In this document: piece by piece, positions 1-64,000 of the stretch
How positions within the stretch are numbered: the stretch's first letter is position 1
Layout: each line of letters begins with the position of its first letter
Virus record (IMG/VR): IMGVR_UViG_3300025131_000004
Strand: one strand, 5' to 3'
Length of the DNA stretch: 64,000 bases
From: a virus
Taxonomy: Duplodnaviria; Heunggongvirae; Uroviricota; Caudoviricetes
Made by a program: the position numbers and the translations under genes
The notes under the pieces: model-generated
The model's input: only the letters and a program-made list of their open reading frames with translations
Told to the model about the DNA's origin: nothing
Database searches by the model: none

Positions 1-4
1 CCAT

Positions 5-2224
5 ATGAGCTCTGGAAATGCCGCTAGCAATCTATCGCCAGCATCTGCACGAGTAGACATTTACGGAAGAGGGACGGGTGGAGAGATCACTCTAATGGAC
101 GATGTGATCACCAAATTCGCCAAGAAGTTTGATGTGAATCCAGCAGTATTGGAGGATGTATATCTTCACCACGAAATGTCTGAGATATACCATGGCTCAC
201 GACGTGCAAAGAAAGTGCTGGGAAAGGTACCCAGCAATCTGTCTGATGCTCAAGCAGAGGCTGCCTCCTTTAAGGAGTTCTATGGGTCATCGGCGGGTCA
301 GTTTGGTAGTCACGAAGCGCCAGGGGTTATCGTCGATGAGCTGATGTATGGCGCTAAGATGGGTCCGGAGCATTATGCCGCTACGAAAAAGATGCGTATG
401 TGGGACATCAATCGGCCAGGTGTCGATAAGACGTATGCGACAAAAACAAGAAAGATAATTGCAGCATTCGAAAAGAACCAGCTACCAAAGTTCTCTGGAT
501 TCGATGATGCCTATAACACCATTCGGGGCCTTCCTCATAATGGAAAGGCAGGGGCATCACGTCGACGTAACACACACTTTGGATCTGGATATAAGGGAGA
601 TGAAGGGCTTACTGTCGGAGGTATTCTTTCTGGCGCAAACAAGCTCTTTATGGTTGGTGCCTCTGCCATTACAGGGTACGATCGCTTTGGTGTTCGAGGA
701 GCAATTGGTGGGGCAGCCCTTGGTATCGGCCTTGGCTTTGGAATGGAGCTTGGCAAGTTTGACCACGCAGAAGGAAATCTTGGAAAGACTCTTTGGAACG
801 TAGGACTTGAGGGCATAGGAACATCTGCAGGAGCCTCCATGCTTGCATCGTCGATGATGAAAGGGGCATTCTTCAGAGGGAAGCTGGGAAAGTACGGTAC
901 AGATGAGCAGCTTGTGGGCATGGCTGAGAGCCTAGGTCTTTCTCCTGAAATAGGAAAGGCAGGTGGCATGTATGGGATGTTGGGGAGATCTTATAGGCAA
1001 AAGATTGAAACTGCACTCCCAGGTAAGCTTGGAGAGATTCTGGGAAGAGGAGTGGAGGCTCAAACAGGATCTCCTCACATGTTGGATGCAGTTCTTCAGC
1101 ATGGTTCCATTCAAGCGATTCCTCCTCAAGAGTTCTTTATTGCGAATGCAAGAGATGTTATGTCTGGTGCTGCTGCGGGCTTTGTGGCATCAAGTCCCAT
1201 TGCATTCGGTTCGTACCTGTTCTCTGGAAAAGACGATGCTTACAACTCGATCGAAGGTCTTCCTCATAAGGGGATGGCTGGGGCCAGTCGTAGACAAAGA
1301 ACCGACTTCGGGTCTGGTTATCAAGGAGAAGATCAGGTTGGAGCCTTTGGCGGTATGGTGGGACTCGGAGCCACCCTCTATGCAGGTCGTGGCGCATACA
1401 GTGTTCGTGGAAACTTGATGATGGCTCGTGGCCACTGGCGTGGATACATGGACTTCTTCCATGGTACTCCGATTGCGAACAGAGCGAATATCTTGGCGGA
1501 AGGTCTTGTGCCCAATGCCAAGGACTGGGACAAGATCAAGCATCTGACTCCTACAGACCCTGCTCAGAAGGCTCTGTTCGCTCAAATTAGAGAGAAGGGA
1601 GAGAGGGTATTCTTCTCTGGTGAATCTTGGATTGCAAGAGCACATGCAAGTCAACAGGTAAAGCAGAACATTGGTCCTTTTATGGACAACATGCAAAAGG
1701 CCAAAGGTATGCTGGGTTATTTCCACCCTTCTGTTCATGGAGGAAAAGCAGAGGGAGCGATATTCAAGTTCCGCCTTCCGATGGAAGAGATCGCTTCTCA
1801 GACTGGCATCTTGGCTCAGTATGAAGCCATTACAGGGAGTGAAGGAGTTTCTAAGTTTCTCAAGGGATGGGGAGATGCATTTGCTTCTCATACAGGTCCT
1901 TCTATTGACCTATCAAGAGCAGGAGGGGTGGCTCCTGAACTCTTTAATGAGGTAATTCCGACAAGAGGAGGAGAGATTCTCTGGGGAGAGAAGGAGGTCC
2001 TAAGGGCTGCAGAAACCACAGGCTTTAAGCCCAATAAGGCAAAGGCTGCTGGAAGATTTGCTCTTGCAATGGCTCCAATAGTATTGGCAGGCTGGGGAGT
2101 GAACAAGATGTGGAATGCGATGCATACAGACGCGACTACAGACATGAAGAAGAAGATGTCCAGGAAGAATATTCAAGGACATGCTAATATGGATCCAAAG
2201 AGGCATATGAATATTTATGGCTAA
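5..2224 (+). CDS. Gly-rich multidomain putative ejected/core protein with repeated 36-aa motif and C-terminal ADP-ribosyltransferase-like domain (probably 5'-truncated by the window)
   Basis: 739-aa ORF, with the frame open to the window edge. Two copies of FSGxDDAYNxIxGLPHxGxAGASRRxxTxFGSGYxG; Gly/Ala hydrophobic helices; FFHGT..NILAEGLVP..RVFFS..ARAHA..GAIFKFRLP..GGEIL. Confidence 0.55.
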   Translation: MSSGNAASNLSPASARVDIYGRGTGGEITLMDDVITKFAKKFDVNPAVLEDVYLHHEMSEIYHGSRRAKKVLGKVPSNLSDAQAEAASFKEFYGSSAGQFGSHEAPGVIVDELMYGAKMGPEHYAATKKMRMWDINRPGVDKTYATKTRKIIAAFEKNQLPKFSGFDDAYNTIRGLPHNGKAGASRRRNTHFGSGYKGDEGLTVGGILSGANKLFMVGASAITGYDRFGVRGAIGGAALGIGLGFGMELGKFDHAEGNLGKTLWNVGLEGIGTSAGASMLASSMMKGAFFRGKLGKYGTDEQLVGMAESLGLSPEIGKAGGMYGMLGRSYRQKIETALPGKLGEILGRGVEAQTGSPHMLDAVLQHGSIQAIPPQEFFIANARDVMSGAAAGFVASSPIAFGSYLFSGKDDAYNSIEGLPHKGMAGASRRQRTDFGSGYQGEDQVGAFGGMVGLGATLYAGRGAYSVRGNLMMARGHWRGYMDFFHGTPIANRANILAEGLVPNAKDWDKIKHLTPTDPAQKALFAQIREKGERVFFSGESWIARAHASQQVKQNIGPFMDNMQKAKGMLGYFHPSVHGGKAEGAIFKFRLPMEEIASQTGILAQYEAITGSEGVSKFLKGWGDAFASHTGPSIDLSRAGGVAPELFNEVIPTRGGEILWGEKEVLRAAETTGFKPNKAKAAGRFALAMAPIVLAGWGVNKMWNAMHTDATTDMKKKMSRKNIQGHANMDPKRHMNIYG
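491..1327 (+). repeat. Two copies (491-598, 1220-1327) of a 36-aa intragenic repeat
   Basis: FSGFDDAYNTIRGLPHNGKAGASRRRNTHFGSGYKG vs FSGKDDAYNSIEGLPHKGMAGASRRQRTDFGSGYQG, 27/36 identical. Confidence 0.9.
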
Positions 2225-2402
2225 AAAAGAAAACATTGGTCCTATCAAGGACAGAAGGTATAGAGAGGCTACGGTGAATAGGAGGAGCGCCTTTACGAGG
2301 GTATTGTGCGACCCCACATTCGTACCCATCTTCATCAAGAGAACACTGGACAGCAAACCAGCGGAACATTTATTGGATCCGTTCGGTTTTAGGAATGCAT
2401 AA
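2217..2402 (+). CDS. Small basic hypothetical protein (61 aa)
   Basis: Fills the gap between two larger genes, overlaps the upstream stop, and ends in a TAATG overlap with the next gene. Confidence 0.6.
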   Translation: MAKKENIGPIKDRRYREATVNRRSAFTRVLCDPTFVPIFIKRTLDSKPAEHLLDPFGFRNA

Positions 2403-3286
2403 TGATCCCACAAGAACTATGGACCGATAGGGCGCTCGAGTATGAGGGCGTAGGTAGAATGCAGAATGCAATGATGGCCCGTGCCACAGGCACAGGTCGG
2501 ATTGGCCGGATGAGAGTTCGTCAAGGACTTTCGGCAGCTCGCAAAGGGTGGGCAACGATGGCAAACAAAGGTCAGGCCTGGGCGGCAGGAGAGTTCAGCG
2601 CCGGAGCTTGGCATGGAGCAGATGGTAAGAAGATCTCTCAACGAGCTCTGTGGAAATCTGATAGTCCTTTAGCAATGCTGCAAGAAGCGAAGTACACCAA
2701 GCCTGGTCAGCGGCGTGCCTTTGACAAATGGGGTAAGGGTGTAAATCCTGAGAAGTTCTTTGGAAGAGGAGCGGCTGGTCACCTGTTTAGGGGCGCTAGC
2801 AATACTGTCAAGAACACTGGCAGTGCCTTTGCGATGGGTGCACTCGGAGGCGGCTACGGGGCTCTTCTTGGGGGAATCTTTCTTCATGGCGGAGCCATGG
2901 GAATGTCAGGTAACAATGTAGCATCTCCATACGATGGATTCGTTCGAGGAGCTGTCCATACGGCAGCTGGATTCCTTGGATTCGATTTAGGTATGAGTGC
3001 AGGCGCGGCAGTCGGTGCGACATTAGGTTCGGTGCTTGGGCCCGCAGGTACCGTTATTGGTGCAGCAGTAGGCGGGCTCGCAGGCGCTATGGGCTTGGAA
3101 GCCGCGTCAGATGCTCCTTGGAAGATCGCAGAGATGGGATATGCGGCGACCAAACCGTTCGCTTCTCCTTTCCTAGATTCACAAAGAGCTGCTACAATGA
3201 GACAGAGGTCTATGAATATGATAAACCAGTCTGCCATGAATGCCAGAAGTGCATTGAGTATGGAAGCAGCTGGGTATCACCTATAA
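2402..3286 (+). CDS. Glycine-zipper membrane-type virion/ejection protein
   Basis: 294 aa; long GxxxG hydrophobic tract (GAAVGATLGSVLGPAGTVIGAAVGGLAG); C-terminal ATMRQRS..ARSALSMEA motif. Confidence 0.5.
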   Translation: MIPQELWTDRALEYEGVGRMQNAMMARATGTGRIGRMRVRQGLSAARKGWATMANKGQAWAAGEFSAGAWHGADGKKISQRALWKSDSPLAMLQEAKYTKPGQRRAFDKWGKGVNPEKFFGRGAAGHLFRGASNTVKNTGSAFAMGALGGGYGALLGGIFLHGGAMGMSGNNVASPYDGFVRGAVHTAAGFLGFDLGMSAGAAVGATLGSVLGPAGTVIGAAVGGLAGAMGLEAASDAPWKIAEMGYAATKPFASPFLDSQRAATMRQRSMNMINQSAMNARSALSMEAAGYHL

Positions 3287-3296
3287 GAGGTTTAAT

Positions 3297-3650
3297 ATGT
3301 GGAATAAGATGAATGGTGCTTTGAATAGCGCAAATGCTTGGATGAGAGCTGCAGAGAACAGGAACGTCGCTCTTGGTCTTGCTGGCGCGGCAGCTATTCC
3401 TGCTCTTTATATGGGAGGAACTACCGGAGCGGGCATGGCGGCAGGTGGTTATTTCGGTGCAACTCGAGGAGGGGCTTTGGCAGGAGCGACATTTGGCCAG
3501 ACCAGCTGGGGCAACAGGGCCATGCGAAGTGGTGGCATGATTGGAAAGACAAGCTTCTCGGGAAGAACTGCCACTAGAGTTGGTGGGGGATTGCTAGGAG
3601 CCGTCGGTGGAGGAATCGCTGGAGCAGCTCTCGGAGCTCTGTGGAATTAA
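3297..3650 (+). CDS. Small glycine-zipper protein (paralog A)
   Basis: 117 aa, starts MWN, GxxxG-rich; AGAGG upstream. Confidence 0.65.
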   Translation: MWNKMNGALNSANAWMRAAENRNVALGLAGAAAIPALYMGGTTGAGMAAGGYFGATRGGALAGATFGQTSWGNRAMRSGGMIGKTSFSGRTATRVGGGLLGAVGGGIAGAALGALWN

Positions 3651-3651
3651 G

Positions 3652-3951
3652 ATGTGGAATACACTTAAAACTAATGCGGAGCCTATCATGCAGGCAGTGA
3701 AAGCAAACCCGATAAAGGCTCTTGGCTACAGTGCTGTGGGCCTTGGCTCTATCGCTGGTGTAACAGGGATAAATGCCTTGGCGTATGAGCATGCAGGTGG
3801 TTTCTGGGGCTTCGCAGGTACAGGAGGTATCGCTGGTGCAATCACCGGCTATGCCGGTGGTGGTGGTGTGCGAGGAGGTATCGCTGGAGGGATCGCAGGG
3901 GGACTCCTTACTGGGTTCACGGCAATGGGGTCTCACGCTCTTTGGTACTAA
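3652..3951 (+). CDS. Small glycine-zipper protein (paralog B); likely start ATG 3652 rather than 3607
   Basis: Starts MWN right after the stop of the previous gene; GxxxG-rich like its neighbour. Confidence 0.65.
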   Translation: MWNTLKTNAEPIMQAVKANPIKALGYSAVGLGSIAGVTGINALAYEHAGGFWGFAGTGGIAGAITGYAGGGGVRGGIAGGIAGGLLTGFTAMGSHALWY

Positions 3952-4443
3952 ATGGCCTATTGTAAGTTCAGAAAAATAAAGAGAAGGACAAAGGATATAC
4001 TGGACCCCATGGGGACCCGACTTCCTTTGACAAAGAGGCGTAGTCGTAACAGAAAAGCTCGCCTCATGTCTCACCTCAAAAGACTAAGTTTTCAAAAGAA
4101 ATCAGCAGCGATGAAGCGAATCTACAACTCTCCGGAGTACAAGGCCTGGCGCAGGTCTGTCTTTGTCAGAGATAACTTCGCTTGTATCATGTGTGGCAGC
4201 GACGGATACGTTGAGGGACATCATATCCTTAGAAAATGGGACTACCCTGCATTGGTCTTCAACATGCATAACGGAGTCACTCTTTGTGGCCCGTCTACCA
4301 ACAAGAAGTCCTGCCATGGCAAGGTCACGGGAAAAGAATACAAGTACATCACTAAGATCATGAGTAAGATGGGTGATCTTCAGAGAGCTCAGTTCAGACA
4401 CATCTTAAAAAAGAAAGGAGTGAAACATGGACCGAGAAAGTAA
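3952..4443 (+). CDS. HNH endonuclease (terminase-adjacent)
   Basis: WRRSVFVRDNFACIMCG..EGHHI..NGVTLC..CHGK: HNH/zinc-finger signature. Confidence 0.85.
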   Translation: MAYCKFRKIKRRTKDILDPMGTRLPLTKRRSRNRKARLMSHLKRLSFQKKSAAMKRIYNSPEYKAWRRSVFVRDNFACIMCGSDGYVEGHHILRKWDYPALVFNMHNGVTLCGPSTNKKSCHGKVTGKEYKYITKIMSKMGDLQRAQFRHILKKKGVKHGPRK

Positions 4444-4480
4444 GTATTATGTCTATGAGCTCTATTCAGAGAATGCTTAG
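4427..4480 (+). other. 17-codon RBS-led mini-ORF, in frame with the terminase and separated from it only by TAG
   Basis: AAGGAG at 4415-4420, ATG 4427, MDRESKYYVYELYSENA, TAG 4478-4480, terminase ATG 4481. Confidence 0.55.
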
Positions 4481-6523
4481 ATGGAAGGATTAACTCTTCA
4501 CCCAGCATGCATCCGTTGTAAGAAGAAGAATACCCTCGAGAAGGATATTGTTCTGGAAGACGGGACCACGGTGTTCAAAGCCGGAGAGTTCCCCATCCAA
4601 TGCAAAGGTATCCCTGCTGATTTCGGCCAGGTGGTAGACAAGGTCCTTGGTGACAAAAGAAGCTTCTTTGATAAGAATGAAGTTGAGATGCTTGAAGAAG
4701 GTCTCGACGCTACCAAGTGGGCAAAGAAGTGGTTGCTCGTTGATAAGGGTGGCTGGGAGCCGAGAGGTTGTACCCCACCCAACAAGCTTAAGTATGACCT
4801 TGATGACGATGCTGATATCTACCAAGAGATCATGCTCAAGTGTACTGCGAAGCGTAAGGTCTTCAGGATTGGACGACGTGGTGGAAAGACAGAGTCCATC
4901 TGTGTCAAGATGCTTCATCTCATTGACACCTGGCCTACGGGTCACTGTAAGATCCTTCTTGTCTGTCCTTTCAGATCACAGATCGATATTATCTACAAAA
5001 GACTCAATGAGTTGATCGCAGACTCTCCACGTCTGAAGAACCTCATCAAGCGCAAGGTCTCCAATCCATATCACGAGATCGAGTTTACCAATGGTTCCTA
5101 CATCCGTGGCTTCTCAGCAGGCACCAACTCTGGTGCTAATGCTTCTTCCGTACGTGGACAGGGTGGTGACGTTATCGTTCTTGACGAGACGGACTACATG
5201 AACCCTGGAGATATCGACTCCATCGCAGCTATCCTGATGGACCACGAAGACACTCAGCTATGGGCCTCATCTACACCCACAGGTCGTAGGGACAAGTTCT
5301 ATGAGTGGAGCTTCGACCCAGAATACAAGAACTTCCACTTCCCATCGATGGCGAACCCAAACTGGACCCACCGTATGGACCTTGAGTTCCGACGTACCCT
5401 TACCAAGGGCGGTTATATTCATGAGGTCCTTGCAGAGTTCGGAGACGACGATGCCGGAGTCTTCAGAAAGAAGGACATCGACTATGCCCTCAAGTGGGGC
5501 GGCAACTATGACTATGATGACAGCTACCATAGTCAGATCAATGCTCCAGGATGGGCCTATACGATCGGAGTGGACTGGAACCCGGTAAAGGGTACAGAGG
5601 TCATGGTCCTTGGTATTCATAGGTACACAAAAGAAGAGGCAGAGCTCGAAGGTGATTCTGCTCTTGAGGGAGAAGCATTCTTCAGGGTCGTTGACTCAAA
5701 GACCGTAGAAAGACAAGAGTTTACTGAAAGAGCGGCCAACCTGGAGATCATTCGTATGAATAGAAAGTGGGCACCGTTCGCTATCTATCTTGACTACGGT
5801 GGTGGTGGTGTCAATCACTTAGAGCAACTTAGAATCTTCTCTGCGACAAAGCCCGATGGAACTGCTGACGGTAGAATCAAACACATCACCAAGAGCATCA
5901 ACTTCTCTGGAAACATCGAAGCTTACGACCCTTGGTCCAAGAAGAAGACCAAGAAGCGTGCGAAGCAGATGATGATTGAAAATGCTCAGCGAAAGTTTGA
6001 GCAGCACAAGATTCAGTTGACGCAAGCAGATCCCATTTTGACAAAGCAACTAGAGAACTATATTATCTCTCGTGTGACTCAGACCGGAATTCCGGTTTAT
6101 GAAATGCAATCAGATGCGGTCGGAGACCACAAGCTTGATGCACTAGTTCTAGCATTGTTAGCAGTTCAGATGGAAGCGACCCAGTTCGGCAAGCCACGGC
6201 ATGACGCAAAGATGCGTGTCGCTCCTGGTCTCGGACAGGACATAGAGACTTCCGTAATAGAAGAACTTGGCAAGGCTGGAGTCAGCACCAAGCAACAGTT
6301 GAAGCTGGAGTTAGCCCCACAGCCTCGTGCTGTCAACGAAATGATCACACCGCGAACGGTGGTAAGGAGGAGTGACCATACTCATCGGTTCGCAAACGAT
6401 AGAGATCATGAAAAGGACTGGGACAGAAGATTATTAGCGCAACGCAAATCCAAGGTCAATAGAGGCAAGGGGTTTGGCAGGTTAAGAAATTCTCGAGGTC
6501 CACCAAGAAGATCGAACTTTTAA
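4481..6523 (+). CDS. terL: Terminase large subunit
   Basis: Walker A RIGRRGGKT; Walker B GQGGDVIVLDETD; coupling motif ASSTPTG; nuclease YTIGVDWN and DHKLDALVLALLA. Confidence 0.93.
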   Translation: MEGLTLHPACIRCKKKNTLEKDIVLEDGTTVFKAGEFPIQCKGIPADFGQVVDKVLGDKRSFFDKNEVEMLEEGLDATKWAKKWLLVDKGGWEPRGCTPPNKLKYDLDDDADIYQEIMLKCTAKRKVFRIGRRGGKTESICVKMLHLIDTWPTGHCKILLVCPFRSQIDIIYKRLNELIADSPRLKNLIKRKVSNPYHEIEFTNGSYIRGFSAGTNSGANASSVRGQGGDVIVLDETDYMNPGDIDSIAAILMDHEDTQLWASSTPTGRRDKFYEWSFDPEYKNFHFPSMANPNWTHRMDLEFRRTLTKGGYIHEVLAEFGDDDAGVFRKKDIDYALKWGGNYDYDDSYHSQINAPGWAYTIGVDWNPVKGTEVMVLGIHRYTKEEAELEGDSALEGEAFFRVVDSKTVERQEFTERAANLEIIRMNRKWAPFAIYLDYGGGGVNHLEQLRIFSATKPDGTADGRIKHITKSINFSGNIEAYDPWSKKKTKKRAKQMMIENAQRKFEQHKIQLTQADPILTKQLENYIISRVTQTGIPVYEMQSDAVGDHKLDALVLALLAVQMEATQFGKPRHDAKMRVAPGLGQDIETSVIEELGKAGVSTKQQLKLELAPQPRAVNEMITPRTVVRRSDHTHRFANDRDHEKDWDRRLLAQRKSKVNRGKGFGRLRNSRGPPRRSNF

Positions 6524-6532
6524 AGTTCCCTC

Positions 6533-6596
6533 GGCATCCTCTCTGCAGGTTTTCCTCCTCCTCCTTTTCCTGTGGAGAGGGTGCCACTTTATTCTT
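6533..6596 (+). terminator. Long RNA hairpin / possible terminator or regulatory stem after terL
   Basis: 17-bp stem 6533-6549/6569-6585 with G-U pairs; 19-nt loop TTTTCCTCCTCCTCCTTTT; followed by ACTTTATTCTT. Confidence 0.6.
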
Positions 6597-6605
6597 AGGA
6601 GAATC

Positions 6606-7088
6606 ATGGCCTTAAAGCTATACGAATACAATGAGGACACCAATCAGTTTGATGAGATTACAGCGATCAATCCGATCTCAAGCTCACACAACGGTGTTGA
6701 CGGAGAGACTGTAACTCAAAAGCTCTTCATCAGAAACGACGACCTAACCAAATGGTATTCTGGAATTACCATCCTACCTACATCTACGCCTGACGACCTG
6801 GTCAGTGCGGGTAACGTGGCGGGATGGGAGGTGAAGTTGCTCGGTGGAGACACTGCGCCCACAGAGGGACAGTGGACGAATCGAGTTTCTGGAACGGTCC
6901 TGCCAAGCACAGCGAACATGGCGACAGCCTCTCCTCGCATTCACTTCCTTCCACAAATAGGAACAGCGGTTGCACCAGATGATAACTACTATCCATTCTG
7001 GCTCCGCATCGTAGTTCCAGTAAATACAAGAAATAGAACAGAAAACGGAATCAGTCTTACGGTTGATGAAACGGAGAACGCAATCTAA
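6606..7088 (+). CDS. Putative virion structural protein (beta-rich)
   Basis: 160 aa, AGGAG RBS, composition like the other virion beta-sandwich proteins here. Confidence 0.6.
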   Translation: MALKLYEYNEDTNQFDEITAINPISSSHNGVDGETVTQKLFIRNDDLTKWYSGITILPTSTPDDLVSAGNVAGWEVKLLGGDTAPTEGQWTNRVSGTVLPSTANMATASPRIHFLPQIGTAVAPDDNYYPFWLRIVVPVNTRNRTENGISLTVDETENAI

Positions 7089-7201
7089 TGGTGAGCTACT
7101 CTGTCGTGGTAACCATAAACTCCGCTCTCTCTGCTGCCATCAAGCAGTTGAAGAGAAAAGATCTCAGAATCTTAAGGAGCAAAGGTCTGAGGAGTAAGTA
7201 A
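7088..7201 (+). CDS. 37-aa basic hypothetical protein (below ORF-track cutoff)
   Basis: MVSYSVVVTINSALSAAIKQLKRKDLRILRSKGLRSK; TAATG overlaps at both ends; N-terminus resembles the next gene (MINYAVQVTI). Confidence 0.6.
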   Translation: MVSYSVVVTINSALSAAIKQLKRKDLRILRSKGLRSK

Positions 7202-7626
7202 TGATTAACTATGCTGTTCAGGTAACCATCCAAGGAGACTCCTCTCAGGAAGACCTGTCTTCCGGAGACAAGAAGGTCTTGCACTCTCGTCCGTCTTTTA
7301 ATGGAGACAGGCCCATCGTTCCGCTGGATACTCTTGCCAGCCATGAGAAACCAGCCCAGCCACTCGGTACAACACCCACAGTAAGAGAGATACTTGAAGG
7401 CTATCGTGAAGTCGATCGAAGAAGCCAGGAGGCGCTTGATCTTCTGGAGAGAAGAAGCCAGGGTCTCATCATGCCCATTGACCCCGCTACGCAACCAGAC
7501 TTGTTCAAGACAGTCAACAACCTCTTCGAGTCAAAGGAACCTATAGTAGAGGTGACCTATTCAATGTATAGAAAGATCGTAGAGTATGCTAAAGACCTGG
7601 GTCTTCTATTAGGAGCAGAGGCCTAA
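7201..7626 (+). CDS. Hypothetical protein
   Basis: 141-aa ORF coupled by TAATG on both sides. Confidence 0.7.
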   Translation: MINYAVQVTIQGDSSQEDLSSGDKKVLHSRPSFNGDRPIVPLDTLASHEKPAQPLGTTPTVREILEGYREVDRRSQEALDLLERRSQGLIMPIDPATQPDLFKTVNNLFESKEPIVEVTYSMYRKIVEYAKDLGLLLGAEA

Positions 7627-8006
7627 TGTCACAACTAACACCCGCACAGATTCTTGAGTTGGAAAGAAGTGAAACAGATCGTCGTCAGGCACAGCTGCGA
7701 GAGCTATACCAAGAGATCTATCCTTTTCTTCTTGAGGACTTTGCACACAAAGAAGATGTAAGCACTGCAATCAAGAGACTGTCTGCAGGTCTTTCTACCC
7801 ATTCACATGCAGTATCCGTAGCGGGAACCGCCGTTAAGCAGGAGGGCTTGACCACCTCAGTCATCTGGCTTGAGGGCTCTGTGTCTCTCTTGGAAGCGAT
7901 TGCAACGAGTCTGATCAAGAGTGTCAGGGAAGGCATAGAGTTCTTCACTGCCAGAGTTGATTTTGAGGGAAAGGAAAAGAAGAAGCCTTTCAGTTTGGTG
8001 GATTAA
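7626..8006 (+). CDS. Hypothetical virion protein with HxH motif
   Basis: 126 aa; LSTHSHAV resembles spike-tip metal-binding HxH motifs. Confidence 0.55.
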   Translation: MSQLTPAQILELERSETDRRQAQLRELYQEIYPFLLEDFAHKEDVSTAIKRLSAGLSTHSHAVSVAGTAVKQEGLTTSVIWLEGSVSLLEAIATSLIKSVREGIEFFTARVDFEGKEKKKPFSLVD

Positions 8007-9488
8007 ATGGCAGCGCCACAAATTGTACTTGCTCAGATACAACAGGCAGGTGTTCTGGTAACCGCTTACGAAGAGTTCCTCTTTGGCAAGGTCCTTTCTG
8101 GATCTCTTCATGCAGAGCCTGCCCTTGATGCACTTCATACAAGAACCATTGTAAAGCACATGGAGGCTGCAACGGCCATCGGAACCGCCTTCAAAGAGGT
8201 AGAGAACAAAGACAAGACCGATCCTTTACAGGTCGTGGATACAGCGGAGAGAGATGCGGAAGAGGGAACAGACTCCGATCCGGTAATCGTCTCTCCTGCT
8301 GCAAGTCCCAATCCTGGAAAAGAGGATAGGCGTCCCAATATGGGGCTCGACTCTTGGGCAGGAGACATCTTTACTGGAGATACCGCTGAGGTTGAAAAGA
8401 AGCTTAGACAACTTTGGGCAAATTGTATTCCCTGTGATAGACCGACATTGGCTGGGGTCGATTGGGGAAACGTACTGGAGGCATTCGATCTAGACTGGAA
8501 GGCTCGTCTTCTTTGGTTGGATGAGCTATTTGATTTCCTTGGTCGTCTTGATGAGTTGATTGATCTTTGTGATGTGCTCAACTTCCTCAATGGCATGTGT
8601 GTTCCAGACATCATTGCAATGATAGGAGTGCTTAAGTTCTTGCTTTCCAATCTGGCAAACTCATTGAAGGATGTTTCTCTTGGAGACTTGCTTAATGGGC
8701 TGCTTGGGTCCATGCTTCAGCCATATACAAATATGCTTATGGCTATCTTGAGAAAATGGATGGGCCTTATCTTTCAGCCTATCGAATGTATTATAACCTC
8801 TCTGATCACTGAGATGGAAAAGATCCCAGGCACAGAGGGAGCAAGGCACTGCTTAAGAGAAGTCAATAAGTCCAACAAGAGGTTGGTACAGTCTACCCTT
8901 ACTGGAGATACAAAGAAGTTTCAGGGCGGTCTGACAAAGCTAGATGACTGCACTGGATTAGGGTTGGCCTATACATCTACTCTCGGTTCGTTAGGTCAAA
9001 AGCTTCTAGAAGGCGAGGCTCTGGCGAGAGACAAGTTATTGTTAGTAGAGAAGTTTTTGAAAGAGATCCTTATTTCAGATTCACAGTCTTCGGGTTTCTT
9101 TCTTAAAATCACTTTGCAGATCAAGCATCTTCTTAGGTTGCTGGCTTTTATGGGCGCGTTCCTTATCGTAGCGGTAAACTCTGAGAACATAGATGAGTAT
9201 TGCAATGGAAAGGATCTCAGCGAAGATGCGATTGAGTCTTTTGTCGCTGCGTTGAGTCCGTCTATGCCGGGTGATGTTACAGTAAAGAGAGACGCCGACG
9301 GTGCTCTTGCAGGATTTATCTGGGGTGGCCCAGACCTTGGCAGCAGCTCTGGTGGATCTGACAAGAACGCACAAGGGCAAGAGACACAAGAAGTGTTCTC
9401 TTCCTTTGCCAAGTGCACTAGAGGACATCAAAGCCTCGATCTAAGTCGTATGCAGGCTTGGATTCTAGAACAAGAGAAGGAGTTGTAA
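8007..9488 (+). CDS. Helical, Cys-containing hypothetical protein between terminase and portal
   Basis: 493 aa, Leu-rich amphipathic/hydrophobic helices, CIPC and scattered Cys. Confidence 0.7.
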   Translation: MAAPQIVLAQIQQAGVLVTAYEEFLFGKVLSGSLHAEPALDALHTRTIVKHMEAATAIGTAFKEVENKDKTDPLQVVDTAERDAEEGTDSDPVIVSPAASPNPGKEDRRPNMGLDSWAGDIFTGDTAEVEKKLRQLWANCIPCDRPTLAGVDWGNVLEAFDLDWKARLLWLDELFDFLGRLDELIDLCDVLNFLNGMCVPDIIAMIGVLKFLLSNLANSLKDVSLGDLLNGLLGSMLQPYTNMLMAILRKWMGLIFQPIECIITSLITEMEKIPGTEGARHCLREVNKSNKRLVQSTLTGDTKKFQGGLTKLDDCTGLGLAYTSTLGSLGQKLLEGEALARDKLLLVEKFLKEILISDSQSSGFFLKITLQIKHLLRLLAFMGAFLIVAVNSENIDEYCNGKDLSEDAIESFVAALSPSMPGDVTVKRDADGALAGFIWGGPDLGSSSGGSDKNAQGQETQEVFSSFAKCTRGHQSLDLSRMQAWILEQEKEL

Positions 9489-11579
9489 ATGGCTTTTTGG
9501 GACGATTGGTTCAAAAGTACAGACGCTAAGAAGCAGAGATCCAAGACGATTAGGATCTCTCGTGTCCGCACATTGATAGACCCTACACTCAATTACCCCC
9601 AAGCTCTGGGCGGTGGTCGTTGGTCAGGCGATGGCTTCAACGTACCTGAATACAACTTCCTTGAGATAGGTCAGGCAGAAGACACAGAGTCTTATGTAAT
9701 GCAGGCTCATCTAAAGAAGCTTGCACTGATGTTTAAGGAGGGCTTCGACTTCGTTGGTCAAGATGAGCAGTCTGTCCAGTATATCCTGAAGAGGATCTCT
9801 CAAATAGAAAGGGCCTGCTGTCATTCATTCTGGAATCTCCTTGTGGGTGTCGGTCATGACCTGATCAGATACTCCAACTCCTTCATGGTAAAGGTTCGCA
9901 AAGAATTCGATAACAAAGGCAGACCTGTCTCTGGAGGGCTGGTTCGAACAACTCCTGATGGAAAGAAACTTGAACCTATCGCTGCCTACTTCCGCCTCTC
10001 CCCTGAAACCGTAGAGATCAAAAGAAACAAGTCCAATGGAAAGGTAGAAAGATATCGTCAGGTAATGCCAGATGGATCCAAGAAGGAGTATCCAGCTCAC
10101 GACGTCATTCACTTCCACTTCAATCGCAAAGGTCACTTTGACGTGGGGACTCCTTCAATCATTCCAGTACTAGATGATATCCGTGCTCTTCGTAGAATCG
10201 AACAGAACGTAGAGATCCTGGTCTACCAACACCTCTTCCCGCTATACCAATACACAGTCGGCACAGAGGACGCTCCCGCACAGGTCTATACAGACGGAGA
10301 GTCTGAGATTGACCTTGTACGCAAAGAGATTGAGATGCTCCCTGCAGAAGGAATGCTCGTAACTCCAGAGAGACATGAGATCAAGCCTGTCGGAGCAGAG
10401 GGCAGTGCTCTAAAGGTAGAGGGATACCTAGAGCACTTCAAGAAAAGAATTATTGCTGGACTAGGAGTTTCCGCTGTAGACTTCGGTGACGGAAACACTG
10501 CCAACAGAGCTACGGCAGATAATATGTCAAGGCTCTTAATCGACAATGTTAAGTTTTATCAACAGGTTCTCTCTGATCAGATCAAGACGTTTGTGTTAGA
10601 TGAACTGTTATTGGAAAGCACCTTTGATGGCGACAAGCTATCTTTGGACAGAGCGGTACGTCACCGCTTCAATGAGATTGATACTGAACAACAGATCAAG
10701 GTAGATACGCATGCCTCCTTGATGTACCAGTCGAATGTCTGGACACTGAATGAGGCAAGAGAACGAATGAACAGGAATCCTCTTTCTCCTGGTGACGAGA
10801 GTGATCTTCACTTAGAGAAGGTTGAGAAGAGCATGCTTCAAGAGACCGCAAGGTTGGCTCCTTCTCCTGCAGCGGGGTCTTCTTCGGACGATCCTGCAAA
10901 GAAGGCTACGGCTACAAAGACCAGACCTTCTAATCAGCATGGGACCAAGAGTGGCCCAGAGAAGAAGCGTAGCTTTGTGGACATGGGGCTAGGTGAACAG
11001 TTCGACGAGATCAGAGACGACGTAATCTCTTTGATCAAGAGAGATGGAGATAGACTTAACCAAGGCTTGATTCGACAGACCATCCTTGCTGGAGCGACAG
11101 CTTCAAAACAAGAGTATAAGAGCAAGGTCTTTAACGCGATGGTCAGAGGAGCTAGAGCTGGTGGTCTTTCTCATAGCGATGCAGAGCAATTGGTCGGTAG
11201 GCGTATGGCGCCTATGATCACACGGTTCGATTCAGACATAGATCGTCTTTATAGACAGGTCAGTCATCTGATTGGAAATCTAGTTTCACAAAGAGGAGAC
11301 AAGTCTCCGGAGGTGAGGCTGGCATTCAACTCATTGAGGTACAGAACAAAGTTCATTGCTGCAACCGACATGCATCGTGCAGAGAACTTTGGAAAGGGTA
11401 TCGCCATGAATGCTCTTGGGCACGAAGTCGCGATCTCAACACAGCACAGTGATGAGGATGATATCTGTAAGGAACGCCACGGACAGGAAATACAGCTCTT
11501 GGCTTTGGGAATCGATGAGGTTCCTCCCTACCATCCCATGTGCCAATGTGATCTCACCCCAAAGAGGACAGATGATTAA
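9489..11579 (+). CDS. Portal protein with C-terminal MuF-like (minor head) domain
   Basis: Lies between terminase and protease; portal-like segments (LSPETVEI..VIHF..G..SIIPVLDDIRALRRIE; WTLNEARERM); C-terminal RTKFIAATDMHRA..C..VPPYHPMCQC. Confidence 0.8.
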   Translation: MAFWDDWFKSTDAKKQRSKTIRISRVRTLIDPTLNYPQALGGGRWSGDGFNVPEYNFLEIGQAEDTESYVMQAHLKKLALMFKEGFDFVGQDEQSVQYILKRISQIERACCHSFWNLLVGVGHDLIRYSNSFMVKVRKEFDNKGRPVSGGLVRTTPDGKKLEPIAAYFRLSPETVEIKRNKSNGKVERYRQVMPDGSKKEYPAHDVIHFHFNRKGHFDVGTPSIIPVLDDIRALRRIEQNVEILVYQHLFPLYQYTVGTEDAPAQVYTDGESEIDLVRKEIEMLPAEGMLVTPERHEIKPVGAEGSALKVEGYLEHFKKRIIAGLGVSAVDFGDGNTANRATADNMSRLLIDNVKFYQQVLSDQIKTFVLDELLLESTFDGDKLSLDRAVRHRFNEIDTEQQIKVDTHASLMYQSNVWTLNEARERMNRNPLSPGDESDLHLEKVEKSMLQETARLAPSPAAGSSSDDPAKKATATKTRPSNQHGTKSGPEKKRSFVDMGLGEQFDEIRDDVISLIKRDGDRLNQGLIRQTILAGATASKQEYKSKVFNAMVRGARAGGLSHSDAEQLVGRRMAPMITRFDSDIDRLYRQVSHLIGNLVSQRGDKSPEVRLAFNSLRYRTKFIAATDMHRAENFGKGIAMNALGHEVAISTQHSDEDDICKERHGQEIQLLALGIDEVPPYHPMCQCDLTPKRTDD

Positions 11580-11994
11580 CGAAGTTCTTCGAGAGCAAAA
11601 GAGGTTGGCTCAGCAAAGATATCGGGAGAATCACCCTGATAGAGTCAAGGCTCAGAAAGCGGCTTATTACGAAAAGAATAAAGAACGTGAACAAGAAAAA
11701 CAGAAAAGATATCGAGATCTTACCAAAGAGGAAAGAAAGCTTTATGATCGTAAATATAGAGTTAAGAGTAAATATGGCCTTGATTGGGATAAGTATAAAG
11801 AATTGATTTCTTCTGGTTGTGAAATATGTGGATCTATGCCCGAAGAAACTATTATGCACCTTGATCACGATCACTTATCTGGTAAGATTCGGGGCCCTCT
11901 GTGTATCCATTGCAATACTGCTTTGGGATCATTCAAAGATGATATTGCTTTATTGAAAAAAGCAGTTCAGTACTTAGAGAAGCAAGATGCGTAA
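11572..11994 (+). CDS. Free-standing endonuclease VII-type HNH homing endonuclease; likely start ATG 11572
   Basis: KYGL..CEICG..HLDHDH..IRGPLCIHCNTALG; visibly AT-rich relative to its flanks. Confidence 0.88.
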   Translation: MINEVLREQKRLAQQRYRENHPDRVKAQKAAYYEKNKEREQEKQKRYRDLTKEERKLYDRKYRVKSKYGLDWDKYKELISSGCEICGSMPEETIMHLDHDHLSGKIRGPLCIHCNTALGSFKDDIALLKKAVQYLEKQDA

Positions 11995-12025
11995 GCGCCT
12001 GAGTAGGAAATTGGAGAAAAAGAGA

Positions 12026-13843
12026 ATGGATAAGTTTATTAGGTTCAGAGACTATATCGAGATCAAGCCAGTCAAGCTCACTGATGGTAGGCTCGCGCAG
12101 AAGTTTGCAGACAACCACCTTGGAGCAGGACAGTCCTTGGAGGTCCTTGCAGACCTGACATTCGCAGGACTGAAGACAAAGAACCGCGCTCTCTACCTGC
12201 CAGACGAAGTCGCCAGAGGAGTGAAGTCTTGGCTCAAGCCATACGGAAAGCCAATCCAGCTACACCATGAGGATCACTTAGATCCCATTGGCAGGATCAT
12301 CGACGCCAGATACATCAACACCATGGACCAGGTCATGCACGCCAACGACTCTGTAAGGGACTACGTAAAGCTTAATGACTTTTGGAAGGTCAAGGACAAG
12401 GCTGCGGTCTTTGGAGAGATGCTAAGACTTTCCAAGGATGAGACCTATCAAGGTCTTGGCCGTATCCGTGGACACCTGAGAATCACTGATAGAGATGCAA
12501 TTGAGAAATTGGCAGACGGAAGATACCTTACTGGTTCTGCTGGCTTCAGAGCGGCACATGCCTGGTGTTCTACCTGCATGATCAACGATGAACCGACCGA
12601 CTGGGCAGACGATGGTCCTTGCGACCACTCTCCTGGTGAAGACTACAAGGGTCTTGAGTGTGTACTTATTCCTGGTGGAATCGCCTACGATGAGTACTCT
12701 TTCGTCAACCACCCAGCTCTCGTTCATTCTCAGGTCGTAGAGCTCGGAACTGCAGGGTTTGCGGACAAGCGCGTTGATATCAAGATGGATGACAAGGAAA
12801 TCCCTAAAGGATTCTATGAGCTTTTTGTTCGTAATAAGGATGAAAATGGGGATGTGTCTGTTATTAATATAGAGGACGAGGAAGACAATAATATCCTCGA
12901 CTTCCAAACAAGATTTACCGACATGCTGATGCTTCTAGACAAGAAGACAGAATCGGCAGAGGATATCGATCCGACAATTAAGGATCCAGAACAGAGGGAG
13001 ACAAATATGCTAAGCCTCATGAACATTACCAAGGACACAGCGACTAACTATGCAACGCTGGTCGAACACCTACCAGAGGACGCAAAGCTGACTGATGAGA
13101 AGTTAGCTGAGCTAGATGACTCCGCCTTCATTGGCGTAGGTAGAACATTCCCAGTGCCAGACGCTGCTCACGCAGAAGCCGTGAGAAAGGTCCTTGACCA
13201 GGTTGAGGAGGGAGAGGGGCTAAAGACCCTGCTTCTTTCTGAGCTTGACAAGGCTGAGAAGAAGTTTGATGATTCTCAGGGAAATACAGATACTTCCGAT
13301 GACGCAGGAGTTATTGGAGAGGGAGATGGGGAAACTGACCCCGTCACCAAGCTACAGGATGAGATTGAAGATCTAAAGGTTAAGCTTTCTGAGAAAGATC
13401 AGATGGTTGAGCTACTTCGTAGAAACCTCACCTCCGTAGAAGACGAGCTTAACCGAGCCAACGAGGCAGCTCTTGAGTTTAACAAGAGAGCTCATGATCT
13501 CGTGGCCGAGAAGATCGTTGACAAGAAGGTCGCTCTCGGAGAGACTGTTGAAGACAGAGATACCGTGATTAAGGATTTTGCATCCAGAACATGGGAGTCA
13601 CTGTCTGACACGCTAAAGGATCTGGAAGGAAGAACCTCCACTCCTGGTCTTGCCAGAGACACTGTAGAAGATGCAATCGTCGACGATCCGACGAACGAGA
13701 CTGAGGCTGACCTCACCAAGTTCGCAGCAATCGTTGAACAATACAAGGATCATAAGCTCTATAAGGGCGCAGCCTGGGCCGAAATGTGGCTCCAGAACGT
13801 CAAGCATCAGGGACTTTTCCCAGCTGACGCAAAGATCCAATAA
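12026..13843 (+). CDS. Prohead protease fused to acidic linker and coiled-coil scaffold; likely start ATG 12026
   Basis: KPIQLHHEDHLDPIGRI (His), DAIEKLADGRYLTGSAG (Ser), EYSFVNHPA; C-terminal coiled coil; GGAG RBS at 12013. Confidence 0.8.
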   Translation: MDKFIRFRDYIEIKPVKLTDGRLAQKFADNHLGAGQSLEVLADLTFAGLKTKNRALYLPDEVARGVKSWLKPYGKPIQLHHEDHLDPIGRIIDARYINTMDQVMHANDSVRDYVKLNDFWKVKDKAAVFGEMLRLSKDETYQGLGRIRGHLRITDRDAIEKLADGRYLTGSAGFRAAHAWCSTCMINDEPTDWADDGPCDHSPGEDYKGLECVLIPGGIAYDEYSFVNHPALVHSQVVELGTAGFADKRVDIKMDDKEIPKGFYELFVRNKDENGDVSVINIEDEEDNNILDFQTRFTDMLMLLDKKTESAEDIDPTIKDPEQRETNMLSLMNITKDTATNYATLVEHLPEDAKLTDEKLAELDDSAFIGVGRTFPVPDAAHAEAVRKVLDQVEEGEGLKTLLLSELDKAEKKFDDSQGNTDTSDDAGVIGEGDGETDPVTKLQDEIEDLKVKLSEKDQMVELLRRNLTSVEDELNRANEAALEFNKRAHDLVAEKIVDKKVALGETVEDRDTVIKDFASRTWESLSDTLKDLEGRTSTPGLARDTVEDAIVDDPTNETEADLTKFAAIVEQYKDHKLYKGAAWAEMWLQNVKHQGLFPADAKIQ

Positions 13844-13860
13844 TTAGGAGAATCTAAGAA

Positions 13861-15153
13861 ATGGTTAGACTCTATACACCAATCCACAGAAGGTATTCAG
13901 ACCAGGGAATTATTGTCCCGAACGTTGAGCTATCAGAGGGCATTCGTCCCTTTATCGGCACAGAGGTAGCCCCGTACCTTCCAGTACAGCAGCTAGAAGA
14001 GTATCATGGCGATCACTACTCTATCCTAACGGGTAAGGCAGTTTCCATGGACAGCTTGGGCTTCGTAACCCTGGCAGGACTCAGACTACAGATGGACGCA
14101 GTCCGTGACGACCCAGAGTATGCAAACGGTGCAGCCGGCAGCCTTGACTTCGGTGTTGCAGACGCTGATGGAATCATCGCAGGCGGCGCACTTACCCTGT
14201 ATGACGCAACTGACGTTGCTCAGGCAGTTTGGGATGCGCGTGGCGCAGCAGCCGTGGCTAACGAGCCTGTCATCTGGGCATTCCTCAGAGACACGCTAGG
14301 CAACTGTCCAATGGACTTCGGAGCAGGCGACAACACGACTGCATTCAATCCAGCAGGCGTTGTTGACCCGTCCGGCACAATCGTCAACACTGACGTTTAC
14401 AACTTCGAGTTCGTAGACTCAGTCACCGTCGGTTATCCACAGGGTGTCGCACCTTACTCATACTACAGAAGCTCTCGTAACTTGACGGCAGCAACTGCAG
14501 CAGCAGTAGGTCTGACCAGACCTTTCGGTGCCAACGTGAACTTCTCTGTCTTCAGCCCAACCGGTCTGAGGCAGCACAACTACAACAAGCAGGGTCGTGT
14601 TGCGATCCTTTGTGACTATGCATGTGAGTACCCTTGGGTCACCACAGCAGCTAACGTTCTCATTGAGGGCATGGCAGTATTCCAGGGAGCTCTTCAGGCT
14701 GACGCTGGTGTAGGTCCTCGCCCTGGTGACTTTGTCACCATCAATGCAGCTTCCAACCTAGTCCTAGAAGGACGTGTTGGTGGCAACGCAAACAACAATG
14801 GTGGATGGGAGCAGGCTCCAGTAGTCGAGGGTCTTGATCTTGGAAACGGTGACGCAGGTCTCGTAGCCAACCAGAGAGCTCTTGAGAATAGGCTGGGACG
14901 CTTCGCTGGCTACCGCATGGGACAGCTACTAAGAGTACAGGATGCTCATGTTGATACCGCATATCTGACGCGAGTTAGGTCTAGGTTTGAAGACAACGGC
15001 GGATTCGCCGGAGCAACGTCCGACTTTACGGACATTGACAGACTGCCAGGTACGGCGACGGGCGGACAGCCTTGGAACGTATGGGCAGCAGGACGCACAG
15101 ACGCGGCTCCAGCAGAGACTGGAAGCGTAATCGTTAACTTGATTTCTCGCTAA
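13861..15153 (+). CDS. Head decoration/cement protein
   Basis: Sits immediately before the MCP; strong RBS; beta-rich and acidic. Confidence 0.6.
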   Translation: MVRLYTPIHRRYSDQGIIVPNVELSEGIRPFIGTEVAPYLPVQQLEEYHGDHYSILTGKAVSMDSLGFVTLAGLRLQMDAVRDDPEYANGAAGSLDFGVADADGIIAGGALTLYDATDVAQAVWDARGAAAVANEPVIWAFLRDTLGNCPMDFGAGDNTTAFNPAGVVDPSGTIVNTDVYNFEFVDSVTVGYPQGVAPYSYYRSSRNLTAATAAAVGLTRPFGANVNFSVFSPTGLRQHNYNKQGRVAILCDYACEYPWVTTAANVLIEGMAVFQGALQADAGVGPRPGDFVTINAASNLVLEGRVGGNANNNGGWEQAPVVEGLDLGNGDAGLVANQRALENRLGRFAGYRMGQLLRVQDAHVDTAYLTRVRSRFEDNGGFAGATSDFTDIDRLPGTATGGQPWNVWAAGRTDAAPAETGSVIVNLISR

Positions 15154-15181
15154 AAAGAGGAGAATCAGATAGGAGATACAA

Positions 15182-16426
15182 ATGCCAAAGGGTAAGAGCT
15201 TTAAGGATGATTTCAGAGGCTACGAATATATGTGGAGGCATCAGGGTAAGTGCCTTGATGGTGACAAGCTTTCTTTCGAGGATGCATTGGCCACACCAGA
15301 AGCCGGATACTTTATTCCTCGTGTAATCACAAACGCAATTCAAGAAGCAGTGGAGCCGCTGCTAATCGGTCCTAGCCTTCTAACTAGGCTACAGTTCCAG
15401 CCTGGAACGTTCATCAACCTTCCGATCATGGGAGCACTTGACGGTGACTTCGATATGGGTGAGGAAGAAGAATACCAGGAGATCAGGGTCACGTTAGGCC
15501 CAGGAACGGCAATCACCAGCGTCGGAAAGACCGGTGTAGCCGTTAAGTTCTCTGAGGAAATTCTTCGTTACTCGTCATTCGACGTAGTCACGATGCACAC
15601 CAGTGCAGCAGGCAAGGCGCTAGCCAGATATAAGGAGCGCAAAATCTTTGAGCTTCTTCTCAATGAGGGCACTGTCACTCACGACAACGCCGCTCCTGCG
15701 ACTGCGCAGTTCGGTACAACTACCGGACGTAACTTGGTCGGAGCAGCTAACGGCTCTGTTAGAATGGAGGACCTCTTCGAGGCTTACTCTGTACTAGTGG
15801 CCAATGGTTTCATTCCCAACCTGCTTATCGTTCACCCACTCACCTGGCTGATGTTTGTACAGGACCCAGTCCTGAGAGCATTCGCACTACAGAATGGTGG
15901 TGGAGCGATGTTCCAGGGATGGACAGGCAATCCTGGCAACATGGACTTCCCGTCTCAGTTTGGCGGACAGGGCGCTGCAGGCGGTAACTATCTGGTTCCG
16001 TCTCACGCTGGTCAGCACGCTGGTGCACAGGATGTTCCATCCGCACTGACGAACTACTCTCAGAACCTAACCAGCGCTCCACAGCTACCTGGTTACTTCG
16101 GGTTCCCAATGAGTGTTCTAGTCAGCCCGTTCATGGCATTCAACACCGCAAACAACACGACTGACATCATCATGGCGTCAGCTGACGAGCTTGGTTACTT
16201 CATTGAAGACCATGGCTTGGTGGTTGAGGACTGGACCGACCCAAGGAACGATATCCTTAAGGTCAAGATGAAGGAACGTTACAGCTTGGCTGTTAAGAAT
16301 GAGGGTCTTGGTATCGCCGTACTAAGAAACGTTGAGGTTACACCTAACGAGATCGTTCTGCCTGCTCAGGCTCACATTGATGTTGGTGGTGCTATTGACG
16401 CGATCAACCGTGGCGTAGCGATCTAA
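15182..16426 (+). CDS. Major capsid protein (HK97 fold)
   Basis: IPRVITNAIQEAVEP; GKTGVAVKFSEEILRYSSFDV..ALARYKE; VHPLTW; WTDPRNDILKVKMKERY; size and position fit. Confidence 0.85.
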   Translation: MPKGKSFKDDFRGYEYMWRHQGKCLDGDKLSFEDALATPEAGYFIPRVITNAIQEAVEPLLIGPSLLTRLQFQPGTFINLPIMGALDGDFDMGEEEEYQEIRVTLGPGTAITSVGKTGVAVKFSEEILRYSSFDVVTMHTSAAGKALARYKERKIFELLLNEGTVTHDNAAPATAQFGTTTGRNLVGAANGSVRMEDLFEAYSVLVANGFIPNLLIVHPLTWLMFVQDPVLRAFALQNGGGAMFQGWTGNPGNMDFPSQFGGQGAAGGNYLVPSHAGQHAGAQDVPSALTNYSQNLTSAPQLPGYFGFPMSVLVSPFMAFNTANNTTDIIMASADELGYFIEDHGLVVEDWTDPRNDILKVKMKERYSLAVKNEGLGIAVLRNVEVTPNEIVLPAQAHIDVGGAIDAINRGVAI

Positions 16427-16435
16427 TAACATCGC

Positions 16436-16454
16436 ACTGACCTTATCGGTTAGT
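16436..16454 (+). promoter_or_regulatory. Short hairpin after the MCP gene (possible mRNA-stabilising/processing stem)
   Basis: ACTGACC-TTATC-GGTTAGT, no U-tract. Confidence 0.3.
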
Positions 16455-16469
16455 ACATAGGAGATAACA

Positions 16470-17036
16470 ATGCCAGATTGGAGCAAGGAAGCACTTGTAA
16501 ATAGAGGATGGTCACAGACTGTTCTTCCGCCAGGAAACTGGTCCGGAATTTCAGGCGTGTGGACTGAGTCTTACGACGATGTCGCGAACCTATTCCGTCT
16601 TCGTAGAGGCCTTGATGCAGCAGTGACAGAATTTGTCATCTGCGCACCAATGGAGGGAAGATCCAGACTTGGATCAGACGCCGCTACAAGCAAGGGATTA
16701 AGGTTGGTAAGTGTGGAACTCAACTATGAGGTAAGAACTGCAGATCTTCAAAATGTGACTGTTCTTCCTCTCAGGTATACACCACCTGCTAATGGTGTAG
16801 TCGCAGCCTCTACAGCAATCGTGGGAGCATATGATGCAGCCCATGACCTTGCAGCAGAGAGAGGGTTGGATACCGCCAATCCTGAATTGCATACTCTGCT
16901 ATTCACTCTGACGACAGCAGATTACTTTGACGCTGACGAAGCGCTCTTGGTAAGGGTGGCTGTTGATGGCGATGCAGGCGCAGCGGGCATCTTCGACTGG
17001 AGAAGCCTTGTCCTTCATTGGGACGCAGGAGCATAA
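16470..17036 (+). CDS. Putative head-associated virion protein
   Basis: 188 aa, AGGAG RBS, directly after the MCP. Confidence 0.65.
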   Translation: MPDWSKEALVNRGWSQTVLPPGNWSGISGVWTESYDDVANLFRLRRGLDAAVTEFVICAPMEGRSRLGSDAATSKGLRLVSVELNYEVRTADLQNVTVLPLRYTPPANGVVAASTAIVGAYDAAHDLAAERGLDTANPELHTLLFTLTTADYFDADEALLVRVAVDGDAGAAGIFDWRSLVLHWDAGA

Positions 17037-17039
17037 ACA

Positions 17040-17534
17040 ATGGCAGATATTACTACCAAGGTTGCTGGTGCAGCGTTTGATCTCGCTGGAACAGACACTG
17101 GAGAAGCAGCACAATTAGACATTCTTGATGCGGCAGCATCGATGGTTGCAGCACAGGTGGAAGCAGCTCTTGCTGAGCTTTCCACTCCTGTTACACTCAG
17201 TGCAGCTGCAGAGGGTGGCGATGCTATAGTCGTGACTCTGGCAGGCCCTGCTCACGCAGCACAGTACTTTGCACAGGTTTACGATGCAGCTGGTCTCGAA
17301 GCTCTCGTTGGCGTATGGACTATCACAATCGGTGGTGGCGCGTCAGCAGTCTCGACAAACGTAAAGCCTGGCGTCGTATTCACCTCAAGCGCAGGTGGAG
17401 CAGCCACGCTGACTGTCACAGACGTTGCAACAGGAACAGGAGCGACTGTTTATCTCGAAGTAAGACCGGCAAGCGTACAGGCCGGATCAAAAGCAGGACC
17501 AGCAGCGCTGATCCCACTTACCTTCGCGGTATAA
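17040..17534 (+). CDS. Ala-rich Ig-like putative head decoration protein
   Basis: 164 aa; TSSAGGAATLTVTD..TVYLEV beta-sandwich pattern. Confidence 0.55.
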   Translation: MADITTKVAGAAFDLAGTDTGEAAQLDILDAAASMVAAQVEAALAELSTPVTLSAAAEGGDAIVVTLAGPAHAAQYFAQVYDAAGLEALVGVWTITIGGGASAVSTNVKPGVVFTSSAGGAATLTVTDVATGTGATVYLEVRPASVQAGSKAGPAALIPLTFAV

Positions 17535-17545
17535 AATTACACGGA

Positions 17546-17574
17546 TTGACTGAACTATAGAATTTGGTTATTCT
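17546..17574 (+). promoter_or_regulatory. Putative sigma70-type promoter
   Basis: TTGACT-17 nt-TATTCT, upstream of the GGAGGAGGAG RBS. Confidence 0.45.
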
Positions 17575-17590
17575 CTCGGAGGAGGAGAGA

Positions 17591-17873
17591 ATGGGTACAA
17601 TTGTCACTAGAGTAGTTGGTGGTGTCTCTATTAGAGCCGGCTCTGACGTTATCCTGGATTCAGGAGAAGACGTTGGATCCGTATCTAGAGGCTTCCTTGC
17701 TCTAACTGAAAATTTACAAGTATCAGATTCAGTCACAGTAGACACAGTGCAGTTCTTGGGGGGTGGCTCTAGCCCCTATAGACAATCAGTTCCTGATAGC
17801 TGCAACAGCATTGGGAACCGTAGCGAACTTAGCTGCAGCCATAACCTCGGCGTCTTTCTCGATGGCATTGTAA
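17591..17873 (+). pseudogene. Small virion protein gene with +1 frameshift in a G6 run (17758-17763), or a sequencing error
   Basis: Removing one G gives ..DTVQFLGVALAPIDNQFLIAATALGTVANLAAAITSASFSMAL ending in TAA. The uncorrected frame gives an atypical tail ending in TAG. Confidence 0.6.
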
Positions 17874-17902
17874 TTGACCTAAGAGATTAGAACACATACC
17901 AT
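17874..17902 (+). promoter_or_regulatory. Putative sigma70-type promoter
   Basis: TTGACC-17 nt-TACCAT, upstream of the AAGGAG RBS. Confidence 0.4.
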
Positions 17903-17921
17903 GTCCGTAAAGGAGAATGGT

Positions 17922-18506
17922 ATGAGAATTAGACTAGGATCGAGCTTTATGTGGAGTCTCCCAAGTTGGGAGAGGGATGAGTGTCTTAACAAATCTCAGC
18001 CCTTACGAGATATAGAGTTCGATGAACTCTCTGAGGAAGAGAAAGCAATAGTTGCAATGAGTCTCAAGGCTGGCACCATAACTGATGCCACAAATGAGGA
18101 TGGCTCTGGGCTTGGTCAGCTAGGTGAATCAGAGGAAGCCATCCAGAGTTATCTAGAGCTCTCTGTTCCCAAGTTTCGTAAGCAGGTCGTCAAGAACATC
18201 CAACCAGAGCAGATCGCTCTTGTAGACAATCTAATCAAAGCAATCAAGGCTTCTTCTCATCCAGGGAAGAGGCCTTTGTTGCAAATGCTTCTCCCGTTAA
18301 AAAAGGGTATGATAAGTCCTAAGGATCCGTTTATTGGTGATATAGGAGTTGACTCTAAGTGGGCAACACTCGAAAAGATCGAGATTGAGGAGCCCACGAA
18401 GTCCATGGACGCAGGCAAGCTTATAACTAAGTTCGAGACCTGGGCGAAGGACAATAACAAAGAGCTTGGTGAATCAGAATTCACAGAGTTCATGGAGACA
18501 TTATAA
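17922..18506 (+). CDS. Hypothetical protein; likely start ATG 17922
   Basis: AAGGAG at 17910-17915; ends in a TAAATG junction. Confidence 0.7.
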   Translation: MRIRLGSSFMWSLPSWERDECLNKSQPLRDIEFDELSEEEKAIVAMSLKAGTITDATNEDGSGLGQLGESEEAIQSYLELSVPKFRKQVVKNIQPEQIALVDNLIKAIKASSHPGKRPLLQMLLPLKKGMISPKDPFIGDIGVDSKWATLEKIEIEEPTKSMDAGKLITKFETWAKDNNKELGESEFTEFMETL

Positions 18507-19118
18507 ATGGCAGACATAACAGTAACTACCACCTTGGATGCAGTTCTTTACCAAGGCGCTCTGCTAGCTCAGAACGGACAGATGCCAATAGTGGGTTACA
18601 ACCCTGAGGTTACTTTCTTCAACGCAGATTTGGTTGAGGTCGTAGAAGAGTGGGAGCGCCAAGAGTTCAACGTCGGTGGTCTCTTCAGACGAGATACATA
18701 TAGAAATGCCGCAGGCGATATCGTAAGAGTTTCAGGTTGGCGAATCGAGAACCCTCCTGTAATCAGTGTGACAGCTCCGATTACCGGACAGATCAATGGC
18801 GGCAATGTGGCTCTTACATTGACAGGGACAAACTTTGGAGTCCTTGTTCCTCAGATACAGGTCCACCTGTTGTTCAGACCCTCTTACAAAAAGGGCTCTG
18901 TTCAGAGAAGGGGTGGCGGACTCAACAGAATTGCAGCAACTGTGCTCACCGTAGCGGACACTTCCATTACAGCTACCCTAAATCTCAATGAGGAATATAG
19001 GGGTGCTCAGATGTTCGATAATCAGGTCGCCTCAATAGTTGTACAAAGACTAGATCGTGGACTTGAGAGTGATCCCATCAACTTCACTCTGACCGGTAGT
19101 CCGGACCCGGAGGCATAA
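18507..19118 (+). CDS. Virion protein with IPT/TIG-like Ig domain and shared N-terminal tag
   Basis: MADITVTTTLDAVL; ISVTAPITGQINGGNVALTLTGTNFG. Confidence 0.65.
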   Translation: MADITVTTTLDAVLYQGALLAQNGQMPIVGYNPEVTFFNADLVEVVEEWERQEFNVGGLFRRDTYRNAAGDIVRVSGWRIENPPVISVTAPITGQINGGNVALTLTGTNFGVLVPQIQVHLLFRPSYKKGSVQRRGGGLNRIAATVLTVADTSITATLNLNEEYRGAQMFDNQVASIVVQRLDRGLESDPINFTLTGSPDPEA

Positions 19119-19121
19119 GAG

Positions 19122-20456
19122 ATGGCAGATTCAAAGAATATCCCAACCAAGCTAGGTATTGATCCAAGACGAATTGATATAGAAGTCGGTTCTGATATTG
19201 AGATCGGCGCAGTTGAGATCAAGAACGCGACGACTGATGTAAGAGCAATCGTCTCAGGCGCAGGTTCTTTACATGTACTGGAAGACAACTCTGCTGCAAT
19301 CGAGCTTGTCTTAGGAACAATCGATACAGACACAGGAAACATCGTAACTGCTGTTCAGCTATTGGACAATGTAGTCGGTGTAGAGGGTGCGGGTATGGTT
19401 ACGAGTGGCAACGCCCTCATCCTGGATGATGGTGCCAATGCCATTCTTGCACAAGCGAACGCAGCAGGAGACCTGAAGATCACCTTGGGCGGTGAGGTTG
19501 TCAACGTTCTTCTTGCCAACACGAACGACGACGATAGCGTTGCGTTTGCTTCGAATGATACCTTGGTCATTTCCAAGATGTATGGTTCTAACGGTGCGGA
19601 CTGGGAGCGTTTGGTCACAGACGGCTCAGGAACGCTTACGGTGGTAGAGGACAACTCTACTGCAATTCTAGCCGATACTGCAGCCATCCAGACTGCCGTT
19701 GAGATCATGGACGATTGGGATGAGTCTGACAGGGCCAAGGTCAACCTTATCGTAGGCCAGGCAGGCATTGCCGCAGGCACTGGTCCAGACGGAACAACTG
19801 TTCCTCGGGTCACACTAGCAACTAACGTTGGCCTTCCCCAAGGAGGCAGTGTCATAGGTGGTGTCTTTGGAGCCGCAGCAGAGGATGCAGCGGCTTCTGG
19901 TGCGCCTGTTCTTTCTGGAGGTCGCTATGACCTTGTAGCACGTACCCTCGACACAGGTGACGTAGGAGCTATCGCTCTATCCACTGCAGGTCACGTCCTT
20001 ACCCAAGCAGATGGGTATGACTCTGGAACGGACTCCAACAAGAGCTTTGAAGTCAACCCGCTCTCAGAGCATCATGTAGAGGAGACTGTTGTCGACGTAA
20101 CCAATGCAGCAGATGGCGGAGGGGCAGTTCCTGGTGGAGACTTTGGATACTACTTTGATATGGATGGGTTTAGAAATTTTGGACTTCAACTTGAGTTGAA
20201 TTGCGCTGGAGGTACGGTTACCGCAACTGTTGAAGCGACCCTTCAAGATGACGGAACCGCCGCAGCAAGCTGTGCATATGTCGATGTGACCAACGACTGG
20301 TTTGGGGCTGCAAGTCTTGTAGCTGCCGCAGGTTCGGCATCAGCTATTTGGATTATGGATACCGTCTGTGCTGTGAAGTATGTTCGTCTTAGGATCGACG
20401 CTAACACCGGCGGCAACTCCGGTGATTGGGCAGTGTACCTCAAGAAGTTGTATTAA
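19122..20456 (+). CDS. Fibre-like virion protein (acidic, internal repeats)
   Basis: Repeat GSLHVLEDNSAAI..TAVQLLD / GTLTVVEDNSTAI..TAVEIMD; beta-sandwich-like C-terminus. Confidence 0.55.
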   Translation: MADSKNIPTKLGIDPRRIDIEVGSDIEIGAVEIKNATTDVRAIVSGAGSLHVLEDNSAAIELVLGTIDTDTGNIVTAVQLLDNVVGVEGAGMVTSGNALILDDGANAILAQANAAGDLKITLGGEVVNVLLANTNDDDSVAFASNDTLVISKMYGSNGADWERLVTDGSGTLTVVEDNSTAILADTAAIQTAVEIMDDWDESDRAKVNLIVGQAGIAAGTGPDGTTVPRVTLATNVGLPQGGSVIGGVFGAAAEDAAASGAPVLSGGRYDLVARTLDTGDVGAIALSTAGHVLTQADGYDSGTDSNKSFEVNPLSEHHVEETVVDVTNAADGGGAVPGGDFGYYFDMDGFRNFGLQLELNCAGGTVTATVEATLQDDGTAAASCAYVDVTNDWFGAASLVAAAGSASAIWIMDTVCAVKYVRLRIDANTGGNSGDWAVYLKKLY

Positions 20457-20466
20457 GGAGAAAAGA

Positions 20467-20724
20467 ATGGCAAAAGCAATCAAAGAAGCTTTAGAGCTAA
20501 GAGAGTTAGATGACTTGAAGTCGAAGGAAGTATCAGCAAGCTCTCCAAAGCTTCCCAACCTGACAAAAGGAAAGGTGAATGCAGCTCTTGATCTGCTTCG
20601 GGATCCTGTTGCAAACGGAGGTCTTCTTAGGATCTCTCGTGAAGTAGGTCTTCATTCTTCGCAGGTAAAAGAAATCTATCGTGCAATGCAGGCTCGCATT
20701 GGAGAGCTATCCAAGGAGAAGTAA
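20467..20724 (+). CDS. Small helical (HTH-like) hypothetical protein; likely start ATG 20467
   Basis: TAAGGAG RBS; LLRISREVGLHSSQVKEIY. Confidence 0.65.
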   Translation: MAKAIKEALELRELDDLKSKEVSASSPKLPNLTKGKVNAALDLLRDPVANGGLLRISREVGLHSSQVKEIYRAMQARIGELSKEK

Positions 20725-22080
20725 GTGTACCCAAGACTCCCAGCAGAAGGTATCCTGTTCAGGGAGCTCTTCGACTCCTACGATTCTGTCGCAAGGAACA
20801 GCGGGACCATTGCGGGCAACACAACCATAGTGGGCGGAGGGGCCATCTTCGACGGCGCTTCCGGCAGCATCAGCTATCCCTCCCATTCGACGATAGACGA
20901 CATCTTCGACGGAGGCGGCACCGTGGAGGTGCTCCTCAACGTCACCTCTGATGGTGAGGACAGCTTTGGAAGGGTCTACGACAAGGGCCCCGTCTTTGTG
21001 TTTGTATTTGGAGAGGCCGGTGGCTTCACCCGCTTTGGATTCCTCATGAACTGGAGCGGGGCGAACGGGAGCTGGGCCTCCGCTGTAGGGGCCCTGACCC
21101 TGGGCGTCTTGCACCATCTCGTCATCACGTACGACAGCGACAATCCGGCCAACGACCCGATCTTCTATCTGGATGGTGCGCCGATCACCGTGTCCGAGGC
21201 CGGAACTCCCACCGGAACCAGATCCACCGACGCCGCCGACCCCCTGTACATCGGGAACAGAGCGGCTGACGACAGGACCTTCGATGGCACCATTCACGAG
21301 ACGCATTTCTACGACCGCATCCTGACCGCCGCCGAGGTTGCTGACAGGTTCGCCGCCACGACGTTCAGCGAGATCGATTCGGCACAGGCCATCATCCACC
21401 TGCCGCTGGAGACGAACTACAACAACGGATCCCAGGTCACGGACAACAAGGGGTCTGCGGGAGGGACCGTCACGCTGGGCGACGGGGCCACAGCGTCCAC
21501 CTTCCCGACCCAGGGCGTCCCGCATGGGATGAACTTCGACGGGGGCACGGACTACCTGGGTGCCGGGTTCGCAGCCGCCATCGCAGACATATTCGACGGC
21601 GGCGGCACCTTTTCCTGCTGGGTGCGGGTGGAGAGCGACGGCGAGAACAGCCTCGGGCACCTCTGCCACAAGAGCGATTGGCAGATCTTCGTCAAGGCCG
21701 AGACGGACAACGCTGTGGAGTTGCAGCTCACGTATGCCTTCGACGGCGCAACCGGCGCCTGGGACACCACGGTGCCGGAGATCTTCCTGAACCAGTGGAC
21801 CCACATTGCCGTCGTGTACGACAACGACGACACGACAAACGATCCGATCTTCTACATCGACGGTAGGGCCCTGACGGTCGGAGACGGCCTCACGGAGGGC
21901 GTGACCCCGGTCGGGACGAGGCTCTCTGATAGCACAAACACGCTGTTCTTGGGCGACACGAGTGGTCATGTCAATTCGTTCGATGGCGATCTTTGGGATC
22001 TGCGCCTCTACAACTTCGAGCTGACGCCCTTGCAGGTAGATTACTTGTACCGTCGGGGTCGCCGGGAGTTGTCGGTATGA
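20725..22080 (+). CDS. Tandem LamG/concanavalin-A-like lectin domain protein (GTG start, TGA stop)
   Basis: Two repeats DIFDGGGT..ITYD.D...DPIFY.DG..LYIG..FDGTI.E..FY; high GC. Confidence 0.8.
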   Translation: MYPRLPAEGILFRELFDSYDSVARNSGTIAGNTTIVGGGAIFDGASGSISYPSHSTIDDIFDGGGTVEVLLNVTSDGEDSFGRVYDKGPVFVFVFGEAGGFTRFGFLMNWSGANGSWASAVGALTLGVLHHLVITYDSDNPANDPIFYLDGAPITVSEAGTPTGTRSTDAADPLYIGNRAADDRTFDGTIHETHFYDRILTAAEVADRFAATTFSEIDSAQAIIHLPLETNYNNGSQVTDNKGSAGGTVTLGDGATASTFPTQGVPHGMNFDGGTDYLGAGFAAAIADIFDGGGTFSCWVRVESDGENSLGHLCHKSDWQIFVKAETDNAVELQLTYAFDGATGAWDTTVPEIFLNQWTHIAVVYDNDDTTNDPIFYIDGRALTVGDGLTEGVTPVGTRLSDSTNTLFLGDTSGHVNSFDGDLWDLRLYNFELTPLQVDYLYRRGRRELSV

Positions 22081-24059
22081 CCGCCCCACTCAAGGAGACC
22101 CTCGCCGCCAACATCGTCCTGCGTGTGCCGCTGCATCGGGGGACGATCAAGGACATCGGCCCCAACAGCACGGACCTTGCGTTCACCGGCACGCCGCAGT
22201 GGATGAACTCGATCAGGGGCAAGGCGCTGTTCGTCGGGGGCACGGCGTCGCAGACGGCATTTGTGGCGTCCACCAACGTCGACGCCGTGCAGGGCAGCGT
22301 CTCGGGCTGGGTGAGGTTGCCCTGGGCCTCCACCTCTGACTATGTCTTTGGGATCGGAGGAAACAACTTCTGCGTGGTGACCGGCGGGGGGACCACGCTT
22401 CGCATCTTCCATGACGACGTTCAGCGGGTGTCCGTGGATGTCGTGCCGTTTGGAGGTCTCCCAGGCGTCTGGTTTCATGTCGTCGCCACGTACCTCACCG
22501 GTGGCAACTGCGTGTTGTTCATCAATGGCACGCAGGCGAGCAGCGCCGCAGCGGCGGTCGTGGACATGGACCCAACAGGGTTCATCGCTCTGGGGGCCTT
22601 CAACAATGTCGGCAACTCCCGGCTTGACGGTGCGCTGTCGGGCGACTTCACCGTCTGGGATATTCAACTGACCCCTGCCCAGGTGTCCCAGCTGTACCAG
22701 GAGGAACGCAGGGAGGCGGCGATGACCAAGACTCCGACGAGAGCCTTGCCTCCGCAGCCTGTGAACACCTTGGACAACCTCGTCGGGCATTGGACCGGTC
22801 AGATCCAGGCGGGCGAACTTCGAGACCTTTCCGGCAATGATAACAACGCTGTCATGGTCAGCGGACGGACCAACCCCTTGGCCACGAAAGGGCCGTTCGG
22901 TCATGCCATCGAGGGCCACGGCAACCTCGACCATCGCATGCAGGTCCCCGACCTCGCAGCGGTGCAGGACATCTGGGACGGGGGTGGAACCGCCGCCTTC
23001 TGGATGAAGTGCCGAAGTGCCGGAGAGGGTGGCGACGGTCGTGCATTCAGCAAGGGCAACGTCTGGTTCATCGTCACCCAGAACTCTGTCAGCGCCGGCT
23101 TCGGGGACATCCAGTTCGGACTGACGTGGTCGGGGGTCGACGGCAACTGGGAGACCACGACGGACGGGTTCGCCTTTGGCGAATGGGCGCACGTCGCAAT
23201 CACCTACGACTCTGACGGGCCTGCTCCCGGCAGCGACCCCATCATCTACATCAACGGCGTCTCCCGGCCGATCACGGAGAACAGCACCCCAACAGGCACC
23301 CGCGACAGCGATGCCGGCCTCGCTCTGAACTTCCTGGGTCACGGCTCGGCCACCTCCAACGACTTCGATGGGGCCTTGGCCGACATGCGGCTCTACTCTG
23401 ACATCCTCACCCCCGCCGAGGTCGCCGCCTTGTACACCGAGGGCGAGAACTTCCTGGCGCACTACGGCCTCGGGGACGACTGGGAGGTCAGCGCCGACAA
23501 CGTGACCGCCGACTTCCTGGAGAACACCAGCTGGCGTCGGGATATCGGTACGTGGCGGGTGGACGACAGCGATGGCGGGTCCAAGCAACTGACAGCGACA
23601 GCTGGCTGGGCAACGACGTATTTGTCGAGCACGCAGGCGTTTGGTCAGTGGGAATTTGACATCTTCAAGAAGCCGGGGAACACCTACACAGTCAACTTCA
23701 TCGACACTATTCCGGGATTCATCACGAACGTCGGACATTTCGGCTACCGGATCTACTTCACCAGCGTTTTCACGATGCAACGATCCGACAACGGAGCCCT
23801 GACCGAGCTGATGCGGGACTCCGTCCCCGCAATGGCGGACGACACCTGGTACTCTATCAAGATCACCCGTTCGGCAAGCGGGGTCTTCACGACGTACTAT
23901 AAGCTGGCCGGCGCCGCTGAGTACATGCTGCTGCCTGTCACCACCGGATCGAACCCTTCGGCCGCTGACGTCACCTACACGACGAGTGTGTCTGTGACCG
24001 TCGGCATTCGTCTTGATGACGCCGTCCGCAACTTCCGCTTCAGCCCGGTGATAGGATAA
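22077..24059 (+). CDS. Multi-LamG/concanavalin-A-like domain protein; likely start ATG 22077 (ATGA overlap)
   Basis: WFHVVATY..LFING; DIWDGGGT..WAHVAITYDSD..DPIIYING..FDGALADMRLYSDILTPAEVAALY; high GC. Confidence 0.8.
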   Translation: MTAPLKETLAANIVLRVPLHRGTIKDIGPNSTDLAFTGTPQWMNSIRGKALFVGGTASQTAFVASTNVDAVQGSVSGWVRLPWASTSDYVFGIGGNNFCVVTGGGTTLRIFHDDVQRVSVDVVPFGGLPGVWFHVVATYLTGGNCVLFINGTQASSAAAAVVDMDPTGFIALGAFNNVGNSRLDGALSGDFTVWDIQLTPAQVSQLYQEERREAAMTKTPTRALPPQPVNTLDNLVGHWTGQIQAGELRDLSGNDNNAVMVSGRTNPLATKGPFGHAIEGHGNLDHRMQVPDLAAVQDIWDGGGTAAFWMKCRSAGEGGDGRAFSKGNVWFIVTQNSVSAGFGDIQFGLTWSGVDGNWETTTDGFAFGEWAHVAITYDSDGPAPGSDPIIYINGVSRPITENSTPTGTRDSDAGLALNFLGHGSATSNDFDGALADMRLYSDILTPAEVAALYTEGENFLAHYGLGDDWEVSADNVTADFLENTSWRRDIGTWRVDDSDGGSKQLTATAGWATTYLSSTQAFGQWEFDIFKKPGNTYTVNFIDTIPGFITNVGHFGYRIYFTSVFTMQRSDNGALTELMRDSVPAMADDTWYSIKITRSASGVFTTYYKLAGAAEYMLLPVTTGSNPSAADVTYTTSVSVTVGIRLDDAVRNFRFSPVIG

Positions 24060-24069
24060 GGAGTAAAAG

Positions 24070-25158
24070 ATGGCAGATCTAACAGTAACAACTACACTCG
24101 ATGCAGTCTTGCTTCAGACTCCTTCGGTCAGTACGATTCTACCTGCAGACACCAGCACTGGCATAGCTCTGACTCAAAACATCGTTGTTACCTTTACCAC
24201 TGCGGTCGACCCTCTGTCTATTACCACAGGAAGATTCATTCTTCAGGAGACTGCACAGAAGGTGGCTCCAACAGGACCTGGTCTCTTTGCAGAGCTGTTG
24301 ACAGGAAGGCTTGTCTCAACAAACCTTCTTGATACTCAAACCTATCGTGGATATATCGAAGCAGACGTAACGCTAAGTGATGATGGCTTGACCGCCACAT
24401 TGAATCCGACTGAGCCACTTCAGGCCAATCAGGTCTATACAGTAATCATCTCAGATGAGATAGAGTCTGACACCCTATCTGTTCCAGCAGCAGATGGAGG
24501 GAACACAGGCACTGGAAGCCTAGGTGTCACTGGACCCTATGATGGGTCGTGGGGACCAGAGGTCTTTACTGTCGATGTGACTACGCTAGGTGTTCTCAAC
24601 GTAGCTCAGTTTAGATGGATGAGATCATCTGAAGGTGTGTGGCACGGTCCACATACCATTGACAGATCATTCGAGAATATAGATAAGACAGGAAACTTTG
24701 CCGGTCTGACTCTCACCTTTGGTGCAGGGACATACCAGGTAGGAGACTCCTGGACATTCAACGCGACAACGGGCTTGCCCATTGGGACTATTGCACAGTT
24801 CACCTTTACCACAGGATCGCCAACCTATGTCACACCAGCTACAGCAACAGAATCCAATGAGGTTATTGCTGAGGATGTCGGTGGCATTACACGGATCAGC
24901 TCTTCCCCTACTCCGGTAGGGGCAGGATTAAGAGTATTGAGTATCAGTCCCGTTCTCAGAGCGACTGATCTTGATTTGACTACTAGGCTGATTACGATTA
25001 CATTCAATAAGAATATTGACCCTGCAACAATCAATGATGATAGTGTGCAGGTGTTTTTAGAATCGTTACCGACAGACCACAACTTAAGGTCATCGGAACC
25101 TGTCGGAAAGACAATGACAGTGAACGGTTCAGTACTAACCATTAGAGTTAGTGGTTAA
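24070..25158 (+). CDS. Virion protein with SbsA/Big_5-type Ig domains and shared N-terminal tag
   Basis: MADLTVTTTLDAVL; IVVTFTTAVDPLSI..TATLNPTEPLQANQVYTVII; ITITFNKNIDPATI. Confidence 0.75.
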   Translation: MADLTVTTTLDAVLLQTPSVSTILPADTSTGIALTQNIVVTFTTAVDPLSITTGRFILQETAQKVAPTGPGLFAELLTGRLVSTNLLDTQTYRGYIEADVTLSDDGLTATLNPTEPLQANQVYTVIISDEIESDTLSVPAADGGNTGTGSLGVTGPYDGSWGPEVFTVDVTTLGVLNVAQFRWMRSSEGVWHGPHTIDRSFENIDKTGNFAGLTLTFGAGTYQVGDSWTFNATTGLPIGTIAQFTFTTGSPTYVTPATATESNEVIAEDVGGITRISSSPTPVGAGLRVLSISPVLRATDLDLTTRLITITFNKNIDPATINDDSVQVFLESLPTDHNLRSSEPVGKTMTVNGSVLTIRVSG

Positions 25159-25170
25159 GAGGAGATATTA

Positions 25171-25812
25171 ATGCCAGCAACTATTAGAATCTATGAATTC
25201 GGAACAGCAACTCCAGCAGCAGGCGCCATGAGACGTGGCTCTGCAGAGGTGGCCAACGGAGTTCTGAATACAGACTACAAGGTGGCCTCTGGTCAGACTG
25301 TAAGATTCAAGCAAGCCTTGTCCGTAGCAGTAGACGCAAACAATCCAATTCCAATTCCTGCAGCAGGAACCAATCGCTCAATGCCAAAGTTCCTTACCTT
25401 CAATCTTTGGAACTCAGAAGCAGGTGATGCGACGACCGTCTCAAACTTGAGATTCTATACATCTGGAACAAACCCGTGGACCGGAGTGGACATCTTCGGC
25501 GCCGCAATCAATGCCCAGTGGGCAGCAAATCTTACCGCAAGCCTTGCGGTAGGACAGCTGGCGAACCCAAACAGCTCGGCTGACTTTGCCACGGCTGGAG
25601 TCGTAAGTATCTTTACTCGTACAGCAGCACTGCCATTGGACATGGATGCGAATGATCAAGGTCCCGTGGCTCCGGCGGGTTGGGTAGAGTCCAATGGCAT
25701 GGACACGTTCCATATCGGTGATCTTCTCTATATGCAGATGGATGTGACATCCACCGCTTCTGCAGGAACGCTCGCTGGTGCGACAGGCACATTCGTATAC
25801 GACGAGACCTAA
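25171..25812 (+). CDS. Putative virion (neck/collar) beta-sandwich protein
   Basis: 213 aa, GAGGAG RBS, ends TFVYDET. Confidence 0.6.
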   Translation: MPATIRIYEFGTATPAAGAMRRGSAEVANGVLNTDYKVASGQTVRFKQALSVAVDANNPIPIPAAGTNRSMPKFLTFNLWNSEAGDATTVSNLRFYTSGTNPWTGVDIFGAAINAQWAANLTASLAVGQLANPNSSADFATAGVVSIFTRTAALPLDMDANDQGPVAPAGWVESNGMDTFHIGDLLYMQMDVTSTASAGTLAGATGTFVYDET

Positions 25813-25813
25813 G

Positions 25814-26011
25814 ATGTCGGTTATGGATTATCTCGCTCAATATCTTAATAAAGAGGATGACGAGATTCTTTCAGAGTCATTGAAGTATAAGACCAGACAT
25901 GAAAAGGCAATGGAAAACAGAAGGAGGAAGGTCACGTCTTTGGGAGAGTTGCTTGAGGAAGCGCTCGATGAGTTCTCTGAGTATATAGAGGACTCTCTGG
26001 AGAATGGCTAA
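25814..26011 (+). CDS. Small acidic helical hypothetical protein; likely start 25814
   Basis: Fills the gap; TAA stop. Confidence 0.55.
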   Translation: MSVMDYLAQYLNKEDDEILSESLKYKTRHEKAMENRRRKVTSLGELLEEALDEFSEYIEDSLENG

Positions 26012-26017
26012 TTAAAT

Positions 26018-26422
26018 ATGGCAGAAGATAAGTTTGAGTATAGTCATCACGTCGCTCTTGTAGAAGACGATGGAACGATTCATAGATTTCATCCCGTTGA
26101 CAACCCAGTGGGATGCAGGCGCATGAGCAAAGGCAAGGACATCGTGAAGGTGATTCTTGAGCCCCAGAAAGAGGATGCCCGTAAGATTGAAATAGACATC
26201 AACCTTGAGAAGGGTGAGAAGTTTATTCATAAGTGGCAGAGAATGTATAAGATGGTCATGGCCGTTGGGCCAGACGGAGACGATACTCTCGAACATGGGT
26301 TCAGGCCTGGCTGGAACAGCATGGACGTCGTGGGGGTTGATCATGGAAACGGTACAGAGACCTATCTCTTTGTCCGACCAGACGGAACCCTAAGACTGAG
26401 TACTCATGAATATGGAGAGTAA
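26018..26422 (+). CDS. Hypothetical protein
   Basis: 134-aa ORF in the operon; TAAATG junction. Confidence 0.7.
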   Translation: MAEDKFEYSHHVALVEDDGTIHRFHPVDNPVGCRRMSKGKDIVKVILEPQKEDARKIEIDINLEKGEKFIHKWQRMYKMVMAVGPDGDDTLEHGFRPGWNSMDVVGVDHGNGTETYLFVRPDGTLRLSTHEYGE

Positions 26423-27148
26423 ATGGCCCTCGACTTCACCCTTGAGTTATCCTTTGATGCACACCTTATCAGATGTGCTGGACTTGAGAACAACAGACTT
26501 GTAGTAATTCAGTTAAAGGATGTCATCGCCGCTCTTGGCGATGCTACGGATACTCTTACGGGTGGATACCTCTCACATTTCTCCACGCACTACACACCCC
26601 TACACGCAACAGCCAACAGGATCAGAGCAGAAATTGGAAGGTTCGTCGTGGACGTTCCAGACGATACCATCCATCAGCTCTCCTGGAAGCACTCCTTACG
26701 AGCAGACCTATTAAGAAACAGAGGGCTCAGTACAAATGAGTTCTATGGTGACGGAGCTTCGTCCGGTGACCTGACCAACATGATCAAGTCAGATTATGTG
26801 ACAGCCAAGGTCACGATCGATCTGCTGTCTGGTTCATATGATGACGCAGGATGGCAGAAGAGTCTTGCAGATCTAAGAGTTTCAAGACAGGGCGGGGCGC
26901 TACAGAACGCTTTGCAGAAAGCTTATGATGTCTGCGGCCGTTTAGAGCAGGCCCTGCTTGAGGGCGGATTTCTCGGACAGCGAGCAATGGGCGTCATCAA
27001 GGGACAGTGGAACCCAGACAGACCAGCCTTCGGAAGGTTATGGACTAGAGGGAATCAGGTTCCCGGCGCAAACACCAGAGTCAGAGTTGCAGGTCAACGT
27101 AACGCAAAGGGTCACTTCAAGAAGAGGTCCAGAGGCTCGAGATGGTAA
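26423..27148 (+). CDS. Putative head-tail adaptor (neck) protein
   Basis: Position before the stopper-like and tail-completion genes; helical core with KSLADLRVS motif. Confidence 0.5.
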   Translation: MALDFTLELSFDAHLIRCAGLENNRLVVIQLKDVIAALGDATDTLTGGYLSHFSTHYTPLHATANRIRAEIGRFVVDVPDDTIHQLSWKHSLRADLLRNRGLSTNEFYGDGASSGDLTNMIKSDYVTAKVTIDLLSGSYDDAGWQKSLADLRVSRQGGALQNALQKAYDVCGRLEQALLEGGFLGQRAMGVIKGQWNPDRPAFGRLWTRGNQVPGANTRVRVAGQRNAKGHFKKRSRGSRW

Positions 27149-27711
27149 TTCCCATCAACCCATATCCTGGGCATTCAGGAGTGGAGCCTGATCTAAGGTT
27201 TGAGCTGAACAAGATGTTGACTGGCGGACCAGGAGAGCTAGCGAAGGGACAGTTCATCATTCTTAGAATCATGAGACGCGCAGCCAACGCTCCGATCGTG
27301 CCTGTACACAAAGACCACCTACAACCATGCGACTGTGTCAACGATCTATATTCAGAACCAGACATCACCTATCCCTGTAACGTCTGTGAAGGGGAAGGGT
27401 TCCTCTTTGATGACATCTTTGCCTTGGCCTATAAAGAAGAAAGATTCGAATACATTGATACGACCGAACATGAGAAAGGTCCCAATCCCACACAAGGAAT
27501 GTCATTCTTCTATGTAGAGTATTACCAGGGAGAGCTCTCTAAGTACGACGTAGTGATCGAACCTCAGGTAGATCACGAAGGAAACATGATCTCTCCTACC
27601 TCCTACTACCTAAAGCACAACATTCACATGGCTCAGAAGATGAAGTCAGACCAGGGCCGCCTTGAGTACTGGCGTCTGGGTACTCTTACTACTCCTCTTC
27701 CAGCGCCGTAA
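27142..27711 (+). CDS. Putative head-closure/stopper protein with Cys cluster
   Basis: PCDCV..PCNVCEGEGFLF; YWRLGT near the C-terminus; position. Confidence 0.55.
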   Translation: MVIPINPYPGHSGVEPDLRFELNKMLTGGPGELAKGQFIILRIMRRAANAPIVPVHKDHLQPCDCVNDLYSEPDITYPCNVCEGEGFLFDDIFALAYKEERFEYIDTTEHEKGPNPTQGMSFFYVEYYQGELSKYDVVIEPQVDHEGNMISPTSYYLKHNIHMAQKMKSDQGRLEYWRLGTLTTPLPAP

Positions 27712-28375
27712 TGATGGCAGTCTCTGCTCGTTTTCTGTGGTGTGGGATTGTCAGCTTGGTATCACAGACATAAAGAGCTCTGTATATCTCTCTCATGTCA
27801 CTCTGTGATGTGATGTAAAGTTTTGTAGAAGGCCCCTCATGTATAGCGAGCTTTCCTATGCATCCGATGCTCTGAGCCCACGTCTTGAATTCTTCTACCG
27901 CTCTGGTGCTTTGTGCACATATGTATAGATACCAGTGCCTACCCTTTCCCTTGCTCCACGAGCCTGCGGCCTCCAACCAGCCTCTGATAAGGTCCGGATG
28001 AAACCTCTTTGGCACTTCTTGAAAGGGAAAGAGATATGCTCTTTTGGTTCCGATTCCAAGAGCTCTGAGCCTGGTCTCCAGACCGGTGACCTTCACTCTG
28101 ATTCTGAAGTGATCTACATTAAGCGCACTTCGTTTGTCACGAGTCACCACCCCTTTGTAATCAAGGATTTCTTTATAGATATTGATGAGTTGTTTATCCC
28201 GGCTAGGGATATAGATAGTTAGATAGGTGTTACCACGATCATGGTTCAATCCACCCTTGCCACCTAGGTAACCTAGTACCCAGGCCTTAGCCGCAGAGTC
28301 GATTGTATCGAAGAATGAAGTATCCCAACGTTCTTGCACACTTATAGATCCTAAAAGCCACAACATATGATTCAC
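27689..28375 (-). CDS. LAGLIDADG-family (two-motif) endonuclease-like protein, catalytic acids substituted; possible start GTG 28339
   Basis: FFDTIDSAAKAWVLGYLGGKG and HPDLIRGWLEAAGSW; the only antisense gene; ends TAG TAA. Confidence 0.75.
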   Translation of the reverse strand: MNHMLWLLGSISVQERWDTSFFDTIDSAAKAWVLGYLGGKGGLNHDRGNTYLTIYIPSRDKQLINIYKEILDYKGVVTRDKRSALNVDHFRIRVKVTGLETRLRALGIGTKRAYLFPFQEVPKRFHPDLIRGWLEAAGSWSKGKGRHWYLYICAQSTRAVEEFKTWAQSIGCIGKLAIHEGPSTKLYITSQSDMREIYRALYVCDTKLTIPHHRKRAETAIITALEEE

Positions 28376-28432
28376 AAACCGGGGTGGTTGGCTACTGACC
28401 CATGTTATTGGTACCTGACTGCGGGGAATATT

Positions 28433-29164
28433 ATGACCGTCTTCAACACTTTAGATCCAAGCTTGCTAACACGAGCAACACAAATACTTGAAGGTCTGGA
28501 CGGCTCCCACGCTACAGTTGCATGGCCCATTGCTGACAATGAGCCGGATCGACTGAGAAGTCCACAGCCTGTCAAAAACTTAACTGAGTTTTACGAGCTT
28601 GTCAATGCTGCAGTCGCAGACAAGCTTACCAGAGATGGTGACGCAAAGAGGCTATTATTTAGAGAGGACTTCTCAGACGACCCCGACGACATCGATCGTG
28701 AGATCGTTACGTTCGGACTTCAGAAGAGGCTACCTGGTATCGCAGAGCAGACTCCTAACCCAGTTAAGAGAAACGCTCTGAGAATGAGAAAGCCGATTCT
28801 TAGAGAAATAAGAACCGACCCTGCAAACCCCAAGTACAGGGTGTTTGTTCATGGGCAATGGTTCGACAACTTCGTCCAGTTTACTTGCTGGGCAAGAGAA
28901 AACAAGATCGCCAATCGCCGTGCGTTATGGTTCGAAGATCTGATGTTTGAATATGAGTGGTTCTTCAGAGCCGCTGGTGTTTCCATGCTCCGTTATGAGG
29001 GCAGGGGAGCAGACACATTCAAAGACACACATCAGAGAAAGATCGTCGGGAGACCGATGACCTGGCTTGTTCGAACAGAGAGAATAGTCGTTACACACGA
29101 AAAGACTCTCGAAGAGATAGCAATTAAAACGCATGTAATGCAGCGCTTTGGCAGGGAGAGCTAA
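28433..29164 (+). CDS. Putative tail completion/terminator protein; likely start ATG 28433
   Basis: Directly before the sheath; GQWFDNFVQFTCWARENKIANRRALWFEDLM..R..TWLVRTE pattern. Confidence 0.55.
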   Translation: MTVFNTLDPSLLTRATQILEGLDGSHATVAWPIADNEPDRLRSPQPVKNLTEFYELVNAAVADKLTRDGDAKRLLFREDFSDDPDDIDREIVTFGLQKRLPGIAEQTPNPVKRNALRMRKPILREIRTDPANPKYRVFVHGQWFDNFVQFTCWARENKIANRRALWFEDLMFEYEWFFRAAGVSMLRYEGRGADTFKDTHQRKIVGRPMTWLVRTERIVVTHEKTLEEIAIKTHVMQRFGRES

Positions 29165-29167
29165 AAA

Positions 29168-32100
29168 ATGGCAGCATTTGTAGATCCTTTTGCAAACCTA
29201 CCTGGCATCGTAGTCCAGAAGCAAGACGGAAACCTAAACCCATTCAGGCAGAAGGAAGGCCCAGTTACAGTAATTATTGGGACCTCTCCATCTGGACCGG
29301 CCAATACTTTGGTTGAGGTAGACAGAGTATCAGAGGCGCTTGCGCTATTCGGTACCACAGGAACCCTAGGAAGAGGTCTCACTGAGGCATCTCAGGGCGG
29401 CGCAGACAACCTAGCGGCATTCCGTATCGGAGCCGAAGCAGCACTCCTACGTCACGTTGGTGACCACGCTGGAGCAGCGGGCATCACTATCGAAACAGTA
29501 GACGCAGACGGTTCTGTCGCAGATGACTTCAGTGTTCTTTATGAGGACGCGGATGTCGTATCCGAGAATGGAGCTGTCTTTACCAAGACCACAAACATCA
29601 AGAGGCTTAGAATCTATGACTCAGCCGGTGTTCTTATCTATGACAACGACCCCGTCGGTGGTGTCGTAGTCGATTCCGGAGACGTCCTTGTCTCTGGCAC
29701 AGCACCAATCACACTTCAAGGTCCTTCTATCGGAAATGACATTGTGGGTCGAGCAGTCGATCAGCACAATGGATTCCTGGATACCAGTGACCTAGACGCA
29801 TTCACCTCAGCAGGGGCACGATTCGATTCAATGGGCTTCAATGCTGCTACGGCACCGATGAAGCTTCTTATCGACAAGTCTCTCGACACATGGGAAGAGA
29901 TCAATATCATTGGCGTGACAGGACAGGATCAACTAGATCTTCTTGCTCCTGGACTGCCAGCAGCTTCCGACTGTGAAGAGACTGCAGGTATCACTGGTGA
30001 AGACGATGAGATCACGAATCAGCCATTAGCGGCAGACACTCTACAGATCAACGGTCAGGGGGCCGCGGGTAACGGACTTCTTCAGGTCACGGTTTATGGA
30101 ATCAACATTGTAAACGGCGTGCCGATCGCTGTCTCTGAGACCTTGGCTGTCGGAGCTGCCGGAGTTGTAGGAGCAGTTGGAACGGTAAGCTTCACAACGG
30201 TAACCGGAGCAGAGCTCGATGGAACTGCCGCAGGCATCCTTGGCGTAGGTGGAGTCATCGTTGAGCGCTCAGGCTCTGGAGAGGACCTAATCAGATTCGT
30301 CGCAGCAGACGGTTTGAACCCAATCATGGGTCTAGATCGCGCTCCCGGCATCAACCTCTTTGGTGGCGTAGGTGTACAGGTCGACGCAGGTGCGGCAGGA
30401 ACAAGCTGTGTCGTTCGTGGTCCTAGCATCACTCCACTTCTGACAATGCCAGGAGCAGCAGCAGCCGTGACGCTGAACAGCTCAAGTGCAGCAGACAATG
30501 GAAAGGTAGCTACAGTGTTTGGTTACAATGCAGCCGGAGATCCAATCTCCGAGGCAGAGACTCTGAACAATGGAGCTTCTCCATCCACAGGAGCGCTCTT
30601 CGCATCAATCACTGGTATCGCAGTCGACCATCAGCTTACCGGAACTCTACAGCTAGAGTCTCCAGCAGCAACCTCTTTGGGCGCATCGGTACTTATGGCA
30701 GCAGCAAGCAGAGAGTTGAACATCGTAACTGACGTTCTTGCTCTGACAGCAGTCGCAGACGAGGCAGGCCTTGTTAGTGGAACCGCAAAGTTCTCTAACA
30801 TCTGGCAGGTCGAGCTCGGTGACATCCCAGTAGCACGTACAGTGATCTTCCGTAAGCTAAGGATGTACAGAATCGTCAGCAGAAGTGTTGGCGAGACGAT
30901 GAGCGTTTGCCAGTTCGCAAACGATGGACATGCATCTACCAGCTTCTTGGCAGCAGACACGACAACCGGTCGTGGTATTACAACCTCTGCAGCGTTACAG
31001 CCAGGAGCAGACGGACTGGCTCCGGACAAGGAGAAGCTCTTCGAGCTCCTTCAGGAGGCATACCGCAACCTTGAAACCGCACCTATCGACATCTGTGTTC
31101 CAATGGACGTCTACCTAGACGACCTGAACATCGGTGATGATGCCAGCCTCGTAAGAAGCTTGGCCACAGGCGCAGACGGACAGTTCCTTGCGACCCCCAA
31201 CTCTGACGCAGACGCATTCGGTAGACTCTTGGTCTTCCGTGCTGCAACTGGATCCTTCCAGGCCACTTTGGGAATTGCAGGACCTAACCAGGCGACTCTG
31301 GTTATCACAGAGGCGACCTTCCAGGAGGGTGGAGTCGATGTTCGCAGATCAGCAAAGGTGATCGCAGCAGGAGACCTCAACGGTCTTTCTCTGGACACCG
31401 CGCTTACTCTGGACAGGCCACTTCTGACTCTCACTCAGTCCAACTTGGATTGGGAGTTGATTGGAAATGGTGCCTTCGGCACACAGCCTCTCGCTTCTGA
31501 TCACCTAAGATACTTCCGTCAGTACAAGCTGAATGGAGAGTGGCTCTATGAGTGGCATCACGAAGCAGACAAGCTGGACGTTGACGGAGATCTCTATGCT
31601 GAGGTCAACTTCGGTTACCAGCTAGCAAACTTCTGCTACCAGCTGAGCACCAATGACAACAACACCCTTGGCGTCATCGGAGTGAACGTCTGGGACTCCA
31701 AGAGAAAGCAGGATATCGATCTTTGGATCGGAACTGCTCCGGTCTTGGATGCAACAGGAGCGGTCGCTACAAACGGCACCGGTCTTCTAGGTAACAAGTA
31801 TCTCTCAGGTCAGACTGGCTGGACAAGAGGTATGTTTGCAGTTACAGGAGATGACCTGGCCAACTACCCAGATAGCGTCGACATCATTGTTGACACGAAC
31901 GGAAACAGTGTTGATATCGGAAGGTCTCTCAGTGTAGTAGCTGCATGGCCTAACTTCATCAACACCTTCGACGCAACCGGATTCGGCTATGTCGCTTCTG
32001 GAGCACCGGTCTACGGTGGTAGGGTCTCGAAGCTAGATCCTCACTCAGCACCAACGAACAAGATTCTTGGACGAGGTGTCAGGATGCCAATCAGGCTGAA

Positions 32101-32503
32101 GAAGAACGACAGGAACTCTTTGGCTGGCAATAGGCTGGTCTGGTTCGATGTCAGAGACAAGGGAACAACGGTGGACGACGCTCCGACCGCTTCCCTAGCC
32201 ACCTCTGACTATGCTAGACTGACAACCATCAGAATCGTCAACGCAGCAGTTGACGAGGTTAGAAATGTAGCAGAGCCGTTCATCGGTGAAGCGCATACCG
32301 CAGCTGTAAGGGCAGCCCTTAAGACTGCGATTGATAAGAGACTTTCCGAGTTGCAGAAGCTTGGAATGCTCAGAAGATATGAAACGGCCGTCTCAGCGAC
32401 GCCGACTCAGCAGATTCTGGGACAGGCGACTATCGAATTAGTCCTAGTACCAGCATTCGAGCTAAGAAAGATCAACGTTCTGATCTCTCTGGCCGCAGAG
32501 TAA
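29168..32503 (+). CDS. Tail sheath protein with large insertion domains
   Basis: N-term PGIVVQKQDG..GPVTVIIGTSPSGP; C-term SDYARLTTIRIVN..PFIGE..ATIELVLVPAFELRKINV. Confidence 0.9.
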   Translation: MAAFVDPFANLPGIVVQKQDGNLNPFRQKEGPVTVIIGTSPSGPANTLVEVDRVSEALALFGTTGTLGRGLTEASQGGADNLAAFRIGAEAALLRHVGDHAGAAGITIETVDADGSVADDFSVLYEDADVVSENGAVFTKTTNIKRLRIYDSAGVLIYDNDPVGGVVVDSGDVLVSGTAPITLQGPSIGNDIVGRAVDQHNGFLDTSDLDAFTSAGARFDSMGFNAATAPMKLLIDKSLDTWEEINIIGVTGQDQLDLLAPGLPAASDCEETAGITGEDDEITNQPLAADTLQINGQGAAGNGLLQVTVYGINIVNGVPIAVSETLAVGAAGVVGAVGTVSFTTVTGAELDGTAAGILGVGGVIVERSGSGEDLIRFVAADGLNPIMGLDRAPGINLFGGVGVQVDAGAAGTSCVVRGPSITPLLTMPGAAAAVTLNSSSAADNGKVATVFGYNAAGDPISEAETLNNGASPSTGALFASITGIAVDHQLTGTLQLESPAATSLGASVLMAAASRELNIVTDVLALTAVADEAGLVSGTAKFSNIWQVELGDIPVARTVIFRKLRMYRIVSRSVGETMSVCQFANDGHASTSFLAADTTTGRGITTSAALQPGADGLAPDKEKLFELLQEAYRNLETAPIDICVPMDVYLDDLNIGDDASLVRSLATGADGQFLATPNSDADAFGRLLVFRAATGSFQATLGIAGPNQATLVITEATFQEGGVDVRRSAKVIAAGDLNGLSLDTALTLDRPLLTLTQSNLDWELIGNGAFGTQPLASDHLRYFRQYKLNGEWLYEWHHEADKLDVDGDLYAEVNFGYQLANFCYQLSTNDNNTLGVIGVNVWDSKRKQDIDLWIGTAPVLDATGAVATNGTGLLGNKYLSGQTGWTRGMFAVTGDDLANYPDSVDIIVDTNGNSVDIGRSLSVVAAWPNFINTFDATGFGYVASGAPVYGGRVSKLDPHSAPTNKILGRGVRMPIRLKKNDRNSLAGNRLVWFDVRDKGTTVDDAPTASLATSDYARLTTIRIVNAAVDEVRNVAEPFIGEAHTAAVRAALKTAIDKRLSELQKLGMLRRYETAVSATPTQQILGQATIELVLVPAFELRKINVLISLAAE

Positions 32504-32517
32504 TGGAGATTAAGTAA

Positions 32518-33195
32518 ATGGCATCACCAGCAATCGCACAATATAACCGAGCATACAATTCCTTTTCAGGAGTTGATATCAAGGCGGTTTTCGGCAACAA
32601 GCCCGTAGCGGACCTACAGGCAATCAGCTATAGCATCACCAGGGAAAAAGCCCCTATCTATACAATGGGAAGTGCAGACCCACGTTCGTTCTCAAGAGCG
32701 AAGCGTGGCATCGCAGGCACATTGATCTTCATTGTCTTTGATAGGCATGGGCTTATCGATCTGATGGGACCGAAGGGAATGAACGCGAAGTTCATGGCTG
32801 ACAACGATGATCTTCGAGGTGACTTCGGAGAAGGTACAAACATCGCTCCAGGCGTTGGAGCGGTATCGGACTTGTCTAGCAACAACATTCAGGCACCATT
32901 CGCAGATCAGGAGTCTGCCATTCAGACCTCCAATGGAGACCAGACCCCGACGAACCCATGGTTCTCGGACCAGATTCCTCCATTCGATGTGACACTCGCA
33001 GCTAACAACGAGTATGGAGCATCTGCCAAGATGGCTATCCTAGGACTGGAGATTCTCAATGAGGGCTCTGGATTCTCAATCGATGACATTGTCATCGAGC
33101 AGCAGATGACTTATGTATGCCGTACGCTGATTCCTTGGCAGAAGATCGACTTTGATCCTCGCGTAGGTATCAGAGGCGGAGCGGTCATTAAGTAA
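32518..33195 (+). CDS. Tail tube protein
   Basis: Follows the sheath; SFSGVDI..LQAISYSITREKAPIYTMGS..RGIAGTLIF..PPFDV..EQQMTYVCR. Confidence 0.8.
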   Translation: MASPAIAQYNRAYNSFSGVDIKAVFGNKPVADLQAISYSITREKAPIYTMGSADPRSFSRAKRGIAGTLIFIVFDRHGLIDLMGPKGMNAKFMADNDDLRGDFGEGTNIAPGVGAVSDLSSNNIQAPFADQESAIQTSNGDQTPTNPWFSDQIPPFDVTLAANNEYGASAKMAILGLEILNEGSGFSIDDIVIEQQMTYVCRTLIPWQKIDFDPRVGIRGGAVIK

Positions 33196-33229
33196 GACTT
33201 GATCCAAATTCGGGATGGGATTAAGATAG

Positions 33230-33265
33230 AGGCACTCGCGTTCATCGTGGGTGCCTTTATTTTTT
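33230..33265 (+). terminator. Rho-independent terminator after the tail tube gene
   Basis: AGGCACTCGCG-TTCAT-CGTGGGTGCCT stem followed by TTATTTTTT. Confidence 0.8.
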
Positions 33266-33274
33266 GGAGTACAC

Positions 33275-34051
33275 ATGGCCACCTTTAATATGTTCAATCC
33301 CCCTCTTACTGCACGGCAGCAGATTCTATTTAGAGGCAGGGACCTGACAAAGCAAGACCTAGAACTTCTTAATAGCACAAATCCGAATGCCATAAATAAT
33401 CTTGAAGCATTCAAGAAGCTTGGTCTTAGACACACCTCTTACTCAGGAGTAGATATCAGGGCGGTCGTCCATGTGGCAGGTGGCAGGCTCAAAGAGATCG
33501 CCACACTCCAATCCCTATCCGTATCCTCCTTCAGAGACAAGCGGCAGGTCCGTGCTCTCGGTACGGTCTATGACAAGGGCGTCACTCGAGGCCCACGTAC
33601 TATCGCAGGCACCATGATCTTTACTGTCTTCGAGGAGTCTGCCTTGGCAGAGATCCTCAGAGTACACAAAGGTGACATGGATAGAGCGGCTCCTCATACA
33701 GGATCCAACCTCCGCTATGCCATGATGGACCAACTCCCTCCCTTCGACGTAACCGTCAACTTCATGAACGAGTATGGCTTCGGCTCACGTATGTCCATCC
33801 TCGGATGTGAGCTCCACTCAGAGGGGCAGGTCATGTCTATCGAGGATATCCTTACAGAACAGACCGTTCAGTACACAGCAAGGAACATGGTCTTTATGCA
33901 CTCGACTGATGACGAGTCTCTTCGTAGAGATGGCGGGCTCGCCAAGGACGCACCGAACCAAATCACATTCGACAGCATACTCAGAAGCAAGCAAGACGAT
34001 CTTGGTGATACTCTTAAGACCCTACGAAGGGTAAGGAACTCGTTTAGATAA
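33275..34051 (+). CDS. Tail-tube paralog (probable tube initiator); likely start ATG 33275
   Basis: SYSGVDI..LQSLSVS..RTIAGTMIF..DQLPPFDV..NEYG..EQTVQYTAR aligns with the tube gene. Confidence 0.75.
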   Translation: MATFNMFNPPLTARQQILFRGRDLTKQDLELLNSTNPNAINNLEAFKKLGLRHTSYSGVDIRAVVHVAGGRLKEIATLQSLSVSSFRDKRQVRALGTVYDKGVTRGPRTIAGTMIFTVFEESALAEILRVHKGDMDRAAPHTGSNLRYAMMDQLPPFDVTVNFMNEYGFGSRMSILGCELHSEGQVMSIEDILTEQTVQYTARNMVFMHSTDDESLRRDGGLAKDAPNQITFDSILRSKQDDLGDTLKTLRRVRNSFR

Positions 34052-34932
34052 TGGCAGATAGAGCAAAGCCACCAGTCGGGACACCACAGGTAGTCTCTCC
34101 TGAAGCACCCCTAAAGAAGACGAGCGCAGAGAAGAAGCAGGACCAGCAGCTTGCTCTGCTTTCCCCAGCCAAGCGAGCGGAACTCATTTCTTCTGGTCAC
34201 ACCATTGAGCCACCATGGCCCAATAAGAAAGAGCAGTTCGACTACTACTGTGGTTCTCAGGCTTCTGTCTACTTCCAGGAGGTGCTCATTGATGAGTGCG
34301 CCTATGTCGGGTTCAACCGTAGCGCCGCAAAGATCCCAATCTATGGATACTCAGGAAGAAAGTACTGCACTGTGGCACAAGGACCCATCTCTGTAACAGG
34401 CTCCTTCGGCGTCAACTTCAAAGACGCAGGGTATCTGTTTGTCATTCAAGCCTACCTACAATCAAGACACGATAGAGCTACCGGTAGACCTGGTACTCTC
34501 AACGCAACAAAATCAAGAGACCTAGAAGCTAGAGCACAGACCATCGAGAACGTACTTCACGTACGAAGAAATCCACAGATTGGTCTACGTAACCCTGGCG
34601 ATCATACAGGACAGTCTTATATTAATAAGATCAATCAATTGGACGACCGAGAGTTCGAGCTCTTGGCGGAAGACTTTGAGAAGGTTGTGTGGGGAACGGG
34701 TGAGGGAAGCACCATCACTGCGAAACTTAGCGATGTTGCAAAGAAGACAGCGCCGGACGAGTTCCCTGCCTTTGACATTTTTCTTGTTTTCGGTAATCCT
34801 GATGATCCAGAAGCCAACTTTACAGTAAAGAGGATACAAGAGGTTGAGCTTACAGGAAGTAGAATGGAATATGGTATCGATGGTCAGCCGATCATAGAAC
34901 ATTACAGCTTTTTGGCCCGTGACGTGATCTAA
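34051..34932 (+). CDS. Third tail-tube-fold protein (baseplate-proximal)
   Basis: YYCGSQASVYF..KIPIYGYS..VTGSFGVNF..FDIFLVFG..IIEHYSFLARD. Confidence 0.6.
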   Translation: MADRAKPPVGTPQVVSPEAPLKKTSAEKKQDQQLALLSPAKRAELISSGHTIEPPWPNKKEQFDYYCGSQASVYFQEVLIDECAYVGFNRSAAKIPIYGYSGRKYCTVAQGPISVTGSFGVNFKDAGYLFVIQAYLQSRHDRATGRPGTLNATKSRDLEARAQTIENVLHVRRNPQIGLRNPGDHTGQSYINKINQLDDREFELLAEDFEKVVWGTGEGSTITAKLSDVAKKTAPDEFPAFDIFLVFGNPDDPEANFTVKRIQEVELTGSRMEYGIDGQPIIEHYSFLARDVI

Positions 34933-34968
34933 TTGACAGAGTGCTCCACGATATGATATCCATATCAG

Positions 34969-35730
34969 ATGGGAACTAAACTATGTACCAAATGCGGTAC
35001 TGAAAAATCAATTGAAGACTTCTCTCGAAGGAGAGCTCGTCCGTCAGGACGCATGTCCCAATGTAAGGAGTGTGTTCTTGCATACAAAAGAGAAAGATAC
35101 AGAACGAATGAAGGGGCAAGGAAGAGCAATCTGCTTCGGCAGCGCTATTCAAGGATAGAGAATCCCTGTGTCTCTTTGGACGAGTTCAGAGAACTCTATG
35201 CTACCCAAAAAATCTGTGCTGTTTGCGAGGGTGATCTATGGAAGAAGAAAGAAGTAATCCCTAGAGAGAATCCAGACGGAAGTAAAAAATTATACTGTTC
35301 ATTTTGTGTCTCTAGACCAGAGGGTAAGTTTTGTAGTAAATGTGAAATGACAAAGCCACTGAAGGATTTTTTTAAGAAAAAGAATCATGCGGGCGAGTTG
35401 GGCCCTTGGTGTAAGACATGCAAGAAGACATTTGCTAATGATTGGCGCCACCATCCAGACGTTAAGCCAAGAAGGCTTAAAAGAGAACGATGGTATAGAA
35501 TTAAAATGAAGTATGGCCTGACCAAAGAGGAATATCTCGAGATTGAGATAGGTCAGGATGGTAAGTGTAAGATTTGTAGAGTCTCTTTTGAAGAGATCAA
35601 ACCTTGTGTTGACCATGATCACGAAACCGGTGAGATCCGTGGGTTGTTATGCAATAACTGCAACACCGCACTTGGTCTTGCCAAGGAATCAATTAGTACT
35701 TTAGGTAGTATGATTGAGTATTTACAATAA
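34969..35730 (+). CDS. Free-standing endonuclease VII-type homing endonuclease with two CxxC zinc-ribbon repeats
   Basis: KLCTKCGTEK..F, KFCSKCEMTK..F; KYGLT..CKIC..VDHDHETGEIRGLLCNNCNTALG; AT-rich. Confidence 0.88.
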   Translation: MGTKLCTKCGTEKSIEDFSRRRARPSGRMSQCKECVLAYKRERYRTNEGARKSNLLRQRYSRIENPCVSLDEFRELYATQKICAVCEGDLWKKKEVIPRENPDGSKKLYCSFCVSRPEGKFCSKCEMTKPLKDFFKKKNHAGELGPWCKTCKKTFANDWRHHPDVKPRRLKRERWYRIKMKYGLTKEEYLEIEIGQDGKCKICRVSFEEIKPCVDHDHETGEIRGLLCNNCNTALGLAKESISTLGSMIEYLQ

Positions 35731-35745
35731 AAAGGAGAACACTAT

Positions 35746-36720
35746 ATGTCACTCAACCCTGAGGGACTAAAGGACTTGGTAGAAAGAGCGGAGATATCTA
35801 AGCAGTCAGTCAATAAAACGATGACAGACACAGCCCTTGCATCTGAGATTGATGCAGAGAGCGCTGTCATGGAATCAAGAAAGATGGCAGGAGCCATCAG
35901 TGGAGCCGTAGGCAAATGTCCTCAGTGCTCACCTGAGCCCTGCGACTGCGACCGCGAGCTGTCAGGTCCTGGAACCCAATCCATCCTTCCCTTGGAAGCA
36001 CAGTCCGATGGAAATCTATACGAGACAGAAGCATTCAAAGGCTGGAAGGCAGCCCAAGGGAAGACCCCGAAACTAAAGAGGAAAAGTATGACTACTACAT
36101 CAGTACAAGAAGAAGTAAAGGAAGAGAAGAAGAGAGCGGGAGGCTTGCCCTCCAATCCAGAGCCCATTACGGCTTGGGCTCCCGAGTTCTCAGAAGAGGA
36201 GGTCCTTGAGACTCCGCCGCTTCCAGCGGTCGGTGGTCCAGCAGGACCCTCTGCTCATCAAGCATTCAGACAACAGAAGGCTGAAGAGGATGAGGCTGCA
36301 GAAGAAGAGATTGATCCACTTGATTATATCCAAACGAACTTCGAAGGCGCTCCCTCCAATGGAGAGATCGAGCTTTGGAGACAGCGTCATGGAGACGTGT
36401 TCGTCACCTTGCTGACAGACGATGAGGTATTCATCTGGAGAACCATCAAGAGATTGGAATACAAGAACGTAATGTCCATGGTGGCGACAGCCGGTCTGGC
36501 AATGGCGAAGACTCAGAACGCAGCTGCGAATGCAGATGAGGGAAGAAACGCACTGTTCATCGAAGAGATTGCAAAGAAGTGTGTTCTCTGGCCACAGATT
36601 GATCAGAACCAACTGACATTCTCAAAGGCAGGAACCATGGATGCTTTGGCAAACCTGATTCTAGAGGCTAGTAATTTTATCCCGCACAGTTTGGCCATGC
36701 GGCTCACGAGAAAAATATAA
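35746..36720 (+). CDS. Tail assembly chaperone with long disordered N-terminus
   Basis: C-domain WRQRHGDVF..FIWRTIKRLEY..KCVLWP..AGTMDALANLILEASNF; sits between tube and TMP-like genes. Confidence 0.65.
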   Translation: MSLNPEGLKDLVERAEISKQSVNKTMTDTALASEIDAESAVMESRKMAGAISGAVGKCPQCSPEPCDCDRELSGPGTQSILPLEAQSDGNLYETEAFKGWKAAQGKTPKLKRKSMTTTSVQEEVKEEKKRAGGLPSNPEPITAWAPEFSEEEVLETPPLPAVGGPAGPSAHQAFRQQKAEEDEAAEEEIDPLDYIQTNFEGAPSNGEIELWRQRHGDVFVTLLTDDEVFIWRTIKRLEYKNVMSMVATAGLAMAKTQNAAANADEGRNALFIEEIAKKCVLWPQIDQNQLTFSKAGTMDALANLILEASNFIPHSLAMRLTRKI

Positions 36721-36731
36721 GGGGTGTTAGA

Positions 36732-37388
36732 ATGTTACTCAAGGACTTAAGATCTAAGAGTGGGATCTACAGCTTAACCTTTGGAAAAGACAAACAGTAC
36801 ATCGGAAGTGCCGTAGATCTCTACCGTAGGTTCTATCACCACCTGCCAGATCTTAGACACAACAAACATTATAATGCTCATCTTCAAAATGCTTTTAATA
36901 AGTATGGAGAAGAGAAGCTTGACTTCAAGGTCTTGTTTTTTTGTGATCTAAAGAGTCTGATCTTCTATGAGCAGAGAGCGATCGATGCTCATGATTGGAG
37001 CAAGCTGTATAATTTGAGTCCGACTGCAGATTCCCCATTGGGAACGAAGCATACAGAAGAGTCTAAGAGACGAATGTCTAAAGCAGCTAAAGGAAGAGTT
37101 CCATGGAACAAAGGAGTCCCATGTTCTGAAGAGCAAAGGCGTGCAGTGTCCAAAGCTAACAAGGGTAACCAGGTCTGGTTGGGCCGCTCACATTCTGATG
37201 AAACTAGAAAGAAGATGAGCGCTGCTGCTCTTGGACGACCATCTAGAAACAGGAAGTCGGTCAGGATTGGCTCTGAGACTTTTGAGACTACCAAGGCAGC
37301 TGCTAAAGCTCATTCTGTCAGTGACGGTCTAGTTCGCTATCGAGTAAAGTCTCAGAGCCCCAAATACTCCGACTGCCAATGGGCATAA
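36732..37388 (+). CDS. GIY-YIG homing endonuclease with NUMOD3 repeats
   Basis: SGIYSL..YIGSAVDLYRRFYHH..LQNAFNKYG..E..YN; HTEESKRRMS and HSDETRKKMS. Confidence 0.92.
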   Translation: MLLKDLRSKSGIYSLTFGKDKQYIGSAVDLYRRFYHHLPDLRHNKHYNAHLQNAFNKYGEEKLDFKVLFFCDLKSLIFYEQRAIDAHDWSKLYNLSPTADSPLGTKHTEESKRRMSKAAKGRVPWNKGVPCSEEQRRAVSKANKGNQVWLGRSHSDETRKKMSAAALGRPSRNRKSVRIGSETFETTKAAAKAHSVSDGLVRYRVKSQSPKYSDCQWA

Positions 37389-37391
37389 TGT

Positions 37392-38006
37392 ATGGATGTC
37401 TTTCAGGCTAAGAAGGAACACAGGTCTTTATATGCAACAGACTTTCAATCAGGGACTGTGGTATGGAGACCTCTGAGCCAAAGAGAATATAGAGCATATA
37501 GAGATCTTGCTTGGCAATCCCCGGAGATGGTTCCTGAAATAGAGGAACAGATCTTTGAGGATTGTGTCCTTGACTCTTCTATACCAGATAGCACAGACCT
37601 TGGCGGCATCGTTACAACCGTCGCCTATCAGGTCATATCTGTATCGGGAGTGATCAATCCGATGCAGGCTCTGGGTCAACTCGCCACCTGGCGAGCAGAG
37701 ATCAATACACTTGATGAGCAGATGGTACTTCTTGTTTGCAAGGCATTCAGGTATACTCCAGAAGAGGTTGAGAAACTAGACTTCCAAGAGTTCCTGAGGC
37801 GTGTTGCCATGGCAGAGGTAATGCTAGGTGCTCTTATCCAAGTTGAAACCGAGGAGGCGCCAGTTGAACAAGGCGTGGACTTTGATAAGGATTCGAAAGA
37901 GCTGAACAAGTTCCGACAGAGAGAGGGCGACGGGTCCGCTCTTGAAGATCGGAAGTCTGCAGCTCTTGACCTTAGGAAGAAATTTCACGCACAACGAGGC
38001 GCTTAA
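37392..38006 (+). CDS. Second tail assembly chaperone (paralog-like)
   Basis: VVWRPLSQREY..IFEDCVL..GIVTTVAYQVISVSG resembles the upstream chaperone domain; precedes the TMP-like gene. Confidence 0.6.
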   Translation: MDVFQAKKEHRSLYATDFQSGTVVWRPLSQREYRAYRDLAWQSPEMVPEIEEQIFEDCVLDSSIPDSTDLGGIVTTVAYQVISVSGVINPMQALGQLATWRAEINTLDEQMVLLVCKAFRYTPEEVEKLDFQEFLRRVAMAEVMLGALIQVETEEAPVEQGVDFDKDSKELNKFRQREGDGSALEDRKSAALDLRKKFHAQRGA

Positions 38007-41000
38007 TGCTAAAGAGACCATTCGTCACAACAGAAGATAACTCCTTCGGCTATCGTTCCACCAACTGGGGTAGGGTCGCAGGCGCAGGTCTGTTTGGGGC
38101 AGGCGTCATAGGCGCTTCACGAATGGATATCTCCATGGACCCGACCAAGCTGTCCTATCTGCATGAGCCTCTTAGGGGTAGATATGTCGGCAAGGGAAAG
38201 GACGCACGTTACTTTCAACCACAAGACTGGTCGAAGATGGCAGGGCGGGCCCCAGGAAGGGTCAGGGGATCCGATGTCATGCTCAACGCTCTCAAGTGGA
38301 GCGAGGAGCAGCTATGGGGAATCCCAAGAACATTTGATCTCTACGCACTAGGCAGCACCCACCTTACAGGGCCCACTGGCAAAGAGGGAGTCCGTCTGGC
38401 TCTCGACCCCCACTATGTAAAAACATTCCAACCTTATCTTGAAAAGGAGATAGGCAAGAGAGTTGATGCAGCGGGCAAGGAGTTCTTCGGCCTTACCACA
38501 AATGAGCTCGCCTATGGGCTGGAGCTTAAAGAGTATAAGACTACAGGCATGTTCGGACAGGCAACCACAGAGGTTGGTCTGTTCGCCGCAAAGCCTGAGG
38601 TCACCGGCGCAAAGGAAGGTCCTATCATGGCACGCGCCAGAGCGATGTCAAGGTATTGGGCGCCTCCTGGCACAGACCCGATCACACATCACAGATCAAG
38701 ACTGGCAGCGACAAGACAAAGAATTCACGGTGTACGCAACGTACCCGCCGCACACGTAAGCAAGGGCCAAGCTCAACAGGGTGTGGTGCATGAGTCTCCT
38801 TGGTTGATCACAGGAGGAAAGAACAGAAGACAGGCATGGGGTCGCAACCTGCATGCCGTAGCCACTGAGCTTTCAAGTAGATACTTCCGCCTGTTGGACG
38901 ATCCGATTGAGGTCATTCATGACTTCATGAGAGGTTCACAGGGAACTATCAATGACCTCTTGCAAAGATCAAAGGACAGCACAAGCTATCAGATCTATGA
39001 GAAGACTTTAAAGAACAGATTTGGTGTAGGTGGGGCAGGAGCGATGGAAGGCGCTGGCCTTGGCCAGCTCTGGGGTCGACATGTGAAGAGAGCCGTTCCT
39101 CTTGTCGCCGGTCTCTACGGTGCCTATTACGGTGTCGGCATGTTCACCAACGCCTTGCTCAACAAGACACCTGGACAACTAGGTCACGCTGCTCATGCCA
39201 GTGCTCACATGATGTACGCCAGAGCTTCTGAGATCACAGGTCTGACAAGACTAGGTGAATGGCAGAGGGAGAAAGCTCCTGGCAGTACAAGCTATATGGG
39301 CTTGGCCGCATTCCCGATGTCGGCATATCTCACAGGAAGTATGCTCGGTTCAATCTATGACAGAGGTGTTGCAAAGGATTGGGCATGGAGATCTGTCCGC
39401 CAAAAGGAGCACTCTCTTCCTGGTTCACTTAGCAGACTTGTAGGTGGAAAGAAGGTCACAAGAGGAAGGCAGTGGGGAATCATGGCAGCGGTCGGAGCAG
39501 CGGCGATGGTCATGCCCTTCCTTCCAGGCGCACTGGGTTCCGAAAAGAGAGTAGATCAACTTCGAGCAGAGTACAGTGGCCAAAGAGAGGTCGCTATAAA
39601 GAAGGGTAGGTTCTGGGAGATGGGTAGGACCCCATACGAAGGAACCAATACGATGTATCACCGCCCGAATGCATATGCTCGTTCCATGATCGACGCTCGA
39701 GAGCACGGTATCTATGGAGACAACCTGGCCAACAGTCCTCTTTCCAAGCTGGCCAATCTCATTGCTGACCCATATTACCTTGAGAAGAAGCATTACCATG
39801 ACAGGCCTTACGCCATCACCGGTCCCGATGACGCCGGGTTTGGTCCTTTGGGCACAATCTATGCCGCAACATTGGGAAAGATCTTTAAGCCCCCTAGGCT
39901 CATGCACACGGACGAGTTGGCTCCAGGGGGGTACGAGGGCAAGGGAACCTTTGCAACGCCCTCAACGGGCGGCTCAGACCCCTCTATGGCCCTCGGTGGC
40001 ACAGGTGGTCCTGCTCCCGACTCTCCATACTCTCTAAGATCTCAGGCAGGAGAATTAGCTTATAGGATCCAAGAGGCCATTGGTCTGCCTGGATTCATGT
40101 TTGGAGCAGTGAAGAAAGAGTTCACTGGTAGTGCTGACATCTTTGATGAGAGGCCACTCTTACAGAGTGCTGCAGATATAACATCTGTAAGGAGGGAGTA
40201 CTGGGATCTGAACCTTGGTGGTGCAGGTACTGCCTCTGAAGCCTACCGTCGTTTCAATCCATCCAAACGTTTCCAGATAGAGGAGATGAACCCTCTTCCG
40301 AACACCATGCCTTCATGGATGCCAGGCTCTGGTCACTATATCAACTTCCAGACAGGTGATCCTTATACAAAGGTGCCAGAGGGTGAGCTAAGATTACCTG
40401 GCCCAGGCTTTGAGCATAGGTATGCTGAATTGAAGGGCACGGATATGGAAGATTATCCTCTGGCATACAAGTTCAAGATCCTTGCAGATGTCGCTCCTTA
40501 TAGCAAGGAGTTCAGAGACGTGAGGTCTAAGATCGGTGGGGCGATCGGCCGTGGTTCGCTTACAGAAGAACAAGAGCAGATGGTCGGTGAGACCCTTAGA
40601 CAGATCAGAGAGAAGGAGGAGGGTAGGCAGTTTACAGACAGAGAGGGTCAAGGCATCATGGGCAGTCTTTGGGGAGCGATGGTAAGAGTTGGCAGGGCCA
40701 ACCCCATGGAACAGATCATTCCCTTCTCTCCTGTTCACAAGTTTTCTGGCGGGACAGATGTCAATACTGCGTACGCTGGAGAGCGTGTATATAGTACAGA
40801 TTATCCCTCATGGTTCCGTCCTATAGAACACTTCATCAGTCCAGCGGTGCACTCAGCTGGAAGACTCTTTGGTATCAATGCCATCCCAGGAATGGAGCAG
40901 GAACGAAGAGATATTCAAAAGCACTTCGATATGCTTGAGTATGTAAAGCAGAGAAATCTTGAAGGACAGTTCAGACAGACAGGACAAGGAAGGGCTGCTG

Positions 41001-41767
41001 CTCACTCAGGTCGGCGTGCAGAGTCTACAAAGTTTGGAGCAGACCCATACGGAAAGAGATCGTCTGTTGAGAAGGTCTTGGATAAAAGAGACAGAGAATA
41101 TATCCGTGCCATGTTCGACCTGTCCACACCAAGAGAGCAGAAGAAGGCCATGTCTCTGGTAGACGAGCAGAGCAAGGGTATCCTTGAAGCTCAGTATCAG
41201 AAGCAGTTGATGGCCCAAATTGTTTCCCAACGAAACATCACAGATGGCCAGAAGGGCTTGATGGACCACATCGAGTTCATGAGATCGACAGAAGGAAGAG
41301 AGGCTACAGAGGAAAACTGGGACGAATATGAAAGAGCGAAGGCGGATGACCAGTGGGCAGGTAACCAGTTCTCTGACTTCCTGAGAATGAAAGAGGCTCA
41401 GAAGCACTTCTCGGAGAAGGGACTTCCTGGGGGTGACTGGGTAGGTTGGAGACCAGACGTAGATCTAGAGGACATAAAGCTGAAGTTTGTCATGGAGGAG
41501 GGAAAGGACTTTCACGACTTTGGTCTGTGGGAGACACAGGTAAGAGACCTGGCAAGGAAGCCTTACATAGATGATGCCGTGGATGAGATGAGAAATGCAG
41601 GATCCTCAGACGCAGAGGGTCAAATCTTTAAGATGCTCAGTGCTAGCGGACATGTTAATATTGATGTCAGTTCAAACCCTTCGCCATATGACAGAGCGAG
41701 TGTAAGCGTTGATCAAGACAATACGGAAGAGATTGAAAGGTATATGAACAGGATGGGTCTACTCTAA
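38006..41767 (+). CDS. Tape-measure-like / ejected tail-core protein
   Basis: 1253 aa right after the chaperones; Gly/Ala-rich helical stretches with hydrophobic segments (PLVAGLYGAYYGVGMF; GIMAAVGAAAMVMPFL). Confidence 0.5.
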   Translation: MLKRPFVTTEDNSFGYRSTNWGRVAGAGLFGAGVIGASRMDISMDPTKLSYLHEPLRGRYVGKGKDARYFQPQDWSKMAGRAPGRVRGSDVMLNALKWSEEQLWGIPRTFDLYALGSTHLTGPTGKEGVRLALDPHYVKTFQPYLEKEIGKRVDAAGKEFFGLTTNELAYGLELKEYKTTGMFGQATTEVGLFAAKPEVTGAKEGPIMARARAMSRYWAPPGTDPITHHRSRLAATRQRIHGVRNVPAAHVSKGQAQQGVVHESPWLITGGKNRRQAWGRNLHAVATELSSRYFRLLDDPIEVIHDFMRGSQGTINDLLQRSKDSTSYQIYEKTLKNRFGVGGAGAMEGAGLGQLWGRHVKRAVPLVAGLYGAYYGVGMFTNALLNKTPGQLGHAAHASAHMMYARASEITGLTRLGEWQREKAPGSTSYMGLAAFPMSAYLTGSMLGSIYDRGVAKDWAWRSVRQKEHSLPGSLSRLVGGKKVTRGRQWGIMAAVGAAAMVMPFLPGALGSEKRVDQLRAEYSGQREVAIKKGRFWEMGRTPYEGTNTMYHRPNAYARSMIDAREHGIYGDNLANSPLSKLANLIADPYYLEKKHYHDRPYAITGPDDAGFGPLGTIYAATLGKIFKPPRLMHTDELAPGGYEGKGTFATPSTGGSDPSMALGGTGGPAPDSPYSLRSQAGELAYRIQEAIGLPGFMFGAVKKEFTGSADIFDERPLLQSAADITSVRREYWDLNLGGAGTASEAYRRFNPSKRFQIEEMNPLPNTMPSWMPGSGHYINFQTGDPYTKVPEGELRLPGPGFEHRYAELKGTDMEDYPLAYKFKILADVAPYSKEFRDVRSKIGGAIGRGSLTEEQEQMVGETLRQIREKEEGRQFTDREGQGIMGSLWGAMVRVGRANPMEQIIPFSPVHKFSGGTDVNTAYAGERVYSTDYPSWFRPIEHFISPAVHSAGRLFGINAIPGMEQERRDIQKHFDMLEYVKQRNLEGQFRQTGQGRAAAHSGRRAESTKFGADPYGKRSSVEKVLDKRDREYIRAMFDLSTPREQKKAMSLVDEQSKGILEAQYQKQLMAQIVSQRNITDGQKGLMDHIEFMRSTEGREATEENWDEYERAKADDQWAGNQFSDFLRMKEAQKHFSEKGLPGGDWVGWRPDVDLEDIKLKFVMEEGKDFHDFGLWETQVRDLARKPYIDDAVDEMRNAGSSDAEGQIFKMLSASGHVNIDVSSNPSPYDRASVSVDQDNTEEIERYMNRMGLL

Positions 41768-44700
41768 ATGAAATACGATACACAACGAGACTTTGTCTCT
41801 GACTATCTGGCTCCTGGCATGGCGCTGTCTGGCTTTGGTTACATGGGCTATGCCGGGTTCAGTACGATGGATTACAATGCTTTCGCTGCTCCATGGAGAA
41901 AGGCGAAAGATACCATGAGTCTTTTTGGTGGACTTTCCGCATTTCACAGACGACGTCCTGGTCCCGTCATGGGAGCAAGCGAAGCTGCGGTTCTAGCGGG
42001 GGAACTTTTTGCACCGAGCGGTGCCAAGATCTCGGAGCGGTGGTGGACCGGCAGGTCGCGCGCTCGCGCTGCCTGGTCTCTCGCCTCTCGTAAGTTCGGT
42101 GGTGCGACAGACATAGGAAAGTTTGAAGACGTCAAGTCCTTGGGTAAGTATTTAGAAAGCAGACCTGAGTTCTCGGGCACAGTCTCCTCATACATGAATC
42201 GCCTGACAGCCTCAGGAGCGACACTTGAATCGAACAAGGGCATAGCTCAGATTCCTGGTCTTCATAAGTCAAGCGCAGCAAAATGGACACGTATCAACAA
42301 AGGAAAGAAGATCACGGCAGACGTATTGGCCAAGCAAGGTCTTTCTGGAAGAGCAGATTTGGCTACAGCTATCAACGCTTTGGCAGAGACCATGGGAAAG
42401 GGAACAACGGTTTCTCTTGGCAAGCACGCCCAACACAACATGGCCTCATCCATTCGATTCAGAACCAACAAGTCTTTGATCGAACTTCCTCTTACAGTAT
42501 TCATGGGAGGCAGCGACAAAGGGGCTACCATGTTCTTGGGCAAGCATGGCAGCCAGGTTGTCACTCCAAGGATGGTTCAGAGAGCAGGGGAGGTAATGCC
42601 ATTCCTAGCAACAATCAAGGACAGCATGAAACCGATTCCTCTTACTCCTCCACCTGGCATGACAAAGCATTTGGATGTCTACATGATGGAAAAGATGAGA
42701 GAGGAGTATGGGCGCTTGCAGGGTGGTACAAGCAGGCAGAACTATCATAGCGCAGAGGCTCTAAAGAGAGAGATCTTGAACGAAGTGATCTTCGAGTCCA
42801 ATGACCTTGGTAACAGAACCGTCGATGACCTTGCTCATGGGTTCCGAGGACACAGGGTTCGAAGTGAGGTCAAGGTGGTAGAGACCGGCCTGTTGGCGGA
42901 GAGGGGTCTCGAATGGAACCAGAGAGCCTATGTTGAAGGCTTCTCCAGATGGGGCAAGGATGTCATCTCGTCTCCTCAGGCGATTGAGAAGAACGTCTTC
43001 CTCAATCCAGATGCCAACTGGAACAGGTTTTCGTTCACGGGTGCGTATTCTCAAGCACGACCAGACCAGCTCGCAAGAGAGCTTAGGCTTAGGAAAGGGC
43101 CAGCAGGTTTGAATCTATCTGCTTACGCTTCCTCTATTGGAAGAGCGGCGATCGGCCAGGAGCTGAAAGACCCAGAGATGGCCTTGAGAGTCGTGTCTGT
43201 ATCCCAAGACGCTTGGGGTCATATCGCGGGGATGGAGGGACTTGGCTCTGATGTCTCAAGGATTGGGGCCGAGGAGTTCTTGGGTTCCAATAGAATGAGA
43301 AGTGCTGAGTTTGAGAAGGCATTCTCTCACTCTATTGACCTCACTCATCCACAGGTCGGTGAAAAGACATCAAGGATAATGGCAATGATGCGAACAGATG
43401 CCGAGTTGTCACAGGCTGTCGCAAACAATACTTTGTGGGAGTATATCAAGCAGGCTCCGAACGAGGCTCAGCTTACTGACATGTTTACACTCCGCCAGGG
43501 AGAGCTTCTTGGCTTCTCTTCAGGATCAGAGTTTATCGAAGGCTCTAGATACGGTGGAGTGCAACGAGTGGAGAACGTCAAGTTCGTACAGGGGACACTG
43601 CCTTCTGGTGAGGTAGGCCCTGTGTCGTTGCAGCTTGGTGGAAGTGAGATTCACAATGTAGATGTTGGAATGAAGTTCCAAGGAACCAAGTACTCGAAGA
43701 AGACCGTCAAGGGATTCATGAGGCACAGGGAGTTCCAGAGGAGATCTGCCATGGCGCTCGCTCTTTCAGAAGCGATGGCGACATCACAGATCAGACAAGG
43801 CAACGAGGCGGTCATCTCTATTCAGGGCATGTCCAACAAGTTGTTCAAGCGGAGACTCACTGGTGGGTATACCTTCAGAAGCCGGACGCAGGGTCGTGAG
43901 TACATGAGAAGAGTCGCTGGTTCAAGCTTCCTTACCACAGAGGGCGCAAAGGCTATCGGAGGAGCGAACTTCGACGAGTGGTCGTTTGCTCTTGGTAACG
44001 AGATCAGCATGCGTATGCAGCAAGGCCCGCAGGGCCAGATGACAAAGACTCAGTGGCAGAGCGCAATGGCATTGGCTGAGGAGACTCTCTACGGAAAGCG
44101 CATGGGAGATCCCCTCTTTACAAAGACTGACAAGTACGGTGTCGCTGGGCAGATGATTCGAAACGAGGGATCAGATCCAATCAAGGTACGAAATGCGCTC
44201 CTTCGTGCAGGCACAGATTTGGGGATCATCGATGCACGACAGGCTGGAACAACACTTGATGCTTTGATGAGCACGAATGCGAATGTTTCATCTCGCGCAT
44301 GGGAGGGCATGGGAAAGAGATACGGTGAGGTTGGTGTATGGAATGTTCAGGCTGCAGCGCAGGGTACTCCCGAGATGCTTGGTGCGTTTACTCGAGGCTC
44401 AGCAGATGAGAGAGTGATCAATGCGTTCAGGATGCAAGGAATGGGCGAGGTTGCAGAGTCTATCCTTGAGGGCACAAGCGGGAAGGCAGAGAGCCTTGCA
44501 GACAACATGAAGATCATGTCCATGTCTGGAACGCAGCGCCCAGACAATGTCGTTCATGTTGATGAGCTTACCGGCTCTGTTCGTGAGAGGTTCTTCTCAG
44601 CAGATCCCTCTGTGAGACGCGGAGCTCTAGAACAACTTGGCGTGGCAGGAGAAGAGTTCGCCATCGATCTTGGTTCCACGTTCGAGGTTCCTACAGGAGT

Positions 44701-46663
44701 AGGAGACAAGACTCGAGGTGTTCGTTACCTCAGGCCTGGCATGCATCAGTCAGGTCATGTCGGAGCCTATGCCACAGACGCAGAGAAGACAGTGCTAAAG
44801 AGCATGGATGCTTCTTTGAATAGGGTCTTGAGCGGTGCCGCCGGACTTGGGCCTGACCCAGGTGATTATGCAGAGGGCGTTGCTCAAGACCTAGGTGAAT
44901 ACTTTGGCTCTGTCAGAGATGCGACGATGGGAAAGAGGATGGCAGGTAAGCATGCCTTCGCAGGTCCTCTGGAGAACTCTGTTCAGCTTCAGCTTCAGTC
45001 TAGCCTTGAGGGAATCGCAGGGGGCGACTTAAGAGGTTTCGTTCCTGGGACCGGACCTGTCGAGAACGTTCCAATCGGAAAGAAGAGTATGCCAAATGCG
45101 TTCGTTCTAAAGAACGAGACCGCTCATAAGTTCTTCAACCTGTCGAAAGAAGAGAGTGCAGCCTTCAAGAAGGGAGGAAGCGCAGGCAGAGTTCTTAAAG
45201 GACATATCTACGGGACGATACATCGTCAACCTATCGAAGGCCTGTATCGTGCAGCGGTGACCAGGTTCGCCAGCGCCGAAAGGATCATGGATGACCACTC
45301 TGTATCCACAGAGGTCAGGAACAGCGCGAGCAGAGTCAGCAGAGCACAGGTCTTTGCAGACGAGCACTTCCTTGCTGCTCTTGGTGGCGACTTCGATGCT
45401 GACCAGGTCTATCTTCATGCGCTCGATCCAAATAAGAAGAAGGCCTATGCGCTCGCCCACTCTGTTACAGAAGGGTCTATCGCAGCAAGGACATCTACGG
45501 TTGAAGAGGTAGGCAGCCTTGTACAGACCACATTGGCTGAGCACGGCTTCACGGATGCACCAACGATCCGTCGCGCAACGAACATGTCCATAGCTCAACA
45601 TGAATATCAAAAGACTCAAATGACAATTCAAGAGTCTCTGAAGAAGAGCTCCAAGGCCGTGTATAATACTGCCGAGGTATTCACACCCGGCTCTTCCGGA
45701 TTCCAAAAGAGAATGGCGGCTCGCTATACAGAGGCCTTCCTTGAGAAGCAGATGGTAGGTAACATCTCCAATGTATCCAACATCGCTCTCAGAGCATATG
45801 CAGGAGAGACGACAAGCCCTAAGAACATCAGGAAGGCAGGCTCTCTTCTTCACAACCTGACAGAGCGTATCATCAAGGCAAAGTACGTTGGAGACAAAGA
45901 GATTGCAAGCGGCGCAAAGTCTGCCTCAAGAGCAGTGGATATCTTAAGAAGAGGAGACGTGGGAAGATTACAAGAGTTCAAGGACATCGTTACGAACCTG
46001 ATGCCCTCAGACGGAACACCAACAGGAGACAAGGCCTTGGAGGACATGTTGTCTGTTGCTGATGATATACTTGCTGCCACCAGTCGATTCCAGGTAGACA
46101 ATCCAGAGCTCAGAACAATGAAGCTGTTCTCAAAGAAGAACGCTTCCGTAGAGGACCTCTTCAAGTTGTCGGATGAGCTGAGAAGGACTGGTAACATGCA
46201 CCCTGCCGCTCAGTACATTCAAGAGGCTGCGGGGGGCAAGGTCAAGAGTGGATTGGCCATGGCAGCAAGAAGTGTCAAGACAAACCTTGGCCAGTTGGTC
46301 AGTCACTTCAAACCCCATGCGAAGTGGGGGGCGATCGGGATAGGTGCAGGTCTTGTTACAAGCATGGCACTTGGCGACCCAGGACACTTGAATGCCAGGA
46401 TGGATTCTCAGGACGAGGCAAGAAGAATGACCTCACCGACAGGAGGGCAACCAAGCACTCCTGCGCCAGGGCCTCAGACTGCCAGAGTTACACCGGGAAG
46501 AGAAGTTCAGGTCAATGCTGTTGCTCAAAAGAGACTTGCCAATTACAATGTAGGTCGTAACCTTGGCGCCCTTCTTGGCCCAGGCACATCAACAAACGTT
46601 ACAATGAATGATCACAGGTCACACGTAGATGAGGATTACATCATGAAGAGAATGGGGATTTAA
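41768..46663 (+). CDS. Putative single-chain two-barrel (beta/beta'-like) virion RNA polymerase
   Basis: Beta-like: GAEEFLGSNR, LRQGELLG, VGMKFQGTKYSKKTV (K636/K644), EAVISIQGMSNKL. Beta'-like: GSVRDATMGKR, VLKNETAHKFF, HRQP, AALGGDFDADQVYLH (D1208/D1210/D1212). All are collinear with RpoB-RpoC. Confidence 0.78.
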   Translation: MKYDTQRDFVSDYLAPGMALSGFGYMGYAGFSTMDYNAFAAPWRKAKDTMSLFGGLSAFHRRRPGPVMGASEAAVLAGELFAPSGAKISERWWTGRSRARAAWSLASRKFGGATDIGKFEDVKSLGKYLESRPEFSGTVSSYMNRLTASGATLESNKGIAQIPGLHKSSAAKWTRINKGKKITADVLAKQGLSGRADLATAINALAETMGKGTTVSLGKHAQHNMASSIRFRTNKSLIELPLTVFMGGSDKGATMFLGKHGSQVVTPRMVQRAGEVMPFLATIKDSMKPIPLTPPPGMTKHLDVYMMEKMREEYGRLQGGTSRQNYHSAEALKREILNEVIFESNDLGNRTVDDLAHGFRGHRVRSEVKVVETGLLAERGLEWNQRAYVEGFSRWGKDVISSPQAIEKNVFLNPDANWNRFSFTGAYSQARPDQLARELRLRKGPAGLNLSAYASSIGRAAIGQELKDPEMALRVVSVSQDAWGHIAGMEGLGSDVSRIGAEEFLGSNRMRSAEFEKAFSHSIDLTHPQVGEKTSRIMAMMRTDAELSQAVANNTLWEYIKQAPNEAQLTDMFTLRQGELLGFSSGSEFIEGSRYGGVQRVENVKFVQGTLPSGEVGPVSLQLGGSEIHNVDVGMKFQGTKYSKKTVKGFMRHREFQRRSAMALALSEAMATSQIRQGNEAVISIQGMSNKLFKRRLTGGYTFRSRTQGREYMRRVAGSSFLTTEGAKAIGGANFDEWSFALGNEISMRMQQGPQGQMTKTQWQSAMALAEETLYGKRMGDPLFTKTDKYGVAGQMIRNEGSDPIKVRNALLRAGTDLGIIDARQAGTTLDALMSTNANVSSRAWEGMGKRYGEVGVWNVQAAAQGTPEMLGAFTRGSADERVINAFRMQGMGEVAESILEGTSGKAESLADNMKIMSMSGTQRPDNVVHVDELTGSVRERFFSADPSVRRGALEQLGVAGEEFAIDLGSTFEVPTGVGDKTRGVRYLRPGMHQSGHVGAYATDAEKTVLKSMDASLNRVLSGAAGLGPDPGDYAEGVAQDLGEYFGSVRDATMGKRMAGKHAFAGPLENSVQLQLQSSLEGIAGGDLRGFVPGTGPVENVPIGKKSMPNAFVLKNETAHKFFNLSKEESAAFKKGGSAGRVLKGHIYGTIHRQPIEGLYRAAVTRFASAERIMDDHSVSTEVRNSASRVSRAQVFADEHFLAALGGDFDADQVYLHALDPNKKKAYALAHSVTEGSIAARTSTVEEVGSLVQTTLAEHGFTDAPTIRRATNMSIAQHEYQKTQMTIQESLKKSSKAVYNTAEVFTPGSSGFQKRMAARYTEAFLEKQMVGNISNVSNIALRAYAGETTSPKNIRKAGSLLHNLTERIIKAKYVGDKEIASGAKSASRAVDILRRGDVGRLQEFKDIVTNLMPSDGTPTGDKALEDMLSVADDILAATSRFQVDNPELRTMKLFSKKNASVEDLFKLSDELRRTGNMHPAAQYIQEAAGGKVKSGLAMAARSVKTNLGQLVSHFKPHAKWGAIGIGAGLVTSMALGDPGHLNARMDSQDEARRMTSPTGGQPSTPAPGPQTARVTPGREVQVNAVAQKRLANYNVGRNLGALLGPGTSTNVTMNDHRSHVDEDYIMKRMGI

Positions 46664-46666
46664 TTA

Positions 46667-49600
46667 ATGGCTTTTAGAGATGGCGTACCTGGAGACAAGA
46701 CCTTTGGACAGATTGAAGTAATCGATCTGAACGCTCCTCCTGACTACAGTGTTTCCAGCGTTGAGTTTGACGACTCTGAGGTTGAGGACTTCAATGCTCC
46801 CAGTACGGCCGCTGCAACAGGACGATTAGACAGAAAGCTTGTAGATCATCCATACAATACAGGAAAAGATGGCGTAGGAGCGACTCTTGGCGAAGGTCAC
46901 TTTCGAATCAATGACCTTATCTTCTTCTGTCCTCCGACAGCAATTAGCATTGAGGGTCACGATGTAAACTATAAGTGGGACACACTTAGAACAAACACCT
47001 CCATGAAAGCCAGGTCTGGTCGTGGCACGCTTTCATTCACAGTAAACCTTGTCATAACACAAGACACTCTTCGAGGGTTCTCTCTCTCAGAGGTCATCAA
47101 TCGTAGCTTCCTCCCTCTCATTCAAGAGTTCAAAAAGACCCCTTTCTGTGAGGTTGAGAACGAGCTGCTTAGAAGATCTCTTCCTGTAGATGACGGCGAG
47201 CCTATCGGCGCTGCGCTTGTAGGGATCAATGTGACGACTATGCAGGGACTGCCAGGAACACTGAACGTTCTGCTCCGCTTCCTCTGGTTCAACTACAAAC
47301 CATTTACTCCAAACTTCAAGTACAGAACATCCTGGACAAACCAAGGGGTGGACAGAGAGAGGGCAATCTATAAGGCAAAGGGGGATCTTGGTTATAGAAC
47401 ATTGAAGGGCTCTCCGGGACGTATCTACAACTCGACAGCCGAGTACCCAACCACAAGATTCAATCGCTCCGGCGCGGCAATGTTGCATTTTCGTGAAGAT
47501 CTCATGCGTGTCAGATCCTATGAGAGAGACGATATCGATATCATCAAGGAGCCAACTCGCAGAACCATGGACTTCGGAGCGGATACGGCCTTCTCCTTTT
47601 GGGAAGTCAACGTACCCACCACACCACCTCCATCTGCATTCAGATTCATCAAGGAGTTTACGAACTACGAGTTCAGTCATCCATCGAAAGAGTCTACATA
47701 TAAGAGTGGAGGGAACTCAAAGGTCAATGCCTTGAGAGCACAGGAATCAAGAGAGGGCAATCTTCATAGGTTCAAGTCTAAAGGAAGATGGAGAAAGGCT
47801 TCCATGGGAACTTTTACTTCGTTTGAACGAATGCGTGCCGCATGTAACCAAGAGATAGGAGAGGATATCTGGGTAGCCTCCGCATGGAGGTCTCAGTCGT
47901 CACAGACTTATCTTTGGAAGAAGTCCCTGGCAGACCATGATGGCAACTGGAGGAAGGCAAGGAAGTGGGTTGCTCCACCTCGTGGTCTTGAGATGCCTGA
48001 TGGATCAATCGCTCCAGGCTCCAAGCACCAAGACGCTACCGCGCTTGATCTAAAGTGGACCAACATGTCCTTTGTTGAGAACAAGGCAGGAAGAAGAAAG
48101 TACCTGTCAAGACATAATGTCGGTCAGCTTAGAGGAGACAGGGTATATGGCTGGTTAAAGAGGAATGCTGATAGGTTCTCGTTCGTTCCATATGATGCAG
48201 AGCCTTGGCACTGGAACTACGCAGGGCCAGAAGAGGCGTCCTTGTCAGCAGAGCTGAACACAAGTGGAGAGGTGAAGGAGAAGGCGCCTCCTGCAATCTA
48301 TAAAGATATCATTGAGGTGGCCGATGGTAATAACATTCCAAGGTCTCTCGCTCTTGCTCTGGTAAGTGTAGAGTCGAATTTCAATCCAGACAAGATTGGA
48401 GACGAGGGACAGGCTGGCTTGGTACAGCTTTCCCCAAGCGCCCTCTTGTCCCTCGGACTGGGTGCACAGGAAGACGTGCTTGATCCTCGAATCAATCTGG
48501 AAGCGGCTTTCTCGTATCTGGCTGACCTCTCTGCCAGGTATGGCAACTGGACAAACGCTCTTCAGGCGTATCACGTCGGAGCAGACGAATACGACTTGAA
48601 TCCGACAAGGATACCTGACAGTGTCAATAAGAGAATCGCTGATGTGGTCGCCCGTGTAAGAAGTGATTTCAAGGACCCTGCCCTTGCAGACTCCATAGTG
48701 CGTGGGGACAGGGCTGGAGAGCTAACACCCAAGAGACCTGACAGGTTTAGAGAGACAACAACTCCCAATATCGAGAAGAAGATTTTTCTTAGAGAGAGAG
48801 CTGTCCTGTTGGCAAGGCTCACAGACGAAGCGAAGCGTGTGGGTTCTGCTCATGATATGGCAAGTGTAAAGACTTTGACAGAGGCTCACGGCTGGCTTGG
48901 TAAAGTGGTGACTGGCCTGACAGAGGAAGACAAGATCGCACTTGGTCTTTGGGCTCACGCAAACTCTGAATATGATTTCTTTTCTCTTGAAAATCTGACA
49001 CCCAATAAGAGCGGGGGGCTTGTGTTAAGCAAGTCCAGAAACCAAATCAATGCAGAGATCGAGCGAAGAATTAGCGGAATAGAGCTCTCTCTCAATCGTT
49101 CATGGATAGAGAAGAACGGATCAGAAACTGAAGGCTGGCATCTTATAGAGGATCAGATCACGAAGAAAAGAGTCTTTAAGAGAAGGAACTCTTTTTACAT
49201 TGGAGAAAGCAAGGAGAGTGTGTGTATCACATTCATGAACTTTGGATTCATGCACAAGATCGTAGCTCTTCCTGTTCTGGGATGGAGATATCCTACGCTT
49301 CAATATATGGGAAGTGTCAGTCCAAGAGTTACCATGGCAATCGCCTTCATCGGAGAAGAAGGCAGAGAGGAGTTGAAGAATCTTCTGGACATGATTCAGA
49401 AGCAGGCGGATTACGCAATCAACTTGAGAGAGCTGCATAAGACCCTTGGGATCATAGTGGATAACAGTCTGTTGAATGCTGTTGGCATAAAGCAGCTCCT
49501 TCTTGAAGACTGGAAGATCGAGACATCTCCTTCTGAGAAAGACACGGTAATGATGACTCTTGATTTTGTGGACAACAGCATAAAGAAGAGCGATGAGTTC

Positions 49601-52600
49601 TCTGTGCCTCTGATTAAAGGAGTAAGCGAGGTCGCCAACGGCTTGATTCGTCTTATCTTGAAAAGAGGAAACGTATCAGCGATAAGAAAAGATGGAAACT
49701 TCAGAGAAAGAACTCCGATTACGGAAGACGAGGTCAGGAGCACTGCGCAGGCGACAGCGGTCGCATTTGGATTGCGAGCAAAGACAGTTGATGACGGAAG
49801 AGGAGGAGTCACCACAGTTCACACAGAAGAGTCCCTTGACAAGATTCATTTTGAAGCTACCGGCTCTACGGGAGATGAAAGGATGGATGCTGTTATCGGT
49901 CCTATGCTCCAGTTGTTCAACATGTTTGGTGAAGAGATCGAGGATTACCCAGAGACATATCGCTTGGGCGACTACTTTATAGACCATCTGACAACCACAG
50001 ACTTTCAACTGAAAGGCTGGCCAACCACTCCAAAGCAAAAGAATCAGCTTATCTATCGCGGAAAGAGCGGACAGTTTGATCTTTTTACAAGAAAGATGGA
50101 GGTTTTTATTCATCACATCTTAATGCCCAACCTTCAGTTATCAAAGGACAGAGAGGTTAACAAAATTCTACAGAAGCTGAATGTCAGCGGTGTTGTGGGA
50201 GCCAAGCCTTGCTATCCTGATCTTGACCTGCCTCCAAATCCCATCACCGGACAGATTGTAGATATGAATCCAGACTTCTATTTTTATAATGCATCCGATG
50301 TCATACATGGAAATCCGACAGAGAAGAGGTCTCACTCCTCGGAGAAGTATGACACCTATAGAAAGAGAGGGCTTAAGGCTTTGAGAAACAGCTTCAACCA
50401 CTTCTTGGTTGAGCAGGCAGGGAATGCAAGTGAGACGCTGACAAGAGATCCGGAGATTCATCCAGAGAGATCTGCCGGGGGAGATGGTAAGGTTGATGGT
50501 GTGCAGGTATATGACCCACTGACTGGAAACAATGCAGGAGCGACCTCTCTTGCGCTCACAGAGATGAAGACTTCCAATCAGACGAGGTCGGGCCCAAAGC
50601 CTAACGCTCAAAACTGGGACGAGGCAGTTGATGAAGAGTTTGCAAAGAGCGGAGGATCATACTCTCTTTATGACGAGGTCCCCAAGGGCACTTTTCTTCC
50701 AGAGGGAAGGGACCTGCTTGAGCAAGACATGACCCTTGAGGGCTCTACCAGAATTTTTGAACGATACATGAAGAACGACTTTCTTGAAGAGAAGCTGACG
50801 ATGCGTAGGGCGTACCCTACATTCAAGGTGTTCTTCATCGAAGAGGATCAGCCAGGCAAGCCGTGGAAGGTCTTTGATGATTTCTATGGAATCAACTCTG
50901 TCAGCGAGATTCGTATTGTCAGGTCTCGCAAGATCGCCGCAGACCTTTGTCTTATTCAGGTTACGAATGTTGCTGGAACTCTTACGAACCGTCAGTTCCC
51001 AGAGTTTAGGGGTGCTGTTCTACATGAACTTGGCTTGTCAGACAATGGCAATCACCAATCTCTTACCTCAAAGAGGGCGAAAGAAAAGATTCATGATCAG
51101 GACAAGACAAAAGAAAACCCATTTCACTCTACCCTTCTAAAAGAAGGAACAAAGGTTCAGGTTAGACTTGGGTACTCCAACAACTTTGATGAGTTGGAAA
51201 CAGTTTTCAATGGACAGATTGTAGGGGTCGAGGGAAATGAACTTCTTACACTGATATGTCAGTCGTATGCTACAGAGCTTGTCGCCATACAGAGGGGTGA
51301 GGATCCAAAGCAGAAGTTTGGTTGGTTCAACTCTGACACAGATGAGTTGCTGAGCCTTCTTATCGCATCTCCGGAATGTAAACACTTTGGCAGATGGAAG
51401 ATCAAGGACATAGGCATAGGCCCCAGACACCTGCAGTTACATCCTGACGGTGGTGGACATAAGAGGTGGGGCTTTGTCGATACTCCCGCCGACGACAATA
51501 TCTATCCTGAGCCATTCGATGACATGGTCTTGGACTGGGACAACTTCTGGACTGAGTACGTCGTATATCACACAACCATCTGGGATGTCTTCAAGGAGAT
51601 GGAGCTACGCCATCCTGGGTGGATCGCATCACCTGTACCCTATGATGACCGCATGACCATGTTCTTTGGCCTACCCTCAATGCAGTATTTTTATAGAGAC
51701 CCAAAGTCTTTGGAAGAGAGAAAGAGGTACTCGCTATTCAAAAACAATATCCTTCAAGAGGTGATCAAGACTCTAGACTTGGGTGCGTATGGAAGTGTCC
51801 CCTCAACCTATTGGAGCGCCTCTGCTCTTGGAACAGTCAACCACTTACCATCATTGCTGAATAAAAACTTTGGCACTGTCGCGAGTGGAAGCTATTCACC
51901 GAAAGCCATCCTGCAGTTCATGGACATAGTCAATGAGAACACAGAGATGTACAGCTCTCTGATGAAGAGAGATGAATCTCAGGCCTTCGCAGAAAGGGCG
52001 TTGCTGACACAGTCAAAGGACGTTGCCGCTTTTGTACAGTTGGCAGATGATCCGGAGAAGAGAAGAGTTCTAGAAGAGGCATTGAACAGGTTGGGAGAAG
52101 GAAATATCACTGCAGCAGACGTCTTGCTTGGAGATATGATCAGGTCATTCCGGTCGTATCATATGGTGACATCAGAACATGACATCATTCATAATGATAT
52201 CAAGGCAGATCACAGAGGAACGTTTAACAGCGTTTCCGTAGACTGGTCCTCAAGCCCTTCTGGAGGAGACTCTGGAGTTGCAGGAAGACCAGATGGTGGC
52301 ACAGAGACCATTGCAATTGATGACCACATTCGTAAGGACCATCTTCGTCATACATATATTGCAGAGCCAAACTGTGAGGGTAGATTTCTTGCTGTCAGAT
52401 ATGGCATTGGACATCTGATGAGGTCTCTCAAGGACACCTATAAGGGAACCTTGACCATCATCGGGAATCCAAAGATGAAGCCTCATGACATTGTCCATCT
52501 CCTGGACAGCTACACAGACATGGCTGGGCCTTTTGAGATTGAACAGGTTGTTCACACATTATCCTCCAGCACAGGATTTATCACTGAGATAACTCCTGAT

Positions 52601-53143
52601 CTCTGTGTCAACGCACGCAGGGGAGCGATGCTTAGTGTTGCAGACGCGATGGGCCAGGTCAGTGTAAGAGCTCATCAGTCACTGGTTGAGTTGATGGGAG
52701 GAAAGCAGTCAAAGACTCCTGTGGCACATGCACATGCGGCGGGCGCAGCGGCTGCTGCGGGCGCGGCTGCGGCAGGGGCTGCGGGCGCGGCTGCTGCGGG
52801 CGCGGCTGCTGCGGGCGCCGCCGTAGCCAAGGGGGCAGGAACGATTGCAGCAGTAGCTGCTGGCTGGTTCCCTGCTGTTGTCATTGGATCTTCGCTCTTG
52901 ATCCTTGCAGCAGGCGGGTATAAATTTGCCAAGTATGCTACAACAAGAGAGCCAGTGATCATTACACCCTTGACCAGAGCAGGCAAACCATTTGTCTCTG
53001 GGTTCGATGGGTTTGAATCAGATGGGCTGTTTACGTCTATTGGCGGTCAGTGGAGACACTTCGCACACAGCTTCAAGGACGGGATAAATGTTATGGGAAT
53101 GTATTATGATGCCATAACAGCAAGCTATTGGAATGGAACATAA
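46667..53143 (+). CDS. Giant baseplate hub / tail-associated lysin: M15 (VanY-like) Zn peptidase + soluble lytic transglycosylase + gp27-like hub
   Basis: SAWRS..GSKHQDATALD..EPWHW; VSVESNFNP..GLVQL..DPRINLE..AYHVG; EGTKVQVRLGY..VFNGQI; GTLTIIGNPKMKPHD..FEIEQVVH. Confidence 0.85.
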   Translation: MAFRDGVPGDKTFGQIEVIDLNAPPDYSVSSVEFDDSEVEDFNAPSTAAATGRLDRKLVDHPYNTGKDGVGATLGEGHFRINDLIFFCPPTAISIEGHDVNYKWDTLRTNTSMKARSGRGTLSFTVNLVITQDTLRGFSLSEVINRSFLPLIQEFKKTPFCEVENELLRRSLPVDDGEPIGAALVGINVTTMQGLPGTLNVLLRFLWFNYKPFTPNFKYRTSWTNQGVDRERAIYKAKGDLGYRTLKGSPGRIYNSTAEYPTTRFNRSGAAMLHFREDLMRVRSYERDDIDIIKEPTRRTMDFGADTAFSFWEVNVPTTPPPSAFRFIKEFTNYEFSHPSKESTYKSGGNSKVNALRAQESREGNLHRFKSKGRWRKASMGTFTSFERMRAACNQEIGEDIWVASAWRSQSSQTYLWKKSLADHDGNWRKARKWVAPPRGLEMPDGSIAPGSKHQDATALDLKWTNMSFVENKAGRRKYLSRHNVGQLRGDRVYGWLKRNADRFSFVPYDAEPWHWNYAGPEEASLSAELNTSGEVKEKAPPAIYKDIIEVADGNNIPRSLALALVSVESNFNPDKIGDEGQAGLVQLSPSALLSLGLGAQEDVLDPRINLEAAFSYLADLSARYGNWTNALQAYHVGADEYDLNPTRIPDSVNKRIADVVARVRSDFKDPALADSIVRGDRAGELTPKRPDRFRETTTPNIEKKIFLRERAVLLARLTDEAKRVGSAHDMASVKTLTEAHGWLGKVVTGLTEEDKIALGLWAHANSEYDFFSLENLTPNKSGGLVLSKSRNQINAEIERRISGIELSLNRSWIEKNGSETEGWHLIEDQITKKRVFKRRNSFYIGESKESVCITFMNFGFMHKIVALPVLGWRYPTLQYMGSVSPRVTMAIAFIGEEGREELKNLLDMIQKQADYAINLRELHKTLGIIVDNSLLNAVGIKQLLLEDWKIETSPSEKDTVMMTLDFVDNSIKKSDEFSVPLIKGVSEVANGLIRLILKRGNVSAIRKDGNFRERTPITEDEVRSTAQATAVAFGLRAKTVDDGRGGVTTVHTEESLDKIHFEATGSTGDERMDAVIGPMLQLFNMFGEEIEDYPETYRLGDYFIDHLTTTDFQLKGWPTTPKQKNQLIYRGKSGQFDLFTRKMEVFIHHILMPNLQLSKDREVNKILQKLNVSGVVGAKPCYPDLDLPPNPITGQIVDMNPDFYFYNASDVIHGNPTEKRSHSSEKYDTYRKRGLKALRNSFNHFLVEQAGNASETLTRDPEIHPERSAGGDGKVDGVQVYDPLTGNNAGATSLALTEMKTSNQTRSGPKPNAQNWDEAVDEEFAKSGGSYSLYDEVPKGTFLPEGRDLLEQDMTLEGSTRIFERYMKNDFLEEKLTMRRAYPTFKVFFIEEDQPGKPWKVFDDFYGINSVSEIRIVRSRKIAADLCLIQVTNVAGTLTNRQFPEFRGAVLHELGLSDNGNHQSLTSKRAKEKIHDQDKTKENPFHSTLLKEGTKVQVRLGYSNNFDELETVFNGQIVGVEGNELLTLICQSYATELVAIQRGEDPKQKFGWFNSDTDELLSLLIASPECKHFGRWKIKDIGIGPRHLQLHPDGGGHKRWGFVDTPADDNIYPEPFDDMVLDWDNFWTEYVVYHTTIWDVFKEMELRHPGWIASPVPYDDRMTMFFGLPSMQYFYRDPKSLEERKRYSLFKNNILQEVIKTLDLGAYGSVPSTYWSASALGTVNHLPSLLNKNFGTVASGSYSPKAILQFMDIVNENTEMYSSLMKRDESQAFAERALLTQSKDVAAFVQLADDPEKRRVLEEALNRLGEGNITAADVLLGDMIRSFRSYHMVTSEHDIIHNDIKADHRGTFNSVSVDWSSSPSGGDSGVAGRPDGGTETIAIDDHIRKDHLRHTYIAEPNCEGRFLAVRYGIGHLMRSLKDTYKGTLTIIGNPKMKPHDIVHLLDSYTDMAGPFEIEQVVHTLSSSTGFITEITPDLCVNARRGAMLSVADAMGQVSVRAHQSLVELMGGKQSKTPVAHAHAAGAAAAAGAAAAGAAGAAAAGAAAAGAAVAKGAGTIAAVAAGWFPAVVIGSSLLILAAGGYKFAKYATTREPVIITPLTRAGKPFVSGFDGFESDGLFTSIGGQWRHFAHSFKDGINVMGMYYDAITASYWNGT
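52736..52822 (+). repeat. GC-rich imperfect tandem repeat (15-nt unit GCGGGCGCGGCTGCT) encoding (AGAAA)n
   Basis: Read directly from the sequence; strong local GC spike. Confidence 0.85.
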
Positions 53144-53604
53144 TGGGTAACGGAACTTTTGTAGATAGGCTCGCACGAGCGCAGAACCCCACAGGTCTGA
53201 CATCAAAGCCAACCTGGGCAGGAGGAGATGAGCTTCGTCTTCTTTATGGTCATGTGGTAGCGGTGGGTCACTTCCTCACTGACAGGGTCATCGCTGTAAA
53301 GATCAAGCAGACCGGAGCTCGAGGAACAACCTTGGTTGGCGGCAATATCGCCTATAGGAATCAAGAGGGCAAGCTTGCTCAACACCATGGCGCTTGGATA
53401 CCCTGGAAAGACAGCTACGAAGAAGCACTGATGCATCCCCCAAGAGATGGCGATGCAGTACGAGTCATCTATACGGGTGGTTCGCCTACCTCTGGTTACG
53501 CAGAGAGAGTAGGAAAGCTAGGCACTTTCAACCCAGAACACCTGGATATTCCAGAGAGGGGTTTTGCGATTGCCCTAAGCGCTAAGTCAGGAGGTGGTTT
53601 TTAA
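53143..53604 (+). CDS. Putative baseplate spike-associated protein; likely start ATG 53143
   Basis: TAATG coupling after the hub; beta-rich; the position normally held by the spike/OB-fold gene. Confidence 0.45.
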   Translation: MGNGTFVDRLARAQNPTGLTSKPTWAGGDELRLLYGHVVAVGHFLTDRVIAVKIKQTGARGTTLVGGNIAYRNQEGKLAQHHGAWIPWKDSYEEALMHPPRDGDAVRVIYTGGSPTSGYAERVGKLGTFNPEHLDIPERGFAIALSAKSGGGF

Positions 53605-53954
53605 TGGGCAAGGCATTAACTTCGCAGGATATTCCTGCCAACATTTGGAGGAAGAGTCCCAAGTCATCTGCAGCGATCAAGCTGTCAGAAACTTCTGTCG
53701 CCATGATTGGAGGGCCGGACCACGCTCTGGTAACAGATGAGCACTTCGGAAACATTATCAAAGGTCCTGTAAGTATGACGGCGACGCCGCAACAGATCAG
53801 GATTAGTGGGTTCTGGACACTGAATCCCTTTTTGACAAGCATGATCCCCTCAACTATTATTACTCCAATGCCTACGCTGATTTTCAATCCTCCATTGGGA
53901 GGGATCGAGGCTTTGAGGCAGGCTGTCAGGGACCTGACAAGCTTGATTGTTTAA
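53604..53954 (+). CDS. Small baseplate/spike-region protein
   Basis: Lies between the hub-distal gene and the gp25-like gene; TAATG coupled. Confidence 0.5.
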   Translation: MGKALTSQDIPANIWRKSPKSSAAIKLSETSVAMIGGPDHALVTDEHFGNIIKGPVSMTATPQQIRISGFWTLNPFLTSMIPSTIITPMPTLIFNPPLGGIEALRQAVRDLTSLIV

Positions 53955-54382
53955 TGCCTAGAGATTACGACAGCGCTGACATCTGGTTTACAGATGAAGG
54001 TGATTTTGATGTTGCTGGAGATGGTGACGTAAGAGACACCTCAGAAGATCCTCTTAGGTCTATCCTGCAAGAGATCAGAACAAGATTGAAGAGTAGGCTG
54101 AACGATTGGCTTACAGATCCTCAAATAGGAGCTGGGCTACATCGCTTTGTGGGAGAGCCCAACACACGAGCATTGGCAGAAGACATTGAGGAGCAGATAA
54201 AGAACTCTCTCACTATCGATGGCCTTATCGCAGTCTCTGACATTAGGATCATAACGCTTCCATTGGACATGACTACGCTTCTGTTCCGTGTTCTGATAAA
54301 TGCAGCATCTATTGCGATAGGAAGAGGGATCAGTGCTGACTTGGTCTACGACTCTCTTACGAACGGTATCGTCGTACTATAA
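53954..54382 (+). CDS. gp25/gpW-like baseplate wedge (sheath initiator) protein
   Basis: GDFDVAGDGDV..QEIRTRL..WLTDPQIGAGL..GEPNT..IEEQIKNSL..RVLI. Confidence 0.82.
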   Translation: MPRDYDSADIWFTDEGDFDVAGDGDVRDTSEDPLRSILQEIRTRLKSRLNDWLTDPQIGAGLHRFVGEPNTRALAEDIEEQIKNSLTIDGLIAVSDIRIITLPLDMTTLLFRVLINAASIAIGRGISADLVYDSLTNGIVVL

Positions 54383-54391
54383 GGAGATAAG

Positions 54392-55606
54392 ATGGCTCTG
54401 TTTGGAAAAACAAGCGATGACATTGTTAGTGAGGCTATTGCTGAGCTCCGTAATAACACATCAATTACAAGATTTACTCCAGGCGCCAAGGCTAGATCCC
54501 TTATACGTGCCATGGGCCGCATGGTCGGAGGGATGTATAGCATCTTCGACTTCAACCAGGCGATTGCATTCGTCTCCGGTGCCAGTGGAATCTATTTAGA
54601 TTTCATAGGTGAGCTTATGGGCTTGTCTAGATTGACAGGGACCCAGGCACGAGTCGACTCAGCAGAACAGAACGTGATGTTCTATACACTTGAATCAAGC
54701 TTTGGAGCGATTAACAACGGCAGCTCTATAGATATTCCTGCTGGAACATTGGTCACGACAGTCGATACTGGAAGAGTGATCCGCTACAGAGTGACAGACT
54801 CCGCAACGCTACCAGCAAGTCAGACACAGTTCTTTGTATCCGTCGAGGCAACAGACGAGGGGTCCAGCTCCAACGTGGGCTCCAACTCCCTTATCGAACA
54901 CAGCTTTACTGCCTACTCTAGCGCAGCGAACAGCCTTCTTCTTGTAACAAACACTAGCGCAATCGATACAGGGCAAGCAGCAGAGCCAGATGAGCTCTAT
55001 AGATTTAGGATCATCAATGGATCCTTTGCTCAAGAGAGCGCAAACACTCACGCAATAAGGTTGGCCGCCCTGTCCGTTCCTTCTGTTTCTGATGTCAATA
55101 TGGTTGAATATGATCGAGGGATCGGAACATCTACAATTTTTCTTAGAGGTGTCAATGGCCGTGTGACAAGCAGTATGGTGGCAGCAGTTCAGGCAGCGGT
55201 TAACGCAGTCAAGTCTCACTCAACGCATTTCTTGATAGAGGCACCTACAGAAGTTGGTGTGCAGTTTGAGATCACTATTACCTACAGACCTCTTACAAGA
55301 GAGGCGGTAAAGAATACAGTTGAGCTCGACGTCGCAAGAAACCTTAGAAACTTTATAGTGAACTTGGACATTGGAGAACCTCTCATTATCAATGAAGCCG
55401 TTGAGGTTGTCATGAAGACATCCGATGCCATTCTGGATATAGGGTTGCCAAGTGCTCCATTTGATAGCGTCTTTGTTTTCAAGGATGGAACAATTTCAAC
55501 CAACAGAGTGAGAAGAAGACTTCTGGACAACTATTCAACCCTTTCCGATGAGACATTGGTTATGGAGGATAGCGTTGCGAATGCAGTAGTCATTAGGAGA
55601 AGGTAA
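54392..55606 (+). CDS. Baseplate J-like wedge protein
   Basis: ASGIYLDFIGELMGLSR..IPAGTLV..VEATDEGSSSNV..G..EPDELYRFRI..AALSVPSVSDV. Confidence 0.9.
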   Translation: MALFGKTSDDIVSEAIAELRNNTSITRFTPGAKARSLIRAMGRMVGGMYSIFDFNQAIAFVSGASGIYLDFIGELMGLSRLTGTQARVDSAEQNVMFYTLESSFGAINNGSSIDIPAGTLVTTVDTGRVIRYRVTDSATLPASQTQFFVSVEATDEGSSSNVGSNSLIEHSFTAYSSAANSLLLVTNTSAIDTGQAAEPDELYRFRIINGSFAQESANTHAIRLAALSVPSVSDVNMVEYDRGIGTSTIFLRGVNGRVTSSMVAAVQAAVNAVKSHSTHFLIEAPTEVGVQFEITITYRPLTREAVKNTVELDVARNLRNFIVNLDIGEPLIINEAVEVVMKTSDAILDIGLPSAPFDSVFVFKDGTISTNRVRRRLLDNYSTLSDETLVMEDSVANAVVIRRR

Positions 55607-57672
55607 TGGCTGACCTGATAAGGAATCTGTTTTTCGATGCAATACTGACCTCCTCGTGTGCTTGGACATCGAACCTGCCTACGGGCATCGCAGTCAGTGT
55701 GGAAACAGAGACGGTATCAGTCAATGTCGCCGTGGCAGGCTCTACCATCGTGGCTGACTCAGCACGCATACTCATCAATGGAGTAGAGGTGACTCCGATC
55801 CTTGTGGAGAACACCACGAGCAACTGGGACATATCTTACGTAGTAGACAGAGCGGACCTTTGGTATAACATTCAGTACACAGTACAGGTGCAGGTGACCC
55901 TTGCAGATGGAGAGGTCTGTAGACATGCCTGGGCATTCACAACAGTCTCCGGGGTCACTAAAAGAGTTGTCGGATATCAGTACACGCACCTGACTCAGAT
56001 TCTTGGTAATAATTTTCCTGATTTTACAAGAATCAGGAACTCTGTTGGCAGTGTCGGACAGCAGCTCATGAACCCGATCGCTATCAGGATTGCAGATGCA
56101 AGACTGGAAAACGTACGCATTCACAACAATCACTTTCCTCAGACAGCAGACAGAAATGACATGGATCTTCTCTACAGGCATGCTCTGGGAGAGTCGTTTG
56201 TCTTCAATGAGCGCTTCTTCCATGATGGCAATTCTGAATACATCACACCGACAGTCACTGCTATCGACGGAGTCGCAGAACTAGCTATCACGGTGGAGGA
56301 AGACATTGAGACGTTTTGGAATCAAGCTCTTCCGGACAGAGTCTCCAGCGTATCAAGCTCATACCATGGAAATGGCATGCTCGTTCCGTACTCTGATATC
56401 ACCGCTTCTCCCTTCAGGGATCCAGTTAACGTCAGCGTGCCTGGGCATGTCTTTGTAGAAATCCTTGGAGGCACCACCTTCGTAGCGATCAGAGAAGGTG
56501 CGATATACTTTATCGAAGTCAAGATCACAGGTGATACGGTTGACGGAGGAAAGAGACAACAAGAGACATTGATCTTTGAGCGGGCGATGGTATTAAAGAG
56601 TCGAAGGAAGTGGAAGAGGATTACAGAGATACAGGTTCTTGGCTCAGACTTCAGTGGAGGGTCGGAGCTTGCCATATGGAACTTCCCTCCTCAGAACAGT
56701 GAGAAGATCGATCACGATATTCAGGTCGTCACCCCTGAGCGCCACACCTATCCGTCACACTGGACCTTGGCTACGAATGGCTACGGGTCAGTTCTTCAAC
56801 AGTCTGCCTTCGTGGGTTCTACTGGCATGGATGTCTTTAGAGGAGAGCCCACTGTCATCCACAAAGAGTATGAGCTGACAGACACGGCGGACACACCAGT
56901 TACGGTTGACGACTTCTGCCTTGATAGAAACAGGCGCTTCCTATACGCAGCAAACGAAAACAATTTGTATATCTTTGACAAGAGACCTGAGTATTTTGAC
57001 AACTTTGATGTTCTGACAACAAGAGACTCCGATCCTGTAATGGGAATGAAGTTTATTCCTGTGTCTTCCTCTCGACAGCTTGCAACGGGAGGGCTCTCTC
57101 TTGGTCTTAAGACTGTATTGAGATACCCCTTGCGCAAAGTGCACTCTTGGAGATGGAGTGTAATCCTTCCTGATGGGACTACTCGCTATGTGAATCCAGA
57201 CAACAATCTCGTTTTAGAGGCTGTGAACTTTGTGGAGAATGACAACAAGCACTCCTTTACTCTGCAGGAAGGAGTCAGGCATGTCACACTGACGACAAGA
57301 GGAACTCATCTCTTTAGGCTTGAAACCGTCTTGGATGACAAGAGCACTCAACTGACAATAGAGCCATTCCATGTAGATTATCTACGGGCTGCCGCAGAAT
57401 ACTCCTTGGCAAAGGTCTATCAAAGAACTCCTGTCACCCTACCCCTTGGCGACGTAGCTGAGGTTGGGGCGATCTTTGACGCAGTCCTTTCTTGGGACGC
57501 TGGAAAGGTACCCGAGATACGTATCGCATGGGACTCAGACGATAGGTTGAGGCTGTTTAGAAATGGGATGATGTATATTCTTGATCTGAGATATGACAAT
57601 GCGCTGATTGATTTTGATTCCAAAGAGATCTTCTTCAGAGAGGGCTTTTCTTCGTCTAGGGTAATCGCATAA
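55606..57672 (+). CDS. Baseplate wedge/peripheral protein
   Basis: Follows baseplate J; N-terminal tag variant MADLIRNLFFDAIL. Confidence 0.6.
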   Translation: MADLIRNLFFDAILTSSCAWTSNLPTGIAVSVETETVSVNVAVAGSTIVADSARILINGVEVTPILVENTTSNWDISYVVDRADLWYNIQYTVQVQVTLADGEVCRHAWAFTTVSGVTKRVVGYQYTHLTQILGNNFPDFTRIRNSVGSVGQQLMNPIAIRIADARLENVRIHNNHFPQTADRNDMDLLYRHALGESFVFNERFFHDGNSEYITPTVTAIDGVAELAITVEEDIETFWNQALPDRVSSVSSSYHGNGMLVPYSDITASPFRDPVNVSVPGHVFVEILGGTTFVAIREGAIYFIEVKITGDTVDGGKRQQETLIFERAMVLKSRRKWKRITEIQVLGSDFSGGSELAIWNFPPQNSEKIDHDIQVVTPERHTYPSHWTLATNGYGSVLQQSAFVGSTGMDVFRGEPTVIHKEYELTDTADTPVTVDDFCLDRNRRFLYAANENNLYIFDKRPEYFDNFDVLTTRDSDPVMGMKFIPVSSSRQLATGGLSLGLKTVLRYPLRKVHSWRWSVILPDGTTRYVNPDNNLVLEAVNFVENDNKHSFTLQEGVRHVTLTTRGTHLFRLETVLDDKSTQLTIEPFHVDYLRAAAEYSLAKVYQRTPVTLPLGDVAEVGAIFDAVLSWDAGKVPEIRIAWDSDDRLRLFRNGMMYILDLRYDNALIDFDSKEIFFREGFSSSRVIA

Positions 57673-59105
57673 TGGCAGACCTAACGACAACAACCACCTT
57701 CGATGCTCTGTTGGCGATAAGAAAGGAGAGAGATCCTGATCCAGGAGGTCAGGTAAAGAGCTTCACAGGATCGTTCGAAGCGTCCTTCCTTCCTATAAAC
57801 AGCCCAGTCGATGTAGCCGGTGAGCTACGTATGGTCGATGGGTATATCCTGGGCTCGCTTCGGATCGGCACATCCGCCTTCTACCTCCCCGTATCTGTCG
57901 CAATCCTTGAAGGGAACAACCTCAACTCTGGTACGTTCACATTCATTCTTCCCGAGTCCGAATGGCCTGATGATTTGGGGGCGAGCAATGGCTTCTTCTT
58001 TGCTGACGGAGTCACAGGAACAGTTGACGCGACCTTTTCAAATATTACATTGAACTTTGCGAACCCCGGATCTCTGGTCTACTCGCCTGCAGGGAACGCT
58101 TCGTCAGGAACACTTGTTCTTGCAGAGGTGTTGACACCCTTTGTCCCTGTTTCGTATGACGCACCAGAAGACTTTATGTCCTTTGTCCCAGACACTGTCA
58201 ATTCTCTGACAGAGGTTGAGGTGAACAGGGAGCTGTCTCCGTTTGAGAACTGGGGACTGTTGACTGGAATCAAGAGGTTGCCAGGAGAAAAGAACTTTTC
58301 TATGGGAAAGAGGGTGGAGGAGGCACGCGTGCTTAAGTCTGCCTCTTCAACCTCAGGGCTCATGAATGGACTGACAAGAGACCTTGCACTTGGTCGAAGA
58401 GACGCACTTGAGATCCGTGTCATAGATGCCGGTGGAGCGATTGAAGATTTCTTTATCGATATACAAGACTCTCACATCAGGCTGTATAACAGATATGTTG
58501 ATGATGAGAATTTCAATTTGGAAGCAGAGATAGATCTTCGAGCGGCCAACGCTTTGACACTTGACCTTCTGATTCAACAGATCAATATACAGTCTGCAGT
58601 CTTCCGGGCCTTCTCTTTGGTCACCAATCCAGAACAAGTCTTTAGCAAGACCCTGATAAATCAAACCAACAGGACGATTGTCCGCGATGAAAAGATCCCA
58701 ATTGCGACAAGGTTCAGAACAACGCATGCTCCCATCAAGAGCGGCTCCTTGTACCTTTCTGACACAACGGCCTTCTCAAATGAGGTTACCACTCTTGCAA
58801 CTCTGAATGTTGCAGGAGATTTCTTCGTTGATTATCAAAACGGTTATATCGCATCCATCTCCTTGCCTGAGATTGATAGCTCCATCTCCTATAGGTATAT
58901 AGAGTTTCCATTCAGAGCTGAGATGAGCGATGTGGTTGTAAACGATATCAATTCAGATAGCTTTAGGAGGCACTTCTTTGCGCAGGTCGCACAGGATATC
59001 TATACGGATATTGATGATGCTACAGTCGATGGAGTTCCAACAGACGAAATGTTTGAGATAATTGAAGAGCTGCTGAATGTAGCAAACGTATATTGGGGAC
59101 CATAA
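57672..59105 (+). CDS. Baseplate wedge (gpI/gp53-region-like) protein with shared N-terminal tag
   Basis: MADLTTTTTFDALL; FENWGLLTGIKRLPGEKN, a wedge-type D/E..GL..G..RL.GE.N pattern. Confidence 0.6.
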   Translation: MADLTTTTTFDALLAIRKERDPDPGGQVKSFTGSFEASFLPINSPVDVAGELRMVDGYILGSLRIGTSAFYLPVSVAILEGNNLNSGTFTFILPESEWPDDLGASNGFFFADGVTGTVDATFSNITLNFANPGSLVYSPAGNASSGTLVLAEVLTPFVPVSYDAPEDFMSFVPDTVNSLTEVEVNRELSPFENWGLLTGIKRLPGEKNFSMGKRVEEARVLKSASSTSGLMNGLTRDLALGRRDALEIRVIDAGGAIEDFFIDIQDSHIRLYNRYVDDENFNLEAEIDLRAANALTLDLLIQQINIQSAVFRAFSLVTNPEQVFSKTLINQTNRTIVRDEKIPIATRFRTTHAPIKSGSLYLSDTTAFSNEVTTLATLNVAGDFFVDYQNGYIASISLPEIDSSISYRYIEFPFRAEMSDVVVNDINSDSFRRHFFAQVAQDIYTDIDDATVDGVPTDEMFEIIEELLNVANVYWGP

Positions 59106-61718
59106 ATGGCTGATCTGAATGTCACAACCACACTTGATGCAATCCTTCAAGCGACGAATACGGTGTTTCGTCCAGCGACAAAGATAGCAAAGACCTATGA
59201 GGTCTTTGATCATGTCGCTGGCTTTCAATGGGACAAGATGAGATGGACCGTACCAAGGACGATGAACACAGATGCAACGATTCCGGCCCTTATGGATCCA
59301 GTCACAACTGGGTTGCCAGACAGCATCTTTCAGTCGGGGATAGGTGACAAGAACGACATCAAGTTGTTGAAGATCGAAGACATGAAGAACTCTGTCGATC
59401 GTTGGGTCGCGCGAGTCACACCCGGTACATACTTTGTTCACCGTGACAGATATTGGTTGTATTCCGAGGACTCGATCATCGACTCTCTTGGCAGAGACGT
59501 GGACACTGACGGCAACAGTAGGATTGATCTATGGTTCGAGCCTCTTATCAACAGCCCGATCACAGCAGCATACCTGACATATGATTCTACAGGAGACATT
59601 CAATATCAGAATGAGTTTGTTCAGGTTGATCAGTTTACAGGTCTTAGAGTGAATGGAGTGGAGCTGGATCCTTCTCTGGATATCAGCAACGCTGACACTT
59701 CACTCTTCGAGTTCAGGACCACATTCAATCTAGGTAGCGTGGTGGAAGACGAAGCTCTTGTTGTCACAGTCGACGCAAGCGACATCGGTACTGTTATATT
59801 GGCAGGCACTCCTCTGTCTGTATACCCTCTCGAGTTCACCCATCCCGACATCTTCGTAAGAGAGCTCAGCTTCGACGCCTGGATAGACGGATTTAGAAAT
59901 AGCACCTTGGTGGTAGGAGATTATTACATTGGCTATAGAGACTCTGTCGCTCCTTCTGGAGCCATTCAGGTTTTCTTGCCTGTTGGCGGGCACCCAAGCT
60001 ATGGATGCATCAGCTATTCAAATGACTACCCTGCAAATCTAAGCTTCAACGGCAACAGGGCCTTGACGAGAACTGTCGTCGCGATAGGAACCACGGACGG
60101 CTCCCCAAGCCAGGGTATATTTCTAGACATCTTTCCCGCCTTTGACGAGACAAGCTTGGGTGTCCTAGACACATGGAGCTTCTCTCTCTTTGTAAACGCA
60201 GTGGAGTATACAAGAGTTGCAGACTTTTCTGTCTCTGGTCCGGGAGATCTGCACTTCACGTTGGATGCAGAGTATGGAATAGTAAGGTTGGGTAACGGCC
60301 CTAACGGAATCATCCCTCTACCTGCACTGGCTATCACAGCAACATATGATGCAGTTCCATTCATCCAGTATGAACCCATGGGGGCTTCGGGGTCATTCAG
60401 AGACAGAGAGCTCAATCTTGATCCTGTCACCAACTCTCTCGATAGGGGGTTCATCTATCTATCGAACAGGCTTCTTCAGATTGATCATCTCCATCTGGAA
60501 GCGCCAAATCACAGCATCAATCCACTGACAGGGAACTACGGACCTCTTCAGGCAGGTCTTGATCTGATGTTCCTTCTTGGAAAGGTTCATGATGTTCGTC
60601 ACGACGGAGTCCCCAACATAGACGTCGACTTTTTCAACCCAGACGCCTCCGGACAATTCGTAGCAGCAAGCAGGAGAACGAATCAAAACGGAGAGGCATA
60701 TGCACAATTCCTGACAGACGGTGACGTAGAGAGCTACATGGTAGACACACATCTCTACCAGCCCGTACCAGGACTGGACCTTGCCGCCGACGCAGTCGGT
60801 ATGTTGGCTACAGCTGATCCAGGACTTGTTGGAACGACTGAGATTCTTGATGTCAATCCTGGTGGTGGTGCAATTTGGGCTGGAGATGGTGCAGCTTGGA
60901 CCAACAACGCGTTGGTTGTTCCAAGTGTATTGACCGGGACTGCTGCTAACTCATTTGTGTTTGTAACAGAGAACGGAGACCCAGCAGACCTGTATGATAA
61001 CAATTTGCGAACAGGGGGTCGGAACAGTATACTCGCATACATAAACGCCCAAGGGTCTTGGAGTGTTCTACACCCGATAGCAGTAACTGCTTCGGGGGCC
61101 TTCACTAATCTTGTCTTTGATAGAGAGTTGAGGACAAAAGACACAACAGTCTCTCCTCACGTTGAGAGAGAGGTGAACCCGACTCAGATTGCCGGGAATC
61201 CTGGATTCAATACGATGAAGTTCAGGTCTTTATCTGACAGAGAGGTGTCTTTCTGCTGTCAGACGGTAAACTCTCCAGTCTTGACCTCCAACACTCTTAC
61301 GTTTGATGTCCAGATTGCCAACAGGCTGCTTGGTGAGTGGACGTTGCCGACACCGACAGCGTCTGCAGGTTCTGGACTTGGAGGTGCGATCTGGATGTTC
61401 CTCAACTCTGAGATGAGAGTTGATAACATCCTTCCAGTAAGTGGACCGATTGCTGGTGGCACAGTTGTCACAATCACGGGTGACAGAATGCCTGTGGACA
61501 CAGAGCTTAAGCCAAACGTATGGCTGACCTCTTCTGCGAATGTTCAAACCATTATCGTTGACGCAGATGTCACGTTGAGCGTAGATGCTAGAACGATGAC
61601 AGTAACAATGCCTGCTCTTGCAGCGGGAGCTTATGAGTTGGTGGTAGGATGGAGAAGGCCTGAGACAGTAGGTCCAAATCCTCATCAGATTACCTTCGCC
61701 ACCTACACATATGTATAA
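59106..61718 (+). CDS. Baseplate/fibre-attachment protein with C-terminal IPT/TIG domain
   Basis: MADLNVTTTLDAIL; FTLDAEYGIVRLGNG..G.IP; ILPVSGPIAGGTVVTITG. Confidence 0.65.
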   Translation: MADLNVTTTLDAILQATNTVFRPATKIAKTYEVFDHVAGFQWDKMRWTVPRTMNTDATIPALMDPVTTGLPDSIFQSGIGDKNDIKLLKIEDMKNSVDRWVARVTPGTYFVHRDRYWLYSEDSIIDSLGRDVDTDGNSRIDLWFEPLINSPITAAYLTYDSTGDIQYQNEFVQVDQFTGLRVNGVELDPSLDISNADTSLFEFRTTFNLGSVVEDEALVVTVDASDIGTVILAGTPLSVYPLEFTHPDIFVRELSFDAWIDGFRNSTLVVGDYYIGYRDSVAPSGAIQVFLPVGGHPSYGCISYSNDYPANLSFNGNRALTRTVVAIGTTDGSPSQGIFLDIFPAFDETSLGVLDTWSFSLFVNAVEYTRVADFSVSGPGDLHFTLDAEYGIVRLGNGPNGIIPLPALAITATYDAVPFIQYEPMGASGSFRDRELNLDPVTNSLDRGFIYLSNRLLQIDHLHLEAPNHSINPLTGNYGPLQAGLDLMFLLGKVHDVRHDGVPNIDVDFFNPDASGQFVAASRRTNQNGEAYAQFLTDGDVESYMVDTHLYQPVPGLDLAADAVGMLATADPGLVGTTEILDVNPGGGAIWAGDGAAWTNNALVVPSVLTGTAANSFVFVTENGDPADLYDNNLRTGGRNSILAYINAQGSWSVLHPIAVTASGAFTNLVFDRELRTKDTTVSPHVEREVNPTQIAGNPGFNTMKFRSLSDREVSFCCQTVNSPVLTSNTLTFDVQIANRLLGEWTLPTPTASAGSGLGGAIWMFLNSEMRVDNILPVSGPIAGGTVVTITGDRMPVDTELKPNVWLTSSANVQTIIVDADVTLSVDARTMTVTMPALAAGAYELVVGWRRPETVGPNPHQITFATYTYV

Positions 61719-61727
61719 GGAGTTATA

Positions 61728-63908
61728 ATGGCTGACAAGCTAGCAGATCTATTTCCGGTCGCAATCACCTTCCAGGACGGAGAGTCGCCTGCTCCTGGTA
61801 AGCTAAACACATGGGCGTCACAAACCGATTCTGCCTTATTGGCATTGGAGCGTCTTATCGGAGATGCCTTCCACGAATCAGAAGGAAAAAGCGAAGCGAC
61901 CTATCTCACCAATGTTGTAAGAGCCATTGGAAGAGTAGGCGATGTTCAGGCTAGGATTCCAACTAACGCGACCTTTAGATACAGGCAGGATCTTCCTATA
62001 GGATTGAAAGAGTTTGATCTTAGGTTCATGCCGAAGAATCCGCCACCTCTGACATTTACGACAGGCGTCGGCGCACCTGCAGTGCAGAACGCAGCGATCA
62101 CTGACAACAATGCTGGAGGTTGGGAAGCCCCAACAGCAAACCGTGTCAACACACCCCAAGACCTTACAACAGATGGTCAATGGACCATAACCGGCAAGAG
62201 GGTCAGAACCGCCATCGCCACTGCAGCTGGGGACACCGGTGTCGAGTACGTTGAGTATGAGGTGGATCCGACAACGTTTGTGAATGGCTATGGAGTCAGA
62301 AACGGTCCGAACGTGGTGCCGAATATCGCTCAGATCTCACAGAATGTGACTACGGGTCCACCATTAACTTTCCACAACCTTGTCTGTACCATTACTGACA
62401 ACGGTGCAAAGAACTATACAATTCAACTACCTTTGATCAAGTGGTATGACGATAGAGACGGTACTCTTGTAGACTTCCAGCTCGCAAACGACGGTGTTGT
62501 CGGTACTATCCCAAGGTATGCGGTTCCTGGTTTCTGGGGCACAGAGTATGCCATCCTAAATCCTGCGGACAATATCCCAGAAGGTCTTGTCCAGCTATGG
62601 TTCATTGAGTACAACGGAGCGGGAGCGATCAGCAGACTGAGGCCAGTTCAGAACAACCAAGGTAACAACCCAATTGTCTATTCGTACACAGACAGAAATA
62701 CATTCATTCTTCAACTACCGGCAGAAATGGATGCCCTTGATCTGGGAACACATGCCTCTAGGCATTACATAGCTACGTTTGGTGGCTATGGCCTGGCCGC
62801 CGCAATAAAGAATCTTATGGGCTTTATGCAGGAGCATGCTCACGACGGAAGTGATGAGAGCGTAACGGTGCCTCATGCCGGCATAGGACAGAGATTCTCC
62901 CTGCCCAGATACACAGAGTCTACAACCGCCTTTAATGATCACCCACAGTACCTGCTGAGGGAAGGGTACAACCACCTCGACCCACGCAATGCAGACAACT
63001 CCATGATCGGAGATCTGCATTTGGGCTCTCAAGCAGCTCCCACAGACATGGCAGACGTCGATGATTTCTCTGCGGACGATTCGTATAAGTTGCTCCTTGG
63101 TCCCGTTGCCAATCTAGAGGGTATCTACTACGACGAAGGAACTGATGGTCCAGGATGGCAATTGCCGACAAGTGCGGTCCCCACAGCAAGTGACGACGGT
63201 GGCCTCTGGTTCTTTGACACTGGAAATGATTCAACTCTTTACCTAGGCACCGCAAACGCAGACATCAACAGCAAGTTGCTTTATCTACGAGCAGACGCTT
63301 CTGCAAGAGAGGTGGCGGTGGGCGCCACAGGCGGAGCGGTCGTTTTGACATATGACCAGACAAGAACTGGTTACTATTCTTGGGACTGCTATGATGCTGT
63401 TCTCTTCCATAACCAGGATGAGACTCCGCCCGGGTATACTGTTCAATATCCTGACAACAATGGCTGGGAGATAGACTATGTGATTGATGCGCCGGGGGCC
63501 GTAACACCTAGGATCAGAAAGATTGGAGTGGATGCCGTAAACGATTCTGATGTCGCTTTCACAGTACCACTTAAACTGCCTCATGGTGTCACTGTTACGG
63601 AGATGGAGGTTCTTTGGTCCGCTGCTGGGGCTCTTCGAATTCGAGCAGACATCGTTAGACAGAACATAACAAATGGAATTGTCGACGGTGTTGGGGCAAG
63701 AGCTTCGGAAAGATGGGGCCCTGTTACAATGAATAATGCTGGAGCGGCCGTCACTCTTCAAGCTCACGGAGCTGTTCCAGTAGGACTGATAACAGATCTG
63801 CAATCTTTTTCCTACCACCTTCATATTAGATCAACGGTAGCAGCAGAGGACACTCAAAGTATCCATGGTGGAAGAATCACATATACCTATAAAGACTTGG
63901 TACGTTAA
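61728..63908 (+). CDS. Putative tail fibre / receptor-binding protein
   Basis: TAAGGAG RBS; FQDGESP..KLN..LERLIGD N-terminus; HAHDG and DHPQYL fibre-type motifs; beta-sandwich C-terminus. Confidence 0.6.
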   Translation: MADKLADLFPVAITFQDGESPAPGKLNTWASQTDSALLALERLIGDAFHESEGKSEATYLTNVVRAIGRVGDVQARIPTNATFRYRQDLPIGLKEFDLRFMPKNPPPLTFTTGVGAPAVQNAAITDNNAGGWEAPTANRVNTPQDLTTDGQWTITGKRVRTAIATAAGDTGVEYVEYEVDPTTFVNGYGVRNGPNVVPNIAQISQNVTTGPPLTFHNLVCTITDNGAKNYTIQLPLIKWYDDRDGTLVDFQLANDGVVGTIPRYAVPGFWGTEYAILNPADNIPEGLVQLWFIEYNGAGAISRLRPVQNNQGNNPIVYSYTDRNTFILQLPAEMDALDLGTHASRHYIATFGGYGLAAAIKNLMGFMQEHAHDGSDESVTVPHAGIGQRFSLPRYTESTTAFNDHPQYLLREGYNHLDPRNADNSMIGDLHLGSQAAPTDMADVDDFSADDSYKLLLGPVANLEGIYYDEGTDGPGWQLPTSAVPTASDDGGLWFFDTGNDSTLYLGTANADINSKLLYLRADASAREVAVGATGGAVVLTYDQTRTGYYSWDCYDAVLFHNQDETPPGYTVQYPDNNGWEIDYVIDAPGAVTPRIRKIGVDAVNDSDVAFTVPLKLPHGVTVTEMEVLWSAAGALRIRADIVRQNITNGIVDGVGARASERWGPVTMNNAGAAVTLQAHGAVPVGLITDLQSFSYHLHIRSTVAAEDTQSIHGGRITYTYKDLVR

Positions 63909-64000
63909 ATGGCAGAACAGATCCCTATCCAATTCAAGGTAAGTCCAGTCACACAGCACGAAAGAAGAGTTCCGGTAAGAGTTGTGTCAAAGAAGCCAAT
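63909..64000 (+). CDS. Start of the next gene (truncated by the window)
   Basis: TAAATG junction, MAEQIPIQFKVSP..., frame open to the window end. Confidence 0.55.
   Translation, partial: MAEQIPIQFKVSPVTQHERRVPVRVVSKKP

Follow-up and report, generated by a model that had tools for sequence, protein, structure and literature searches.

A conserved 36-residue motif marks the junctions between cargo cassettes of a polyvalent phage polyprotein

How does a phage load, separate and deliver many unrelated enzymes? Phages inject enzymes along with their DNA, and a short peptide repeated within one large phage gene bears on this problem. The gene runs into the 5' end of the stretch of phage DNA analyzed here (64,000 nucleotides, hereafter the window), where an initial annotation had described two copies of a 36-residue motif, identical at 27 positions, and proposed that they punctuate the cargo domains of an ejected polyprotein. 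Both copies were found exactly as described and in frame with the same open reading frame:

491-598, + strand: junction motif, copy 3 of 4 (FSGFDDAYNTIRGLPHNGKAGASRRRNTHFGSGYKG; profile score 70.7 bits)
1220-1327, + strand: junction motif, copy 4 of 4 (FSGKDDAYNSIEGLPHKGMAGASRRQRTDFGSGYQG; profile score 75.9 bits)
2-2224, + strand: last 740 codons and stop codon of the polyvalent polyprotein gene P0123; the reading frame is open at the 5' end of the window

The complete P0123 gene encodes 2,083 amino acids from a start 4,025 nt upstream of the window, and the identical gene call was obtained on two independent assemblies/contigs. A check for more copies upstream, which the initial annotation had recommended, revealed two in the complete protein (residues 711-748 and 1274-1313), bringing the total to four. 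Copies 3 and 4 share 27/36 residues and 75/108 bases, whereas two 36-mers drawn at random from the remainder of the protein have 2.3 residues in common on average and 15 at most (192,369 pairs), which bears out the claim that the motif is conserved far above the intervening sequence. Copy 3 has Arg (TIRGL) where about 78% of copies have Glu (TIEGL).

The consensus of the 36 residues reads FSG-K-DD-x-YNTIEGL-x-H-x-G-x-A-x3-R-x3-TDFGSG-[WY]-x-G. Its edges are sharp: across 442 copies from 169 proteins, information content is at background just outside the motif. Mean identity is 60% between phages and 64% between copies of one protein, so that copies within a protein are hardly closer than copies from different phages, which makes the constraint a shared and old one. 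For comparison, identities are 34-39% for the large terminase (TerL), 35-49% in the main alignments of the portal and 33-42% in the ART-like cassette. In character the motif is polar and charged, and 14% of copies carry Glu at the position of the conserved His. AlphaFold2 (AF2) gave no confident fold for the motif with its flanks (pLDDT 58.6), as would be expected of a linear signal. A kinase catalytic segment, suggested by the DFG-like TDFGSG, was rejected: the true kinase loops are found at other positions, and P0123 contains no kinase. EF-hand, GDPH, NPTH and Rossmann GxGxxG elements were also set aside, their position or context being a misfit as judged by eye.

Searching 1.84 billion proteins with a motif profile returned 518 cluster representatives at E<=1e-3 (372 at E<=1e-10), and the best 169 of these 518 carry two to seven copies each. 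The motif occurs, in 1 to 7 copies, in one giant gene per phage within a clade of uncultured phages with head genes similar to those of Bacillus phage 0305phi8-36; several of the source contigs are about 190-205 kb long. The closest relatives in culture have Bacillus, Moorella and Acinetobacter as hosts. Related loci were recovered by a motif alignment search, whereas a whole-protein search found none. Exactly one motif-bearing ORF was present per phage across 11 loci, indicating that the fusion is kept; in a single-domain protein occupying the same genomic slot, the motif has decayed. A tblastn search with the polyprotein and a motif copy found no match among 50,697 cultured-phage records (INPHARED), and 185,579 cellular genomes gave nothing convincing, only a 14-residue fragment. 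A single motif match in a Scalindua MAG was discarded as a 31-codon fragment that is not a gene. Literature searches for motif strings returned chance matches only.

What, then, does the motif join? The initial annotation had considered that the motif might prove to be part of a known globular domain, or that its flanking domains might be invariant among homologs. Sequence searches of the polyprotein against Pfam, PHROG, NCBIfam and PDB found no family covering the motif, and Pfam, PHROG and PDB profile searches assigned it to no known globular domain. The flanks vary: when domains were mapped over the 169 proteins, with motifs masked in the seeds, none of 277 recognized domain instances contained a motif, and the proteins fell into 119 architectures. 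The domains appended in different phages, as the initial annotation had predicted, include a DnaQ-like exonuclease, an SNase, a protein kinase and an ART-like fold, among others, and relatives of P0123 add kinases and PolB-type exonucleases. The motif runs directly into the domain that follows it, and its core is identical in kind beside every cassette, with downstream conservation continuing in a cassette-specific manner. In two minimal proteins it forms the very N-terminus, starting at residues 2-10. The profile search and the catalogue of flanking domains that the initial annotation had called for thus support its modular picture, and we have little doubt that the motif truly is a module that forms the junctions of a polyvalent phage polyprotein.

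A motif at every boundary of 119 architectures could also arise if its DNA served as a homology patch for cassette recombination between phages, with conservation of the peptide being secondary. However, base identity among the copies is only 69-71%, and exact runs reach no more than 11-12 nt, too little homology for efficient recombination. Between copies 3 and 4, the longest exact nucleotide run is 11, and 12-14 of the 27 identical residues are specified by differing codons. Keeping residues while changing about half of their codons is the signature of selection on the peptide rather than on the DNA, and of copies that are old. The recombination patch is thereby largely refuted, and we regard it as very improbable.

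The part of P0123 that lies in the window consists, around the two motif copies, of the following segments:

2-481, + strand: C-terminal part of a globular cassette, X1314, which recurs in 27 of the 169 motif proteins
599-1219, + strand: glycine-rich hydrophobic region, then linker (from sequence)
1373-2040, + strand: ART-like cassette (invariant HGT motif; fold prediction and Foldseek)
2045-2221, + strand: hydrophobic helix and 40-aa basic C-terminal tail ending ...MDPKRHMNIYG (from sequence)

The flanks are therefore as originally described, with a globular region before copy 3 and a glycine-rich hydrophobic stretch between the copies. In full, the cassettes of P0123 are a DnaQ-like exonuclease, an SNase, X1314 and the ART-like domain. 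X1314 shows an invariant H-E-x-x-E...H...E...R...Y pattern in alignment and a weak lead toward SLT/lysozyme-like enzymes; against PDB it had no sequence match, and a profile gave a His-tag artefact only. The glycine-rich region of 599-1219 is duplicated after motif copy 1, and its last ~20 residues form a Gly/Ala/Leu-rich stretch typical of the sequence just ahead of a motif. Tails resembling that of P0123, by eye, occur at the ends of other polyproteins.

The ART-like domain proposed after copy 4 was borne out at the level of fold. AF2 modeled the cassette with pLDDT 76.8 and pTM 0.74, and nearly all of the best 40 Foldseek matches in PDB were ARTs, including pertussis S1, cholera A1, LT and Rhs TreX (best E 1.7e-4, probability ~1.0), with modest TM scores of 0.31-0.64. 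As for the catalytic H-Y-E or R-S-E residues of ARTs, H-G-T is invariant and a GY is conserved among six homologues, in which an invariant Glu is absent. Pfam ART models did not match the cassette, an atlas lead to ART-PolyVal was weak (0.79), and no stand-alone relatives of 140-448 aa were found; in five other phages the cassette is flanked by two motifs. By its predicted structure, the C-terminal cassette of P0123 has an ART fold.

We turned to the genomic slot, for which the initial annotation had noted a position upstream of the terminase. This holds in every related locus that reaches TerL (9/9), with the polyprotein gene lying 2-5 kb ahead of TerL and portal both in the window and in the nine related loci. 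The order is a gp112-like gene, the polyprotein, Gly-zipper genes, TerL, portal, protease/scaffold and MCP, and in the window it includes:

2402-3286, + strand: Gly-zipper protein of 294 aa (Pfam Gly-zipper below cut-off)
3297-3650 and 3607-3951, + strand: two overlapping genes for small Gly-rich hydrophobic proteins
4481-6523, + strand: large terminase (phrog_2, E 3.2e-25; synteny in nine related loci)
11987-13843, + strand: prohead protease/scaffold fusion (HK97-type), candidate motif reader (homology to gp123)

The C-terminal tail of the 294-aa protein matches the tail of 0305phi8-36 gp115 (BLASTP E 8.8e-8). The protease/scaffold is 31% identical over 223 aa to 0305phi8-36 gp123, annotated 'protease/scaffold' (E 4.5e-25), and its scaffold region matches this phage as well. 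H93/H94 and S184 are invariant among six homologues that are themselves 25-30% identical, and the product is, as predicted from these sequence features, a prohead protease/scaffold of the HK97 type. Like the polyprotein, 0305phi8-36 gp113-gp116 occupy the slot between the gp112-like gene and TerL, and they share the glycine-rich hydrophobic character of the window genes; gp113, gp114 and gp116 are marked as virion proteins by mass spectrometry in the GenBank record. Unlike the motif phages, 0305phi8-36 has no giant polyprotein and no motif, and gp113-gp116 are small genes in which no enzyme domain was recognized by eye. From synteny with 0305phi8-36 and the one C-terminal tail shared by a neighboring gene, we infer that the polyprotein is a virion protein.

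A neighborhood of this kind might point to a purely structural role, in which the motif is a hinge or membrane-proximal element, acting together with the hydrophobic Gly/Ala-rich stretch that precedes it to hold the chain in the host envelope or pass it across at ejection, rather than a signal. The channel-forming ejection proteins of T7 or P22 would be its analogues. The genes adjoining the polyprotein encode Gly-zipper proteins that weakly match families of tape-measure proteins and tail lysins, and in some minimal proteins the motif comes after a hydrophobic helix at the N-terminus. Averaged over 442 copies, hydropathy rises at -46 to -31 from the FGSG anchor, a moderately hydrophobic stretch of ~15 residues before the motif, and a strongly hydrophobic 19-mer lies within 60 residues upstream in 26% of copies. 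However, the hydrophobic stretch is absent at many copies, including copy 3 in the window and the proteins that begin with the motif, and a hinge does not need 13 or more near-invariant residues, nor a motif that is polar and charged. We therefore consider a hinge improbable.

We prefer a reading, at a probability of roughly 0.4, in which the motif serves head maturation as a signal for docking or cutting a polyvalent polyprotein that is packaged and injected. The polyprotein would be taken up by the head and delivered along with the DNA, each unit of motif plus domain being a cargo cassette and the motif an address label read by the head-maturation machinery. The reader might be the HK97-type protease/scaffold fusion (11987-13843) or another conserved head component; by this machinery the polyprotein would be docked in the procapsid and divided into its individual effectors. 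The likeliest scissile region would be the nearly invariant Glu-Gly of TIEG or the invariant FGSG. The model for this scheme is the T4 capsid-targeting sequence, with gp21 acting on the internal proteins and Alt. In its enzymes (nucleases, kinase, ART-like), the cargo is similar to those that phages inject for host takeover, of which T4 Alt is one (PMC5512222).

Several observations complicate docking or cleavage by a head protease. 0305phi8-36 has both the protease/scaffold and Gly-zipper virion proteins but lacks the motif; proteins of that class can thus be loaded without it. Known prohead-protease sites need far less than a 36-residue island at 60% identity. The motif is also better conserved than its proposed reader (25-30%), which is easier to reconcile with chemistry or with a universal ligand than with a partner that co-evolves. 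The His-to-Glu change in 14% of copies and the Glu-to-Arg change in copy 3 also speak against this reading.

Chemistry would be at work if the motif were self-cleaving, with an N-O acyl shift at the Gly-Ser of FGSG or Asn cyclization at YN-T freeing the cassettes with no need of a dedicated protease. Conservation above that of every phage protein compared, independent of lineage and neighboring domain, is what chemistry would be expected to produce. Among the polar residues that are invariant or nearly so are Ser, Asp-Asp, Asn, Thr, Arg and FGSG, all of the sort employed in autoprocessing, for which SEA, Nup98, GPS and Asn-cyclization sites provide comparisons, and no protease domain is common to all of the polyproteins. 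However, the motif lacks a confident AF2 fold, and known autoprocessing sites all lie within a folded domain that strains the bond. Furthermore, Glu stands in for the sole His in 14% of copies, cleavage at a motif at the extreme N-terminus would free a short peptide only, and PDB profile and Pfam searches of the motif found no similarity to known autoprocessing families. Taken together, self-cleavage strikes us as rather unlikely.

Profile searches raised one other function for the core, that of a helix-hairpin-helix (HhH)-like, sequence-nonspecific DNA binder tethering the cassettes to the packaged genome, such that cargo would be kept in the head and leave with the DNA. The only PDB profile match was the first HhH of Hef (1x2i; E 1.3), where VEGLPHV-SATLARRLLKHFGS aligned to IEGLsHkGlAgasRkqlTdFGS of the motif. 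Among 30 LigA domains, the first HhH also shows the pattern G-hydrophobic-x-H-x-G ... A ... F-G-S, and exactly these columns are aligned by hhalign, but its comparison with the 30 LigA HhH2 domains was not significant (P 0.12, probability 0.5%). AF2 predicts a short helix, loop and helix over the core (pLDDT 65-78), Arg/Lys is conserved in the second helix, and degenerate copies retain the C-terminal two thirds of the motif. Against this, no Pfam HHH family (HHH, HHH_2 and HHH_5 considered) appeared among 144 copies, and an HHH_5 search of the record had no match at E<=10. The spacing from hairpin to FGS is one residue longer in the motif, the conserved N-terminal FSGKDDxYN has no HhH counterpart, and a single HhH does not fold alone. 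A DNA tether thus also seems a poor bet.

Going beyond docking or cleavage, the motif could be a self-sufficient portable signal, such that whatever domain stands behind it is taken into the head, released by the head protease or by its own chemistry, and delivered; we hold this only tentatively and think it doubtful. Were it so, it would explain how these phages freely swap effector cassettes and would offer a tag by which proteins of choice could be loaded into phage heads, a natural plug-and-play system of phage protein delivery built on a previously undescribed processing or targeting signal. As it stands, every cargo module in several hundred protein clusters is headed by one short peptide that is more conserved than terminase or portal. 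Even as a linker only, the motif would be a clean marker of a large uncultured 0305phi8-36-like clade and of its effector repertoire.

Among known systems, the HhH pairs of Hef/XPF and NAD-ligase share with the motif the G-[LI]-x-H-x-G ... A ... F-G-S core and a predicted helix-loop-helix, but the motif is a single unit with an extra conserved N-terminal third, and tests of three kinds did not place it in the HhH group. The targeting peptides of the T4 internal proteins IPI-III and Alt are cut after Glu by the assemblin-fold prohead protease gp21; this sequence is ~10 residues long, strictly N-terminal, present once per protein, and ends in L/I-x-E. Like the motif, it is a short peptide ahead of cargo that includes an ART. 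The motif differs in being 36 residues long, mostly internal and repeated up to seven times, and showing no sequence similarity to the T4 signal, its cleavage being putative; with its Glu in the context N-T-I-E-G, it is not a capsid-targeting sequence of the T4 type. Packaged and injected T4 cargo includes the ADP-ribosyltransferase Alt (PMC5512222).

The closest relatives in organization are the polyvalent proteins of phages and conjugative elements (Iyer et al. 2017), in which several unrelated conflict or takeover enzymes share a polypeptide, as do the nucleases and ART-like domain of P0123 and the kinases of its relatives. Polyvalent proteins are predicted to be packaged, delivered and then freed by proteolysis (PMC5512222). 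Pfam detected none of their typical hub domains (zincin-like MPTase, MuF, DdrB-ParB and an embedded assemblin-like peptidase) in P0123, seven related ORFs and the precomputed lists for 120 relatives, and the main text of PMC5512222 contains neither 'linker' nor 'glycine'. P0123 agrees with the class in combining unrelated effector or enzyme domains on a single chain, where polyvalent proteins carry two to 15, and in being encoded by a phage in a portal-terminase context.

The polyprotein gene enters the window as an ORF open at the window's 5' end (2-2224, + strand), and two copies of a 36-aa junction motif, FSG-K-DD-x-YNTIEGL-x-H-x-G-x-A-x3-R-x3-TDFGSG-[WY]-x-G, lie within it, as the initial annotation had reported:

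491-598, + strand: motif copy 3, FSGFDDAYNTIRGLPHNGKAGASRRRNTHFGSGYKG, in ORF 2-2224
1220-1327, + strand: motif copy 4, FSGKDDAYNSIEGLPHKGMAGASRRQRTDFGSGYQG, in ORF 2-2224

They agree at 27/36 residues and 75/108 bases, against a mean of 2.3 residues (maximum 15) for 36-mers paired at random from the remainder of the same protein. The motif profile picks out this ORF alone, both in the 64-kb window and across the 81.7-kb IMG/VR record of which the window is the minus strand (CheckV completeness 41%). The record already holds a third copy within 357 nt upstream of the window, and two longer assemblies found via the neighbouring 294-aa protein, including a 194.9-kb ENA contig, both have the gene called as 2,083 aa (P0123, the complete polyprotein). 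P0123 carries four copies (residues 711-748, 1274-1313, 1505-1544 and 1748-1787), the first two being those recovered by the suggested check upstream of the window; the copy at 711-748 is a variant, GGKDDHNVIEGLPHGWFGSKRKYNTDFGSGY. The order along the protein is:

P0123, N-terminal part: DnaQ-like exonuclease, region without assigned domain, SNase, motif
P0123, middle: Gly-rich hydrophobic region and Lys-rich region, motif, X1314 (a recurrent globular cassette), motif
P0123, C-terminal part: Gly-rich hydrophobic region, motif, ADP-ribosyltransferase (ART)-like cassette, hydrophobic helix, basic tail

The Gly-rich hydrophobic region after copy 1 (P0123 749-900; pattern ...GYDRFG.RGAIGGAA.GIGLG...SMLASSMMKG...) is duplicated after copy 3 (1545-1700; window 599-1060), and the internal duplication therefore took in motif and Gly-zipper, beyond the motif alone. 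Among the three canonical copies, 12-14 of 27 identical residues have differing codons, and uninterrupted nucleotide identity extends over 11-12 positions at most; the repeat is therefore old, with the peptide as the object of selection. These codon data all but rule out a DNA-level recombination patch.

A profile built from 17 copies and run exhaustively against 1.84 billion cluster representatives matched 518 proteins at E<=1e-3 (372 at E<=1e-10, 128 at E<=1e-30), and each of the best 169 of these 518 holds 2-7 copies. Several source contigs are ~190-205 kb long. Searches by tblastn with the protein and with a motif copy gave no hit among 50,697 cultured-phage records with the cut-off as loose as E<=1, and a single pattern scan covering 185,579 species genomes turned up one 31-codon fragment and nothing else. 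No occurrence of the motif strings was found in the literature searched, and no family in Pfam, PHROG, NCBIfam or PDB covers the motif, which argues against its being part of a known globular domain.

Cataloguing the flanking domains with iterated profiles for nine cassette families, motifs masked, gave 119 distinct architectures in the 169 proteins, and 0/277 domain instances enclosed a motif. SNase may stand first, in the middle or last, and the ART-like cassette, terminal in P0123, is flanked by a motif on each side in five other phages. The proposal made from the window, a modular and polymorphic arrangement 5' of the terminase, is thus borne out. The motif core is unchanged whichever cassette flanks either side, and the residues just 3' of it are conserved per cassette (FGSGWDaLR before kinases, FGSGYqGPNPw before another family). 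In two minimal proteins (569 and 580 aa; contigs of 110 and 74 kb) the motif starts at residues 2-10, with an unrelated gene directly adjoining upstream; since these proteins begin with the motif, the natural unit looks like [motif + following domain]. Exactly one motif-bearing ORF is present per locus in 11/11 phage loci. In the related locus L012, a 339-aa single-kinase protein (9887-10903) occupies the polyprotein slot; its motif has decayed, with an 18-residue insert separating IKGLGH from TPFKSKW and FGSG lost. This may be a natural case of the motif relaxing with nothing to separate.

Other cassettes are kinases (Pkinase, ABC1, APH), SNase, RNase_T and PolB-type exonucleases; one polyprotein relative, P0043, has intein/LAGLIDADG hits. 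The ART-like call of the initial annotation holds as a fold assignment: the AF2 model built with six homologues reached pLDDT 76.8 and pTM 0.74, and ADP-ribosyltransferases made up nearly all of the 40 top-ranked Foldseek matches in PDB (best E 1.7e-4, probability about 1.0, TM scores modest). H-G-T is invariant in the six homologues, with zero invariant Glu; the label is meant at the level of the predicted fold, and enzyme activity is putative. X1314 (window 2-481; P0123 1332-1503) is shared by 27 proteins, in which H-E-x-x-E...H...E...R...Y is invariant; a language-model lead points only to SLT/lysozyme-like families, weakly (0.83-0.87). A wall-cutting or metal-dependent hydrolase role would suit an ejected protein.

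Gene order in the window is as follows:

From the polyprotein: polyprotein, 294-aa Gly-zipper protein, two small Gly-rich proteins, HNH, large terminase (TerL)
After TerL: four genes, portal, endonuclease VII, 618-aa protein, 430-aa protein, HK97-fold major capsid protein (MCP)

Nine related IMG/VR loci extend as far as TerL and portal, and in every one of them these two lie 3' of the motif gene. The nearest cultured relatives by portal (~30-36% identity) are Moorella phage MTATph1, Bacillus phages including 0305phi8-36, and Acinetobacter phage ME3. The corresponding gene series of 0305phi8-36 runs gp112, gp113, gp114, gp115, gp116 and TerL, with portal, protease/scaffold, decoration protein and MCP further on; gp113, gp114 and gp116 are flagged in its GenBank record as virion proteins detected by mass spectrometry. 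The gene preceding the polyprotein matches gp112 (E 1.5e-9), the C-terminal tail of the 294-aa protein matches gp115 (E 8.8e-8), and the 618-aa protein (window 11987-13843) matches the gp123 protease/scaffold (E 4.5e-25; His and Ser invariant). The polyprotein slot corresponds to that of the virion-protein genes and, on this sole basis, we infer that the polyprotein is probably virion-associated.

Basic C-terminal tails with an aromatic residue or His near the end (...MDPKRHMNIYG, ...MEAAGYHL, ...ARQLHR, ...WTKHHIG) were seen by eye in the polyprotein, its Gly-zipper neighbours and 0305phi8-36 gp114/gp115 (window 2102-2221 and 3160-3283; related loci L016, L017 and L022), with a BLASTP match for one pair only, the 294-aa protein tail and gp115; these tails may be a second signal common to the gene cluster. 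The 618-aa prohead protease/scaffold fusion has an inserted C-C-C-H four-ligand zinc-ribbon-like segment, invariant in six homologues, with an acidic coiled-coil tail 3' of it. The two small Gly-rich hydrophobic genes (3297-3650 and 3607-3951, the second with a GTG start) overlap by 44 nt in different frames. Genes for an HNH endonuclease (3952-4443, directly 5' of TerL) and endonuclease VII (11410-11994, overlapping the portal gene end) are insertions in an otherwise conserved head-gene order. TerL genes reach ~1,000 aa in two relatives (L016 13184-16195, L012 13436-16618), and Pfam hits mark an intein with a LAGLIDADG domain in that of L016.

In 442 copies aligned on the FGSG anchor, positions between -29 (Phe) and +6 (Gly) hold 2-4.3 bits of information each, against ~0.3 bits directly outside. 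Conservation is almost complete at S, DD, N, I, E, G, L, G, A, R, T and FGSG (columns partly fixed by anchoring; the regular expression permitted variants, and zero occurred), and the His is replaced by Glu in 14% of copies. On average, a moderately hydrophobic Gly/Ala/Leu stretch of ~15 residues directly precedes the motif; that the two together form a membrane hinge or serve translocation is a possibility we rate as low. Modelled by AF2 from a 144-row alignment, the motif does not fold confidently (mean pLDDT 58.6); values of 65-78 are confined to a short helix over DDAY and a helix over G-x-A-x3-R-x3. Copy 3 (window 491-598) has Arg instead of the ~78% conserved Glu (TIRGL) and no upstream hydrophobic stretch; if the Glu were a cut site, this junction may remain uncut.

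We give a probability of roughly 0.4 to the motif being a signal for docking or processing that the head-maturation machinery recognises, with the assemblin-fold protease fused to scaffold as a candidate reader. The polyprotein would be loaded once, as one fused chain, with the motif labelling each cassette. This reading is suggested because one gene per phage remains fused, suiting a single loading event; a constant label precedes every variable cassette and can be N-terminal; the motif alone gives no confident fold and decays where the cassette is single; and the phage encodes such a protease. Identity between motif copies is 60% across phages and 64% within one protein; for comparison, it is 34-39% for TerL, 35-49% for the main portal alignments and 33-42% for the ART-like cassette. 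The main weakness of this reading is that no candidate reader comes close to the motif in conservation, which favours chemistry or a universal ligand such as DNA. Self-cleavage, the chemistry such conservation would fit, nevertheless seems unlikely. DNA as the ligand has one concrete lead, an alignment of the motif core to the first helix-hairpin-helix in Hef (PDB 1x2i; E 1.3) and in LigA domains (hhalign P 0.12), both statistically unsupported; however, no helix-hairpin-helix profile matched any motif copy, and we consider DNA binding improbable.

The repeat itself is confirmed, and the interpretation in the initial annotation is partly supported: the modular, variable arrangement is borne out, and a loading, processing or translocation signal is a putative function. 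We could not find an earlier description of the junction motif in the literature and databases searched. Polyvalent phage proteins are an already known kind and carry hub domains (PMC5512222), whereas the motif clade, in which those hub domains were not detected, has a repeated, near-invariant junction motif in their place.

Follow-up and report, generated by a model that had tools for sequence, protein, structure and literature searches.

Injected two-barrel RNA polymerases (RNAPs) have been established in the crAss-like podoviruses, in the phiKZ-type jumbo phages and in one siphovirus group, that of P23-45. The last of these is a Thermus phage whose gp96 joins a virion two-barrel RNAP to the tape measure (Chaban et al. 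2024, PMC10770324), and gp96 was proposed to be injected and to transcribe the earliest genes (PMC10770324). Separately, the jumbo myovirus 0305phi8-36 carries, between gp145 and the gp27-like hub gp147, a 2537-aa protein, gp146, which was assigned as tape measure from a tail-length correlation (Hardies et al. 2007, PMC2147016) and has been detected in virions by mass spectrometry. Here we describe its positional counterpart, called P0001, in a jumbo myovirus of the 0305phi8-36/ME3 lineage, and we hold it reasonably probable, judging from the sequence, that this tape-measure-slot protein contains an extremely diverged single-chain two-barrel RNAP core.

The window is the whole stretch of DNA that was analysed, of 64,000 nucleotides, and it belongs to a virus record that is 41% complete. 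The tail module contains the following features.

29168 to 32503, plus strand: tail sheath, 1111 aa (PHROG 16991 at 2e-71; weak Pfam sheath domains).
32518 to 34932, plus strand: three tail-tube paralogues (PHROG 9206), corresponding to the 0305phi8-36 tube proteins gp140/141.
38006 to 41767, plus strand: P0006, 1253 aa, homologue of the virion structural protein 0305phi8-36 gp145 / ME3 gp035 (tblastn E 7e-25 and 3e-60, respectively).
41768 to 46663, plus strand: P0001, 1631 aa, giant tail-module protein in the tape-measure slot with a putative RNAP-like core, defined by its open frame, family and synteny.
46667 to 53143, plus strand: P0007, 2158-aa baseplate hub with VanY peptidase (Pfam 1.3e-8) and SLT transglycosylase (3.9e-16), homologue of 0305phi8-36 gp147 (PHROG 20474 at 4e-72; tblastn to the WH1, ME3 and 0305phi8-36 hubs).
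53954 to 55606, plus strand: baseplate wedge genes, gp25/W-like and gp6/J-like (PHROGs 25235/120 and PHROG 6).

The order of sheath, tube, chaperonins, gp145-like protein, slot protein and hub is syntenic with 0305phi8-36, ME3, WH1, KLEB27-3 and MTATph1, the neighbourhood of P0001 is also conserved in the relative locus L001, and the phage is a distant, uncultivated relative of the 0305phi8-36/ME3 jumbo myoviruses. The sheath, tube, hub and baseplate genes bear out the initial annotation in placing P0001 within the tail module of a contractile-tailed phage. Its further statement that the gene lies between the tape measure and the hub has to be corrected: flanked by the tube, chaperonin and gp145-like genes and by the hub, P0001 itself occupies the place of gp146, the assigned tape measure (PMC2147016), and the upstream P0006 is a gp145-like virion protein for which a role as ruler is unproven. 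No tape-measure match for P0001 was obtained in Pfam or PHROG. The TAA stop of P0006 directly abuts the ATG of P0001, and a readthrough fusion, considered from this in-frame abutment, was rejected as a conserved feature since the frames differ in L001 and ME3; likewise, a homologous C-terminal anchor common to P0006 and P0001 was unsupported by BLAST or hhalign. It had also been anticipated that automated annotation would call such a protein tape measure or hypothetical, and its counterparts are indeed labelled "hypothetical tape measure", "virion structural" or "hypothetical", WH1 gp095 being annotated as a virion structural protein. No annotation, and no publication in the literature searched, presents the slot proteins of WH1, Edson, KLEB27-3 and ME3 as polymerases, and that search returned no paper describing the P0001 type or the exonuclease-fused Bacillus type.

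The P0001 frame (41768-46663, plus strand) reads through 1631 codons without a stop, and it contains, correctly located, all eight of the motifs proposed as RNAP parallels in the initial annotation, including GAEEFLGSNR (residues 500-509), VGMKFQGTKYSKKTV (633-647), EAVISIQGMSNKL (680-692), GSVRDATMGKR (1047-1057), VLKNETAHKFF (1113-1123), HRQP (1152-1155) and DFDAD (1208-1212, nucleotides 45389-45403); the E. coli RpoB and RpoC motifs quoted beside them agree with the translated rpoB and rpoC sequences. The features that matter for the argument are these.

43271 to 43276, plus strand: E502-E503, putative counterpart of the acidic E813/D814 of E. coli beta, invariant in 4/4 homologues.
43673 to 43702, plus strand: K636...K645 (GMKFQGTKYSKKT), candidate basic pair of the beta-like barrel, both invariant.
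45221 to 45232, plus strand: H-R1153-Q-P1155, counterpart of beta' NRAP and Rpb1 NRQP, with R, Q and P invariant.
45389 to 45403, plus strand: D1208-F-D1210-A-D1212, candidate Mg-binding catalytic triad, D[FMY]DAD in the family and invariant there.
45728 to 45772, plus strand: TEAFLEKQMVGNISN, residues 1321-1335, conserved post-catalytic block, the seventh most conserved window.
46256 to 46660, plus strand: C-terminal module, residues 1497-1631, matched by hhalign to the WH1-type C-terminus.

The P0001 family comprises four proteins, with about 15 billion proteins searched; the relative P0003 is encoded on a 199-kb contig. An exhaustive HMMER search of 1.84 billion representatives gave these four and no more, word-based searches added no further members, scans of IMG/VR, metagenomes and genomes returned the known members only, and none of 50,697 phage records matched P0001 in tblastn. 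Among the four homologues, at 24-43% identity, 151 of the 1631 columns are invariant, including R1153, Q1154, P1155, D1208, D1210, D1212, K636, K645, T646, E502 and E503; of all 15-residue windows, the one with R-Q-P is conserved best and the one with DFDAD comes fourth. Given that the catalytic RNAP signatures are the most conserved parts of P0001, this phage probably injects its own transcription enzyme by way of the tail. The homologues also refine the earlier motif list. The three aspartates and K636 are conserved as had been expected, but K644 is not, being H in the homologue P0005, and the invariant partner of K636 is K645, at a spacing of 9 instead of 8; the EAVISIQGMSNKL motif and K1056/R1057 of the GKR motif are not kept either. 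In all, three of the eight parallels lack conservation among the homologues; the beta-then-beta' order of the conserved catalytic-type residues is real.

The pattern [RK]xP-x(20-100)-DxDxD occurs in 3.9% of P0001 shuffles, and DxDxD alone in 12.8%; it is therefore not rare in one sequence, and its significance comes from its conservation across homologues. Within the window, P0001 is the only ORF of at least 150 aa that has it. For the residues that are described as invariant in every two-barrel RNAP (PMC2919709), P0001 has candidates in the right order, and its R1153-Q-P1155 lies 55 residues N-terminal to DxDxD, within the 20-100 residues that Chaban et al. (Suppl. Data 4) use as a filter for the invariant R-x-P. 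The corresponding spacing is 35 in RpoC, 38 in WH1, and 43 in both ME3 and the SPbeta-type YonO homologue.

The same signature recurs in the slot proteins of cultured relatives, about 390-520 residues before the C-terminus: REP...GGDHDQDQ in ME3 gp036, NRYPTI...KADHDGD in WH1 gp095 and ...KADYDGD in KLEB gp034. Their sizes fall into two types, with Bacillus WH1 gp095, Edson and KLEB27-3 gp034 at about 2400-2550 aa, and Acinetobacter ME3 gp036 at 1603 aa, compared with 1631 for P0001. ME3 gp036 and the WH1 type have the slot, the R-x-P...DxDxD and the C-terminal module in common with P0001 (hhalign E 3e-5 for the WH1 type), and the landmarks of ME3 gp036 (E507, R1174-E-P, D1217, transmembrane segment at ~1480) run parallel to those of P0001 (503, 1153, 1208, 1518), although BLAST and HMMER detect no similarity between the catalytic core of P0001 and those of its slot relatives. 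The WH1 type has four features that are absent from P0001: the canonical DxDGD, a GKRVDYSGR-like SAKMDMSGRF, a sub-threshold PF00623 match and, towards its N-terminus, a DEDDh exonuclease. Across 13 WH1-type proteins, with identity down to 20%, SAKMDMSGRF, NRYPTI and ADxDGD are kept, and R-x-P and DxDGD are strictly invariant.

These Bacillus-phage slot proteins resemble the RNAP beta' subunit: PF00623, the beta' catalytic domain, matches WH1-type proteins at E 7.3e-5 and 0.04 (the best score, 23.5 bits, is sub-threshold relative to the curated cut-off of 25.3), R-x-P and DxDGD fall within the match, and with all six frames of the entire WH1 and KLEB27-3 genomes searched, PF00623 matches nothing but the slot protein. 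When the P0001 family was aligned with the WH1 type by hhalign, the C-terminal module matched at E 3e-5 over 124 columns (E 0.0036 with a two-sequence profile), and the second-best match placed RQP on NRYP and DFDAD on DHDGD, at an E of 0.12 that is non-significant alone; in a sliding-window control of this comparison the catalytic region ranked first among 45 windows (P 0.007). When the three subfamilies were aligned blind with MAFFT, only G1066, R1153, P1155 and the three aspartates stayed invariant, with P0001 RQP set against ME3 gp036 REP and WH1-type NRYP, and DFDAD, invariant in 4/4 of the family, against DHDQD (ME3) and D[HYFN]DGD (WH1 type). Downstream, the TEAFLEKQMVGNISN block aligns with ARTGKxxIGxxDN of the WH1 type in both hhalign and MAFFT. 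P0001 is thus tied to the WH1 type by synteny, by the C-terminal module and by an in-register but non-significant catalytic alignment.

Direct comparison of P0001 with known polymerases is far less productive, and it is here that a coincidental resemblance, in which an R-x-P just chances to precede a conserved acidic loop in an unrelated fold, has to be weighed. P0001 matched nothing in Pfam, PHROG or the PDB sequences; its family profile, searched against all PDB chains with E values up to 10 allowed, had no match, a profile of just the family's beta' region picked up AcrIIC4 by chance and nothing else in the PDB, and six-frame searches of the phage's own record with PF00623, PF00562 and PF05183 found none. 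Neither P0001 nor its family has profile similarity to an RNAP catalytic domain, be it of Pfam or a solved RNAP, and the likeness of the family to solved RNAPs is confined to the 15-residue catalytic loop, in which 8/15 residues are identical to AAYNADFDGDQMAVH of E. coli beta'; by Smith-Waterman, segment 1140-1225 matches another part of RpoC equally well by chance. A profile of the mixed-subfamily alignment had as its top PDB match the phiKZ non-virion RNAP beta' 7ogp_A, in register and at a non-significant E of 0.16. With a language-model feature search, a phage PF05183 (YonO-like RNAP) cluster came second for residues 1040-1260 (0.83, a lead only), and nothing usable was obtained for the whole core or the beta-like part. 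AlphaFold2 gave no barrels, in models that are themselves unreliable: pLDDT 40 for residues 400-1330 (4 sequences) and 47 for 1040-1345 (mixed 8-sequence alignment), with the catalytic part below 50. These results, and the frequency of the pattern in shuffles, speak for coincidence, but both motifs are found again in corresponding places of the syntenic ME3, WH1 and KLEB27-3 proteins, and those of the WH1 type sit inside a PF00623 match, for which reason we regard mere coincidence as very improbable.

The beta-like half is a candidate one, read from its motifs only. The K636 region shows no significant similarity to RpoB by Smith-Waterman (p 0.71); K636/K645 align with the invariant K1395/R1403 of the Bacillus-phage type in L-INS-i and not in E-INS-i; and E502-E503, 133 residues N-terminal to K636, supply as candidate acidic residue a Glu, not an Asp, with an alignment to the relatives that is not robust.

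What, then, would such a protein do in the tail? P0001 could be mainly a structural tail-lumen or tape-measure protein, its RNAP-derived part being either a leftover or recruited to some task other than polymerisation, such as holding DNA ends or the hub in a metal-dependent way; the phage would then rely on the host polymerase, or on another of its own encoded in the unsequenced 59% of this only 41% complete record. The C-terminal module of P0001, which consists of a transmembrane-like hydrophobic segment (about 1518-1538), a Pro-rich linker, a TARVTP strand and a terminal motif, speaks for this, as it is shared with the related slot proteins, and together with the synteny it places P0001 in the slot family of the 0305phi8-36 group. 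So does the stretch after the catalytic loop (residues about 1224-1344), predicted as helical with moderate confidence in the pLDDT 47 model. 0305phi8-36 gp146, the assigned tape measure, has the same position and a faint C-terminal similarity to P0001 and yet has lost the DxDxD, the aligned place reading AYEDYD, so that a slot protein can exist without the site. A relic, however, would not keep R-x-P and three aspartates invariant and among the most conserved positions across three subfamilies, and a separate YonO-like RNAP, gp99, is encoded by just one of the relatives, 0305phi8-36, the very one that has lost the motif, a pattern that fits a replacement of the function rather than its absence. 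We consider the structural reading unlikely on this balance, and favour the polymerase.

As a polymerase, P0001 would be organised as an N-terminal domain (residues 1 to about 480), a beta-like half (about 480-760, with E502/E503, K636 and K645), a beta'-like half (about 1040-1260, with R1153-x-P1155 and D1208-x-D1210-x-D1212) and, past ~1260, a helical stretch, the single transmembrane-like segment and the C-terminal module common to the related slot proteins. By this module it would be built into the tail lumen, with the gp145-like protein next to it and the lytic hub below; upon sheath contraction it would be expelled, the hydrophobic segment would lodge it at the membrane, and it would transcribe the first phage genes from the incoming DNA without the host polymerase, as P23-45 gp96 does. 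We infer the fold, the activity, the presence in the virion and the injection.

An active core could also have a main job other than transcription, such as making replication primers, RNA-templated synthesis or pulling the genome as a motor. Among the members of the two-barrel superfamily are RNA-dependent polymerases and the DNA polymerase PolD (PMC7824862; PMC2919709), the weak feature-search lead is to PF05183 (RdRP/YonO), and the DEDDh exonuclease of the WH1 type would be unusual for a transcriptase. P0001 has no exonuclease domain, though, and P23-45 gp96, phi14:2 gp66 and the phiKZ/AR9 virion RNAPs are reported as DNA-dependent transcriptases of early genes; another main job is accordingly improbable in our judgement, and early transcription remains the role we favour.

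If P0001 and its counterparts are active, the tape-measure-linked strategy would extend to jumbo phages with contractile tails that infect Bacillus, Acinetobacter and uncultivated hosts, and genes labelled "tape measure" or "virion structural protein" would hide the first transcription enzyme of the phage. Whether the whole ancient jumbo lineage (0305phi8-36, WH1, KLEB27-3, ME3 and the uncultivated clade) uses its slot protein as an injected two-barrel RNAP seems to us evenly balanced. If true, the P0001/ME3 type would be a new exonuclease-free family of single-chain RNAPs in which only the catalytic residues survive, and that would split off very deep in the tree of two-barrel polymerases; an enzyme of about 180 kDa would be kept inside a contractile tail tube and shot out through it, which would explain how such phages start infection without the host polymerase and raises the mechanical question of how so large an enzyme is stored in the tail lumen and refolds after ejection. 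ME3, for which there is a laboratory A. baumannii host, WH1 and KLEB27-3 are available in culture.

Compared with the known systems, the phiKZ/AR9-type jumbo myoviruses also inject a two-barrel RNAP of their own, but their virion enzymes have four or five subunits, are packed in the head and are clearly related to bacterial beta/beta', whereas P0001 would be a single chain of the tail module. Their non-virion RNAPs, listed with the catalytic-loop variants DDDKD/DNDKD, include the AR9 enzyme, reported to be active (PMC5449584), and phiKZ gp55, the non-significant top PDB match of the mixed profile. The crAss-like phi14:2 gp66 and the YonO-type RNAPs are single chains with the beta-like barrel before the beta'-like one, the order proposed for P0001, and the crAss-like enzymes have DFDxD with a non-Gly residue at motif position 4, as in DFDAD; gp66 is carried in a podovirus particle, while YonO and gp99 are non-virion enzymes. 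In YonO homologues, R-x-P stands about 43 residues before DxDGD, as against 55 in P0001, and when the P0001 family was compared by hhalign with four YonO-like sequences, the alignment covered no more than the 21-residue catalytic loop (E 0.4). The closest in kind is P23-45 gp96, likewise a giant protein of the tail lumen and tape-measure locus, with R-x-P...DxDxD, transmembrane segment(s) and almost no sequence similarity to cellular RNAPs beyond the catalytic loop. The initial annotation had taken P0001 for a polymerase encoded as its own gene; since it lies in the tape-measure slot and ends in the transmembrane segment and C-terminal module of the slot proteins, it is nearer to the P23-45 fusion than to a free-standing gene. 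P23-45 is a siphovirus whose 5002-residue gp96 has an N-terminal RNAP with DFDGD and an activity demonstrated by experiment, whereas P0001, known here from sequence alone, belongs to a contractile tail and has 1631 residues, with its DFDAD loop three quarters along; the family profile detects no similarity to gp96 in the PDB, so the likeness is one of working principle. P0001 is thus probably a very diverged, tail-delivered two-barrel RNAP of the P23-45 gp96 kind.

The window covers 64 kb of a virus record in IMG/VR (81.7 kb; estimated completeness, 41%) and is a structural module, in which the terminase, portal, and capsid genes, a sheath gene (1111 aa), three tube paralogues with homing-endonuclease genes in between, three giant genes, and the baseplate wedge genes were found. 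The features discussed here are the following:

34969-35730 and 36732-37388: two homing-endonuclease-type genes (HNH/EndoVII-like and GIY-YIG-like), among tube-paralogue/chaperonin genes
38006-41767 (+): P0006, upstream giant protein, 1253 aa
41768-46663 (+): P0001, the protein under study, 1631 aa
46667-53143 (+): P0007, hub protein, 2158 aa, with a VanY-type peptidase, an SLT transglycosylase, a gp27/hub-like region, and an Ala/Gly-rich hydrophobic stretch at its end

P0006 and P0007 are clearly homologous to proteins of the jumbo myoviruses of the 0305phi8-36 group, whose members are Bacillus phages 0305phi8-36, WH1, Edson, and KLEB27-3, Acinetobacter phage ME3, and Moorella phage MTATph1. 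The gene order of the window is that of this group and of a metagenomic relative's locus, L001, which, going by gene count and size, lacks both homing-endonuclease-type genes. The 0305phi8-36 gene flanked by gp145 and the gp27-like hub gp147 is gp146, which carries the annotation “hypothetical tape measure protein” and whose product was detected in virions by mass spectrometry; its tape-measure assignment came chiefly from tail-length correlation (PMC2147016). The initial annotation had placed P0001 between the tape measure and the hub, and this must be corrected because, by synteny with gp146, P0001 itself occupies the tape-measure slot. The neighboring P0007 is, as is gp147, a cell-wall-cutting tail tip. 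The TAA stop of P0006 directly abuts the ATG of P0001 (window 41750-41770), which makes translational coupling likely. Several hydrophobic, TM-like segments lie within the first 520 residues of P0006, its C-terminal 770 residues are conserved and shared with ME3 gp035 (E 3e-60), and the protein may work as a membrane-inserting partner of P0001. The upstream giant protein and the slot protein end in similar peptides, both in the window (YMNRMGLL and YIMKRMGI, the latter at 46640-46663) and in L001 (LKRMGLIN and YILRRLGV); homology of the P0006 and P0001 C-terminal regions was unsupported by BLAST and hhalign.

P0001 had been read as a single-chain two-barrel RNA polymerase (RNAP) from eight motifs. 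The reading frame is indeed open across 1631 codons, all eight strings lie where they were reported (e.g., DFDAD at 45389-45403), and comparison with the rpoB and rpoC sequences showed that the E. coli motifs had been quoted correctly (RpoB NFEDSILVSER and GDKMAGRHGNKG; RpoC LLNRAPTLH...AAYNADFDGDQMAVH). In one sequence by itself, the core pattern carries little weight, since [RK]xP-x(20-100)-DxDxD is present in 3.9% of P0001 shuffles, and Pfam, PHROG, and PDB sequence searches with P0001 gave no match. Searched exhaustively with HMMER, 1.84 billion cluster representatives yielded a family of four proteins in all, namely P0001's own cluster, P0003 (1674 aa, 43% identity to P0001), P0004 (1648 aa, 35%), and P0005 (1649 aa, 24%), with only 151 invariant alignment columns, among them E502, E503, K636, K645, T646, R1153, Q1154, P1155, D1208, D1210, A1211, and D1212. 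Ranked by conservation among all 15-residue windows of P0001, IYGTIHRQPIEGLYR came 1st, DEHFLAALGGDFDAD 4th, and the K636 block 13th. From these columns and ranks, the β'-type half is strongly and the β-type half moderately constrained, whereas K644, the EAVISIQGMSNKL motif, and the K-R of GSVRDATMGKR vary across the four members, and three of the eight proposed parallels are probably accidental. The three aspartates and K636 of the predicted active site are kept, and the invariant candidate for the second lysine is K645 instead of K644.

BLAST and HMMER found no similarity of P0001 to the slot proteins of the 0305phi8-36 group, and several of these relatives carry a DxDxD at a distance from the C-terminus similar to that in P0001. 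ME3 gp036 (1603 aa) has SREPAQG followed 43 residues later by GGDHDQDQ at 1217, WH1 gp095 (2515 aa) has NRYPTINKQT followed 38 residues later by KADHDGD at 1996, and KLEB27-3 gp034 has KADYDGD at 1933. Thirteen metagenomic WH1-type proteins, with identity down to 20%, keep three blocks: SAKMDMSGRFRIQGV (comparable to the β' motif GKRVDYSGRSVI), GLYGxxNRYPTI, and ADxDGD. The Pfam family RNA_pol_Rpb1_2 (PF00623), the β' catalytic barrel, matched two WH1-type proteins (E 7.3e-5 and 0.04), the better at 23.5 bits, below the 25.3-bit cut-off, and when the complete WH1 and KLEB27-3 genomes were searched in six frames, its sole matches fell inside the slot gene (E 5e-4 and 7e-5). Upstream of the RNAP-like core, the WH1 type also has a weak RNase_T match and, near the N-terminus, an invariant DEDDh exonuclease signature (D110, E112, N276, D281, H360, and D365 in the alignment of WH1 gp095, L007:15235-22782, with 12 metagenomic homologues), which is absent from P0001 and ME3 gp036. 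At the MTATph1 locus (L006:15390-22746), the slot protein has only 1309 aa and no DxDxD, and its gene may be disrupted, because it is separated from the hub gene by a transposase gene together with several small ORFs.

With hhalign, the P0001 family matched the WH1-type family at the C-terminus over 124 columns (E 3e-5; E 0.0036 with a two-sequence profile), spanning a hydrophobic segment, a Pro-rich linker, TARVTP, and the terminal motif. The second-best match (E 0.12) paired IYGTIHRQP with LYGFTNRYP, GGDFDAD with KADHDGD, and EKQMVGNISN with GKADIGVLDN, and two more weak matches were collinear with both. A control with sliding windows gave the P0001 β' region its best score where the WH1 windows hold the catalytic site (26.7 vs. 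a median of 15.6; 1st of 45, P 0.007), and the β-like region gave no comparable signal. When the three subfamilies were aligned blind with MAFFT, the only invariant positions were G1066, R1153, P1155, D1208, D1210, and D1212; K636/K645 were paired with the invariant K1395/R1403 of the WH1 type by L-INS-i, but not by E-INS-i. Against all PDB chains, the three-subfamily profile had as its top match, not significant (E 0.16) and with both motifs in register, 7ogp_A, gp55, the β' subunit of the phiKZ non-virion RNAP; the P0001 family profile alone found no polymerase there. The AlphaFold2 models had pLDDT values of 40 (residues 400-1330) and 47 (1040-1345), with moderate confidence only in a helical stretch after the catalytic loop. 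The Ala at position 4 of DFDAD is of no concern, since DDDKD, DNDKD, DVDID, and DQDPD are all tabulated variants (PMC10770324), and the AR9 non-virion RNAP, listed with DDDKD, is an active enzyme (PMC5449584).

Of the cultured relatives, 0305phi8-36 alone, whose slot protein has no DxDxD, encodes the YonO-like polymerase gp99 (PF05183, E 1e-20), the sole polymerase credited to it in a jumbo-phage survey (PMC7824862). The slot proteins of WH1, KLEB27-3, and ME3 keep DxDxD, and searches of these phages turned up neither a gp99 homologue nor another polymerase of the families covered. In this small sample of phages, the distribution fits one function served by either the slot protein or gp99.

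The most economical reading is that the slot protein of the 0305phi8-36-type lineage would hold a single-chain two-barrel RNAP core, with P0001 and ME3 gp036 as its most diverged, exonuclease-free forms, and that it would enter the cell via the tail, by analogy with the tape-measure-fused gp96 of siphovirus P23-45, whose tail delivery was shown by experiment (PMC10770324). We consider it quite probable that P0001 contains an RNAP-derived core of some kind, and we lean toward an active tail-delivered polymerase. The analysis establishes the location of P0001, its conserved residues, its C-terminal homology, and, for the relatives, the Pfam link, whereas fold, activity, packaging, and injection are inferred. 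Slot proteins are not named as polymerases in the 0305phi8-36 comparative paper (PMC2147016), a two-barrel review (PMC2919709), the jumbo-phage survey (PMC7824862), the P23-45 paper with its survey table (PMC10770324), a 2026 jumbo-phage review, or the ME3 genome announcement. An RNAP in the tape-measure slot is as such already known from P23-45; what is new is the extremely diverged, exonuclease-free form of the candidate RNAP P0001, which is stand-alone-sized and belongs to a contractile tail, in contrast to the siphoviral gp96 fused to its tape measure.
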